Assembly (NCBI GenBank): GCA_016748015.1
Contig: JAAOMT010000258.1
Span: 64,173 to 128,172 of the forward strand
Direction: 5' to 3'
Length of the DNA: 64,000 nt
Origin: Geosiphon pyriformis uo1
Taxonomy: Eukaryota; Fungi; Glomeromycota
In this document: piece after piece, positions 1-64,000 of the stretch
How the letters are laid out: every line of letters begins with the position of its first letter
How positions within the stretch are numbered: position 1 is the first letter of the stretch
Notes under the pieces: generated by a model
What the model saw: only the letters and a program-made list of their open reading frames with translations
What the model was told of the DNA's origin: nothing
Databases searched by the model: none
Program-made: the position numbers and the translations under genes

Positions 1-740
1 AGCCTTATTCATATTTTTTTCTGAAGTAAATATTAATTTAATAATTTTTTCAAATTTTGAAAAAGTAATAATTTCTCCAAAACTATTGATTATTAAAAAA
101 ATTTTCTGATTGTTTAAGTTTTTGTTATAACTAATTTGTCTTTTATCATAGATAAATTAATATTAAGAACAAAAAATTTTTTAATAAATACTTTAACCTG
201 AGTTTTAACAATTTTTGGATCAATTTATCTTTTGTCAAAAAAAATATTAAGAAAGAAAAGAAAATGTTTTTTGTTTTTATTTATCCCATAATCAATTGAA
301 CCAATAGAAGAATCATAAACCAAACTAGTATTTATTTTCTTAATTTTAGTGATATTTGCTACCAAACCAAAAAAAGAACTATTATTAACATTTAATAAAA
401 TATTATTATTCTTATTATTACCAGATTTTCTGTCCATATTTGAATATATACTGTTACCAATACCAAATTTAACTAAAAAAATATCTTTTTTATCTTTAGA
501 ATGCTTAATATTACCAACAAACATCTTTTTTTGGGAAAAAAAATCTCTAACAGAATTATGAAAAACTCTTTTAAGTGTTTTTTTAAACATAATACTGTTT
601 AAAGCAGTTATCAAGTTTATCACAAAAAAATTATTTGCTTAAGAAATATTTGAAAAAAATAACAAGAAAAAAATAAAAATTTCTTTTTTAAAATTATACT
701 CTTTGAAAAATTTGGAACATAAGAGAAAAAAAAGTTAAAA
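1..740 (-). mobile_element. Degraded LINE 5' end/ORF1 fragment (different subfamily), runs off the left edge
   Basis: Minus-strand translation IDPKIVKTQVKVFIKKFFVLNINLS...RKFF..NSFG...SKFE...FTSEKNMNKA aligns with ORF1 of LINE-a (KFFALNIKFSAV...KKIFYQVDDFGGVSTPSKFSGII.SSFTSEFSLNKA). ORF 225..623 is its N-terminus. The right boundary is approximate. Confidence 0.7.
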
Positions 741-1366
741 ACTTAATTATAGTTTTTTATTAAAGACAAATTAATTATAATTTAATTAATATAATATTAT
801 TAAACTTAAAAAATACAAAAATTAAATTTTTTTAGAAAATTATTTTGATAATTACTTTTAATTTAAACAAACATTTATATATTATTTGAAATATAACTTT
901 TTGAATTTATTAGAATACATTAGAAAAAAGTTTATTGTTTTTTTTTAAAATTAAAACATAAAAATAATTTACATAATAATTGAAATAAACTTTTTTAAAT
1001 ATGATGTTTTATTATTTATAATATTATTTTTAATTTATTTTAGCAATAATAAAACTTTTTAAATATTATTTCTGCAAAAAACAAAAAAGTATTTTATTAT
1101 TTATAATAAAAACAATTTAAATTAAATTAAACTTAATTTTTTATTTTGTTTAATTTGTTTTTTTATTAACTTGATCTAGTCAATAGTTTCAGAATTTTTG
1201 GAATTGGTTTTTTATTAATTTTTTAACTTATATATTTTTTTTTATTAATTAATGAGTGCAACCTAATCACTATCTAGCATACAGAGATAAAGCAAAATAT
1301 CCCAAACTAAATGTGGCTCATGTACTTATTACATGTGACCAGCCACTCAAACTCATTAAGGCAATA

Positions 1367-3129
1367 TTACACATTCACCAGAACCTTATTACCATTATCC
1401 AAACCAGAAAAGAACAAACAATACCTACACAAACCAAAACTAACAGCAAAAAATTTTATTACATTTAGCATATAAACAATATTATCAGATAGCAACCTGA
1501 ATAAACCATGTGGCAGAGCAAAAACCTCATCATTATCATGAACCAGACTAACTTTTTCCATACTAACCCTAAACTTAGATCTCAACAACCACAGATGATC
1601 ACAATGATTACCTGCAAGATGGCAAACAAACTTGACAACAGTCAACTAGACTTTCTTCCTGTCACCAAAAATGAAAACAGTCTCATCAATCCAATCTTGA
1701 AAAACAAAACTTTTGCACAAAATAGCATATATATTGACATCTGAAGCATTTGCAAGTGTGTTCAGCACTGAAAACGAAACAGAAAAGTGAATTCCCACTA
1801 AAGACTTCTATAATTCAATGTGACTGGCCACAATCTCTGAACGCAAAAACAAATCCACAGAACAAGTAAAAGCATGTTCAGAGAATTTAATGTCATCACA
1901 CATCAGACACAAAACACTTGAGTAACCAATGTCATACAACCTCTTACAGACAGCCACTGACAATCTACCATAAACAGCTTTCATCAAATAAGTGTGCAGG
2001 GCAGCTGATTTTCTGCTAGTAAAACCCATCAACATATGAGAATCTGAATGCAGTACACTTCCAATTAATGCAATGAAGAAATGAGCTGGCCAAGACACTT
2101 GCACCAGAACCAGCTTTTCACAAGACATGGCACACAATTCTGCAAACATCACAGATAAAATGCTGAGCATTACCAGAAACCACAAAACCATCTGTCACAA
2201 GAAACCTATCATAAATCCCAACTGGAAGAAACAAGCTAGATCAAGATGCAGCATGGACCATGGCATCAGCCTGATCATTACCAAACACACTTGAATGTCT
2301 CTTTACCTTAATCTACCTCACAGTAATGTCTTTCAATTTGATCAAATTAGCAATATGACGTCATTTTACTCAGCATCTGTTGCGAAAGTCTGGTCAACCC
2401 AACTTATATTCAGACATGCATGCATCCAAAGCCACTTGACTATTAGAATAAATAACAACAGAACAGAATAAGAGAACACACTCCAAAGCCACTGCGATTG
2501 CTTGCAATTCTGCCAGCATAGAAGATAACAGACCCTGAACCCTAACACCAACACTCAAATCAATCTCAAAAAAATAAGCAGCTGTCTCACAAGTCACACC
2601 CAACATGCCCAGGCCACTCAATGAGCCATCAGTGAAAATATTCAACTTCTCTGCTCAGACTTTGTGTAAGCACTCACAACAACCAAGAAATTACTTAAAC
2701 AGAAAAGACCAGAATCATCCAACACTTCACTATTGCTTGAATCCACTAGATTATTATACATGTATACAAAAGCCTTACTAAACTAAACTGGTACTGGACT
2801 TCTAAGGCTTAATTTTTTCCAGCAATAAAAAGTTTTCCAATTCATGACTTGACCCTGCTTAGTTAGCAGACAGTTACTAAAAGCAACACCAAAATGTTTC
2901 AATGAATGAACCACGTCAAAATAATATGAAGCACCCAAAATCTCAAACATTGGGAAATGGCCAGGCTTATGAAATACACTAGGTAAATTGTTAACCAAGA
3001 AAACATCTATATCCAAGAAGATCTTTACAACTCCAGCCAGAAAATTGTTCAGTGGGCAAACTTTCAACTTAACTAGATGGCATAAGAGATTTAAAGGAGT
3101 TCAACTAAAAACTTGCAAGTCCAAAGTGC
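1367..3129 (-). pseudogene. LINE-a ORF2 C-terminal part: RNase H and C-terminal Cys/His finger
   Basis: RNase H motifs IFTDGSL, AELQAIAVALE, YSNSQVALD and GNDQADA. CLMCDDIKFSEHAFTC zinc finger. Stop at 1367; several transition-derived internal stops. Confidence 0.88.
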
Positions 3130-4000
3130 TATTACAGATGATTATTTGGGATTTCAAAGCAAATAACAAATCCATAACTTGGTGCTTGATTGGTACTCTG
3201 GTGTAGATATCTGAAGGTTTTATTAATCTAAAGATTTGTTGTAAAGTCTTTTGTATAATGAACAGAGATTTAACAATTGTTTCAGTAGCCTTTCAGAATC
3301 ACAATTCCATCAAATTTTTTTCTTAACATGGTGGCTGATAATCCTTCTGGTAAGTTATTCTCAAATCTATAAGTGTTCTACTCTTGTTTTACAGATCTTT
3401 TACTAATCACTATGACATTTGTATTTCTGTGCTTAATCCTTAATCAATTTAGTAAAATCACAGAAATAACCAAAAAAATAAAATAAAAGAAGATAAAAAA
3501 ATAACAAAAAAAATAAAAATAAAAGAAGACAAAGAAATAACAAAAGCAATAGTAAGTTAGTATCTTGTCAATAGCTGTAATCAAGAGCTATTGTTCTAGT
3601 GTGGTTAAGTATCAATTATCATTAACATGAAGTGTTGATAGTGGAAGTGGATTTAATATAGAAAATAATTATTTATTGATATTTGTGAATGGAAAAGTCA
3701 CTTAGATAAAATTTAAACTAAGAGGTCTGTCTTTTCTACTTCTAATGCTACCACTATATATACATAATTTGGGTTCTATAAGATTGCTTACATTCTCAAG
3801 CAATGTGCTATAATTTCTCAAGCAATGCTCACATTGCTTAGCAATGTGCTATATTTTCTTGATATTGCTTCACATTGCTGAGCAATGTGTCATAATTTCT
3901 GATATTGCTCTATATTGTTGAGCAATATGCTCATGTGCTAACTACTACTTTTTTATTGGCCTACTATTTTTTATATCTGTTTTTTTTTTTATGAGTAACA
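3130..4000 (-). repeat. Gypsy A 3' LTR
   Basis: T(G>A)TTA...TAACA termini. Direct repeat of 12683-13552, adjacent to the PPT. Confidence 0.92.
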
Positions 4001-4016
4001 TTATCTCTTCCTTTTT
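4001..4016 (-). other. Gypsy A polypurine tract
   Basis: AAAAAGGAAGAGATAA on the minus strand, immediately upstream of the 3' LTR. Confidence 0.85.
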
Positions 4017-4670
4017 AATATTGAGCTCTATTAAAATCTTTGTTTTGAATTAACTTTAGTATTTCTTTTTCAAGTATTGTTTGTTCGACTCTGTTTCTCA
4101 CATCTTCTACCTGTGTATTGTTCATTCTTCCTTATTGGTTAATGGTTATGGTTTCCATGTTAGAATGTAACAGTATATTTGAGTAGTTTCAAAATATGTT
4201 GTGTAATTAGTATATTGTTTTAACATGTAGTGTTAAATTTGGTTTCTTTCTGATAAATTCTTCAATTTGCTGTATTATGTCTTAGTTGAATATTCTCTTG
4301 AATTTGTCAATATACAACTCTTGAATATTCAACTTTTGATCTAATTGGTAGTAGTAATATGATATTGGAAGTTGTTCTGTCCATTGCTTCTAATTTTTTT
4401 TTGTAAGCTCTTCTGTTGATCCTATAATAGGTATTTTCCCAAAAGTGTTCTTCACTTTTTCTATTAAGTTATTTGTCCAGTTTTTATTATTCTTTGGTGG
4501 CTGCTGATATAGTGTATTCTTTGTCTTTCTTTGGGTGTTTTGATAGAATTATTTGGTTGTTAATAACAATTTCTATGTCTAACTGTTGTTGACTTAAGAC
4601 CTGGAACAATTGTTGAGCTATAGTGTGAATATGATCTGGTATTTTCAATTTTCTTGGTTGTTTTTGTCAT
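4015..4670 (-). pseudogene. Gypsy A extra 3' ORF (homologue of B 25643-26302)
   Basis: IPDHIHTIAQQLFQVL..DIEIVINNQI, WTEQLPISYYYYQLDQKLNIQELY and the DFNRAQY* end; disrupted. Confidence 0.8.
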
Positions 4671-4709
4671 GTATACTGTGTTTTTATATATTTTTGGTTG
4701 TTCAATTTG

Positions 4710-7700
4710 ACGTGTTTGGTTCAATAACTATGATTGGTTTCAGATCTTATGAAATCTCATCTGATTGAACTAGTATTTTTTGTATTCTCAGTTGTGGAAT
4801 GTTATTGGTAGATGATAATACTATCTAGTAATATGGTTTCAGTCGATTACTATGTGCTGCTTTGGCTAAGATTTTATTGTCCCATTTTAATTTATAAGCT
4901 CTGTTTCCTAGAATTTCTTTTATGTGAAATGGTCTGTCCCATTTGGGGTCAAATTTTTTGCTTCATTGTTTTTCCACTTTGGTACAATGTAAAAGTACTT
5001 TGTCTTTAATCTTGAATTCAATTGGTTTATTTGGTAGTTGGTTATTGTGTCATTTTTTTTGCTTTTCTTGTGACTTTTGGATGTTATTAGCTGCTTTTTG
5101 TTGTCTGTTTTCTAGTGTTTCTATTAAGTCATATGTTTTTTTCAACAATGTTTTTTGGAAATTATCTTCTGTTATTGGTTCAATTGGATATGTATTAACC
5201 TTTATTTCAACTGATAATGTTGCTGTTTTACTGTATACTAATTCAAATAGTATTGTTTATGTGGTATCTTGCTTCATTGTCTGATAAGCAAATAATACTG
5301 ATGGTATGAACAAATCCTATTTGTTCTGGTTTTCTTGACTAATTTTAGTGATTGCTTTATACAATGTTCTGTTAAATCTTTCAAATAACCCATTTATTTG
5401 TGGATGGTATGGTAATGATAATAGTCTTTTTATCCCAAATCTTTGACTTAATTTTGTCAATATTCTATTCACAAAGTGAGTTCCTTGATCCAATAATAGT
5501 TTTTTTGGACATCCATGTTAACAGATCAGATCTTAATGAATGAATTCAGCAATAGATTCTGCATCTGCTCTTTGAATGGCTTTTGCTTCTGGCTATTTAG
5601 TAAGATAGTTTATGGCTACTGCAATATATCTGTTGCCTCTGCTGGTAATTGTTAATAGTCCAACTAAGTTAATTCTAATGTAATCAAATGGTTGTTCCAC
5701 TTTGATTGGTCTTAATGGTTCACTGGATTTTGTTCCTCTTTTTCTCTGATAAGCATCACAATTTTGAACATATTGGATGATATCTGAATACATTGATAGC
5801 CAATAGTATCTTTTTCTAATTCTTTTCATGGTTGCTTCTTTATGAAAATGTCCTGTTGTTGGATCTGAGTGTATATTGAACAATATTGTCTCTTTCTCTG
5901 GTTCTGTAATTACTCTTGTTGGCTGGTCTGGATTTCTTCTGTTTTTTTGATACAGTATATTTTGATGATTGATAAAATATTTTAATTGTTGTTTTATGTT
6001 GTTTTATTTTTTTTGAGATAATTTCTCCTTAAACAATTGGGTATTTATATAATGTTGAAGTTGTTGGTATTTTTGTATATTTATCTTTTGTTATATTTTT
6101 GGGTTGAAATGTTTTTAGATTTGTTTTATTTGCGACAAACCATCAGCATTTCCATTGTTTTTTCTTTTTTTATAATGTACTGTATAATTGAATGGTAAAA
6201 GTTCTATTTTTCATCTGGTATGGTGGTCGTCTCCAAATTTTTGCTTCTGGATTGAAGTCAATTCTTTGTGATCTGTATATATTTCAAACTTTTGGCTCAA
6301 GTATTTTTTCTATTTCATAACTGCCCAATAAATTGCTAAGTGTTCTAATGCTAAGTTCCATAGTTCTTTTCAGTTGGACTTAAGCTTTTACTGGTATAAG
6401 CTACTAGATGTTCTTTTCCATCTGGTCTTTTTTGTGATAGTACAGCTCCTAATGCTTGACTTGATGTGTCAGTAGTAATAATGAATAACTTACTATAATT
6501 TGAATAGATCAGTACTGGAGCTTGAATAAGCTTTCTTCTTAATGTCTCAAAAGTTTCTTGCTGGGTTTCTGTTTATTCATACTTGGTATTCTTTATTTGA
6601 AGCTGGTGCAGTGGTTAAGCTATTTTAGAAAAATCTTTGATAAAGTGGCAGTAGTATCCAGCAAATCCCAAAAATGCTCTCAATTCTGTGAGATTATTTG
6701 GTACTGGAAAGTTTTTAACAGTCTCTATCTTATCTGAATCTGTTTTAATAGCATTTTTGCTCACAACATATTCCAAAAATTTGAGTTCAGTTTTTCCAAA
6801 AAAGCATTTAGTAGCATTTAGCTTTAATTTCACTCTTCTCAACCTTTTAAATACTTGTTGAAGATAATGTAGATGATCATCAAATGTTTTGGAAAACATG
6901 TTGGTGTCATTTAAGTAAACAACTACTAATTTCTACAGTAGTCTAGTATAAACAATTTCTATAAACCATTGAAATATTGCTGGAGCATTCATCAAGCCAA
7001 ATAACATGACTTCAAACTCAAAATTTCTCTCTCTGGTGGTAAATACTGTTTTTTCTTTATTGGCTAGATGTATGGCTACTTGCCAGTAACTACTATCTAA
7101 GTCCAGTATTGAGAACCATTTATTTTTTCTAAAGTGTCAAATAGTTCTTGGATCTTTAGAGTTGGATAACTATTATCTTTAGTTACTCCATTCAGTTTTC
7201 AATAGTCTACACAAAAATGGATCTTTCTATTTTTTTTTCATACTAGTATTACTGGTAATGACCATGAGTTTATTGATGGCTGAATTAGTCTGTTGTCAAG
7301 CATTCGATTAATTTCTTGATAAATGATTTTATGGCTGGCTGGTAGTACTCTATATGCTCTTTGTTTTATTGGCATTGCATCTCCAGTCTTGATTTGGTGC
7401 TGGATTATGTTGGTGTAACCAAATTCATTTTCACTAGCAAAGATGTTATTGAAATTGCTGAGTAATATTTTTAGTTGTATCTGTTGAAGTGGGTCTAGAT
7501 TTCCCATGTTTATCTGTTTTAATTGTTTTGGTTAGAGCAGATAACATTTGCTTTATCTATAGATGATTTGTGATGTGATGTCTACATATCTGCAAAGCTG
7601 TGGAAAATTTGGAATGTGGTTTGGTAGTTGATCCTCAACTTCAGTGGTTAAATATCCAATGATAGTTCCTTTTGGTATTTTAATGACACTTCATATTGTG

Positions 7701-7845
7701 TTGTAGATGAGAATTTTGATATTTTTGGGGCTTTTGGCTAATATGTAGAGATTAGTGAGTCCAATCTCTCCTGATTCACAAATGGTGACTTCTGCTTCAA
7801 ACAACTGAGCTTAATTTTTTACTTCTCTTTTTATAGTTAACTTAT
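4710..7845 (-). pseudogene. Gypsy A pol (RT-RNase H-integrase)
   Basis: PIKQRAYRV, YLNDTNMF (YLDD mutated), TTDTSS RNase H, HSDPTTGH...CDAY, INLVG and YHPQ; colinear with Gypsy B. Confidence 0.9.
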
Positions 7846-8546
7846 TGTTATGGCTAAAACTTATACTTCTTATTAATTATTACATGTATTAATCATTGAT
7901 GTCACATAAATTAGCCACTTTATTTTTAGTAAGTGATCATTGACCTGATCAATGACCTAACCATTGACCTGATTATTGACCTAGTCATTGACCTGATTAT
8001 TGATCACTTTTGATAGCTATATAAGTGATAAATTTTTTAGCTGTAGAAAAACATGTAAGAATCAATGTAAGAATAAAGAAAATCAAATAAATAAAATAAC
8101 AACTTTTATCTTAATCTTTTTTATCACTAATTTCTCTTTTCTTACTTTCAAATATCTGAACATCTTAAAAGATAAAAGATTACTTGTTGGTTATTTCCTA
8201 CTCTTTTCCTAAAACATGTAATTGCAGCATTTGAAGATTATTAAAGAAAATGTAATTAAAGAGTATATCTAATACTTGATATTGAATTCTAAGAGCACCG
8301 AGATAAGGCATAGAATTATACCAGACATGATTATTTGTTGACAGTATGGACTATCTCTCTATCTTCAGATTTTCCAGTTACTTTGAAAAGTATAGTGACT
8401 GAGATATTTTATGAGACTGATCTTGCACATTAAATCTATACTTATTCAATTCGCTCTTTAAAGCTGAATTCTCTTTGATTCCTTTCATCACCCTACAATC
8501 CTGTTCTTCTTTGCTATCTGTTAGCTTGTTACTCCAACTTGTAACA
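7846..8546 (+). repeat. Gypsy C 5' LTR (no partner in window)
   Basis: TG...CA termini with inverted TGTTA/TAACA, a (c)attgacct tandem array at ~7935-8010, TATATAA near 8018 and a PBS downstream. Confidence 0.85.
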
Positions 8547-10778
8547 TAAAAGTGGTGCTCCCTATGAAGTTGTCAAAATTCATCTGGTTTTTTATTGTAT
8601 GGGTGATTATTCATACCTGCCATAACAATCAAAAAAACATTTTAAAGCACACAACAAAAACAATCTAAACTTTATTGAACTCAATTTTTTGCCCTTCTGC
8701 TTGATTTGCTTCCCATTAAAAAACAATCCAGCATACAATTCTAAGACTTTTGGAACTGGTTCCTGAATGAACATTCAGCTAAAACCTACACAGCTTATAC
8801 AACCTATTACTTTGACCAAGCTTATTTTGAAGACAACTTTGAAGAAAAAAACAACAGTATCAATCAGCTTTTATATTTTGCAACCTTTGAACAACAGCCT
8901 CCTGATTTTGAATATTTGTATTATCAAATCCACATTTGGATTACTGCTCATCAATCAACAGAAACTTCTCTTAAAACAGAAGAAGAAAGCTATCAAACTG
9001 CTTTTGTTTTTAATCTCTTTTTAAGTGAATTAGAACACTCCACACAAACAATTACACCTAAACCAATGGCTTAAGACCCTCTGCAACAAAATATTCTAAT
9101 TGCTTTCCAAGATATTCAAACTGCTTTAGGGCAAAGAAACAACACTCTATTACCATTATTCAGAAGTGATGTCCAAGACCCAATTGAATAGCTGAATGAT
9201 TTTGAGAGAGCTGCCACAACAAACCAATATGATAATGAATACAAGTTTTAAATCATTTGTGACTACCTCCAAGGCTCTCCTGCTACTTGGTTCTCACAAA
9301 AAACCAATGCCAATGCTCAGAAAAGAATTATTAGATGGGCATGGCAAATGCTGGAGAAGACAACACCTCTTTCACTATCTGGTTTGAAACAAAATTTAGA
9401 ACTCCCATATTAATCTCCAAATGATGTATGGAATTAGAAAAAAAAACTCAAGACCATGGTAAGGTTGTGACAAAATATGCCAAAGCAATAAGAAAACTCA
9501 TTAAACGGGTAGACTCTGGAAGAAATTGGACAAAAGAGCAAAAAATACATTTTTTTATAAAAGAACTGAGAACTGATCTATTATATGCTCTTTGGCCCCT
9601 TCTGGCCTTGAAAAATAATTCCACAATAGATATGGCCATTAAACTTGCTCAAAAAATAGAAGACAATCAAAAGATACACCTAGGATCCATACTTCCAGTT
9701 TTTGTTCTTGCTTCTGTTATGGCTCCTGCTTTTCAAATGGCTGCTACTTCTTTTGCTGCCCAAACTCAAGACCCAAATGAACAGTTAATAGATAGACTTA
9801 CAGCTAATCTTGCCTGGCTATTAGAACCATTAACCCAAGCAGTCAGAGACAACCAGCAACCCCAAAGATCCAGATTTGAACCCTGTTTCAATCAGTCCCA
9901 ACAATCATCATATTAAAGACAGCAAAATTGTGGCCCACCTGTATGCTATCATTGTGGACTAACTGGACACTTTTCCAGAGACTGTAACAATCTTTTATTG
10001 CCTCCTCCAGCTCCCAAAAATAATAACATCCAGAATAACTGACCCAATAATATTAATGTTCCCAATCAAAGACCCAATCATGCCAACATCAATTTCTTTG
10101 GAGAGAATCCCTTAGTTGAAGCTACTGTTTACCAGTTTTTAAACTGATAGGTGCACCTCCAAAAGGTGAGAATGCAAGTCAACTAAAAGAAAACCTTTTT
10201 TATGCTTTTAACCTAACTGATCATGATCATAATATAGATGAACTAGCAATTAACACCTCTGAATCAACCTGAAAGAAGAAAAAAGCCAATGTTGATTTTG
10301 TCTTGGATCCAAACAAAACATCCAAATTATCTGGTGATAACAATGAACCATCAAAAACTAAGGTTTTTAAAAATCCTCCAAAGTTGGAACCTCCAGAAAT
10401 TGTACAAAAATCTGGACCCTATTCTGTTGTTAAAGATTTCATGGAAACTCCAGCACACATTACATTTGGCCAACTAATGATTCATCCACAGTTCAGAAAA
10501 AATCTTTGCAAATTATTGATACCAAAGAAAAAGACACCAAAGACCAATAAATATTCATGTCAAGTTAGACTTGCTGACAATAGTAATGTTACCCCTCTCA
10601 TTTGTAAAGCCCAAGTGGCTGGTTATTTCATTAATCTGATTCTGAATAGTGAATCATCTATTAGCATTATTGCCAAACACTTTTTAGAAGCAATTGGCAG
10701 AAAGATTGATAAACCATTTACAAGACCAATAACCAATATACATGGTAACAAAAAGAAAGATCTAGGTATAGCCAAAGT
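7846..10778 (+). mobile_element. Gypsy C: 5' LTR + PBS + gag-protease of a second family, truncated by a deletion
   Basis: LTR TGTTA(7846)...GTAACA(8546); PBS TGGTGCTCCCTATGAAG at 8553-8569; gag from ATG 9066; CYHCGLTGHFSRDC knuckle near 9943; LILNSESS (degenerate LILDSGSS) protease; abrupt switch to A gag at ~10779. Confidence 0.88.
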
Positions 10779-12620
10779 AATAAATGACAGAGTTTATTGG
10801 CTAATAAGTTGGTAGTTGATAGATTGGCTGTTGTGTCATAGATAGGTAATTCAGTTGATATGGTGTTAGGTTGGATTGATAATTCAGAGCTTGAAACCAG
10901 TAATTGGGATTTCGATATTGATTTTTCGATTGTGAATTATTATTATAAAATCAGTAGTTGGCTTTAATGTGATCTTATTTACCACAGTTATAGCAGACAC
11001 ATGTTTCTTGTTGCCATGGCTGATTTGAAAATAAATACGACTGATTTTAGAAATAATTTGTGTTTCTTAGATTATTGTGCTATTGTGGTGTTTGATAAAT
11101 TGCATAATTGTCAGCTAAATATCCTTCCAATTTCTGATTAATTAATTTACTAAGTTGTTTCAATTTGGAATCCAAGTTAAATGATTCATTTATGACTAGG
11201 TTAACAGCTTGGGCATGATTTGTTTTAAGTTCTGCCAATTCAAAATCTCTCACATTAGTGACTGCATTTTGGAGAGTTTGTGGGTGCATTGAGTGTACGT
11301 GTTGAAAAAGACTACTGTACAGTCCATGAATGAACTGGTTTAGGATCTGTAGTACTGTAAAATAATCAGCCTGAATTGCTTGAATTTGGTGCAAGTTCTT
11401 GTGGAAGCATCCCAAGTAAGTGGTAACTGCTTTAGTTTCTTCCTGTTTAATTATAGTGAAAGCGTTGGCCAGATAATTAATGCTGTTATTATTACTGAAA
11501 TATTCCAAGAATGCAGTTTTAAATTCCAGAAATGTTTGAGATTTAATGACTAGACTCTAATACCATGAGTTGGGAGTATCCTGTAGAAAATAAGGAATTA
11601 CTTGAAGGGCTCTGTTGTTATTCTATCCATTGGCTGCAATGACTTTTTCCACATCATTAAGCCATACTTGGGCGTCGTCCTTTTTACTAGTAAATTTCTC
11701 TATTTTAGTGATTGGAGTGTAAGCCATTGGTTATTGTTGTGATTGCTGCTGAATTTGTTGTTGGAGTAGCAGTTGTGGCTGTTGTTGCTGTTCAGCAATT
11801 GGTGAAGCTGGTGGTAAATTAATCACAATTACTGGAAATAAGTATTGGTGAATTATGTCAGAGTTTTGATTATTTTGGTTTTCCAGAGTTTGATTAACCA
11901 GAGTTTTAATTTCTGAATTTTCTAGGATTGAGTTTTGCTTGTTAACTTTCTGATTACCACTCTCTTTTTCTTTGGAGTCAGTTATTTCCCAAGGACTAAC
12001 AGCTCCGAAATCTGGTTGTGGTGGTGGTAATTGAATTCCTGATGACATTGGGGATTGTGATTTAAATTCTTTGAAAAAATTGTCATATGTTCCTAATAAC
12101 TCTGCTTTCTTTTGTTTACTTTGGAATAAAATTTTGTTTAGCGGTGTTGTTGTGTTTGCTGTAGCTGTGCTTATTATATTGATAGTGCTTCTGGGTGTGT
12201 GGTGATATGATAGATTAGCAGGTGAATCAAATCTTTGTTTTTTCCAAGTGGGTAGTTGGATTTGCTTTGGTGTTCCCACTGGTGTTTATAATCTTCTTTT
12301 TCTTTTGTCGACAAAAGTGATAAAAAATCTCTGTTTGGTGTATTTTTCAATTTCTCTGTTTATTTCTGTAATTAAAGGTGCAAATAGGTAGTTTTGTAAA
12401 AGGGTGGTGTTTTGGAGCAATTCACTGAAGAAGTTGTTGAAGGTAGATTCTGGATCTCTTTGGCCTCCTAAATAGTATACAATTCTCTCGTTGACATAGC
12501 AATTGAAAGCTAATTCTGTTGGCTAACTATTATTTGTTAATCCGAATTGAGTATGATAGTATTAGAATAAGGATTTCACAAATCCCAAGTGGTTGTTCCT
12601 ATTTCTTCAGATTCTGCCAC
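10779..12620 (-). pseudogene. Gypsy A gag (N-terminal extension, capsid, CCHC knuckle)
   Basis: ORFs 11731..12279 and 11080..11508 are homologous to B gag (EYFSNNNSIN..ANAFTIIKQEET.AVTTYLG); PMAYTPI start; CYNCGK knuckle near 10990. Confidence 0.88.
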
Positions 12621-12663
12621 TGTTTGGATGAGATTGTTGGTGCTGGTTCTCTGTAGGATTATA

Positions 12664-12680
12664 CCTTACAAGGAGCACCA
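12664..12680 (-). other. Gypsy A primer-binding site
   Basis: TGGTGCTCCTTGTAAGG, 2 nt inside the 5' LTR; the same PBS occurs in B, C and D. Confidence 0.88.
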
Positions 12681-12682
12681 AA

Positions 12683-13552
12683 TATTACAGATGATTATTT
12701 AGGGTCTCAAAGCAAATAACAAATCTGTAACTTGGTGCTTGATTAATACTCTGGCATAGATATCTGAAGGTTTTATTGATCTAAAAGTTTGTTGTAGAGT
12801 TTTTTGTATAATGGACAGAGATTTAACAATTGTTTCAGTAGTCTCCTGGAATTACAATTCTATCAAATTTCTTTCTCAATGTGGTGGCCAGTAATCCTTC
12901 TGGTAAGCTATTTTCAAATCTATGAGTGTTTTACTCTTGTTTTATGGGTCTTTTACCAGTTACTATGACATCTGTATCTCAGTGCTTAATCCTTAATCAA
13001 TTTAGTAAAATCACAAAAATAACCAAAAAAATAAAATAAAAAAAGATAAAGAAATAACAAAAGAAATAAAAATAAAAGAAGACAAAAAATAACAAAAGCA
13101 ATACCAAGTTAGTATCCTGTTAATAGCCGTGATCAAAAGCTATTGTTTCAGTGTGATTAAGTATCAATTACTATCAACATTTCATGTTGATAGTGGAAGT
13201 AAATTTAAGATAGAGAATAATTATTTATTGATATTTGTGGATGGAAAGATTGCTTAGATAAAATTTAAACTAAGAGGTCTGTCTTTTTTACTTCTAATGC
13301 TACCATTATATATACATAATTTGGGTTCTATGAGATCGTTTACATTCTCGAGCAATATGCTATAATTTCTCAAGCAATGCTCATATTGCTTAGCAATGTG
13401 CCATATTTTCTTGATATTGCTCCACATTGCTGAGCAATGTGCTGTGATTTCTGATATTGCTCCACATTGTTAAGCAATGTGCTCACATGCTAACTACTAC
13501 TTTCTTATTGGCCTACTATTTTCTATATCTGTTTTCTTTTTTATAAATAATA
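12683..13552 (-). repeat. Gypsy A 5' LTR
   Basis: Direct repeat of 3130-4000, adjacent to the PBS. Confidence 0.92.
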
Positions 13553-16426
13553 GTATGGTGTTCAAACAGATGACCAAGAATCTCAGGTGCATTGAAGAAA
13601 CTAATCACTGCAGCAAAATTGGCTTTAGCTTGTACTTGCTCAAAAGGTTTCAAATCATATAGAGATGGATGGTACAATGCCTTAATGGGGAAATATTTTG
13701 GCAAAAATGCCTTAGCCCTAAGTTCTTTCCTAATTATGATATCCCACTTTTAACACACACTCTTAAAGCTGAAGAACTGCTGAAACCAGATAAGAGAACT
13801 GCTTATTTAACACTGCTTTTCTAAGAACCAAATTCGAAAAAAACCTAACATCCACATGTGCCTTAATGAAACTTGGTTTTAAAAGACCCTCTATAGACAA
13901 AAAAATACCAAAATACCTATGAGATTCACCCTTTCTCGCAACAGAAATAGGTTGGCTACTGATGTACAAAAAGGCATTCTTTACTCTCTGATTGATAAGA
14001 ATTGCCACAGTTTTGTTATTGTTAATGGAAATATTATTTACATTAAAAAATTCACTTGCAATGTTTAGAATATACTGTGTTAAGGCCTGGCCATTACCGA
14101 CCCAGATTGTATCATCAACAAAAGCACCTGCAGCAAAAAAAAATAACATGCCACCACTAAATTCAACTCTGCCAGACTTTACTACAAAATTTGAATTGAT
14201 TCTGTAGCCACACAAATGTTCTTGTCTCTTGATTTTGCACAACAGAGAATCATAAAAAATCTTCCAGAGAAGTAGAAAAAACACTTTATCTTGATCCAAA
14301 CCATCATGAACAATGTAATCATTTGACAAACCAAAATCAGTCATAATCTTATTAATTCTATTCTCATGGATATTCCCAAAAAACTTAATAAATCTGCTAT
14401 ACATTTTAATTCACTTCAAATTGGACTTCAAACAATACCATCTAACCAAATTATAAGCTTTATGCATATTCTGTAGAACCAGCCAAATTTCCCAGTCCTT
14501 TTTCAAAGCATCCTCTACAATCAAACCAATGGCAAACACTGGGAACTAAGTTGAAATACCTCTTAGAACTGAAAAATTGTTATCACAAAGAATGTCAAAT
14601 TTGCTGCAAACCAAGGAAATCCAATTTGACAAAACCTTGGATAAAATCTTTCTTGCTGTCTCAATTAGAGCAATTGGCCTAGTGTTAATCAGAATGCCAT
14701 CACATTTATAGGGCTTGGAGATTATAGAAACTCAGGCTTTCTTCCACAAATCAGGTACATCACCAGCTCTTAAACAAGAATTTAGCAAATCAAGAAGACA
14801 AGCCAACACTTCAGCACTACTGTGCTTCCACAACTCATTAGTTATACCAGAAAGACCAACAGCCTTGCCATCAAGCAGCTCACTGATAATCAGAGACAAT
14901 TCACTCAAACTAATATTACTCATCATGCCTAAGAAGGCATTATCATTCACATGATTTAAAAGGACATACTGACAAGCCCACAAACCAGACAAAGCTGAAG
15001 GAATCTTCCACCTGCAGGTCTAGCCCATCATGATTTCATTCACTTTAGACCAAATCTCTATGGGATCCAAAATCAATTCATCATCAACTACCAAATGATC
15101 TAACACAACTTTGCAAAAAGAATGCTCTAAGACACTTCTAATCATCCCACCTTTGTTAGAATTAAAACTCTCCATACGTTTGTCTATTATGTCCCTAATG
15201 TGTTTGTATTTAGCCAACTCAGCCTCGTAGTATTTGGATTTCTAATAATATTTCCTGACTTTTGACAAAAGACTGCACAGCTCATGTAACTTTGAACCAT
15301 TTTTAAGCAAAACAACAATCTCTGAAGCCTTAACAGCATCAAAAATTGACCAAACCCAAACAAGACAATCCACTTTCACCAACTTATCCAAGCACAAACT
15401 TTTTGTAATCCTGGCAACCAAAAATTTCAGCTTAAAAAACTTCAAAGACTGTTTGTTTTTAGGACTATTAAATTCACAAAACCAATGCTTGGAGAAAGTT
15501 TCATCAGCTAAATTGCAAACAGCACTTCTCAACATCTTTTACATCCCATTCAGATCCCCTTTTTCTTTCAAGACCAAAAAGATATCCAAAAGCAAAGACA
15601 ACCTGATCAAAGAACAATCCCTAAAACAACCCTATTTGACAGCATCTGCATCTTTAATCTTATACTTCCAGCAGACTTTATTAGCCTGCTTGCAAATACC
15701 ATTCAGACAAGCATCAACCAAGCCTCCCAACCCAACTGAGATCCCAACCATATTATGATTGGTTTCAAAAAATTCAGACACAGAAACAACACTATGGCCA
15801 ACAACAGCAGAAAAAAGAACCTCATTCACAAAAACATAATCAATAGTTTTTTTAACTCCTCAGGAATTCCTCCAAATAGGCAACTTACTCAGAAAATGAC
15901 CATCCAGTGAGTTGACCAATCCCAAATCTGAACACTTTCTAAAACTAGCATATCTCCTAGCACTGTCTTTATTAAAATCTCCACCAACAACCACAAAAAA
16001 ACTATTATTAACCATCTTAAAGATGAGTAAGTTAATGTTAAAAGCTTGAGCAAAATGTGTCTTGGCTGAAATATTAGCATACAAACCCAGAAAAGTAACT
16101 GAAAGCTTATTTTTAAACAACAAATAAACAAAGATAACCTAACCAGGAACCTCCTCAACTTTTAAAACATGCCAAGCCAAGGAAATATTTATAACCACAG
16201 CCATACTCATACCAAGAAAACTTTCTACCAGACCAGATGTAAAAATTTTGACACTCTCAAACTTGTTCTTAATCCAAAGACCAGCACTTGCTCTTAACTT
16301 AGTCTCAATGAGAAAGAAAACCATATTACCAGATTCTAGATGCCAATGAACAATGTCTTTTTGTTTCTCTAAATTAGTCATGCTCCTGATGTTACAAATA
16401 GCCACTTTCCAAACTAGACCATTCAT
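13553..16426 (-). pseudogene. LINE-a ORF2 N-terminal part: APE endonuclease and reverse transcriptase
   Basis: APE motifs WKVAICNIRS, ETKL, GGDFN and IDYVFV. RT motifs RPIALIE, VHDGLDQ, AGAFVDDTIW and RYFGIFL. Confidence 0.92.
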
Positions 16427-17065
16427 TGGGAGGAAGAAAGCAATAAAAAATCTGAACCAGAACACAAAAGATCCAACTTAACCAAAACAGAACTGACTAA
16501 CACTTCTAAAGCTGACATCTTAGATTCCAAACCACCCACTTTGGAAGTCAGAATCTTTGAACTGCTTGAATTAAAACCATTAACCAACTTGTTAACACCT
16601 GGAAGAGAGAAAGGGGACGATGTCAACATGCCATCTAGAGCCATATTTGAATCCAAAACAGAAGCCATAGGCACAGAAACAGCCAAAGATAAAGCATAAG
16701 GAGAAGACGCCAATGGCACCAATTCAACAAAACTCAACTTCTTCAGGATACCAGAAATCTGGTCAGACAAGATTTCCAAAAAGCATTCTAGGGAAGCCAA
16801 ATGATCATTCAACTCAGAGACAACAAGAGAATTAGAAGCCAAAGGAGGGAAATTCACACCTGAAACTGGACCAACACTAAGAGTAACTAAAGGAACCACA
16901 TGGAGCAGAGATCTGCCAGCAATCTGGGCCCAAGTTTTTCCACCAAAAGAGACTGGATGTGCAATAAAAGCCTGCTTTTTCTTATAAATACCAGCCAAAC
17001 AAATCTGATTCCAATCAGTTACAATCCATTTCCCACAAACTCCAAAATTTTCACTAACTGAACAC
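16423..17065 (-). pseudogene. LINE-a ORF1, C-terminal part
   Basis: ORF 16423..16998 is homologous to LINE-b ORF 50892..51365 and continues in frame from 27204 across Gypsy B. Confidence 0.85.
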
Positions 17066-17914
17066 TGTTACTTATAGAAATATAGGAAATATATTAGCAT
17101 AATTATTAGCCAATCAGAAGTAAGCATAGTAAATGTGGAATTCCAGGATTCCTCTTAGGAATTGCAAAATTCCAGAAATTTCAGGATTCCTCTCAAAGGA
17201 ATCACAGAATTCCAGAAATTCCAGGATTCCTGTTGTGAAGAATCAAGGAATTGAGGAATCTCAATTATGTATATATAGCAGTAGTGTTAGAAACAGAAAA
17301 GACAGAATCGATACCACAGAATCCTTAGCCTAGAAAACACAATCATCAAATAAATAATTATTCCATATCTCAACCCACTCTTCACTATCAACACTTCATG
17401 TTGATAGTAATTGATACTTAACCATGCTGGAACAATAGCTTTTGATCATGGCTATTGATGAGATACTAATCTGCAAAATCGTCTTGGCTTATTTCTTTCT
17501 TTCTTTATTTTTTTTTTATTTATTTTTCTTTATTTTATTTTGATTTGTTGTTGTATACTAACTGATTAAAAGGATTAAGCACTGAGTTATTGACATCAAG
17601 GATAGCCTGGTAAAAGACCCAGAAATAAGGGTAGAATTTTATATATTATCGAATAGCTTACCAGAAGGGCATGACTGCCAAACTAAATCTGGCCACCACG
17701 CTGAGAAAGAAATTGGAAAAACTCTTGGAAAGATACATTTATTATCGACACTATTGAATCTCTGTTCATTATACAAAGGACTCCACCAAAACCTTCAGAC
17801 CCATCAAAGCCTTCAGATACAACACTTACAGAACATCATCAATGGAAATAGCTTTTGAGCACCAAGTTATGGGTTTGTTATTTAATTCAACCACAGAAAT
17901 AATCACCTGTAACA
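17066..17914 (+). repeat. Gypsy B 5' LTR (849 bp)
   Basis: Direct repeat of 26317-27203; CCAAT at 17110, GGAATTCC array, TATATATA at 17270. Confidence 0.96.
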
Positions 17915-17916
17915 TT

Positions 17917-17933
17917 TGGTGCTCCCTGTGAAG
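17917..17933 (+). other. Gypsy B primer-binding site (tRNA ending ...GGAGCA-CCA, e.g. elongator Met or Ile(UAU); not resolved)
   Basis: TGGTGCTCCCTGTGAAG, 2 nt after the LTR; conserved in four elements. Confidence 0.88.
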
Positions 17934-17976
17934 TATAATCCTACAGAGAACCAGCACCGACAACACCAAACCAAAA

Positions 17977-20900
17977 GTGGCAGAATCAGAAACTATAGGA
18001 GCAAACCATTTAGAATTCGCAAAATTTTTATTTCAACCTTATTGTCAATACTTGGGATTAAACCACAATTATATATCCGCTGAATCAGTCTTCAATTTCT
18101 ACATCAACAAAAAGATTTCTTCTTTATTAAGAACACCAGTGAATACTGAATCAGCAAGGAAAACTTTCTATAGGAAATTAATTCAAAATACCAACCTGCC
18201 AACAAATCATAATTTCGCATCCATCATCACTGAGATCAACAAAGAAATTGAACATCACACTCAACAAAGATATCCAATTACATACGCTAGTAAAGACAAG
18301 GGAAAATTACAAACACCAGCAGTAACACCCAGAAAGATACAGCCACCTGCTTGGAAGAAAAACAGAGTTGAATCCCCAAGCAACCCATCCTACCACTATA
18401 CATCTGGAAGCGCCATCAACATATTATCAACAGACGCATTTACATCAGCTATGACATTAGCATTTGGATGATTCCCATTCCAAAGTAGACAAATGAAAAC
18501 AGAATTGTTAGGACCATACAGCGAGTACTTTGAGGGATTTAATTCGCAATTATTAACCCCATCAGGACTTTGATCACCACCGCCTCCACCAGATTTCAGA
18601 ATTTCTGATCCATGGGAAGCAGTGGAATCAGAAAAGGAGAAAGAAGAATCAGAGGATCAAGAATTCACTTACCAGCACCCAATCACTAAAAACCCGGAAG
18701 TTGAAACCCCAAACCTTCAAACTCAGCAACAGTTAGAAAATCCGGAAATCGAAACTCCGAATATTTGAACACCACCAAATCAAAAAAATCAAGAATCCAA
18801 ATTAATTAATCAGCAAAACTTACCTCCAGTAATCATCATCAATCAACCACCGATTAATCCTATAGCCGAACCCATACAACAGCCACTTCAGCTACCACTC
18901 CAACAGCCAAGACAACAACAACTGCTTCAACAGCCACCACAACCACCTAACTTAGATCCAATGGTCTATGCACCAATCGCAAAACTCGACAACTTTACTG
19001 GCAAAGAGGATGACACCCAAATATGGCTGAACAATATAGAAAAAGCCATCACAGCCAACGGATGGAATGATGCACGAGCAATGCAAGCCATTCCCTACTT
19101 TCTCAAAGATACCACCAATTCATAGTACCAGAGCTTGATTAATAAACCACAAGATTTCAATGTCTTCAAAGTGGAATTTCTGAGATACTTCAGCAACAAT
19201 AATAGCATCAATCGCCTAGTTAATGTATTCACCACTATAAAACAAGGAGAAACTGAAGCAGTCACCACTTACCTGGGACGCTTCTATCGAAACTTACGCC
19301 AAATTCAAGCAATTAACACCAATTATTTCACAGCACCACAGATACTCAATCAGTTTATCCGTGATCTGCGCAGCAGCATCTTACAACATGTACATCCATT
19401 GCATCCTGGCACGCTTCAAGACGCAGTGACACATGCCAGAGATTTTAAATCTGCCGAGTCAGAGACTAATCATGCGCAAGCTGTTAATCTAGTCATGAAC
19501 AGATCATCTGAATTGGATTCCAAATTGAAGAAGTTCAGTGAATCAATTAATAAGAGATTGGAAGGATACTTAGCTGACAATCACATCATTTATCAGTCTT
19601 CACAATGATGCAATAATTAAGGAAACTCTAATCATGGCCAAAATTAACTATGCCCATCTGTATCAACCAATCAACAGTGGCAACAGGAAATGCATATCTG
19701 CTACTATTGTGGGAAACAAGGACATATCCAAATTGACTGTTGCCAGCATCTAAATAACCAACAATCAAGAAATCAATATCAAAACCCCAATCGCCAGTTC
19801 CAAACTCTGAATCATTATCCAAATCAGAATCAAGACCAATATTAAAATAATTACCTGCCCATGACACAGCAACCAATCTATCACCTGCCAGTGTATCAAC
19901 CTCTGATTCATCAGCCGCAGCCACAAGTAATATATCAACTGCAGCCACAAATTATCTATCAACTCCAACCAATTCAAACACCAACCCAGAACCCAGCTCA
20001 AATAACATCAGACAACCCTCAATCCAGAGTCACTTAAAACTGGAAATCGGCAATGGTTGTTCACCAACCAATCCCCAGTTCACTAAACTCATCATCAGGA
20101 TCACACACTCGGAATTTGGATACCAGTCACGTCCAAAACCCAAATTTTCAGCATTATTTAAGTCTCCTAGTTACCCCAGAAAACACCACCTCCAACAACA
20201 CAGAATCCAATCAGCATGTACCTATCAACACCATTCCACTGGCAACCATCTCTAGTGATGAATCCCTAGCAGCCATCTTTCCTTTCGAACTCAAAGAAAA
20301 CACAACAATACCATTATTCAGTGGAGCTGCCCTCGAAGAGAAACTCATAACAGCCATGTACACGGATGCCAAAGTTGATGGTCACCTCATCAAACTCATC
20401 CTAGATAGTGGATCAGCTGGCAGCATAATTACTAGACAACTCATGGATCAATTAGGTCACTGAGTTGATTAAGCTGCCAGTGCCAGAATCATTACAGCTG
20501 ATAGAGCAACCAAAACTCCAATCGGCGAAATCGACAATTTTCCTTTTAAAGTCAATGGCATCATGACTCCCATTAAAGTTCTAATAATGAAAGCCACTTA
20601 ATACCAAGCTCTCATTGGTAATAACTGGCTATCCAAAGCCAATGCAACATTAGACTAGAACACCCAAGAACTCCAGCTAATGTATCAGGGCCAACACATA
20701 CATGTTCTAGCCACATGTGGCCACTTTAAAACTCCTCCAAGAAAGAAACTATTGATCGAGCTGGAGGAGGAGAAAGAAAAGCCTACCTGGGAAGCCTACC
20801 AAGTATCATGGGCTAACGAAGAGCATAACGAGCTGCCGCCAATACTTTCCTAGAACAACAACTATCAGAAAAAAAGAAAACAAAAGGAAGAACTTACCTG

Positions 20901-23900
20901 GGAAATTGATGACCTGACGTGGACCGACCACAATGATAGCAAACCAACTTCAAGTTGGGAATGGGAAGAAGACAATAAAAATAAAGGGAAGGAAAAAGAA
21001 AAAGAGACCACTCAAACCACTACTACTGATAACACCTACATTACACCACAATGATCTATCTATCGTCGACCCAAGCTTATCTGTGTCAATTGTGGCAAGA
21101 AATTGTCATCAATGAGCGCATGCTGTGGGGACGATGAGGAATATTCAACAGCAACTAAGTTCTATTGCCGCCCATGCATCCTTGAATGCTTTGAAAGACC
21201 AAAACGAGTAGAGAAATAGGACAATCAGCCATGCTTAGCTTGTGGAGTGACTCTCTTGGATAAAGGAATATGACATGACATTCCTGGACATGGAGGAACG
21301 TGTGACATATTGTGTCAATACACGATTCTAATAAGTGACTGGGTAAAAAAAGGAACTCCAATAGAAGCAGCCTGGAGAAGAGCAGTACAGCGATTGAACA
21401 GTTACCCACATGACAATGATGAAATTTGGCAAATAGCACTTGCAAAAATCAAAGGGGCGACGCCAGAAGAGATAAAAATGATCAAAGACAACCCTCCAGA
21501 ACCTTTAGAGCTTAACTGGAACACCGAACCCATCATAAACCTCCTGGACCCAGAACAATTCCATAAACACTATCAAGAATTAGCACCCACAAGGGAAGAA
21601 CAAGAACAACGGTTAGAGCAGTTGAACACTCGACTATGTTAACACTGCCTAATTCCCTGTGACTTTCAGTATTGCAATGAGTGTGACCTCATTTACAATC
21701 CACCATCACACATGATCTACACAATCCCGGAAGAGGAAGAACCAATCAGCAGCTGCGCATCAGAATCAGAATCGCCGATCAATCGCGATTCAAACTCCGA
21801 CAATGATGATGACAACAACAGTTCAAGCTCCGTTCAAAAGGGCAATGACAATGACAATAATTCCAACTCAGATACAAACTCTGATGTAAACTATGAACAA
21901 TACATTGCACTACCAGATCTCTTCAAGGAACAAGAGTTGAAATGGTATAGTGACAATGGGGAAGGTATTATGCCAGAATGAATGCATGATACTGATGTAG
22001 GGTTTGATCTAAGATATCCAGGAAAAAATGCCATCAAATTGGAACCACATTCACACACCTGCATTGATCTGAAAATAGCACTAGAAATTCCGGCAACAAC
22101 CATGTTTCAACTAACATCTAAGAGTAGTTTAGCAAAAAGAGGGATTAATATAAGAGGAAGAATAATTGATGCGGGATATGTAGGAAATATCATTGCTATG
22201 CTACAAAATGACTCAGAAAAGGCCTATGTAATAGAGCCCAATAAAAAGATAGCACAGGCAATATTCCTGCCTCTGGTTAGAATAGCTTAGTTAGTATCAG
22301 TGGGAAAGAAGGAGGAATTAGGAATAACGGCGAGAGGAATATAAGGATTCGGATCCACAGGTAGAATAGATGTATCAGTTAACATAGCAGAGGAAGAAAT
22401 TGTTGGCCAAGGAGAAATTATCTCAACTGGTCAAGCTATTTCTATTCCACCATATAGCCAGTATATGTTAGCAATAGAAAGGAAGGAAAAGGAACAAGAA
22501 CAGATGTTTGAAGTGGAAGCAACCCTTTGTGAATCAGGAGAGATTGGATTGATCAATCTCCACATACTAGCTAAAAGCTATAGCAGCATAAAAATTCTCA
22601 TCTACAACAATACTGAGAATGTTATTAGCATACCAGAAGGAACCACCATCGGATATTTGACCACAGAAATAGAGGACCAACCACCAAACCCCATTCCAGA
22701 CTTTCCACAACTTTGTGGATATGTTGACATCACATCACAAACAATCTATGAATGAGACGAATGTTATTTGCTTCAACCAGAACAATTGAAACAAATGAAC
22801 ATAGGAAACTTAGATCCACTCCAATGTATGTAGCTCAAGATGTTACTCAACAATTTCAATGACATCTTTGCCAGTGAAAATGAGTTTGGCTGAACTGACA
22901 TTATTCAGCATCAGATCAAGACTGAAGATGCAATGCCAATCAAACAAAGAGCATACAGAGTGCCGCCAGCCAGCCACGAGATTATTCATCAAGAGATAAA
23001 CAGAATGCTTGACAATAGGCTAATTCAACCATCAATGAGTTCATGGTTGTCACCAGTGGTACTTGTCCATAAAAAAAATGAAAAAATCCGGTTTTGTGTG
23101 GACTACAAAAAACTCAATGGTATAACTCGTGGAGACAGTTATCCAACTCCATGAATACAGGAATTATTCAATGCTTTCGGTGGAAATAAATGGTTCTCCA
23201 CATTAGATTTGGACAGTGGTTACTAACAAGTAGCCATGAATTCAGCTGACAAAAAAAAGATGGCATTTACTACTAGAGAAGGGAATTTCGAATTTGAAGT
23301 AATGCTATTCAGCTTAACCAATGCCCCAGTGACTTTCCAACAGCTAATGGAAATTGTTTATATGAGCTTATTGTGGAAATCAGTAGTTGTATACTTGGAC
23401 AACACCAATGTATTCTCAAAGACGTTTGATGATTATCTTCATCATCTTCAACAAGTGTTCGAAAGACTAAGAAGAACAGGACTGAAGCTAAATGCGACAA
23501 AGTGCTTCTTTGGCAAGACGGAACTCAAATTCTTGAGACACATAGTCAACAAAGACAGCATCAAAATGGATTCAGAGAAAATAGAGATAGTAAAGAATTT
23601 TCCAGTACCAACCAATATAACAGAACTGAAATTATTCTTGGGATTTGCCAGCTACTATTGTCATTTTATCAAGAACTTTTCTAAGATAGCGCAGCCACTC
23701 AATCAACTACAAAACAAAAATGCAAAATATGAATGGACAGAAAGTCAACAAAAAGCTTATCCAAGCTCCAGTGCTGATCTATCCAGATTACAGCAAACTA
23801 TTCATCATCACCACTGATGCATCTGGCCAAGCATTGGGAGCAGTATTATTTCAGAGAAGACTGGACAGCAGAGAACATCCAGTAGCATATGCCAGCAGAG

Positions 23901-25618
23901 GTTTAACACCAGCCGAAAAGAACTATGGAACACCGGAACAAGAACACTTAGCAATATACTGGGCCGTCATAAAATGAAAAAAATACTTGAGCCAGAAGTT
24001 TGAAATATACACAGATCACAAGGGATTAACATCACTCCAAAAATAAGAATTTGGAGATGGAAGACAGTCAAGATGGAAAATGACACTTGGACCATACAAT
24101 TATACTATATATTACAAAAAGGGAAAAGACAATGGAAATGCTGATGGTTTATCGTGAATAAGACAAATTTAAGAACATTTCAACCCAAAAAAATAATAAA
24201 ACCAGAACAATACCAATGGAAAAATACAACTAAAGATGAACATACAAAAATATCAACAATTACAATATTATCTAAATACTCAACAGTTCAAGGAGAATTT
24301 ATCTCATACAGAACAAAGGGGTATTAAACAACAATCAAAATATTTTATTACTTACCAAAATATACTTTATTGGAAAAATAGAAGAGATCCAGATCAACCA
24401 ACCAGAGTAATCACAAAGCCAGAAAAAGAGACAATATTATTTAACATGTACTCAAATCCAACAGCAGGACATTTTCACAAAGAAACAACCATGGAAAGAA
24501 CTAGAAAAAGATACTATTGGCCATCAATGTACTCAGACATCATTCAATATGTTCAAAATTGTGATGCTTGTTAGCGAAGAGGAGGAACAAGACCCAGTAA
24601 ACCATTAAGACCAATCAAAGTAGGACAACTATTTGACTGTATGGGAATTGATTTAGTCGGACCATTAACAATCACCAGCAGAGAAAACAGATACATAGCA
24701 GTAGCTATAGATTATCTCACTAAATGGCCAGAGGCAAAAGCAATTCAAAGAGTGGATGCAGAATCTGTTGCCGAATTCGTTCATCAGAATTTGATTTGTC
24801 GACATGGATGTCCAAAAGAATTATTATCAAATCAAGGAACTCATTTTGTGAACAGAACATTAACAGAATTGAGCCAAAGATTCGGGATCAAGAGACCATT
24901 ATTATTACCATACCATCCACAAACCAACGAATTAGTAGAAAAATTCAACAGAACATTGTGTGAAGCAATAGCCAAGCTCAGCCAAGAAAACCAGAACGAT
25001 TGGGATTTGTTCATACCATCAGTACTATTTGCTTATTGGACAATGAAACAAGATACTACACAAGCAACACCATTTGAATTAGTATACGGGAGAATAGCAA
25101 CATTACCAGTAGAAAGAGAAATTAACACATATCCAGCTGAACCAATAACAGAAGAAAATTTTCAAAAAACATTGCTGAGAAGAACATATGACTTAATGGA
25201 AACATTGGAAAACAAACGAAGAAGAGCAGCTGATAATATCCAAAAGTCACAAAAAACACAAAAAAAAAGACACGATAGTCAACTACCAGACAAACCAGTT
25301 GAATTCAAGATCAGAAACAAAGTATTACTATATTGTACCAAAGCGGAAAAACAATGGAGTAGAAAATTTGATCCCAAATAGGACAGACCATTTCAAATAG
25401 AAGAAAATCTAGGAAATGGAGCTTACAAATTAAGATTGGATAACAAAATTTTAACCAAAGCAGCACATAGAGATCGACTGAAACCATATCACAACATCAC
25501 ACTACTATCTACCAGTAATATTTCACAATTAGGAGTACAGAGAATACTAGTCCAACCAGATGAGATTCCACAAGATCTGAAACCAATTATTATTATCGAC
25601 AACAACACGTTAAATTGA
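17977..25618 (+). pseudogene. Gypsy B single-frame Gag-Pol polyprotein (Gag-PR-Cys-rich-dUTPase-RT-RH-IN)
   Basis: ORF pieces from 17977 to 23236 share one frame; after a 23-bp deletion at ~23755, pieces 23720-25436 share one frame. Motifs: CYYCGKQGHIQIDC (19699-19740), LILDSGSA (~20395), YLDN (YLDD), TTDASG, H..CDAC, GIDLVG / LSNQG / VEKFN and a GPF-like RPFQI. Confidence 0.95.
21961..22362 (+). pseudogene. dUTPase domain within Gypsy B pol
   Basis: All five trimeric dUTPase motifs: VGFDL, SKSSLA, IIDAGYVGNI, KIAQAIF and RGI*GFGSTG. Confidence 0.93.
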
Positions 25619-25642
25619 TCCATCAAAAGAATATATAAAGAC

Positions 25643-26302
25643 ATGGTAGACACAACAGGAAATATCAGAAAAATGGAAATTACAGACAACATTCACTCAT
25701 TAGCACAACAACTCTTTCAATTAATCCAACACCAGGAAATGGAGATTACAATCAATCAACAAACCATTTGATATCAAGATACTAGAAAAACATTTCAACT
25801 CAGAACACAGAAGAAAACTGAAAATACCATGGACAAAATTATGGCAAAAGTAAAATTAGCAATAAAAGAATCGACAAAAGAGTCACTATATCAAGAGTTG
25901 ACTAAAGAAACTTGGAATTGGTGGATACAACAATTCCCACGAAACTATTGTTATTTCTACTTGGGACAACACGTAAATATTCAAAATCTATATACGGATA
26001 AAACAAAGCGATTATTTGACAAAAGAATACTACAACAATTAGAACATTTTGTGAGAAAGAACAACTTATCTACACAAGCCCAAGCCATATACCGAATACA
26101 CACAGCATTTCAAAATAAACCAGAAATATTACACAACAGAACAATGGATATGGTTACCAGTAATCAACTAGGAAAAATCACCAATGCTCAATTTGAAAAA
26201 TTACAAACCCAAATAACACAAGTAATTCTCGAAAACGAAATCCAGAAAATACTTCAAGAAGGGGAATTACATGAGTTAGATTTCGATGAAGCTCAATATT
26301 AA
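25643..26302 (+). pseudogene. Gypsy B extra 3' ORF (~219 codons, unknown function, one in-frame TGA)
   Basis: ATG 25643 is in frame with ORF 25829..26302. The stop overlaps the PPT. Homologues occur in A, D, E and F. Confidence 0.85.
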
Positions 26303-26316
26303 AAAGAAGGAAATAA
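26301..26316 (+). other. Gypsy B polypurine tract
   Basis: AAAAAGAAGGAAATAA immediately before the 3' LTR. Confidence 0.87.
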
Positions 26317-27203
26317 TGTTACTCATAGAAATATAGGAAATATATTAACATAATTATTAGCCAATCAGAAGTAAGCATAGTAAATGTGGAATTCCAGGAT
26401 TCCTCTCAGGAATTGCAGGATTCCAGGAATTTCAGGATTCCCAATAAGGAATTGCAGGATTCCAGAATTCCAGGATTCCTCTCAAAAGAATCGCAAGATT
26501 CCAGGAATTCCAGAATTCCTGTTGTAAAGAATTGAGGAATTGAGGAATCTCAATTATGTATATATAGCAGTAGTATTAGAAACAGAAAAGACAGAATTGA
26601 TATCACAGAATCTTTAGCCTAGAAAACACAATCATCAAATAAATAATTATTCCATATCTCAACCCACTCTCCACTATCAACACTTTATGTTGATAGTAAT
26701 TGATACTTAACCACGCTGGAACAATAGCTCTTGATCATGGCTATTGATGAGATACTAATCTGCAAAATCCCCTTGGCTTATTTTTTTCTTTCTTTATTTT
26801 TCTTTTATTTATTTTTCTTTATTTTATTTTGATTTGTTGTTGTATACTAACTGATTAAAAGGATTAAGCACTGAGTTATTGACGTCAAGAATAGCCTGGT
26901 AAAAAACCCAGAAATAAGAGTAGAATTTTATATATTATCAGATAGCTTACCAAAAGGGCACGACTGCCAGACTAAATCTGGCCACCACACTGAGAAAGAA
27001 ATTGGAAAAACTCTTGGAAAGATATATCTATTATCGACACTATTGAATCTTTGTCCATTATACAAAGGACTCAACCAAAACCTTCAGACCCATCAAAACC
27101 TTCAGATACAACACTTACAGAACATCATCAACAGAAATAGCTTTTGAGCACTAAGTTACGGGTTTGTTATTTAATTCAACCACAGAAATAATCACCTGTA
27201 ACA
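26317..27203 (+). repeat. Gypsy B 3' LTR (887 bp)
   Basis: Direct repeat of the 5' LTR, 38 bp longer; the extra length lies in the U3 tandem array. Confidence 0.96.
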
Positions 27204-28508
27204 ACACACATCAAAAACATGACCAAATTGTTTACATTTGGCACAACACACTAATGAAAGACTAGCCCAGCACAAGTTCACTCATTTGAACACTGGGACA
27301 AAACCAATAGTAGCCAATTTGAATGCTTTATTAGCAAAACAAACCACAGCACATCTGTCATATACATATGAACTAGGATTGTGACCAATAAAACAAGTTC
27401 TCTTACCATATGAATCAAACAAACCAGACAAATCATGAGCAGTGATGCCAACTGGCAAAGTATAGAGCAAAGCTCTATGCTAATCTTTAAATACCTAAAA
27501 TTGTTTATTATCAATAGCTAGCACCACTTAAACTGAATTTTTTCTTATGAAAACAAACTATTTAGAAGCAACCAAACAGATAGCATCTACTGAATCAAAC
27601 TTAATCACAGCTTTTTGCCAAAGACCAATTAATTGCATCTTAACAGAAACAATCCCACCAAATTTGAAAAAGACTAATATAATGGCTAATTTGGGAAAAT
27701 CAACTGGAATCTCCTTGACAATCACCTCCTGATTTGACCAGCTGTTTACCTTTTTAAGATCATTATTGACAAAAATTTCTTCACTGATTGTCAGTGCCTT
27801 AGCCTTATTCAAACTAAATTCTGATGTAAAAGATGATATGATAATTCCAGAGAATTTTGAGGGAGTGGAGACACCTCCAAAATCATCTACTTGATAGAAA
27901 ATTTTTTTTATCGAAATTAATTTATTACTAACTAACTTGTCAGGCACTGCAGAAAACTTAATATTAAGTGCAAAAAATTTTGTCAAATTAAAACACCATG
28001 TTTCTAGGACATGTGATATGAGTGGTGGTACCTGATTAGACCTAATATCTACATGAGAAGGAAGCTTTAGCACAACATTGTTGTCACTCATACATTCGAA
28101 AAAAAGTTGCTTTAGTAGATTGCCCAACACATACATTCGAGTGTAAGTTTTTCCCAGTGTAGTCTCATTCATATTATTGTCTTCATTTGATTCCACATAA
28201 TTGGTTTCCTTAGTCACTGTGTTTGCCATAGTTTCTACATCTGAGAGATTGCTTATACTGCCAGCAACACTGCCAATTTTACTTCTCCAGAACACCCCAG
28301 ACTTGATGTCAATACTCCTAATATTTTCTATGCTCAACAGGCCAGCAGACAAGTCGATCACATTACTGGCAACAATCTTTTTTGGTTTTTTGTAGGACAT
28401 ACTTCAAGAGTAGACCATATCCACACACTTACTTTTTGCACTTTGGCAGGTCCCCAAACCAGCCAAAATTGAACTCGAGCCATCAACAGAAAAGCCCACT
28501 AGTTCTAT
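27204..28508 (-). pseudogene. LINE-a ORF1, N-terminal part with CX2CX4HX4C knuckle
   Basis: ORF 27558..28400 plus 27282..27470. The CAKCKQFGHVFDVC knuckle ends at the Gypsy B junction. The start (ATA GAA CTA GTG GGC) matches the LINE-b and LINE-c starts. Confidence 0.85.
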
Positions 28509-28653
28509 TGTGACAAACAGAGATATAGTAAAAGAAATAGCTAATAGAAACTAGGAGAAAGGAAAAAAAAAAAGCAATTTCTTCAAAGTTATCTATGCTC
28601 TCGTTGAGATCAGAGGATCAACAAGAGAAAGATGTACTCACTTTAACTTATAT

Positions 28654-29370
28654 TGTACATATTTTTAAACAAACTTATTTAAAAAACAATTTGAAAAACA
28701 AAAACAATTACATTAATTAAATAATTTTCTTGGTTATTTTTAGTTAATTATCTCTTAAGTTTAAAGTTTAAAGTTATTAAATTCAAAAAATGAGTAATAA
28801 TTGCTAAAACTTTTTTAAAAATAAAAAAATTATTAAGTTGTTTTATTCTTAAGTTTTTAATAAATAATTCAAACTTTTTATTCCAAAACCTAATCTTTCA
28901 AATAATAGTTTATATAAATATTTTTCCAAACAATAGTATTATAAAACATTTAAACAATTTTTAAACAATAAAACACAATACTTTTATTTTTGTTTAAAAA
29001 TAATGTTCAAAATTTAATTAATTAACTATAAAATTTTAAAAAACAGTTGCAGCAAATTAATATAATAATAATCACATATTTCAAATTATTAAAAAAAAAT
29101 TACTAATAATTTAAATAAACAAATTACATAATATTTTTTTAAATATAAATTATAAAAATATTTTTTATAACCTAATTTAAAAAAATTTTAGACTTTAATC
29201 TTAAAATTAAAATAGTAAATAAACTAAAATAATAAGTTCAAGCTTTAAAAAAATAGCAATTGAATATATAAAAGCAACTCGAAAATTAATTAAATAAAAA
29301 ACAGAAATTTCATTTTTTATAAAAAAGTTGAAAATTAATCTATTTTATGTTTTATAATATTTTCTGGTTT
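28654..29370 (+). mobile_element. Highly decayed gag remnant related to Gypsy C (probable target of LINE-a)
   Basis: 28930-29090 aligns by eye with C gag 9100-9260 after C>T/G>A erosion (aatgttcaaaatttaatt versus gatgtccaagacccaatt). Confidence 0.5.
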
Positions 29371-29929
29371 GAAAAACAATCTAATATTAAACATAACTAT
29401 TAAATTATTCCAAAAATTAAGAACAATTAAAACATGTACTTTTAACATATTTTTTAATAGCTATTCTTATATTTGCTTTTGTTTTATAAATAATTATTAT
29501 ATTTTTTATTATTTAAATATAAAATCTAAAGAAATCATTAATAAAGCAAATTTGTTTAACTTTAAAAAATTTTGGTTTAAACTGTATTGAAAATCAAAAT
29601 CTTAATCAAATTGTAAAAAAAGGGGTAAAGATCAACAAAATTTACAAATTTCACTTTTTAAAATCAAAAGTCAGATAAAGTAAGATAGAATGGTCTCAAC
29701 CAAATTTTTTAACAATTATCTATAGTGCTGTTTAATTAAAGAATTTGAGCCAATAATTTTCAATTTTTGTAAAGTTACTTTTGAAATTTTTTTTTTTAAT
29801 CTGCCAAATAATACTTTTTGGATAAAAATTTTTCCGCAAAAAAAATAATAAATGTTTAAAACTGCGGCCAGGCTTCCCTTTTTCCAAAAACAAGAAATTT
29901 ATGGTATCTCTTCAGTTTTAAACACAGGG

Positions 29930-30489
29930 TACATCAAAATTTTAATACAATAACTATTTTTATATAGTTAAATTCAACACATAATAATAATGAAAGTTTT
30001 TCGCCTTAAAACTCAAATGCCTAACCGGAAGCCTGCTGGAGTAATTTTTTTGACGGGGGGGCCAACATAAACAACTGTTGTTTAACGGCGCGTAAAAATT
30101 TTTGGATCATAAAATTTCAAATATTAGACCCCCGAAAAAATCAGAAAAAGGGTTCAAAACACGTCAAAAAAAAGAAAAACAAATNNNNNNNNNNNNNNNN
30201 NNNNNNNNNNNNNNNNNNNNNNNNNNNNNNNNNNTACATCAAAATTTTAATACAATAACTATTTTTATATAGTTAAATTCAACACATAATAATAATGAAA
30301 GTTTTTCGCCTTAAAACTCAAATGCCTAACCGGAAGCCTGCTGGAGTAATTTTTTTGACGGGGGGGCCAACATAAACAACTGTTGTTTAACGGCGCGTAA
30401 AAATTTTTGGATCATAAAATTTCAAATATTAGACCCCCGAAAAAATCAGAAAAAGGGTTCAAAACACGTCAAAAAAAAGAAAAACAAAT
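29930..30489. repeat. Identical 255-bp direct duplication (29930-30184 / 30235-30489) around a 50-N gap; probable assembly artefact of the promoter region
   Basis: The copies appear identical, and each ends or starts exactly at the gap. Confidence 0.8.
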
Positions 30490-30638
30490 CCAGTTGATAT
30501 CATTCGATATCAAATCTGTTGACATCATCAATTTTTCTCATATTATATATACTCTTGCCGTAATTTACAAATTTCAAAAGTCAGATTTCAAAAGTCAAAT
30601 TTCAAACTCATAAAACTTAAACACGTACTATAAGCTTC

Positions 30639-33213
30639 ATGTATCGTAGGGTTTACTACAAAAAATACCTAAGGTTCTATAGTGATGAAGAATTGGAGCC
30701 CTATATTAGAAAAAAACCAGTTGAAACCTCTCAAGTGGGGAATAACGAGTCTGTAGACGTCCCAGTGGCCAAAATTGAGGGAAGCAGTATTCCCTTCCAA
30801 AACACTTCGTCAAACGACGAAGAGGTAAATGTGGACTTGACCAAGACAAGTGTAACTATAAAAGAAAAAGTTTCTNNNNNNNNNNNNNNNNNNNNNNNNN
30901 NNNNNNNNNNNNNNNNNNNNNNNNNNNNNNNNNNNNNNNNNNNNNNNNNNNNNNNNNNNNNNNNNNNNNNNNNNNNNNNNNNNNNNNNNNNNNNNNNNNN
31001 NNNNNNNNNNNNNNNNNNNNNNNNNNNNNNNNNNNNNNNNNNNNNNNNNNNNNNNNNNNNNNNNNNNNNNNNNNNNNNNNNNNNNNNNNNNNNNNNNNNN
31101 NNNNNNNNNNNNNNNNNNNNNNNNNNNNNNNNNNNNNNNNNNNNNNNNNNNNNNNNNNNNNNNNNNNNNNNNNNNNNNNNNNNNNNNNNNNNNNNNNNNN
31201 NNNNNNNNNNNNNNNNNNNNNNNNNNNNNNNNNNNNNNNNNNNNNNNNNNNNNNNNNNNNNNNNNNNNNNNNNNNNNNNNNNNNNNNNNNNNNNNNNNNN
31301 NNNNNNNNNNNNNNNNNNNNNNNNNNNNNNNNNNNNNNNNNNNNNNNNNNNNNNNNNNNNNNNNNNNNNNNNNNNNNNNNNNNNNNNNNNNNNNNNNNNN
31401 NNNNNNNNNNNNNNNNNNNNNNNNNNNNNNNNNNNNNNNNNNNNNNNNNNNNNNNNNNNNNNNNNNNNNNNNNNNNNNNNNNNNNNNNNNNNNNNNNNNN
31501 NNNNNNNNNNNNNNNNNNNNNNNNNNNNNNNNNNNNNNNNNNNNNNNNNNNNNNNNNNNNNNNNNNNNNNNNNNNNNNNNNNNNNNNNNNNNNNNNNNNN
31601 NNNNNNNNNNNNNNNNNNNNNNNNNNNNNNNNNNNNNNNNNNNNNNNNNNNNNNNNNNNNNNNNNNNNNNNNNNNNNNNNNNNNNNNNNNNNNNNNNNNN
31701 NNNNNNNNNNNNNNNNNNNNNNNNNNNNNNNNNNNNNNNNNNNNNNNNNNNNNNNNNNNNNNNNNNNNNNNNNNNNNNNNNNNNNNNNNNNNNNNNNNNN
31801 NNNNNNNNNNNNNNNNNNNNNNNNNNNNNNNNNNNNNNNNNNNNNNNNNNNNNNNNNNNNNNNNNNNNNAATCTAGAAGGCGAAGAAAACCTAGCAGACG
31901 AAGAAAATCTAGAAGACGAAGGAAATCTGGAGCGCAAAGAATATCTAGCAGACGATGAATATCTAGCAGACGATGAATATCTATCAGACGATGGATATCT
32001 AGCAGACGATGAATATCTAGCAGACGATGAATATCTAGCAGACGATGAATATCTAGCAGACGAAGAAAATCTAGAAGACGAAAAAAATCTAGAAGATGAA
32101 GAAAACCTCGAACGCAAAGAAAATCTGGCAGACGAAGAAAATTTAGAACGCAAAGAAAATCTAGAAGACGAAGAAAATTTAGAACGCAAAGGAAATGAAA
32201 GTGAAGTAATTATGGAAAATAATAAAAATAAGATTACTCAATTGAGAGTGATTGAAGAAAAAACATTAAAAGTTCATCAAGAAATGGGAATATCCAGCGT
32301 TAATAATAAGGAAAATAATAATNNNNNNNNNNNNNNNNNNNNNNNNNNNNNNNNNNNNNNNNNNNNNNNNNNGGGATAACGGGGCCAAAAAAACAAAGGT
32401 GATATCGAGTCCTTTCTGTGAAAAGGAGACCAATAGTGATAAAATCCTCCTAATGGAGGAGAAAACTGGTGAGACGAGGCAAGCTATTGAAGAAAATCTA
32501 GAAGATGAAGAAAATCTAGAAGGCGAAGAAAACCTAGCAGACGAAGAAAATCTAGAAGACGAAGGAAATCTGGAGCGCAAAGAATATCTAGCAGACGATG
32601 AATATCTAGCAGACGATGAATATCTATCAGACGATGGATATCTAGCAGACGATGAATATCTAGCAGACGATGAATATCTAGCAGACGATGAATATCTAGC
32701 AGACGAAGAAAATCTAGAAGACGAAAAAAATCTAGAAGATGAAGAAAACCTCGAACNNNNNNNNNNNNNNNNNNNNNNNNNNNNNNNNNNNNNNNNNNNN
32801 NNNNNNNNNNNNNNNNNNNNNNNNNNNNNNNNNNNAAATAGAGATTTGGATAGTAAAGTAAATGAACTGAAAATGGCCAGAAAGGAATCACTGATACAAA
32901 ATCACAATGAGGAGATTGAAGGCGATGACTCCTTAGTGCCTGTTGTTTTTATTGACAACAGCAACCTTTTTGAAATTGAGGCTCGTTGTGTAAAATCAAC
33001 AGCTGATATTAATCCATCGAAAGGATACAGGTAATATTTCGTATCAAATTTTTTAATATGTTAAATAACAGCAACTGAAAATTAAATATTGATGACTTTA
33101 GGAAAAGAAAATCGGATGTTGAAGTGGATAGGTGGGTAGGAAGCAGGAAGAAGCAACACCTTGATTCAAGGACAGAAAATTCAATACCAAAGAGAAAAAA
33201 AAAATACAAATAA
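30639..33213 (+). CDS. Host gene for an acidic hexapeptide-repeat protein with basic NLS-like C-terminus (gapped; segment order uncertain; predicted intron 33031-33101)
   Basis: ATG 30639 is open up to the gap; EYLADD/ENLEDE repeats; CpGs retained. Removing the 71-bp GTAATA...TTTAG intron gives RKRKSDVEVDRWVGSRKKQHLDSRTENSIPKRKKKYK*. Confidence 0.7.
31870..32756 (+). repeat. 18-bp coding tandem repeat (GAATATCTAGCAGACGAT / GAAAATCTAGAAGACGAA); 31870-32113 duplicates 32513-32756
   Basis: Read directly; the 244-bp duplicate blocks abut N gaps. Confidence 0.9.
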
Positions 33214-33289
33214 TTGTTTATAAAAAAATACAAGTAATTGTTTATAAAAAAATAAAAATATTTTAAGAAATAACCAAAAAAAATACATA

Positions 33290-34640
33290 AAACATTTTTT
33301 TAAAAGTTTAATCTTGTTTGAATCTCTTTAAATGTTATTTATTTAATAATATGTTCCAAAAACTTGAAATTTGTTTTTTAAAAAAAAATTATTAATATTA
33401 AGTTTTAATTCTGTTTATTTAAGCTATTTAAATATTTTTATAAATAATATAGTATTTATTAAACATTTTAGAAAATATATTAATATTATTTAGTATATAT
33501 TTATTAACTTTTATAATATTTTTGAATAAATAATTTTTATAAATTATTAAAATATTGTTAATATATTAATTAAGCTAAATAGCATAATATTAAATTCAAA
33601 GTTTTTTTAATAGTAATTATAATTTTTTGTTATTTGAATTTATAACTCCTTATTAGTAACTACTATTTAAATTTAATATTAAAAACTATTTTTTTGTATC
33701 AAAACAATTAAATATTTAAAATTAAATAACTGTTATTATAAGTAATATTGTTAAGTTTTTTATAATTTATATAAAAATAGCTTTTTTTATTTTTTCAGAA
33801 TTAATACTATTAATAATAATTATAAATTTATTAATAGTTATATTAAACTAGTATTTAATATTTAATTGATTTTGTGTTATAATTTCATAGCTTATAAATA
33901 ATAATTATTAAGTTTTTTGTTTTATTAAGATAATATTTTTGGTTTTAATTTAGTATTAAATAATATTAATTTTTTAAAATTTATTTTTATTAACAAAAAT
34001 ATTAGTCTAGTTGTTAAACAACATTTTAATTTATATTTGCTTAAGTAAATTCAATTTTTAGTTATATTTATATTATAAAATTTTCATATTTACATAATTG
34101 TAAAAATTCTAAAACATATAATAGTAATTGTTTTTTAATTTTTGAACTTAAATATTTAATAATTATGTTAACTAAAATTCTAACATAGTTTTTTGTAATA
34201 TTATAAATTAAAATTTGAATATTTTTGTAGTTTTTGACTAATATATATATATTAATAATAACAATAAATTTATTTTAACAAATAGTTAACTTAATTTCAA
34301 AAATTTGGAGTTAGTTTTTGATTTTTTTGGATATTTTTAGTAAGTAATATATAATATAATTGTTATTAAAATTTTTAATGTTATTTTTAAATTTATTTTT
34401 ATAAGGAAATAAAGTTTTAATATTATTAATAATTTTTTAACAAAATTAAAATAAATATTATTAGATTTTTTATAATAATACTTAATAATTAAAGCAGATT
34501 TTTTTATTAAATAATTATATTTAACCAAATTAATTATCTATAATAAACTTATTAAATTACTTATTTTTAATATTTTGCTTAATAAAACATATATTTAAAA
34601 AATTTAATATATTATAACAATAATTATTAATAATATATTA
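33290..34640 (-). mobile_element. Decayed Gypsy pol fragment G (dUTPase end to RT)
   Basis: 33310-33380 aligns with A RT 6730-6800; 34120-34320 aligns with E 59150-59340. Boundaries are approximate. Confidence 0.65.
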
Positions 34641-36865
34641 ATTTTTATTTTATTTTTATTTTGTTTTGTTGTTTTTTTTAAAACTCAAATTAATTAATAA
34701 ATAAGTACTAAGATTATAATATCAAAAATAACACAAAATAAATATATAATTAATTTATTAAAAAATAAAAAACATCAAAATAAATTAGTTATATTGTTAA
34801 AAAAATAAAACACAAAGTATTATTAATTATTAAAACTTAGATATTTATTTTTTATACAAAAAACTTAATTAAAAATTTTTTTAAATATATAAAATTTTTC
34901 AAATTATATTATTAATTTACAGTAAATTATTAATTTATAATATTATTTTAGATAAAACATATTTAAAAGTCTTTTTTTTAATATTTTTATTTTATTTTTA
35001 TTTTTAATTAAACCAATAATAGAAATACTTTTTATATTTAATATTAAAAACAAAAATATATTAAAATAAATAACTTATAAAATAAATTAAATATAAAAAA
35101 AACAAAGTATTTTTTTAATATTTTTTGTTTTTTTTATAATTAAAAGATTATAAAGAAAAAAAGTTTTTTATCATATTATTGTATTTAATATTTAATATAA
35201 AATTAGTTTTTGTTATATAACTTTTTTTTTATTAATTATATTTAAAAATTACAATTAATATAAAAAATTTATTATTATAATATATTATATATATCAAAAT
35301 AAAAATAAAAATTTAAAAATAAAAAATATGTAAAAAATATATTAATTACTGTAATATAAATTTTTAATATAATATAATTATTTAAAATCACAATTTAAAT
35401 TATTTAATTTTAATTTTATTTATTTATTTAATAAATATAGTCTAATTACTTAGAATTCTAAATTAAATATAATTTATATATTTTTTATATATAACCAATT
35501 ACTTGGCTAATTAAAATAAGATTACACAATTATTTTAACAAAAATATTATTATTTATATTAATAAAAAACAAACAAACAATTTTAGAACCAAAATTTACA
35601 ATATAATTTTTTACTATTTTAACAATTATATAATATTTTTTAACAATTTTATTAAAAAACTTTAAGATATATTAAATTATTACAATTTAATAAACTTTTT
35701 ATTATTATTTTTGCTTGAAGTTTTAAATTAAATATTTAAATTCAATCTTAATAGTCAAAAACTAAATTGTAAACAAAATTAATTAATTTTAAAGCAATAA
35801 GTTTAATATTTCTAAAAAGTTTTAATTTCTGTTAGCAAATATTTAAACATAAAATTTTTATTCAAAATTGTATACAAATTAATATTATTAATACTTAAAA
35901 CCAATAATTAAAGCATAATAAATAATATTAAATTTTTTTTTCTTTTAATAAGTGAAATCCAAACACTATCTAATATAATACTTCATATAAATAATCTAAA
36001 CTAAGTGTAAATTATGTATTTTCAACATGTGACCAGCCACTTAGGTCAATCAGAACAATATTAAACATCTATATAAACAGAGACTGTGTTTTTTATATCT
36101 AAAAAAAACAAACAAGATTTATGAAACCCAAAATCCACATCAACTATCTTAACAATACTCAATAACTTAATCACATTGGCTGAAAACATTGAAGAAAGAC
36201 CAGAAACTAGAACAGAAATAGAACTATTATACAGAATCAGACCATTTTTTTCTATAAAAGCTTAGTGCTTGACATGAACCAATCAGATATCTTCCCAAAA
36301 TGCAAGACAAAATTTGTGCACAAAACTCATAATACACTGGCTTATAATCTTAGAATCTTTGAAAACTGAAACAAACTCATAATATCAATCATTAAAAACA
36401 AAATCTTTAAACAAAGCCATGTTGATTGCAACATCAGAAACACAAGTGAACAACAACTGCAAAACACAAAAAAAACAAGATAAACCAGAGTGCACATTCC
36501 AAACAAAAGCATAGGTGTTCAAAAACCAAGCACAACCAGCAGCATCAAATGGACAAGAAAAGACATGGTCTGAGATCTCAACATCACTACAAAACAAGCA
36601 AACCACACTGGAATAATACCTATCATATAGTTACTTATGTATAGCAACAGAAATCTGATAATAAAAAGCTTTTATAAAATATGTTCAAGAACCAGCAGTT
36701 TGTTTATTAGTGAAACCAGCTGCCAAATAAGAATCAGAATGCTACACCAAAGATAACCTGAACCAATTAATATCCATATACATGCTGTCTGCTACCACCC
36801 AGAAACCAGAGCCAGTTTTCTAATGTACACAATAAACAGACCAAAAAATCTCTTAAACAAAATAT

Positions 36866-37774
36866 TGTTACAAATAATTATTTTAGATAGTTAGAGTAAA
36901 TAACAAACCTGTAACTTGGTGCTCAATGGATATGAGATGGTAGTAATCTAAAGGTTTTCGCATCCTGAAGGTTTTGATTAAGTCTTTTGTATAATAAATA
37001 GAGATTCCTGTATTATTTTATCTGTAATCTTCCAGAATTGCAATTCTATCAATTTCTTTTTTAGCTTGATGGTCAGCAATCCTCTGGTAAGTAATCCATA
37101 ATTCTTACACATTCTACCCACACATAGTGGTTTTTTACCAGACAATCCTTGACATCAATAACTTAGCACTTAATCCTTAAAAAGTTTAATAAACCCCTAA
37201 TAAAATACAACAAAATAAAAAATATTAAGCCAAGGCAATACAAGTTAGTATCTTGTCAATAGTCATAATCAAGAGCTATTGTTCATGTGTAGTTTAAGTA
37301 TTAATTACTATCAACTTTTAGAACTGATAGCAAGCAATTGGATTTGGAAATGCTGAATAAGTATATTTATTGATATTTTGAAATGATATGTTTTTAACTA
37401 AAAATGATAACTAATAACTTTCTGTCTTTGGATTTTCTCTTTCTGCTTTTAATACTACTGCTATATATACATATTTTTTAATTTTACAGAATTGCTTTGA
37501 ATTGTCTGTTTTTGTTAGCTATTGCTTCGTTTTTTTATGTTATAGCTAATTATCTTATGTTATAATATGTTATTTGATGTTATTCTGTATTATAACATGT
37601 TATTCTATGTTATAATGCATTATTTTGTGTTATCCTGTATTATAATATGTTATCCTATGTTATAATGCATTATCCAACATTATTGCATGTTATTTTGTGT
37701 TTTTTTACATTTTGTCTCATTTTTTAGGTTACATTTTTCTTTCTTTCTTTGATTGGCTTTTTTTTTAAGTAATA
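36866..37774 (-). repeat. Gypsy D 3' LTR
   Basis: Direct repeat of 46098-47020, adjacent to the PPT. Confidence 0.92.
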
Positions 37775-40700
37775 TTATCTCTTTTTTTTTAATATTGAGT
37801 TTTTGTAAAATTAGTTATGTTTGTTAATAGAACTTCATTCGTGTAATATTTAATGATTATATTAAATATGGTTTTTTGTAGATTTTTGAACTATTGATTA
37901 ATCATTTGTCCTGTGTTGTTGACTGTTATCTTTTTCAAAAATCTATCCAATAATACATTTGGACAATATCAAAAAGTAATGTATAATCAACATGCTGCTT
38001 TATAATATAGTATTAGGTTGCTTTTTCTTACAAATTTTTTCACTTGTCACATTGCTTTTTTGTTGAAAATTTTTTGGTTGTAATCTCTATATGGGTTTTT
38101 TAAGTCTAGTTATTCTCTAATTTTGTAAAACCAATATGTTAGAGGAAGTCTTTTTTTTCACTCTTGGGCATTGTTTAGTGTCTACTCCTCTGTTTCAGAG
38201 AGTTTGGTCTTATGAGCTAAAAATTCTTTAATTTTTTTTAGCTCAAAGGCTAAGTATATTGTATATAATTGTTTTTGTCTTCTATCTAATTTTCCCATTC
38301 CTTTTTCCTTCTTCCTTTCTTTTTCTTCATGTCCTATCTAAGAAGTATATTTAATTCTTTTTTGTAAAATTTTTTTTTTCAAGCAGAGTGTAAAGATAGG
38401 AACAGTTAGTTCTGGTTGAACTTTTGTTCATTTTTCTCGTCTTCTTATCTCTATATTTTATCTTTTTTTTATTGATTATAATCTCTATTTGAGATGTAGA
38501 TTTTTGAATTTTATCAAATAATTGTTTAGATAATTTTAAAATTTGGTCTGAAAGATCCATGTTTGAAATTTCTATTATTTTTTTCTTTGTGATCTCAAGG
38601 CTTATATACATGTAATATCTAAGTTTTAGTATGTAAATAGCTATATTTTGATGATTATAATTGGTTTTATATCTTGTAGTATATTTTTTGATTTGATTAA
38701 TAGAATTTGTGCTCCTAGTTATGATACCAATGATGTTGATCCTTGTGTTATTTGATAAATTTTTAAACAATTTCTATGTGCTGTCTTTTTTAAAATTCTG
38801 TTTTCTAATTGTAACTTGTAAGATCTATTTCCCAAAATTTTGTGTATATGAAATGATCTGTCCTATTTTGGATCAAACTTTTCATTTCACTGTTTTTCTG
38901 CTTTGTTATGATATAATAATACTTTGTCTCCAATTCTAAATTTAACTGGTTTATCTGATAGTTGGTTGTTGTGCCTTTTTTTTTGTTTTTCTTGTGACTT
39001 TTGGATGTTATCAGCTGCTCTTTGCCATTTGTTTTCTAATATTTCCATTAAGTCATATATTCTTCTCAACAATGTTTCTTAGAAATTGTTTTCTGTTATT
39101 GGTTCTATTAGATATGTATTGACTTTTATCTCAACTGGTAATGTTGCTGTTCTACTATATACTAATTTAAATAGTGTTGCTTATGTAGTATTTTGCTTTA
39201 TTATCCAATAAACAAATAATACTGATGGTATGAATAAATTTCATTCATCCTGGTTTTCTTGACTGATCTTGGCTATTGCTTCACACAATGTTTTATTGAA
39301 TCTTTTAACTAATCTATTGGTTTATAGGTAATATGGTAATGATAATAGTTTCTTTATGCCAAATTTTTGACTCAGTACTGTTAATGTTCTATTCACAAAG
39401 TAAGTTTTTTGGTCGGATAATAATTCTTTTGGACATCTGTGTTGACAAATCAGATCTTAATGAACAAATTTGGCAATGAATTCTGCATCTGCTTTTTGAA
39501 TTGCTTTTGCTTCTGGCCATTTAGTGAGATAATTGATGGCTAGTGCAATGTATCTGTTTCCTTTGCTAGTTATTATTAATAATTCAACTAAGTTAATTTC
39601 AATACAATCAAATAGTTGTTCTACTTTAATTGGTCTTAATGGTTTGTTGGGTTTTGTTTTTTCTCTTTTCTGACAAGTATCACAATTTTGAATGTATTGG
39701 ATGATGTTTGGATACATAGATAGCTAATAGTATCAATTTCTGGTTTTTTCTATGGTTGCTTCTTTATGGAAATGTGCTGCTATTGAATTTGAATACATGT
39801 TGAATAGTATTGTTTCTTTCTCTGGTTTCGTAATTACTCTGATTGGTTGTTCAAAATTCTTTTAGTTCTTTTGATAGAGTAAATTGCAATAGATGATAAA
39901 ATATTTTGATTGTTGTTTTATGTTGTTTTGTTTCTTTTGAGATAATTTCTTCTTAAACTGTTTAGTATTTATATAATGTTGGGGTTGTTGGTATTTTTGT
40001 GTGTTCATCTTTTTATTATATTTTTTTTTGGTTTAAAATGTTTTTAGATTTGTTTCATTTATAACAAACTGTTGGCATTTCCATTTTCTTTTCTTTTTTT
40101 ATAATGTATAATATAAGTATATAGTAAAAGTGCTATTTTTCATCTCACATAACAATTGTCTCCAAATTTTTGCTTCTGAATTAATGTCAATCTTTTGTGA
40201 TTAGTATACATCTCGAATTTTTGGCTTAAGTATTCTTTCCATTTGATAACTGCCCAATAGATAGCTAAGTATTTTAATGTTAGTGTTCTATAATTCTTTT
40301 TAGCTAGACCCAAATTGTGGCTAGTATATGCTACTGGATGTTCTTTTTCATCTAGTTTTCTCTGAGATAGTACAGCTTACAGTGCTTAATCTAATGCATT
40401 AGTAATAATAATAAATAGTTTGCTGTGATCTGGATAGATCAATACTGGTGCTTGGATAAGCTTTTTCCACAGTATATTAAAAGCTTCTTGCTGGGTTTCC
40501 ATTTATTCATACTTAATATTCTTAGTTTAAAGCTGATCAAGTGGTTGAACCAGTTTAGAAAAGTCTCTAATGAAGCAGCAGTAATAATCTTCAAATTTTA
40601 AAAATGCTCATAGTTCAGTCAAATTGGTTGGTACTGAAAATTTCTTTATTATCTTGATCTTATCTGGATCTGTTTTAATGTCATCTTTGCTTATGACATG

Positions 40701-43700
40701 TTCCAAAAATTTTAATTTTGTTTTGTTAAAGAAGCACTTGTTTGTATTTAATTTTAATCCTGTTTATTTGAATCTTTTGAACACTTGCTGAAGATGATGA
40801 AGATGATTATTAAATGTTTTTGAAAACACATTGGTGTCATTCAGATATACAACTACTGATTTCCATAATAGTCCAGTGTAAACAATTTTCATTAGCTATT
40901 GGAATGTGACTGGAGTATTCATTAAGCCAAATGGCATTATTTCAAATTCAAAATTTTTCTCTCTTGTTGTGAACACAGTCTTTTCTTTGTCAGCTGAATT
41001 TATGGCTACTTGTCAGTAACCATTATCTAAATTCAATATTGAAAACCATTTCTTTTCACTGAAAGCATCAAATAATTCTTGGATCTGTAAAATTGGATAA
41101 CTGTCTTTACAAATAACTTCATTGAATTTTCTATAATCCACACAAAAATGGATTTTCTCGTTCTTCTTATGAACTAGTACTATTGACAATAACTATAGAC
41201 TCATGAATGATTAAATTAACTTATTGTCTAGTATCTAATTGATTTTCTGTTGAATGATTTTATGGCTGGCTGGTGGTATTTTGTATGTTCTTTGTTTAAT
41301 TGGCATGGTATTTCCAATCTTAATCTGATGCTGAATGATATTGGTTTTGTTAAACTCATTTTCACTTACAAAGATATTACTAAAATTGTTAAGTAGTATC
41401 TTGATTTGCATATGTTGTAGTGAGTCTAAGTTTCCTAAGTTCATTTGTTCTAATTGTTCTGATTGGAGCAAATAGTATTTATTTTGTTCATATATAGCTT
41501 GCAATGTGATGTCCACATATACACATAGTTGTGGGAAGTCTGGAATATGGTTTGGTAATTGGTTCTCAATTTCAGTAGTTAAATATCTAATAATGGTTCT
41601 TTTTGGTATTTTGATGATATTTCTAATTATGTTATAAATGGGAATTTTAATATGATGGTAGTTCTTGACTGGTATATAAAGATTAGTAAGTTTAATCTCT
41701 CCTGATTCACAAATAGTTGGCTCTGCTTCAAAAATCTGGGCTTGATCCTTCACTTTCCTTTCTATTGTTAACATATACTGGTCATATGATGAAATAAAAA
41801 TTAGTTGATAGATGAAAATAATTTCTCTCTTGTCAACAACTTCTTCTTTTGTCATATTGACCAGTATGTTTATTCTATCCATGAATTCAAATTCACTTAT
41901 CCCTATTTCTTATTAAAACTAACTGAGCTACTTTAACTAAAGGCAAAAATATTGTTTATGCTATTTTTTTATTTAGTTCTATGATATAGGTCTTTTCTGA
42001 GTTATTTTGTAACATTGCAATAATATTTTCTACATATTCTGCATCAATTATTTCTCCTCATATATTGATTCTTTTTTTTGCTAAACTACTCTTAAATGCT
42101 AGTTGAACCATAGTGGTTGCTAAAATTTTGAGTGCTATTTTGAGATCAATGCAGATGCATAAATGTGGTTCCAATTTGATGGCTTTTTTTCTTGAGTATC
42201 TTAGATCAAACTCTGCATTAGTATTATGCATGCATTCTGGTATAATACCTTTATTATTATCACTGAACTACTTAAGTTTCTGCTTTTTAGAAAGATCCAG
42301 AAGTGTAATATATTGTTTGGAGTTTAAATTAGAGTTTGAATTATTATTAATTTGGTTGCAATATTGAACAAAACTGGAACTATTGTTATTATCATCATTG
42401 TTGTCAAAGTTTGAATTGGGATTGAACATTGATTTTAATTCAAATGCACAGCTGTTAATTAGTTTTTCCTCTTTTAGGATTGTATAAATCATATATGATA
42501 GTGAATTTTAAGTGAAGTTACACTCATTACAATATTGAAAGTCATATGGAATCAAGCAATGTTGACACAATTAAATGTTCAACTGCTTTAAACATTGTTC
42601 TTGTTCTTTCTTGGTAGATGCTAATTCTTGGTAATGTTTGTAGAATTGTTCTGAGTTCATAGGGTCTAGAACAATATCTGAATTTGGGTCACAATCAAGT
42701 TCTATAGGTTCTGGTGAGTTGTTTTTGATTGTTTTTATTTCTTTTGGTGATGCTCCTTCAATTTTGGTGAGGACCATATACCAAATTTTGTTGTTGTTAT
42801 GTGGACAACCATCCAGATATTTGACTGCTTATTGCCAGACAGTATCTATGGAAGTTTCTTTTCTTACCTAGTTACTGATTAGAATCATGTATTGGCACAA
42901 TTTATCATAAGTTTTTTTTTGTCTAAGGATGTTGTTCCACATTTTTTCATTTAACAAAGTTTCTTCACAAGCCATGCATGATTTATTGTCCCATTTTTCT
43001 TGTCTTTTTGGTTGTTCAAACCGTTTGAGGATGCAGGGATAACAATAGAACTTTGTTGTCATTGGCCATTTTTTATTGTTACCACAGCATGTGCCCATTG
43101 ATAACAATTTTTTGTCACAGTTAACACATACTAGCTTTGGTTGACAATAATTTGACTGGTCTCGTGTGGTAGTGGTATATGGAATATGAGTAAAGATGCT
43201 TGCTTGTAATAAGTCATTTTCTTTTTCTTTTCCTTTTTTTTTGTTGTTCCAAGAAGATATGAGCAGCAATTCATTGTGGTTTTCATCAGCTCATGAGACT
43301 TGATAGGCTTTTCAGATAGGTTTTTCTGTTTTCTCTTCAAATTCAATTAGTGGTTGTGTAATAGTTGGCTTAAAGTGTCCACAGATTGTTGGTACTTGCA
43401 TGTAGTGACTGTATTGGCTGAGCTGAAGCTCTTATGTAGTCTAATTGAGCACTTTGTTGGTTTTAAACAGCCAGTTATTATTAATAAAAGCTTGGTACTG
43501 AGTGACTTCCATGACTAAAACCTTGATTAGTACAATATAACTATTAACTTCAATGAGAAAATTGTCAATTTTGCCAATTAAAGTTTTGGTGGTTCTATTA
43601 GCAGTAATAATTCTGGCATTGGCAGCATAATCAACTCAGCAACCTAATTGGTTCATAAGTTGTTATGTAATGATGCTGTTTGCTGAACTACTGTTTAGGA

Positions 43701-46097
43701 TTAGCTTGATAGCCTGCCCATTGACTTTGGCATTAGTGTACATAGCAGTAATAAGTTTTGTATTAAGGGTGGCTCCACTAAAAAAAGAGATTTCAGTTGG
43801 TCCTTTAATTTTAAAGAAAAAAATAGCTGCTAACAATTTGTCATTAGTAATAGTGGCTGAAAGTATGTTGTTGTTAATTGTTTGTTTTGAGAAGGTTTTC
43901 AAGTTGTTGGTCAAGGCATCTTCTGGGGTAACCAGGAGACTCAGATAGTTCTGAGAACTCGGATTTTGGTTGTACCCATTTCCCAAATTTCTGAGACATG
44001 ATTCTAAGACATGATTAGATAAACTGGAGATTAGTTGATAAACAACCATTGCTGATCTCCAGTTTTGTTGAACAATTCTTGGTCTTTGGTTTCTGGGTAA
44101 TGTCTGGATTGAATTTTGTGGTGGAGATTGAATTTGTTGGGATTGATATATCACTTATGGCTATGATTGGTAGATAACTGGTGCTGGAATTTAATAAATT
44201 GGGGTTTGGTAAATTGGTTACTGTGCTATTTGAGTGTAATGTTGTTAATAATAATCTTGATTTGGGTAGCAGTTTGGAGTTTGAAATCTATGATCAGGAT
44301 TTCAATATTGATTTTCCAATTATAATTGATTGCAATATGCTCTGCAGTTAGCTTTGAGATAATCTTGTTTGTCACAATTGTAATAAACATGTGTTTTTTG
44401 TTGTTATGGTTGATTGACTAATGATGGTGGATGCATTTGATTTTGAGACTGACTGGAATTTCTTGAGTTGTCATAATGTTGTGAAGTTTGATAAATAGAC
44501 TGATTGTTGTTAACTAAATACCTTTTAATTTTCTGATTAATGGAATCACTAAATTGTTTCAGCTTAAAGTCTCATTCAGATGACCCATTCATTACTAGAT
44601 TTATGGCTTGGGCATAGTTGGCTTTGAGTTCTGCTGTTTCAAAATCTCAGGTCTAAGTAACTGCTGCTTAAAGATCTGCTGAGTGTAATAGATATACATA
44701 TTGAAGAATATTACTGCACAGTCCTTTAATGAATTGATTTAATATTTGTGGTACTGTAAAGTAATTGGCTTGTATTTTCTGAATTTGGTGCAGATTTCTG
44801 TAAAAGCATTCTAGGTAAGTAGTGACTGCTTCAATTTTTCCTTCCTTAATGGTAGTAAAAGTATTGGCTAAACGATTAATACTATTATTGTTACTAAAAT
44901 ATTGTAGGAATTCAAGCTTGAATATGTTGAAATCCTAAGGTTTGTTGGCTAAGCTTTGATACCATGAGATAGTGATATCCTAAAGAAAATATGAAATAGC
45001 TTGTATGGCTTTGGCATTATTCCATTCATTGGCTGTGATGGCTTTTTCCATATTGTTTAGCCATACTTGCATGTTATCTTCTTTGCTGGTAAATTTTTTA
45101 AGTTTGACAATAAGTGCATATATTATTGATATGATTGGTTGTTACTGTTGTATTGGTAGTTATTAAAGTGGTATTAGCAGCTGTTATGATATTGACTTAG
45201 CAATTAGGTCAATTGATGATTGGTTAATTATAATCACTGAAGGTAAATTTTGCTAATTAATAAGATTGGAGTTTGAATTGTGCTGATTTTTTTGAGTTTA
45301 AATATTCAGAGTTTCAACTTCTGGGTTTTTTACTATTAGATTGTGGTAATAGAATTCCTGATTGTTATTTTTTTCTTCTTCTGATTTTGTTATCTCCCAG
45401 GAACTTATGGTTCTGAAATCTGGTTAAAACAGTGATAATCAAAATCCTAATGGTATTGGTAATTACAATTTAAATCCTTCAAAATAATTGTTATAAGTTC
45501 TTAATAATTCTGTTTTCTTTTGTTTACTTTGAAATAGGAGTCATCTAAATGTTAATGTTATGTTTGATGTAGATGCATCTGCTGATGCAATATTGATGGT
45601 ACTTCTGGGTATGTGATAATATGATGAATATAATGAAGATTCAATTCTTTGTTTCTTTTATGTTGGTAATTGTATTCCTTTTAGAGTTGCTGCTGGTGTT
45701 TGTAACTTTCTTTTACCCTTATCTGTATAGGTAATGAGGAATTGTTGTTGAGTATATCTTTCAATTTCTTGATTAATTTCTCTAATAATTAGGGTAAAAC
45801 TGTAATTTTGTAGTAAGCTGGTGTATTAGATTAATTTTATATAGAAATTTTCTCTTGCTGATTTAATGTCAACTGGTTTTCCTAAAAAATCTGTAATTTT
45901 TTGGTTAATATAAAAGTTGAAGACTGATTTTGCTAGATAGTAATTGTTGATTAAGTCTAATTGTTGGCTATATTGTTGAAATAAAGATTTGGCGAATCCT
46001 AAGTGGTTTGTCCCTATTATTTCTGATTCTGCCACTTTTGGATGACTGCTGTTAGTGCTGGTTCTCTGTAAAATTATACTTCACAGGGAGCACCAAA

Positions 46098-47020
46098 TGT
46101 TATAGGTAATTATTTTAGGTAGTTAAAGTAAATAACAAATTCATAACTTGGTGCTTAATAAATATAAGATAGTAATAATCTGAAAATTTTTGTGTTCTAA
46201 AAGTTTTGATTGAGTTTTTTGTATAATAAACAGAGATTCTCATGTTATTTTATTTGTAGCCTCCCAGAATAACAATTCTATCAATTTTTTTCTCAGCTTG
46301 GTGGCTGGCAATTTTCTGATAAACAATCTGTAATTTTTACACATTCTACTTATTTGTAGTGGTTTTTTGTCAGGAAATTCTTAATGTTAATAACTCAGCA
46401 CTTAATTTTTAAAAAGTTTAATAAACTCCGAATAAGATACAACAAAATAAAAAATAAAATAAAAAAAATTAAGCCAAGACAATGCAAATTAGTATTCCAT
46501 TAATAGCTGTGATTAAGAGCTATTGTTTTCATGTGGTTTAAGTATCAATTACTATCAATCTTTAGAGCTAATAGCAAGTAATTGGATTTGGAGATGTTGA
46601 ATAAGTATATTTATTGATATTTTGGAATGATATGTTTCTAACTAAGAATGATAACTAATAACTTTCTGTCTTTAAATTCTCTCTTTTTGCTTCTAATGCT
46701 ACTGCTATATATACATATTTTCCAGTTTTATAAGATTGGTTTGAATTGTCTGTTTTTGCTAGCTATTGCTTTGTTTTCTTATATTATAGCTAATTATTCT
46801 ATGTTATAACATGTTATCTGATGTTATTCTGTATTATAATATATTATCCTATGTTATAATGTATTATTCTGTGTTATCCTGCATTATAACACATTATTTT
46901 ATATTATAATACGTTATTCAACATTATTGCATATTATTCTGTGTCCTTTCACATTTTGTCACATTTTTTAGGTCACATTTTTCTTTCTTTTTTTGATTGG
47001 CTTTCTTTTTTCAAGTAACA
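46098..47020 (-). repeat. Gypsy D 5' LTR
   Basis: TGTTA...TAACA termini; PBS TGGTGCTCCCTGTGAAG adjacent. Confidence 0.93.
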
Positions 47021-50000
47021 ATATCTAAAATTACCAGAAACAGCAACACCACTGGCTCTAATATAATGTTCATTGACCAAATAGAGCAGGTGCTAATTGG
47101 AGACAACAGCTGCTTTGGCAAGCATATTAGTATACTTATTCCCTGAAATGCCAAAGTGATTTCTAACCTTATACTAACTGATATCTAAATTCTTATAACA
47201 AATAACACTTACAATGTAGCAATGTTTGATTCAACACTGATTCCTAAAATCTGAACAAATTAACTTTAAATCTGACCTGCATGTATCCAAAACAATCTGG
47301 CTGTCCATAAACAGGTCTACAGAATAAGAAAAAGAAACACACTCAAGAGCCAAAGCAATAGCCTGCAGTTTTGCCATAGTAGAAGACAACAAACCAGAAA
47401 TCTTAACACCCAAACTCAAATTAATGTCTTTAAAAAAAACAGCTGCTCCAGTTTTCATACCAAAAGTCTCCAAACTACTCAAAGATCTATCTCTATAAAC
47501 AGAAAGACAGCCAGCATCAGCACACAACAGATTGTTACCAATAACACCAAACTCATAAGACTGAAAATATTTAAAAAACTATGATTATTAAAAAGTGAGA
47601 AACTGACAGAAAGAAAAGTATAACTACCAAGAAACTAAATAGAGAGCTCAAACCAGATGAAAACAAAGCCACAGGAGTCCAACCACTTCCACTATTTAAA
47701 AATTATTTAATCAAAAACAACACCACTTCAGTCATGCAGCTGTTCCACAAAAACAATCCCATAATGCCAAAGTAAAAAAACACACTTAAAATAAATTAAC
47801 TCACTAAGGACAAGAGACATAGGAGTTTCACTTTAAAGACAAAAAGCACTGGCTAGAAAGTTGTCTAAAAACAAATCATACTCAGAAAATATGTGCACCA
47901 TACTCACCAAAAAATTATTTAAAAGATTGACTTTGACACAAGTCAGGAACTGTAAAGGGTAAAGTGGATGCCAGCTGAAAACCTAAAGATTGTGTAACCT
48001 GTAAGAAAATAACTGGCCCAAAATACTAACTGAATTTGCAAAAAAACAACTGAAGCCAATTTGCTTTTAACTTGAACCTGTTCAAACATTTTCAAACTAT
48101 ATAGAGAAAGATAATAGATTGCATTATTGGGAAAATCAAGCAGCAGACCAGATTTAGACTTCAAGCTTTTATGAATAAAAGCATTCCATTTATTACACAT
48201 GTCAACAGAAATGAAACTGAATTAAGTTTTATAACTAATAATTGAGTAAAGGATCACAGATACCAAATATGTAAACTGTTTATTTAAAATTACTTTTCTT
48301 AAAACAAAATTGACAAAAAACCAAACATTCAAATGCATTTTAACCAAATTAGATTTCAACAAACTTTCAGAAGATAAAAAAATACCCAAATAGTAGTGTG
48401 ATTCCTCTTTTTTGGCAACAAAAATAGGTGAGTCACTAATAATTAGATAAGAGTTTTTGATCTAACAGTTAATAAAGATGACTACAGTCTTGTTATTATT
48501 AATAAAAATATTATTAAATCAAAAAAATTTACTTGTAATATTAAGAATGTGCTGTATAGCAACTTGGCTATTATCAACCCAAATTGTATCATTGACAAAA
48601 ACACTGACAGCAAAAAATAAAGTCAACCCAGCCTAAGATTCTGTTCTGCCAGTTTTGGAGATAAAATGAGAATTTAATCTATAACTATATACACTTTCTT
48701 GCCTCTTAACTTTACACAAGAGTGAATCATAAAATATGCACCAAAGAAAAGATGAGAAAATTTTTTTTTGATTTAGCCCATCATGAATGCAATATCTATC
48801 AGTTAGGCCAAAGTTTGTTATTACTTTGTTAGTGTGACTATTGTGAAAACTACCAAAAAATCTAATAAATTTGTTACACATTTTGATCCTAGTTTAATTT
48901 CTCCTAAGATATTTCCACCCAACAGAGTTATAGGCTTTATATCTGTTCTGCAAAACCAGCCATTGTTCCTGATTCTTCTCCAAAGCATCTTCAATAACAG
49001 AACCAATGGCAAAAATGGGAGATTGTATCAATGTACTTCTTAAAACAGAAAAGTTGTTCTCATGAAAAACATTAAAGACACTGCAAACCAGAAAAATCTT
49101 GTTTAAAAGAATCTTAGAAAAGATTTTATGAGCTGTCTTAATCAGAACAATAGAATAGGTATTGGTAAAAACACCTTCCTATTTATAAAGTTTGGAAATC
49201 ATTAAGATCCAAGCTTCTTTTTAAGATCTAGGCACCAATTCACAAGTTAAACAAAAGTTTAAAAGCACCAACAGCATATCCAATACCAACTTGTTACAAT
49301 GCTTCTACAACTTATTTGAGATGCCAGAAAAACCAGCTGCTTTTCCATCTGACAGATTCAAAATTACAGCAAACATCTCATTAAACATTATTGAACACAT
49401 TACATCAGAAAAAGCATTATCAAAAACATACTCTAAAAGCTGATATTGGCAAGACCAATCATCAGAGAAATCAGATACCACTCCATATTTCCTAGTCCAA
49501 CCCTTCATGATCATATCTATCTTAGATTTAACTAAATTGGGCTTCAGTACCAACTCATTATTTACAATCAAATAATCCAATACTACCTTACAAAAGGGAC
49601 ACTCCAAAACACTCCTGATGGTATGACTCTTGTCAAATTCAAAATTTTTTATCTTTTTATTAATAGCTGTCTTAATGCAAAACTCCTCTGCATGCTTAAA
49701 CTCCAGCATTTTAGAAGAGCAGTAAGACTTTCTTGCCTTAGCCAAAGCCAAATAAATTGTGTTAAAATTAGAACCTGAAAGAAACAAAATCTTTATTGCC
49801 AATACACCAATAGTGTTAAGTCTACCCCACATATCCAATAATGCTGTAAAATCTCCATTAGAAACTAAACAAGAAGCCTTAACTACCTTAAACACTAACA
49901 ATTTCAGCTTATGAAACCTTGGTAAAAACTTTATCATAATTCTTAAACCATTTCTTTTTGAAAATTTTGTTTGCTGAGAGAGTTATTATCTTGTAAACAA

Positions 50001-53000
50001 TGTTTCATATAGCATTCAGATCCGAAAACTCCATAAAAACAGCAAACTCACTTGAAAACATTATAGTATTGGCTGATATAACACCCTTAAAATTGTTCTA
50101 TTTATTTTTATTAACATTTTTGAAATCAAATTTCTAATAATTCCTATTAGCTTGTTTGTAAAGAGAATTTAACAGTATATCCAACAGTCTATCTAGACTC
50201 ATAAACATAGAAACAGCATAGTAATCAATATTGAAATGTTCACTGGTATTCAAAATATCATGATACACTATTGCATTAACCAAATTAGAAGAGAAAAACA
50301 CATAATTAATTGTTTTAGCAACATTTTAAGAATTGTTCAATATCGAAACTCTTGTGAATGAGCTTTCATCCATAAAATTGACCAAACCCAAATCAAAGCA
50401 CTTCTTAAAACTAGCATACTTACAAGAACTATCTTTGTTAAAATCTCTACTTAAGATGACAAAAGACAATTTGTTTACAGTTTTCACAATTATAAAGTTA
50501 ATATTACCAGCTTGAAAAAACCAAACCATAGAAGAAACACCAGCATAGAGCCCCAAAATCGAAATAGAAAGTTTATTTTTGAAGAATAACTTAATAGAAA
50601 AAAGCCAACCAGATACCTCAGAAATTTTACACACATGATAAACCAGAAAAATGTCCATAATAACAGCAACACCAGAACTCAAGTAACCAAAGTCTACACC
50701 AGAAGTAAAGACACAAATACTATCAAACTTATCAACAATTCATTAACAGATTCTACTCTTTAACTTAGTTTCAGTAATGATTAAAATCAAATTGTCCATA
50801 TTCTTATGTCACCAAACAATATCTTCTTGCTTTACAGGATTGTTTATACCCTGAACATTACATATAACAATTTTTCAAACCAAACTGTTTATTAAGATAA
50901 AGAAAAAACTAATAAACCCAAACCAGAACACAAATGATCCAATCTTTCCAAAACCAAATTAACTAATACTTTCAAAGCCACCATATTTGACTCCAAGCCA
51001 TCTATCTTAATGGTCAAAATCTTAAAACTACTAGAACTGGAATCAGCAACCACATTAAAACTAACAGAAAAAAAAAAGGCAGATGACACTAATAGACCAT
51101 CCAAAACCATATTCGAATTCAAATTAGGAGCCAAAAAGACAAAGGTGACTGAAAGAGAAATGTAAGAGATTATAGTCAAAGACACCAATTCTATTAAGCT
51201 CAACTTTTTTATAAAAACAGAAACCTGATCAGTTAAAAGCTCCAAAAAGTGTTTTAAGACTGCCAAATAATCAATCAAACCAGAATTAATAAAGAGGGTA
51301 GAGCCTGAAGAGAAAAGTATCACATCCAGAAAAGAATCAACACCAGACAAAACTGATAAGACCACATGAGATGGAAAGCCATCAGCAATTTAAGCCCAAG
51401 TTTTACCTCCAAATAAAACAGAACATACAATAGAAGCATGCTTTTTTTTATATATGTTGGCCAAATAAATTCAATCCTGAGGAGTTACCATATGCTTACT
51501 ATGACCACTAAAATTCTTACCTACCAAACAATTAACAGAGACATAACTAAATTGTTTATATAGAGCACAACAGGCCAAAGAAAACCCAGCCCAATGTAAA
51601 TTCACATCTTTAAAAACAATAGCAGCCAATTTAAACACCTCATCAATAAAACACACTATTGCACATCTATTATGTACATATAAATTAGGATTACAGCCAA
51701 TAAAACAAGTTTTCCCATTATATAATTCCAACATACCAGAAAGATTATAAGCTGTAGTTCTAATTGGAAAAGTATAAAACAAAGCCCAATATAGATCTCT
51801 TAACACCTATAATTGTTTATCTCCAACTGTTTTTGCAACATGAACAGAATTTTTTTCCATAAAAACAGACCACTTAACTGTAACCAAATTAGCTATTTCA
51901 GATGATTTAAACTCCACTAAAGCTTTTTGCTATAGACCAATTAGTTGTATCTTGATTAATACAATCTTATCAAACTTAGAAAAAACAGACTTTACAGCCA
52001 ATTTGAGAAAATTAACTGGAATTTTTTTAATAATTACTTCTCAATCCAAACAAATGTTTACCTTCCTGAAATCATTATTAACCAGAATATTTTCACTAAT
52101 AGCCAACTCCTTAGTCTTATTTAAACTAGCTTCTGATATAAAAGATGATTTAATAATACCAGAAAATTTTGAGAGCATTAAAGCTCCTCCAAATTTATTA
52201 ACTTAATAAAAAATCTTTTTTATAGTCATCAATTTGTCAATAATAGTCTTTTTAGGTACTGTCAAAATCTCAATATCAAGTGCAAAAGATTTTGTTAAAT
52301 TGAAGCTCTATTTTTCCAAAGCATATAACTTGAGCAGCAGCAACTGATTGGGCCCAATAACTACACAGAAAAGAAGTTCAAACACAATATTATCATCACT
52401 TATATGTTTAAATAAAGATTGCTTTGGTAAATGGCCCAGCATGTATGTCCATATGTAAGTTTTTCTTGGTATTATTTCATCCATATTATTATTCTCATTA
52501 GATTCTGTGTAACTGGTTTCTTTAACAACTATGTTTGTCATATTTTTGACATCCAAAAGACCACTTATACTGCTAGAAATGCTGCCAACATCACTTTCCC
52601 AAAATACTACAGACTTGATACCAACACTACCAATATTCTTTAAGCTTAAAGGGCCAGCAAACAAATCAATCATATTAATAATTACATGCTTTTTTAACTT
52701 CTTAAATAACAGATTGCAAAAGTACACACTATTCACATGAGCTTTTTTTTTGTTGCTAAACTGGGTCTTCAACTCAGCCAACTTAGTACCAGTTTCACCA
52801 ACAGAAGAGCTCACTAGTTTTATAGCAACAAATAAAGGTAAAAAAGAAGAAATAACTATGAAAACAAGAAATAAGAGATAAAAAAAAGACTATTTCTACA
52901 ACAAAATATCTAATACTCTCATTGTGGCTATTAATTTTGTAACAAATAAATATTTTTTTAAAAAAAACTTATTTAACAAATTTTAATAAACAAAAAATTT

Positions 53001-56000
53001 AAATTGTAAATAAAGTTATAATTTAAAAATTTTATTTTATTATAATATAAACATAAAACACTAAGATATTTTTGTTATACAATTTTTTTATATAGTACTG
53101 GATAATTTTTTATATAAAAATTTATTATATAGATATATAATTTAGTTATAGTTTTGTTAATATATTTAATAACTATATGTAAATTAAAATACCAAATTAA
53201 AACAATCAAATACCAATTAATATTCTTAATAAATAAAAAATTTATAATTTTAAAACTTAAATTAATTTTTTATTAAATTTATTTAATCATATTATTTATT
53301 AATTTAATTAAATAATAAGTATTACCAAAACAATTTTACTATTAGTTATTAAGAATTTTTTTTAATATTAACTATTTTATAAAAATATTTTTATTTTTAA
53401 TTAAATTAACAATATAATAATATTTTATTTAATAATTATTACAAAAATTAAGCACAATTAACTTTAATTTAGCTTAGCAAGCATCTAAAAAAGCCTGGTT
53501 GTTTAAAAAAACCATAATTTTAATGGATATTAAAATATATTCAAAAATTAAAACAATAATTTATAATTTAGCCAAAGTTAAAAACAACAAACCATAAATT
53601 TTTATGTCTATATTTATATATAAATTTAAAAAATAAGCTGTTATATTATTAATAGCACTAAAAAAGCCAATTAAATTATTTATATAAACAAAAATCTTAG
53701 AAAAAATTATTTTTTTTAAACCAAAATAAATAATTTTGAAATTATTTATATTTAAAATATTTATTTTAAACAAACAATAAAAAAATATGAAATTTTTTTA
53801 ACTGAATTATTATTTATAATAAAATCTAAAATATATATAGTCCAAAAAAAAACAAAATTTCTGAAATTCAATTGTTTTTAATAATAAAATTTTTTTTAAA
53901 TAAAACAGTTATTGTAACTATTCAAAAACTAATTAGTAAATACAATATCAAACTGCTTAAAAAATTTTACAATTCTAAAATATTTTAAATAATTTAAAAC
54001 ATTTATAATAAAAACATTTTTTTAAGACAAAAAATATTGAATAAATTATTAAATAAAAACAATTTATTATCTAAAAAATTCTTATAATATTAATTAAAAA
54101 ATTATTTAAAAAATCAATTTTTAAATTAACTACAAATTAAAGTAAATTTTAAGAAACTTAATTTAATATTTGTAAATTTAATAATTTGTATTTAAACAAT
54201 TTATTAAAAATACTACTTATATTAGCAAAGTTTTTAACAGAAGCCAACTTTTTTTTAACTTAAATTTAAATAAAATATTTTAAATTATATAATAATAGAT
54301 AATATATTGTTTTATTTAAAAAAATTTTTTACAAATTAATTTTAAACTTTAATTTTTTGATTAATCAATTTTATTTTTTTCACATTTTTATTAATAAAGC
54401 TAAACTGAATTTTGTAATTAATAATAGATTACAAAACCAAAACCAAATATAAAAACTGTTTATTAAAAATTATTTTTTGTAAAACTATAAATGAAAAAAA
54501 CTTTATATTATTACAGATAAATTTTTTAAGTAAATTAATAGTTTTGTAACTTGGTATTTAGATTGATAATTGTTCTAATTTAAGAGTATTTTATATATAA
54601 ACAAAAAGTTAATATATAGTTTTTTAGTATAATAACTGATTTATTCTAATATTTATATATTTTTAAGAAGCAATTCTAGTTTTATGATTATATTATATTT
54701 TTTTCTGATATTTTTTACTAAATAATTTTTAATATTGTAATTTTAGTATTTTTAATTAATTAATTAGTAAAACAAAAAAAATAAATAAAAAATAAATAAA
54801 TAAATAAAATAGAAATTAGTATTTTATTAATAATTATAATTAAAAACTATTGTTTTAATATTGTTAAATCAATTTAATTAATGCTAATAATATTAATATA
54901 AACAATATTAAAATTTTAATAAAATAAGTTTGAATTTATGAATTAATTAATTTAAATATAATTAATTAATATATTTTATTAAAATAATTATAGTTTAAAT
55001 AAAAGTAATTATAAAAAATTAGACTAGTCTTTAAGTAAGCTTGTTTGTTTTTTAGATGTTATTTTTAGCTTTATAAATTTTTATAATTTTTTTGAATTAT
55101 TATTAAAATTCTAATATTATAACTTATAATAATTTTTTATTTTACAATTGACTATTTATATTATTATTATTATTTATTTTTTATATAAATAATAATTTTT
55201 TTTAATATTAAGCTTTAGTAAAATTTTATATGTTATTTTTTAAATAAGTTTAAGTACTTTTTTTTTATTATGGCTTTAAAAACTTTAGTTTTTAGTTTTT
55301 CAAATTGTGAATTGGTTATTTTTTTAAACTGATTTATTGTTAAGTTTTCTATAATTAAATATAATAGTATTCTATTATATTTATAAAAAATTATATATAA
55401 TTAATATATTATTTTTAAATGAATTATTAAGTTGTTTTTTTTAATAAAATATTCTATTTGTTGTATTGTTTTATTGTTAAATACTTTTTTGAATCTATTT
55501 ATATACAAAGTCAAAATATTTAATTATTGTTTCAAATAATAATAGTAATATATTATTTAAAACTGTTTTTTTCAACTTTTTTAGTCTTATTTTATTAGTT
55601 TTTTTGGTTAAACAATTGTTAATAAGTTTCTGAAATTTTTTTTTCTTTTTTAATAATTTTTTATATAATTATTTACTTGTTTTTAAGATTTTTTATATAA
55701 AGTTTTATTATTTGTTTTTGCTTTTTGAGTGTATTTATAACACATTTTTTGACTGTTAACTATTATTTTTATGTTTAAATCTTTGGTTTTTAATAATTAA
55801 AATAGTTATTAAGCTATTAAGTAAATATTATTTGTAATTTCTATTTTTATTATTTATTTTTAACATATTTTAGTTGTATTTATAAAAATTTTTTAACTTT
55901 ATAACATATTAGTTTTAATAATAATAATTAATTCTAAATCTTATGAAATTTTATCTAATTTAATCAATATTTTTTGTGTTTTTAATTGTGATATATTGAG

Positions 56001-56871
56001 TATTATTAATATTTTAATATAATATAGTTTTAATTAATTACTATATACTGTTTTAATTAAAATTTTGTTTTTTAGCTATAATTTGTATAATCTATTTTCA
56101 ATAATAAATGGCTTATTCTACTTTAGATTAAAATTTTTACTTTATTGTTTTTTTGTTTTTAATCTTAAATTTAACTGATTTATTTAACAATTTATTATTA
56201 TGTTTTTTTATAATTTTTTAATATGATTAATTGTTTTTTTATTTTTCAAAGTTTTTATTAAGTTATATATCTGTTTTAACAATGTTTTTTGAAATATGTC
56301 TTTTGTTATTGGTTTTGTTAAATATGTTGTTATTTTTTTTATTAATAATATTGCTGTTTTATTATATACTAATTCAAATAGTATTATTTAAATAATATCT
56401 TATATTATTGTTTAATAAGTAAATAATACTAATAATATGAACAAATTTTATTTTTTTTGATTTTCTTAACTAATCTTAACTAATACTTTGTATAATATTT
56501 TATTAAATCTTTTAATTAAGTCATTTGTTTATAAATAATATAATAATAATAACAATTTTTTTAGTTCAATTTTTGGCTTAATTTTGCTAATATTTTGTTT
56601 AAAAAATAGATTTTTTAATTTAATAATAGTTTTTTGGATTTTTATATTAATATATTAAGTTTAATAAATAAATTTTGCTATTAATTTAGTATTAACTTTT
56701 TAAATAATTTTAGCTATTTAATAAAATAATCTATAATAATAGCAATATATCTATTTTTTAATTATTATTGATAATAATTCAATCAAGTTAATTTTAATTT
56801 AATCAGATAATAGTTTTATTTTAATTAGTTTTAGTGATTTATTTGGTTTTATTTTTCTTTTTTTTGACATA

Positions 56872-57464
56872 CAGAGAGTGTCTAAAAGTTTCTGAACAAA
56901 CTTTGAAGTAACATTCCACATGCTTGAATAATTAGAAAAGCACAAGTTTATTATTAAATTAAGTTAGTTAATGTTTTTTATTTTTTAAACACGTGTTTAT
57001 AATGTTTTTTTGTGATGCGCATAATCGATTTTATTCATACTTGTTTTTTTATAAAAATGAAATATAACATGCATATAAGATTTTTTTGTTGTTTTTATTA
57101 AAATGAAATGGGAGCAAAAAAAGAATTAATAATTGCTCAACATAATACTATATGCTTATTATAACAGCATGGCAAGAAATATCATAATATTGCTAACATA
57201 GTCAATTGCAGCTTGACAACAGTTTTGGATACGATAAAACAATTTAAAAAAACTGGTTTAATTGATTCAAAACCTCGTTCAGGATGTCCACGTTTATTTA
57301 CTCACCAAAAATATTGCCAAATTAAATATTTAATAACACTTAATAGAAAAATTTAGAAAATTTCTATAAAATTATAAATATGTTGTTTATTTTGTTTTAT
57401 TTTATAAAAAAATAAATATTATTGTTAAATAAAATCTTGTTCGGAAACTTTTGGACACCCTCTG
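56872..57464 (+). mobile_element. Non-autonomous Tc1/mariner element (593 bp)
   Basis: 28-bp TIRs CAGAGGGTGTCCAAAAGTTTCCGAACAA (3 transition mismatches); TA duplication at 56870-71 / 57465-66. Confidence 0.92.
57108..57356 (+). pseudogene. Tc1 transposase N-terminal DNA-binding (HTH + GRPR) remnant
   Basis: MGAKKELIIAQHNTICLL*QHGKKYHNIANIVNCSLTTVLDTIKQFKKTGLIDSKPRSGCPRLFT; no DDE domain. Confidence 0.85.
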
Positions 57465-60400
57465 TATATTACAATTTTAAATATATTGTTTTATGTTTAA
57501 GTATATTATTAATCAATAATATTGTTTTTTTGTTTTTTTCAATATTAATTTTTAATTAAAATACTTTGCTATTAGATCTAAATATATGTTAAACAATATT
57601 GTTTTTTTTGTTTTCTTATTACTCTTAATAAACTGTTTAATTTTTTTTGATAAAATATATTTTAGTAATTAAAATATGTCTAATTTGTTAATATATTCTA
57701 TTTTGTTTATTTTGAGATAATTTTTTCTTAAACTATTTAGTAATAATATAATATAATAATTATTAATAGTTTTTATTGTTGTTTTTATTTCTATAACTGT
57801 CTTATTTGTAACAAGTTATTAGCATTTTTTTTGTTTTTATAGTGAATTTTGTATTTGAAAAATAAAAAAACTGTTTTTTATTTGATAATTCTAATATTAA
57901 CTAATTTTTTTTTGGTAAAAATGTTAGCCCTTTATAATTAATGTAAATATTAAATTTTTAGTGTAAATATTTTTTTTTTTATGATAATCTAAGTATTTTA
58001 ATATAGAATTCTATAATTTTTTTTAATTAAACTTAAGTTTTGACTAATATATACTATTAAATATTCTTATTTATCTGATTTGTATTGTAATAATATTGTT
58101 TTTAGTATTATTTTAAATTTATTTATAACAATTATAAATTATTTACTATAATTTAGATATCTGTTTATTTATTTTTAGCTTAAAATTAATAAAATAGTTA
58201 ATTAATTATTAAAAAATTTTTAATAAATTATCAGTAGTATTTAACTAGTTTCAGAAAACTTTTTAGTTCTGTTAAGTTTTGAAATTTTTCAAAGTTTTTA
58301 ACTATTTTAATTTTGTTTGAATTGAATTTAATGTTTTTTTTCTGATTATATGTTCTAAAAATTTGAGTTTTCTTTTTCTAAAAAAGTATTTGTTGATATT
58401 TAACTTTAATTTAGTAGATTAGAGCCTTTTAAATATTTATTGTAAATAATAAAAATGTTTATTAAATGTTTTTAAAAACATATTGATATTATTTAAATAA
58501 ACAATTATTAATTTTTATAATATGTTAAAATACATAATTTTTATTAAATATTAAAATATAATAGATGTATTCATTAAACCAAATAGTATCATTTCAAATT
58601 TAAAGTTTTTTTCTTTATTATTTGAATTTATGACTATTGTTTAAGTTTAATGTGGAAAATTATTTATTTATACCAAATAAATTAAACAATTTTAAATTAA
58701 TATTATTAAATAGCTATTATTGTAAGTAATATTATTAAGCTTGTAATAATTTATACAAAATCGAATTTGTTAAGTTAATACTATTAATAAAAATTATAGA
58801 CTTATAAACAGCTAAATTAATTTACTATTTAATATTTAATTAATTTTTTTTCATATAATATTATAGTTAATTGGTAATATTTAATATGCTTTTTGTTTAA
58901 TTAACTTAATATTTTTAGTTTTGATTTTGTGCTAAATAATATCTGTTTTTTTAAACTTATTTTTACTTGTATAAATATTAGTATATTATTTAAACAATAC
59001 TTGTAATTATATTTTTTGCAATTAATTTAAGTTTATTTGTTTTAATTATTTTGATTAAAGCAAATAATAATTACTTTTATAAACCTAAATTTGTGATGTA
59101 AAATTTATATATTTACATAATTAATTGAAATTTTATATGTTAAATAATAGTTGGTTTTCAATTTTTAGACTTAAATATTTAATAATAATATTTGCTAGAA
59201 TTTTTACATAATTTTTTGTGTTGTTAAGAATTGAAATTTTGATATTTTTGTGGTTTTTGGCAGATATATATAAGTTAATAATAACAATAATTTTATTTTG
59301 ACATATTTTTGGTTTTGTTTTAAAGATTTGAAATTGGTTCTTAATTTTTTTGGGTATTTTTAACAAATATTTACAGTATAATAAGATAAAAATAACATAA
59401 TTAATAAAAATAATTTTTTTTTAATTAATAATTTTTTCTGTTATGTTAATAAATATATTAATTTTTCTAGTTAATCTGAATTCAACTATAAAAATATAGC
59501 TTATATTATTTTTTTGATTTTATTTTATAGATTTTATTTAAATTATATTATAATATAATCATGATATTTTTTACATATTTAGCATTAATTATTTTTTTTT
59601 ACAGTAAATTTTTCTTGTTAAATTAGATTTAAACACTAATTAAACTATAATTATTGTTAAAATTTTTAATATTAACTTTAAATCTATATTAATAAAAAAA
59701 CAAAGTTCTAAAATTATAAGAACTTGTTTTAGATATTTGAGATTAAATTTAGTATTTGTTTTATGTGCTTGTTTGAACATAATGTTTTTATTGTTTTTAC
59801 TAAATTTTTAAAGTTTTTGTTTTTTTAATAAATTAAAAAGTGTAATATATTGTTTAATTTTAAAAGTAATATTTAAATTCTTATCAAATTTAAAAATAAT
59901 GTTTTGATTAAAATTAAGCTCTAATTTTAATTTTTTGGCTTTATTAATTGGCTTATTAATCTTAGAAATTAAATAAATAATATGTAATAATAGATTGTAA
60001 ACAAAGTTATAATTATTATAATATTTAAATTAACATAAAATAAGACAATATTTACAAAACTTAATATTTAAGTTAGTAAATTATTGTTCTTGTTTTTTTT
60101 TATTGGTATTAGTACTAAGTGAATTTTATTAAACTTTATTGAATTGTTAAGTATTATGAAAAACAAGTCTTAAACAGATTTTTTAAATGATATATTTTTA
60201 ATTATATGTATTTTTTTTATAATGCTATTATATTTGACAGTTGTTATTCTCTAAATTTTATACTTATTATATAAATAACTATTTAAATAAGTATATGTAT
60301 AATTATAAATTGCTTGAATTAAAATATTTTTTTTATTCAGTTATAAATAAAAATTATGTATTAATACAATTATCACATATTTTTTCTTTTTTTAAAATAT

Positions 60401-60639
60401 TGTTCTATATTTTTTTGTTAAAAAAAGTTTTTTTTACAAGTTAAACAAAACTCATTGTTTTACTTTTTTTGTTATTTTGGTTTGTTAAATTATTTTAAGA
60501 TGTATAAACAACAATAATATTTGGTTGTTATTAGACATTTTTTATTATTATTACAATAAATATTTATTAACAAGAGTTTTTTCATAGTCAATACAAATAA
60601 GCTTTAACTATTGTTATAGAGTGGTTTTTTGGTATATTA

Positions 60640-63000
60640 AATATTATTATTCTATTAAATTGTAATTAGTCTTTTATAAATTTCTTAATTTTATTTTTGA
60701 TATTATATTAAAAACTTTTTTTTAAGATTATAATATAAATTATTTTTTAATTTTAATTTTTATATATATTTATGTATTTCTTTTTAAAAACTAACTTAAA
60801 TTTACTTACTATATTAAAGTCTTCTTTAAGATTATTCTTGCAATTGTCTAAAGTGTTTTTTTAATTTAAAAATACAAAATATTAATAATTTTTATTACTT
60901 TTTTTAATTTCTACAATAAAGTTTTTTATTAATTAATAATAACATAAATAATCTTGATCAGAAATTATTTTTTAAAAATTCAGCTGCTAAATAATAATTT
61001 TATTTAGCAAATAACACAAATAAATTTTTTAATATTTTGATTATAATAATTCAATTTTCAATATTTTTTTATTTTTTTTAATTAATAGTTTCTGTAAATA
61101 TTTATTTAAAAATAAAAACTAAAAAATAATTAAAATTAAAAATTAAAAACTGACAAGATTAAACTGTTAAATAAATTATTGTTTTTCTCAATATTAAAGT
61201 TAATATATATATACATATTTGTAGTTCTATAAGAAAATATATTGTAATATTTTTTTTTATATCTTAATCTGATATTTATTATTATTGTAAACTAGTACTT
61301 ATTACTATTGTAAATAATACTTGTTACTATATTAATTTTTTTTAAAAAAATTATTACTATGTTATATTGCGATTAGATAATTTGTATTATTTTTATAATT
61401 TTTTTGCTTAATTTTTGAATTATAATAATATTTTTTTTTAAAAAATTGAGTTCTGTTAAAATTAAAATTAAATTTTTATTGAATTTTAAGTTGTTATAGT
61501 AATTTAATACTGTATTATTAACTTATTATTATAATTTTTAAAATTGTAAATTATTAAGTTATTTTATATTATTAATAATTATTATATTTATAATTAAATT
61601 TAATAATATTTTATAATAGTTTTTAAATATTTTATAATAATTTTTAAATATTTTAAAAATGCTTTTAGATAAAATATACTATTTAGTTTTTTCAATAAAA
61701 CTTTTTAATTAATAGATTGTTTTATTATTAATATATTATTCAATATTATTTTTAATTTTTTAATAATTTTGTTAATAAATTTGTTATTGTATTTAGTAAT
61801 AATAGTATATGGCTCAAAATTAATTTTTTTTTGTTTTTGGGCTTTTTATTTTTTTTTTATATATGTTATTTTAGAGCTATTAATTATAATTTTTAGATCT
61901 AAATTTAATTATTAAGTTATATTATTAATGTTTTTTGGAATAAGTGTTATTGTTTTAAATTTTAATTGCTGTTTTAAATTTTTTTATATAAGTTTTTATG
62001 TTTGCTAAATTGTTTTTGATGTGATTTAAAATTAATTATTTTTTGAATAATATTTAATTAAAACTATTAATATCAAATCTTGTAAAATTTAATTTAATGT
62101 GTTTTAATTTTAAGTATTTATATTATTATTATTAGTTTATTGTAATATAATTTTAGTTAATTATTATATACTGCTTTTTTTAATATTTTTTATTTAATTT
62201 TAACTTATATATTCTATTTTCAAGTATTTTATAAATATAAAATAATTTATTTTATTTGTAATTAAACTTTTTACTTTAATGTTTTTTAGTTTCAATATAA
62301 TACAACAATACTTTGTCTTTAATTTATTACTAGTTATATTATCTAATAATTGAATATTTTATTTATTTTTTATTTTTATAATTGTTTAATATTTTGTTTT
62401 AATATTCTATATACTAATAGTACTATTAATATTATTAAATCTTATTTTTTTATGTTTATTGCTAATTTTGATTAATAATTTGCATAATATATAATTGAAT
62501 TATTTAATTAATTTATTTATTTATAAATAATATAATAATAATAATAATAATTTAATTATTATATATTATTTACAAAATATGTATATCAATTTTTATAAAT
62601 ATTTATATTAGCAAATTAAATTTTTATGCATAAATTAAGCTACTAAAATAGCATTAGCTGTTTTAATCTTTAATTTTTAGTTATTTAATAAGATAGTTTA
62701 TTATTATTATAAAATAATAATTGTTTTTTATTGTTATTAATAATAATCTAATTAAATTAATTCTAATTTTGTTAAATGATTATTTAATTTTTATTGGTTT
62801 TAATAATTTAGTTGTTTTTGTTTTACTTTTTATTAACATAAATAACAATTTTTTATGTATTAAATTATATTTGAATTTATTTTAAGCTAATAATAATAGC
62901 TAATTATATATTAAATAATTGCTACTTTTCTAAAATATCTTAAATAAATATCTAAATACATATTAAATAAAATAGTTTTTTTTATTTATAATTATAACTC
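60640..63000 (-). mobile_element. Gypsy F: very decayed 3' LTR (to ~61430), extra ORF and integrase
   Basis: tatatatacatattt TATA remnant at ~61205; PPT/ORF-end motif aattgagttctgttaaaatt at ~61445; integrase C-terminal match near 62300-62420. Boundaries are approximate. Confidence 0.55.
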
Positions 63001-63064
63001 TTAATAAATTATCTAAATTTTGTTAATTTTAATAATAAAATAAAATTTTCAAGAAAAAATATTG

Positions 63065-64000
63065 AAAAAAAAAATTTTTTTCTTGTCAATTCCCTGACCA
63101 CGAAAAGAGTATTTGTATTGCCAAAGATTTAGCTTTTTTCTTTCTCTTTTCTTCTTGTTATCTTTAGTTATTTCTTCTAATATACTCAATTTTGTTATGA
63201 TAAAACCAGTAGGCTCTTCTGCTGGTGGTTTTGGTACTGGTTCAACTGGATTGAGATCCCAGTCTGAAACTAAAAAGAAAGTGTGAGTTGAGAATATATA
63301 TGTTCAGAATCTTTTATACAAAAAAAAATCAAAAAAACCTAATATTACTGGAATTATGGTGAACTCATTGGCTGGACTTTTTCCTGAACATGTTTTACAG
63401 ACAGACTATAGTGAATACAAAATGTCTTAGAGTAATGAGGTTGAAAATGCCAACATTAGTGGAATGTTTAACATTGAGAACATAGACAACATGGTGGCTA
63501 AAAAGACTAGTTATATAGATTCCAATATTTCTGAAACTGATGACATGGTGGATGATATGACTCCTAGAAAAATGCGAACAAGAACCTATGTTTTAAGACT
63601 GTCACTGAAAACACCCTTTTTTAAAAACTTGAGTAATAACAATGCTGAGTTGGTGCTTCCTAAGTTCAAATTTGCTGGGTCCAATCAGTTACCATTAGTC
63701 AAATCACATATTCTAGAGAGACATAGCTTCAAGCCAGTTAGATTATTTGCTTTGAATGTGGAGTTGACTGCTGTGCCTGAAAAAACTAATGGCAATAAAT
63801 TAATTTCAATCAAAAAAAATTTTTATAAAATTGATGGTTTTAGAGAAGCTTCTACTCCTTCAAAATTTTTAAGAATTATTAGAGTTTCATTTACTTCTGA
63901 ATTTAGTATAAATAAGGCAAAAGAATTGGTGATCTGTGAAAAAATTATTGTTAATAATGATTTAAAAAAGGTAAATAGTCATACAGATAAGAAAATTGTT
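63065..64000 (+). mobile_element. LINE-c 5'UTR and ORF1 N-terminus (runs off the right edge)
   Basis: 5'UTR motif tcttgt..tgaccac..gagtatt is shared with LINE-a and LINE-b. ORF1 from ~63197 reads MIKPVGSSAGGFG...LFALNVELTAVP...KKIFYKIDGF..ASTPSKF. Confidence 0.88.

What the first reader, a model, noticed from the sequence alone, without database searches (positions are those of the whole stretch)
17857..17960. PBS flanked on both sides by tRNA-3'-end mimics: a conserved two-state RNA switch (possibly self-priming)
Seen: U5 contains GAGCACCAA (17857-65), which copies the tRNA 3' end including CCA and is complementary to TTGGTGCTC at the PBS. It closes a long hairpin with GTTA(C)GGGT/ACCTGTAAC and TTATTT/AAATAA across the LTR end. 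Just downstream, AGCACC(A/G) at ~17953 can pair with the same PBS through an alternative hairpin (CTGT..AGG-TATAAT-CCT-ACAG). Both mimics occur in A and D, whose U3 regions are unrelated. A shows a G-C to A-U covariation (GGAT/ATCT) in both LTRs. Family C has GAGCACCG at ~8293. Known: Tf1/sushi elements self-prime with their own RNA, and retroviral U5-PBS stems gate initiation. Inference: mutually exclusive structures gate tRNA access, or supply an internal primer after cleavage.
Basis: partly seen in the sequence, partly recalled or inferred. Interest (0 to 1): 0.8.

Follow-up and report, generated by a model that had tools for sequence, protein, structure and literature searches.

The report
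Retrovirus-style primer dock in fungal retrotransposon
A jumping gene of a Geosiphon-like fungus carries, around its primer-binding site, conserved sequences predicted to hide that site in a hairpin and to give a methionine tRNA extra handholds, so it likely starts copying itself the way retroviruses do and not by self-priming.

Summary
The sequences are there. The site is the 5' LTR/PBS border of a Ty3/Gypsy element; all 120 listed ORF1 homologs are from Geosiphon pyriformis. The U5 arm (17857-83) is real and conserved: it folds over the LTR end and the first 8 PBS bases (z -4.2). The G-C/A-U 'covariation' shows no association across 40 gene-model copies (p=1.0). The downstream mimic is conserved and probably non-coding, but its fold is 2-8 kcal/mol worse (pairing probability at most 0.03). 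Self-priming is unlikely: the PBS matches elongator tRNA-Met 3' ends 17/17, and TATA/AATAAA place the arm about 550 nt inside the RNA. Family C has that motif too, plus an anticodon-loop match. The likely arrangement is a retrovirus-like initiation domain. The host tRNA and RNA data were unavailable. The scan noted a similar idea in another genome (e1-7508199).

The parts
17066..17914 (+). 5' LTR of element D (TG...CA, 849 nt); 3' LTR at 26317-27203; 4-bp target duplication ACAC
17270..17277 (+). TATA-like box conserved in all six LTRs of D, A and B; marks the inferred U3/R border
   Evidence: function inferred
17349..17354 (+). AATAAA conserved in all six LTRs; the inferred R ends shortly after, leaving a U5 of about 540 nt
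   Evidence: function inferred
17759..17774 (+). U5 strand of the predicted U5-leader stem (7 bp + 7 bp with 17933-49)
   Evidence: 23 of 23 columns of 17756-78 free of transversions and indels in six LTRs; highest depth bins
17791..17799 (+). first copy of the U5 motif complementary to elongator tRNA-Met nt 39-47
17809..17818 (+). second copy of the tRNA-Met-complementary motif (ACCTTCAGAT; one mismatch in this copy, exact in D 3' LTR and both A LTRs)
   Evidence: 13 of 14 columns conserved
17857..17865 (+). upstream PBS complement GAGCACCAA; pairs with 17916-24 and hides the first 8 PBS bases
   Evidence: EHQV constant while the three preceding codons take 11 forms in 48 gene models
17866..17913 (+). 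U5 inverted-repeat stem-loop including the LTR end; variable loop 17884-96
17917..17934 (+). primer-binding site, 2 nt after the LTR end; the family majority has G at 17932; matches tRNA-Met(CAU) 3' ends over 17 nt
17953..17960 (+). downstream PBS complement AGCACC(A/G)A; conserved, probably non-coding, role unproven
17977..25612 (+). decayed coding region from a GTG: N-terminal extension, capsid, zinc knuckle, protease, dUTPase, RT, RNase H, integrase with SH3-like end, no chromodomain
8361..8371 (+). family C: same tRNA-Met-complementary motif (one C>T)
8409..8420 (+). family C: 12-nt complement of the elongator tRNA-Met anticodon stem-loop (10 nt against L023, 12 nt against the human sequence)
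8553..8569 (+). family C PBS, same tRNA type

Best explanation
This is the primer-binding region of a fungal Ty3/Gypsy retrotransposon, likely primed by elongator tRNA-Met and predicted to fold like a retroviral initiation domain. In the free RNA the U5 arm is predicted to zip over the LTR end and the first 8 PBS bases, leaving the 3' half of the PBS only weakly paired as an entry point. The zinc-knuckle Gag would then anneal the tRNA 3' end (about -28 to -31 kcal/mol against 12-17 to open the site). The predicted result is a PBS-tRNA helix framed by a U5 inverted-repeat stem and a U5-leader stem. The U5 motif between the two stems would grip tRNA nt 38-47, like a primer-activation signal. The two states would thus be 'PBS closed' and 'tRNA loaded', not upstream against downstream mimic. 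Shown: sequences, conservation and complementarity. Inferred: all RNA structures, the host tRNA, the R/U5 border and the function.
For: Hairpin z -4.2 and P(arm:PBS) 0.96-0.995 in D, A, B. Conservation stops at the stem borders: 28/29, 18/19, 23/23 and 15/15 columns in paired blocks against 7/37, 6/11 and 9/16 in spacers and loop. Contig depth peaks at 17756-83, 17854-81 and 17910-37. Leader:U5 duplex -15.1 to -15.7 kcal/mol, reached by 9, 13 and 3 of 500 shuffles; RNAalifold predicts all 14 pairs in 3 of 3 copies. With the PBS held open, both stems form at P 0.96-1.0 in all three models. 61 of 110 tRNA loci found with the PBS-derived pattern are CAU tRNAs with this 3' end. All 8 window matches to ACCTTCAGAT (up to 1 mismatch) lie in these elements' U5 on the sense strand. 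A 10-nt match to any of 22 tRNA-Met variants has p 0.012-0.03 in D and A. In family C two matches to the same tRNA have p 0.006-0.012, and one extends to 12 nt against the human elongator tRNA-Met printed in PMC8216282.
Against: The host tRNA gene was not seen (no genome held); only 1 of 22 tRNA-Met variants has the matching arm, and other isoacceptors (Thr, Leu, Lys, Arg) share the 3' end. The U5 domain tested was chosen after the fact; over D's whole U5 a 9-nt match has p=0.068. The motif count alone is weak (8 seen, 3.95 expected, 3 of 100 shuffles). No stem shows covariation: the consensus has 1 double change in 43 pairs and the covariation term is unfavourable (+0.56). In free A, and in B with long context, the U5-leader stem loses to the local hairpin (P 0-0.24 against 0.5-0.85). 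C's leader:U5 duplex is not significant (48 of 500). The downstream AGCACC block stays unexplained.
Confidence: 0.7

Rival explanations
1. The downstream AGCACC(A/G)A is a functional second PBS clamp. It would act once the U5 arm is gone, for example after reverse transcriptase and RNase H have removed U5, helping to release the tRNA from the PBS or closing the PBS on U5-less RNAs.
For: 11 of 11 columns conserved at 17950-60 against 9 of 16 just after. Its spacing to the GTG falls in all three frames among gene models (37, 4 and 6 of 64; 17 unclassified), so coding does not explain it. The A/G variant at 17959 keeps pairing with U. Without the U5 arm P(PBS:downstream) is 0.88-0.91.
Against: 2-8 kcal/mol worse than the U5 state in full context and far weaker than the tRNA duplex. 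An 8-mer match has p=0.04 after the fact. Family C has no significant equivalent. The block could instead contact the tRNA D-loop or act as a splice or packaging signal (untested).
Confidence: 0.15
2. R lies at the very end of the LTR, so the conserved upstream blocks are U3 and act from the RNA 3' end: a Ty1 CYC5/CYC3-like circularisation and a Ty3-like split tRNA contact.
For: The same complementarities hold for the 3' LTR copy. Both mechanisms are described for yeast elements (PMC3592414, passages).
Against: TATA-like and AATAAA motifs are conserved 200-290 nt into all six LTRs, with the variable repeats upstream of them.
Confidence: 0.07
3. The stems serve mainly another purpose, such as shielding the PBS from 3' tRNA fragments, packaging or dimerisation, or integrase recognition of the DNA end, and do not regulate priming.
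For: Conservation without covariation fits sequence-specific recognition equally well; the LTR end and PBS are constrained anyway.
Against: Two separate conserved U5 blocks are exact complements of PBS-flanking sequence, and a third matches the primer tRNA.
Confidence: 0.05
4. Tf1-type self-priming: the U5 mimic is cleaved and primes reverse transcription.
For: A 9-bp self-complement to the PBS exists, and Tf1/Tj1 use such a pairing (PMC4600332, passages).
Against: Tf1/Tj1 use the 5' end of the mRNA; here the arm lies about 550 nt after the inferred start. Priming there would copy only about 50 nt and miss R (inference). The PBS has a full tRNA acceptor plus T-arm match, kept in the divergent family C. 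No chromodomain.
Confidence: 0.03

Closest known systems
Retroviral initiation domain: Rous sarcoma virus U5-IR and U5-leader stems with the U5-T-arm contact; HIV-1 PAS and A-rich loop
   Same: U5 stem at the LTR end, a U5-leader stem closing the PBS domain, and a U5 element that pairs with the primer outside the PBS. Seen as passages: U5-IR loop (PMC3601003), RSV stem-loop needed for initiation (PMC5445492), PAS and U5-leader stem (PMC3675109, PMC1865047, PMC11181671), U5-anticodon complementarity stabilising tRNA-Met use in HIV-1 (PMC1797187). The detailed RSV layout is recalled, not read.
   Different: The host is a fungus and the element a Ty3/Gypsy retrotransposon. The contact is to the anticodon-stem 3' strand and variable loop (nt 38-47), not the T-arm, and occurs twice. 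The motif is predicted mostly unpaired, whereas the HIV-1 PAS is masked. A second PBS complement lies downstream.
Ty1 (PBS plus Box 0/1, CYC5/CYC3) and Ty3 (bipartite PBS) of Saccharomyces
   Same: Methionine tRNA primer with extended contacts beyond the PBS (PMC3592414, passages).
   Different: Ty1 uses initiator tRNA-Met, a 10-nt PBS and downstream boxes; here the match is to elongator tRNA-Met, 17-18 nt, with upstream contacts.
Tf1/Tj1/sushi self-priming elements
   Same: LTR sequence complementary to the PBS.
   Different: There the complement is the mRNA 5' end and no tRNA is used (PMC4600332, passages); here it is deep in the inferred U5 and the PBS is tRNA-shaped.
Conserved Hairpin Site of fungal GalEa Copia elements (PMC5445492, passages)
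   Same: Conserved hairpin at the LTR border in fungal elements.
   Different: GalEa elements lack a PBS and are Copia; this element has a classical TGG PBS.

Membership tests
Ty3/Gypsy LTR retrotransposon | Two LTRs (TG...CA), target duplication, purine tract | tested here: met
   LTRs 90% identical, 4-bp duplication ACAC, purine-rich tract before the 3' LTR
Ty3/Gypsy LTR retrotransposon | Domain order gag-PR-RT-RH-IN | tested here: met
Tf1/sushi self-priming elements | PBS complementary to the first bases of the transcript | tested here: inconclusive
   The only complement in the LTR is at 17857, about 550 nt after the TATA-inferred start; the start was not mapped
Tf1/sushi self-priming elements | PBS not complementary to a tRNA 3' end | tested here: not met
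   17/17 match to tRNA-Met 3' ends with CCA added
Chromovirus clade | Chromodomain after integrase (recalled; absent in some members) | tested here: not met
   only a Tf2-like SH3 match below cut-off
Chromovirus clade | RT phylogeny | not tested
   No named references on hand; ten close integrase relatives carried no organism names
Retroviral-type initiation domain | About 18-nt PBS 2 nt after the LTR end, matching a host tRNA | tested here: inconclusive
   Met against non-host tRNA-Met; host tRNA unavailable
Retroviral-type initiation domain | U5 inverted-repeat stem at the LTR end | tested here: met
   Predicted and conserved; not probed
Retroviral-type initiation domain | U5-leader stem | tested here: met
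   14 bp predicted in D, A, B; no covariation; not significant in C
Retroviral-type initiation domain | U5 element pairing with the primer outside the PBS | tested here: inconclusive
   10-12 nt matches, p about 0.01-0.07, host tRNA unseen
Retroviral-type initiation domain | Structures required for initiation | not testable with these tools
   needs mutagenesis
Two-state RNA switch | Two folds of similar energy | tested here: not met
   downstream state 2-8 kcal/mol worse, P at most 0.034
Two-state RNA switch | Covariation supporting the stems | tested here: not met

The most novel reading that the evidence does not exclude
A fungal Gypsy lineage has independently built a complete retrovirus-like primer-handling machine for elongator tRNA-Met, run in steps: a U5 clamp hides the PBS, duplicated U5 motifs open the tRNA at its anticodon arm, and a second, downstream tRNA-end mimic strips the primer off the PBS once U5 has been copied and degraded. 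An RNA-encoded primer-release step was not found in the papers searched.
Probability: 0.15. Interest if true: 0.65.

Novelty: new variant of a known kind. Interest (0 to 1): 0.38.

Why it matters
Outside Ty1, Ty3, Tf1 and copia, little is known about how LTR retrotransposons load their primer. If the model holds, the stem-plus-activation-signal layout studied in retroviruses also exists in an early-diverging fungal Gypsy lineage, with a different tRNA contact. That bears on whether the layout is ancestral or convergent. It also makes a sharp prediction about the host tRNA-Met sequence that one tRNA scan can test. It is not a new priming mechanism.

Tried and rejected
No whole genome is held, so copies and the host tRNA could not be collected. 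No RNA holder was listed among runs; this says nothing about expression. Runs X2 and X3 laid nothing. The variant tables are visibly incomplete (17906 C>T is absent although 3 of 6 window LTRs have it), so absences there were not used. Pattern scans for family copies found 0 in viral contigs and 0 in prokaryote genomes. ARAGORN found no tRNA in the window. A CGA codon hidden in the PBS (read-through from the LTR) was considered; no T>C variant at 17929 was listed and all three copies have T, so it was dropped. Coding constraint on the downstream mimic was rejected because its spacing to the GTG varies in frame. The idea that ACCTTCAG pairs with the PBS 3' half was mostly rejected (P 0-0.25). 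Whole-PBS duplex energies against shuffles did not separate any mimic from chance (70-382 of 500). Integrase relatives gave no organism names, so the clade is unresolved. Earlier-findings look-ups by sequence and by place were empty.

Full report
Setting. Self-comparison shows three related full-length LTR elements in the window: D (17066-27203, +), A (about 13552-3131, -) and B (about 47021-36866, -), plus a fragment C nested in A. D has LTRs 90% identical, a 4-bp target duplication and the order capsid, zinc knuckle, protease, dUTPase, RT, RNase H, integrase: a Ty3/Gypsy element. No chromodomain was found. All 120 listed homologs (of 123) of the reading frame after the PBS are gene models of Geosiphon pyriformis. 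The copies decay almost only by transitions (277 against 18 between LTR pairs). No genome is held, so family evidence came from six LTRs, contigs of one run and gene-model translations that happen to cross the region.

The upstream arm is real. 17857-74 and 17877-83 pair with 17897-903, 17905-13 and 17916-24 (-25.6 kcal/mol, z -4.2, 0 of 200 shuffles). In the alignment, 28 of 29 arm columns and 18 of 19 partner columns have no transversion or indel, against 7 of 37 just upstream and 6 of 11 in the loop. Contig depth peaks over the arm as high as over the PBS (depth is not a copy number). In 48 gene models the arm reads [EK][HY]QV while the three codons before it take 11 forms; that search was seeded with the arm, so it favours conserved copies. 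A and D are not independent evidence, because their R-U5 regions are homologous.

The covariation is not supported. The pair 17873-17906 can be read from two codons. Of 46 gene models matched, 6 were dropped as unreadable; the other 40 give G/C 23, G/T 7, A/C 8, A/T 2 (Fisher p=1.0). P0141, dropped by the script, reads A/T and changes nothing. A sub-lineage with an A-U pair may exist, since A has it in both LTRs, but both changes follow the decay bias. RNAalifold on three junctions finds 1 double change in 43 pairs.

The primer. The PBS starts 2 nt after the LTR end; 79% of laid depth has G at 17932. Its complement has the shape of a tRNA acceptor strand plus T-stem. A pattern for that tRNA end found 110 metagenome loci. 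61 are CAU tRNAs with this exact end, in 22 sequence variants, 10 loci with an intron in the anticodon loop. Most others are Thr tRNAs with a different discriminator; a few Thr, Leu, Lys, Arg and Glu tRNAs also fit. None is the host's. The match is 17 of 17 with CCA added; the 18th base is unverified. Family C keeps the same PBS.

17759-65 pairs with 17943-49 and 17768-74 with 17933-39. The U5 block has 23 of 23 conserved columns and the highest contig depth. In free RNA the two compete: U5-leader P is 0.96-0.98 in D, 0-0.24 in A, and 0.86 or 0.14 in B depending on context. With the PBS held open, as by a bound tRNA, the U5-leader and U5-IR stems both form at 0.96-1.0 in all three decay-corrected models. 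The stem shows no covariation, and C's equivalent is not significant (48 of 500).

ACCTTCAGAT, present twice in U5 between the two stems, is the complement of nt 38-47 of the tRNA-Met in L023 and of human elongator tRNA-Met (PMC8216282, passage). All 8 window matches with up to one mismatch lie in U5 of D, A, B and C on the sense strand (the count itself is only about twice chance). Allowing all 22 variants, a 10-nt match has p 0.012-0.03 in D and A; over D's whole U5 a 9-nt match to one tRNA has p=0.068. Family C, whose LTR did not align with the others, gives a fairer test. It has the motif at 8361 and a second match at 8409 to the anticodon loop (joint p 0.006-0.012). The second match extends to 12 nt against the human sequence, with the stem letters that the first motif predicts. 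This points to elongator tRNA-Met as primer, but stays a prediction until the host tRNA is read.

The downstream mimic. AGCACC(A/G)A at 17953-60 is conserved (11 of 11 columns). It is probably non-coding: its distance to the conserved GTG falls in three frames (37, 4, 6 of 64 gene models, 17 unclassified), though single-base decay or gene-model splicing could explain some rows. In full context it pairs with the PBS at P 0.005 or less (0.034 at best after decay correction) and is 2-8 kcal/mol worse. Without the U5 arm it pairs at about 0.9. So it is no equilibrium switch, but it could act after U5 is degraded. A contact to the tRNA D-loop or a splicing or packaging role are untested alternatives.

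Self-priming. Tf1 and Tj1 prime with the 5' end of their mRNA (PMC4600332, passages). Here a TATA-like box (17270) and AATAAA (17349) are conserved in all six LTRs, with variable repeats upstream. That places the arm about 550 nt into the RNA (inferred). Cleavage there would give a 50-nt product lacking R. With the tRNA-shaped PBS in two families, self-priming is unlikely.

Comparison and novelty. The layout parallels the retroviral initiation domain (passages of PMC3601003, PMC5445492, PMC3675109, PMC1865047, PMC11181671, PMC1797187; RSV details recalled) and the extended tRNA contacts of Ty1 (PMC3592414, passages). Passages of PMC3185550 and PMC8473020 were also seen. Searches (listings only) showed no paper on this element's primer region. 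The library lacks most subscription papers and no supplements were read. Verdict: a real, conserved cis-element; a new variant of a known kind; interest 0.38.

Noticed in passing
window 17977-18960: The gag frame carries about 330 extra codons with a coding signal (third-position transversions 59 against 35/36 and 47 against 26/23; 10 of 11 indels are multiples of 3). It starts at GTG (V in 58, M in 6 of 64 gene models). Either GUG initiation, or a splice into AG|TG at 17977 that builds an AUG; no RNA data.
   Followed up: partly
window 21982-22380: dUTPase between protease and RT (Pfam E 3e-16), preceded by a cysteine-rich stretch with no Pfam match (20902-21700).
   Followed up: partly
window 25616-26299: Extra reading frame between integrase and the 3' LTR, no convincing Pfam match.
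   Followed up: partly
window 17821-17829: In D a CTTACAG stretch, and in B a similar one, is predicted to pair with the PBS 3' half, so the whole PBS may be covered by a split tRNA-end mimic; position not conserved, absent in A.
   Followed up: partly
window 17485-17575: T-rich tract followed by TACTAAC and AG in D's LTR looks like an intron 3' end, but the branch-like motif is poorly kept in A and B; it may be a poly(A) downstream element.
   Followed up: no
window 7846-10810: Family C fragment nested in A in opposite orientation; 6 nt between its apparent LTR end and PBS, against 2 nt in A, B and D.
   Followed up: partly
window 13560-17065 and 27208-28606: D is inserted into an older minus-strand element related to 48259-52924; no PBS of the same type was found for it.
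   Followed up: no
window 30600-33000: 18-bp tandem array interrupted by N gaps.
   Followed up: no

Follow-up and report, generated by a model that had tools for sequence, protein, structure and literature searches.

The question raised by this locus is what a conserved frame of its own, lying at the env position of a fungal LTR retrotransposon, encodes if it does not look like Env. The window analysed here, a 64,000-nt stretch of Geosiphon pyriformis DNA, is a pile-up of decayed LTR retrotransposons, and the frame under study (ORF3) lies in element B between integrase and the polypurine tract (PPT). This carrier has LTRs of the TG...CA type, a primer-binding site, a PPT and a target duplication, and the order of its Pfam matches (gag, protease, dUTPase, RT, RH, integrase) is that of gypsy elements. 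A CCHC knuckle lies in gag (sequence at 19700-19745), the C-terminus of integrase is a Tf2-1-like SH3 region by Pfam, and no chromodomain was found in the integrase of B by the same search. The features of B are as follows.

17066 (start of the 5' LTR) to 27207 (end of the target duplication), LTR end at 27203, plus strand: element B as a whole, with LTRs, primer-binding site, PPT and 4-bp duplication
17066..17914, plus strand: 5' LTR, with 47 differences from the 3' LTR over 849 aligned bases, 45 of them transitions
17915-17931, plus strand: primer-binding site, directly 3' of the 5' LTR
24238..25618, plus strand: integrase, in a frame distinct from RT-RNase H that opens with an ATG of its own 3' of the RT-RNase H stop; rve at 24575-25378, tail to 25618
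25632..25638, plus strand: TATATAA box 41 nt upstream of the ORF3 ATG, a candidate internal promoter
25643..25672, plus strand: upstream ATG and 10 in-frame codons, likely non-coding
25673..26302, plus strand: ORF3, 209 codons, with TGA at 25769-25771 in the window copy
25904..26245, plus strand: conserved ORF3 core, predicted to be all-helical (omega 0.33; models of the L001 core and of P0001, see below)
26301..26313, plus strand: PPT, overlapping the ORF3 stop codon
26317..27203, plus strand: 3' LTR, from the alignment of the LTR pair

The first-pass annotation had described an open frame of about 220 codons at 25643..26302. Its position between integrase and the PPT was confirmed, but neither its openness nor its start was. 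The window copy is interrupted by the TGA at 25769-25771, a site that reads CGA in P0001, an intact 209-residue copy of ORF3 with 92% identity to B, and in 45% of the depth. The real start is the second ATG, at 25673, since all subfamilies begin there and synonymous variants are few upstream of it. Indeed, the 10 upstream codons (25643-25672) are missing from the other subfamilies, and 2 of 9 family variants are synonymous there versus 11 of 16 downstream (Fisher p 0.041; variants at ≥8% among 1,819 contigs of run X1 over 25590-25800, the stop site left out). These codons likely vary neutrally and are not coding. The sequence motifs proposed for the frame fared unevenly: the N-terminal motif, Y-x-(Y/F)-x-(L/I)-G and the terminal AQY-stop at the PPT were recovered, but the tryptophan and the AQY end are not general, being confined to the branch of elements A, B and D (with E and F). 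In distant subfamilies, the reading frame continues through the PPT into the LTR.

Homologous frames were expected in elements A and D, with remnants in E and F, and were found there (A, 4015-4648; D, 37789-38560). All ORF3 copies of the window are broken.

4015..4648, minus strand: ORF3 of A, with a frameshift near 4526-4548 and 5 stops; TATATAA at 4690
37789..38560, minus strand: ORF3 of D, frameshifted and with 7 stops over the part read; TATATAA at 38608
55202..55844, minus strand: remnant E, with a decayed ORF3 that is A-like by its place in the tree
61439..61950, minus strand: decayed ORF3 of remnant F, by eye like the P0158/P0242 subfamily

Beyond the window, the 176-residue open part of ORF3 matched 110 proteins, every one a hypothetical protein of Geosiphon pyriformis. 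A profile search gave 203 matches, of which the 120 listed are all from Geosiphon, and a further profile search gave 18, with 17 from Geosiphon. Among 1.84 billion sequences, 118 representatives were matched, including 89 new ids, 20 of which were looked up and proved to be 18 Geosiphon and two metagenome proteins; the named relatives are all G. pyriformis proteins among those looked up. Five to six subfamilies were distinguished with a mutual identity of 18-41%, the sub-lineages of B being 62-69% identical. One unrelated metagenome contig, L001, has the order RT-RNase H, integrase, a 316-nt spacer, ORF3 and PPT, and its ORF3 (28% identity) is intact over 230 codons, running through the PPT into the LTR. 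The first Atlas match of another intact copy, P0202, was a 98-member Mucoromycota cluster, which may be the ORF3 family itself, and P0001 gave no usable match there. Sequence searches of Pfam, PHROGs and PDB with ORF3 returned nothing above the cut-offs, and no viral match to it was found. A pattern scan of metagenome and viral contigs was empty for P0001 and, for P0202, had its own contig as the sole match; tblastn of P0165 against phages gave two matches, both noise, and the family profile had no match in 151 bacterial genomes. Because homologues occur in 110 proteins and omega is 0.27 (see below), ORF3 is a real accessory gene family and more than a chance frame.

Additional frames in this position have been reported from plants, rotifers and fungi (PMC11963269, PMC11728184, PMC5408684 and PMC2864245), and most extra ORFs of LTR elements have no assigned role. 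The available portions of these sources describe an 'add. ORF' of unassigned function in fungal Ty3/gypsy elements (PMC2864245), extra ORF3s in bdelloid rotifer elements (PMC5408684) and the plant extra ORF TRP28 of Retand, for which a regulatory DNA-binding role has been proposed (PMC11963269), as is done here for ORF3. The likeness lies in an additional frame placed after pol and ahead of the 3' LTR and, for one Postia family, in a dUTPase between PR and RT. Unlike them, ORF3 matches none of TRP28, GDSL, DEDDy and Env in Pfam; it lies on the sense strand with a TATA box just upstream and stops on, or reads through, the PPT. The comparison with the fungal frames reported in 2010 (PMC2864245, available part) is by description only and not by sequence. 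In the literature covered, supplements excluded, the ORF3 protein is not described, and two surveys of AMF (PMC11952901; 10.1101/2021.03.30.436303), in the parts available, treat families and not ORFs. Judged by this literature, ORF3 represents an accessory gene family not previously described.

The proposal that ORF3 is a selected accessory protein and not Env was upheld by the codon analysis, by an excess of synonymous variants and by the lack of membrane features. Under a codon model allowing for base composition, the maximum-likelihood omega was 0.266 over 147 gap-free codons of A, B and D, with a likelihood-ratio statistic of 30.8 relative to omega 1; the core had 0.325, the N-terminus 0.113 and integrase 0.294. 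Shifted frames gave 0.65 and 2.0, on a protein-guided codon alignment that is slightly biased toward the true frame, its blocks being almost gap-free. Moreover, 11 of 16 family variants are synonymous versus 38 of 115 expected (p 0.004). With a simple count on decayed copies taken singly, pN/pS came to 0.75 (B-A) and 1.46 (B-D) for ORF3 and to 0.50 and 0.55, respectively, for integrase, and the second codon position was the least changed in ORF3 (B-A, 43 versus 73 and 84; B-D, 62 versus 83 and 69). A dN/dS near 1, named beforehand as evidence against selection, was thus not what maximum likelihood returned, but the simple B-D count did exceed 1; a confident match to a described retroelement domain, named likewise, did not occur in the searches run.

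The frame had also been said to diverge more than pol, and indeed its tree is about four times longer than that of integrase (4.7 versus 1.07), a figure inflated by saturation, with omega about equal. Since omega equals that of integrase while the tree is some four times longer, the extra divergence reflects a deeper history and not relaxed constraint. At the DNA level, identity among the subfamilies is 0.82-0.83 for integrase but drops to 0.54-0.63 for ORF3 and to 0.54-0.57 for the U3 bin, from which we infer that ORF3 and U3 were swapped jointly, as one unit, onto a pol that the subfamilies share.

Upstream of a shared LTR TATA box, U3 contains a tandem array that is specific to the subfamily.

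26388..26519, plus strand: U3 array of B, period 39-40, made of GGAAT-N6-ATTCC palindromes and lying 5' of the LTR TATA box
3783..3930, minus strand: U3 array of A, period 41, GCAAT/ATTGC half-sites
37550..37683, minus strand: U3 array of D, TATAA/TTATA-rich, with periods 10 and 50

GGAAT occurs 17 and 12 times in B and not once in A and D, GCAAT 10 and 9 times in A, and TATAA 11 and 15 times in D. The palindromes of A and B are a single symmetric base apart and their arrays are related (z 6.4); the D array is not alignable (z 0.3 and 0.6). Downstream of the arrays, the LTRs of A, B and D are 66-70% alike. Four B1-type gene models continue into a B-type U3. The pairing of ORF3 lineage and U3 type is nevertheless not one to one, because P0206 (B4-type, with a B-group ORF3) is joined to an A-type U3. 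In L001, the U3 (3148-3600) has other repeats again, TTCTTAATT-type and TTGCCCTAG.

A TATATAA or TATAAAT box lies 40-48 nt upstream of the ORF3 start in five of five window copies (B 41, A 42, D 48, E 40 and F 40 nt), compared to 2.5-4.4% of 60-nt windows inside the elements; this comparison involves related copies, an A/T-only box that is spared by C-to-T decay, and AT-drifted remnants E and F. In L001, the 40-48 nt interval is without a TATA box, a TATAAAT lying farther out at about 126 nt upstream, and no U3-type palindrome was found beside the internal box. Judged by its sequence, the box is likely the internal promoter of ORF3.

The full-length P0001 model reached a pLDDT of 72.8 with an uncertain N-terminus and the L001 core model, with seven helices, a pLDDT of 89.5 and a pTM of 0.84, so that the ORF3 core is predicted to be a seven-helix domain. 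Foldseek with the ORF3 models returned nothing at E 0.001, and when the full-length model was used in fold searches, its two long helices dominated the outcome. Six of the 50 VIA matches listed extend to the end of the core model, and the three of these with an rmsd of 4.1 or less are Spo0J (Z 5.0, rmsd 3.4, 84 aligned), Raf1 (Z 4.9, rmsd 4.1, 90 aligned) and the KorB DNA-binding domain (Z 4.0, rmsd 3.8, 88 aligned), all structure matches being below the VIA background mark of Z 8 and the two best rows being partial helical bundles. The N-domain of Raf1 we take to be of the ParB helix-turn-helix type. ParB was not among the matches listed in a second structure search, nor were closterovirus, potyvirus or Tas folds among the top structure matches listed.

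Conserved ORF3 columns, including G128, K129, N131, A138 and F146, outline a glycine turn and a basic helix; the turn at helices 3-4 is a conserved G-K-x-N, where the ParB proteins compared have L-G-x-x-R-S. P0165 scored E 0.037 against DUF1016_N over the core stretch in Pfam. Of three profile targets that were picked after the fold matches were known, the YhcG N-domain gave E 0.026 (DUF1016_N range 0.026-0.044), a score exceeding 120/120 shuffles and then 25/25 and 24/25; DUF3102 gave E 0.02-0.05, equalled by shuffles in 3/120, 4/25 and 3/25; and ParB gave no signal (E 0.42-0.57). A ParB-DUF3102 comparison by the same method scored 87%, and the global mode of profile comparison returned nothing. 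The likeness to the ParB/Spo0J/KorB helix-turn-helix, DUF1016_N (PF17761) and DUF3102 (PF11300) consists of seven helices in the same order, a glycine turn before a basic helix, superposition at Z 4-5 and weak DUF1016_N scores. Unlike ParB-type proteins, ORF3 gives no ParB profile signal, has a longer first helix of the helix-turn-helix, lacks a ParB N-domain or nuclease domain and occurs in a eukaryotic retroelement. A ParB-type helix-turn-helix in the modelled core is taken as a lead, with an even chance at best of being correct.

The window copies themselves have decayed heavily by C-to-T change: LTR pairs differ nearly solely by transitions (45/47 in B, 92/99 and 141/149 in the others), in all cytosine contexts, which would point to a strong host defence. 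In the best, though tentative, reading, the element would encode in ORF3 a DNA-binding protein that acts on its own U3 as an activator or anti-silencer, in the manner of Tas or VANC. ORF3 would be transcribed from its own internal TATA promoter, and its product would be a nuclear DNA-binding protein with a ParB-type helix-turn-helix. The protein would bind the palindromic U3 repeats of its own element and maintain LTR promoter activity in the face of host silencing, activation being assumed over repression. Since ORF3, PPT and U3 adjoin, protein and target would travel as one, both in copying and in exchange onto a shared pol. Among the functions offered by the first-pass annotation, nucleic-acid binding gained weak support from the basic helical core and the helix-turn-helix hint, and movement gained none. 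The pI is 9.1-9.9 in 8 of 10 ORF3 representatives, and two metagenome members are acidic (pI 5.4 and 5.9). An R/K/H-x(2-5)-PY motif, presumably of the nuclear-import type, is present in 7 of 10 representatives, the B subfamily being without it. The activator reading is weakened by the structure matches below background, the silent ParB profile and the two acidic members, and host factors could read the U3 arrays instead.

Tas is made from an internal promoter and binds both the LTR and that promoter (PMC7390438), and VANC targets consist of tandem repeats varying from one related element to another (PMC5735166). Like Tas/Bel-1 of foamy viruses, ORF3 lies just 5' of the 3' LTR, with an internal TATA promoter (a candidate here) and U3 binding (proposed here); unlike Tas, it belongs to a fungal host and an element with no env, and no homolog was among the matches listed in the Pfam, PDB and viral sequence and structure searches. 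VANC is likewise a fast-evolving element-encoded protein next to element-specific tandem repeats, in copies that decay by C-to-T, but it belongs to plant Mutator-type DNA transposons (VANDAL) and the ORF3 carrier is an LTR retrotransposon; no homology was found, and P0206 is one counter-example to strict repeat pairing. ORF3 is taken to belong to neither. The broader idea that this lineage, independently of foamy viruses and VANDAL, evolved a bacterial-type, ParB-like transcription factor of its own, expressed from an internal promoter and recognising the palindromic U3 arrays, with a swappable, coevolving ORF3-PPT-U3 cassette outrunning silencing, appears doubtful.

A rather unlikely alternative, that ORF3 binds RNA as a silencing suppressor, export factor or nucleocapsid-like coat, would suit a basic, helical and soluble protein, and it gains from the second Atlas match of P0202, a closterovirus coat protein (0.93, 156 shared features). 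Two reports add that, in a related fungus, small RNAs are directed at gypsy elements (10.1101/2021.03.30.436303) and that plant additional ORFs have been proposed as modulators of RNA silencing (PMC11728184). The likeness to filamentous virus coat proteins, however, is below the Atlas recognition mark (2186 versus 2300; 156 features versus 170) and without a significant Foldseek match; besides, gag already has its CCHC knuckle, and the whole-domain structure rows listed are DNA-binding or ParB-like.

An unlikely role is that of a DNA- or chromatin-binding partner of integrase, steering or stabilising integration as a chromodomain substitute. Integrase being its own frame with an SH3-like tail and no chromodomain match would agree with it, as would 4-bp duplications compatible with decayed CpG sites; a close partner should have diverged in step with integrase, but ORF3 is 18-41% identical among subfamilies versus 82-83% for integrase DNA, and its turnover goes with U3. 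Still less likely is that ORF3, expressed from the internal promoter, restrains its own element by repressing the LTR or blocking the particle and so caps copy number. This reading shares its anatomy with the activator reading; ParB/KorB-type domains include repressors, and Ty1 reportedly uses an internal promoter for copy-number control. Restraint fits poorly with LTR elements making up 41.2% of the G. pyriformis genome (PMC11952901, available part), and rapid turnover would suit an arms race better.

That ORF3 is a decayed Env, or helps the element to move from one nucleus or hypha to the next, is very improbable, although the location between integrase and PPT is in its favour. As the annotation had noticed, no signal peptide-like or transmembrane stretch was seen (best 19-residue Kyte-Doolittle mean 0.27-1.29 in 10/10 representatives), the furin site R-x-K/R-R is absent in 10/10, and the ten proteins have 209-259 residues and 0-3 cysteines, unlike the 400+ residues and cysteine-rich ectodomain of Env. 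Least probable of all, an unselected by-product of A-rich sequence, to which the simple B-D count of 1.46 and the broken window copies might point, is largely refuted by the omega of 0.27 and the intact L001 ORF3 at 28% identity, with the synonymous excess and the confident fold also speaking against it.

If ORF3 does act as an activator of its own U3, it would be a new trick of self-regulation for fungal retrotransposons and a convergence of fungi with the logic of foamy viruses and VANC. In either role, activator or anti-silencer, it would go some way to account for the expansion of LTR elements in Archaeosporales (in G. pyriformis, 41.2% of the genome; PMC11952901), and it could supply sequence-specific regulators for mycorrhizal fungi. 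The proposal is directly testable, with a candidate promoter, a confident fold, the intact copies P0001 and P0202 and candidate target motifs at hand.

Several other traits of these elements were recorded. Between protease and RT, B (21050-22380) has zinc-finger-like cysteine-rich motifs, an acidic linker and the dUTPase (Pfam E 3e-13). The pol of B is split at a conserved point (24150-24240; same in A and D; 772-801 in L001): RNase H closes with TAA in B, A, D and L001, and integrase has its own ATG 25-70 nt downstream, a separate frame of interest next to Ginger1-type integrase transposons. The region of A at ~7900-10800 is only 45-49% identical to B 19800-22300 and thus a different sequence, by replacement or insertion, with plus-strand ORFs at 9425-9916 (weak capsid match) and 10273-10815. 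The 4-bp target duplications are ACAC/ACAC for B (17062-17065/27204-27207) and ATAC/GCAC and ATAT/ATAT at the flanks of A and D, all compatible with decayed NCGN (CpG) sites. A hairpin with arms CTATCA ... TGATAG lies at 26672-26698, just past AATAAA, and at the same place in the LTRs of A and D; a long T-rich U5 comes after it. Elsewhere in the window are a coding-like 18-bp tandem array with three assembly gaps (30621-33034) and ORFs of 190-280 codons without Pfam match (16423-17067, 27558-28403, 49305-49982 and 52308-52889). Finally, 27300-27890 and 51612-52202 are ~71% identical and likely represent another element family, into which B was inserted.
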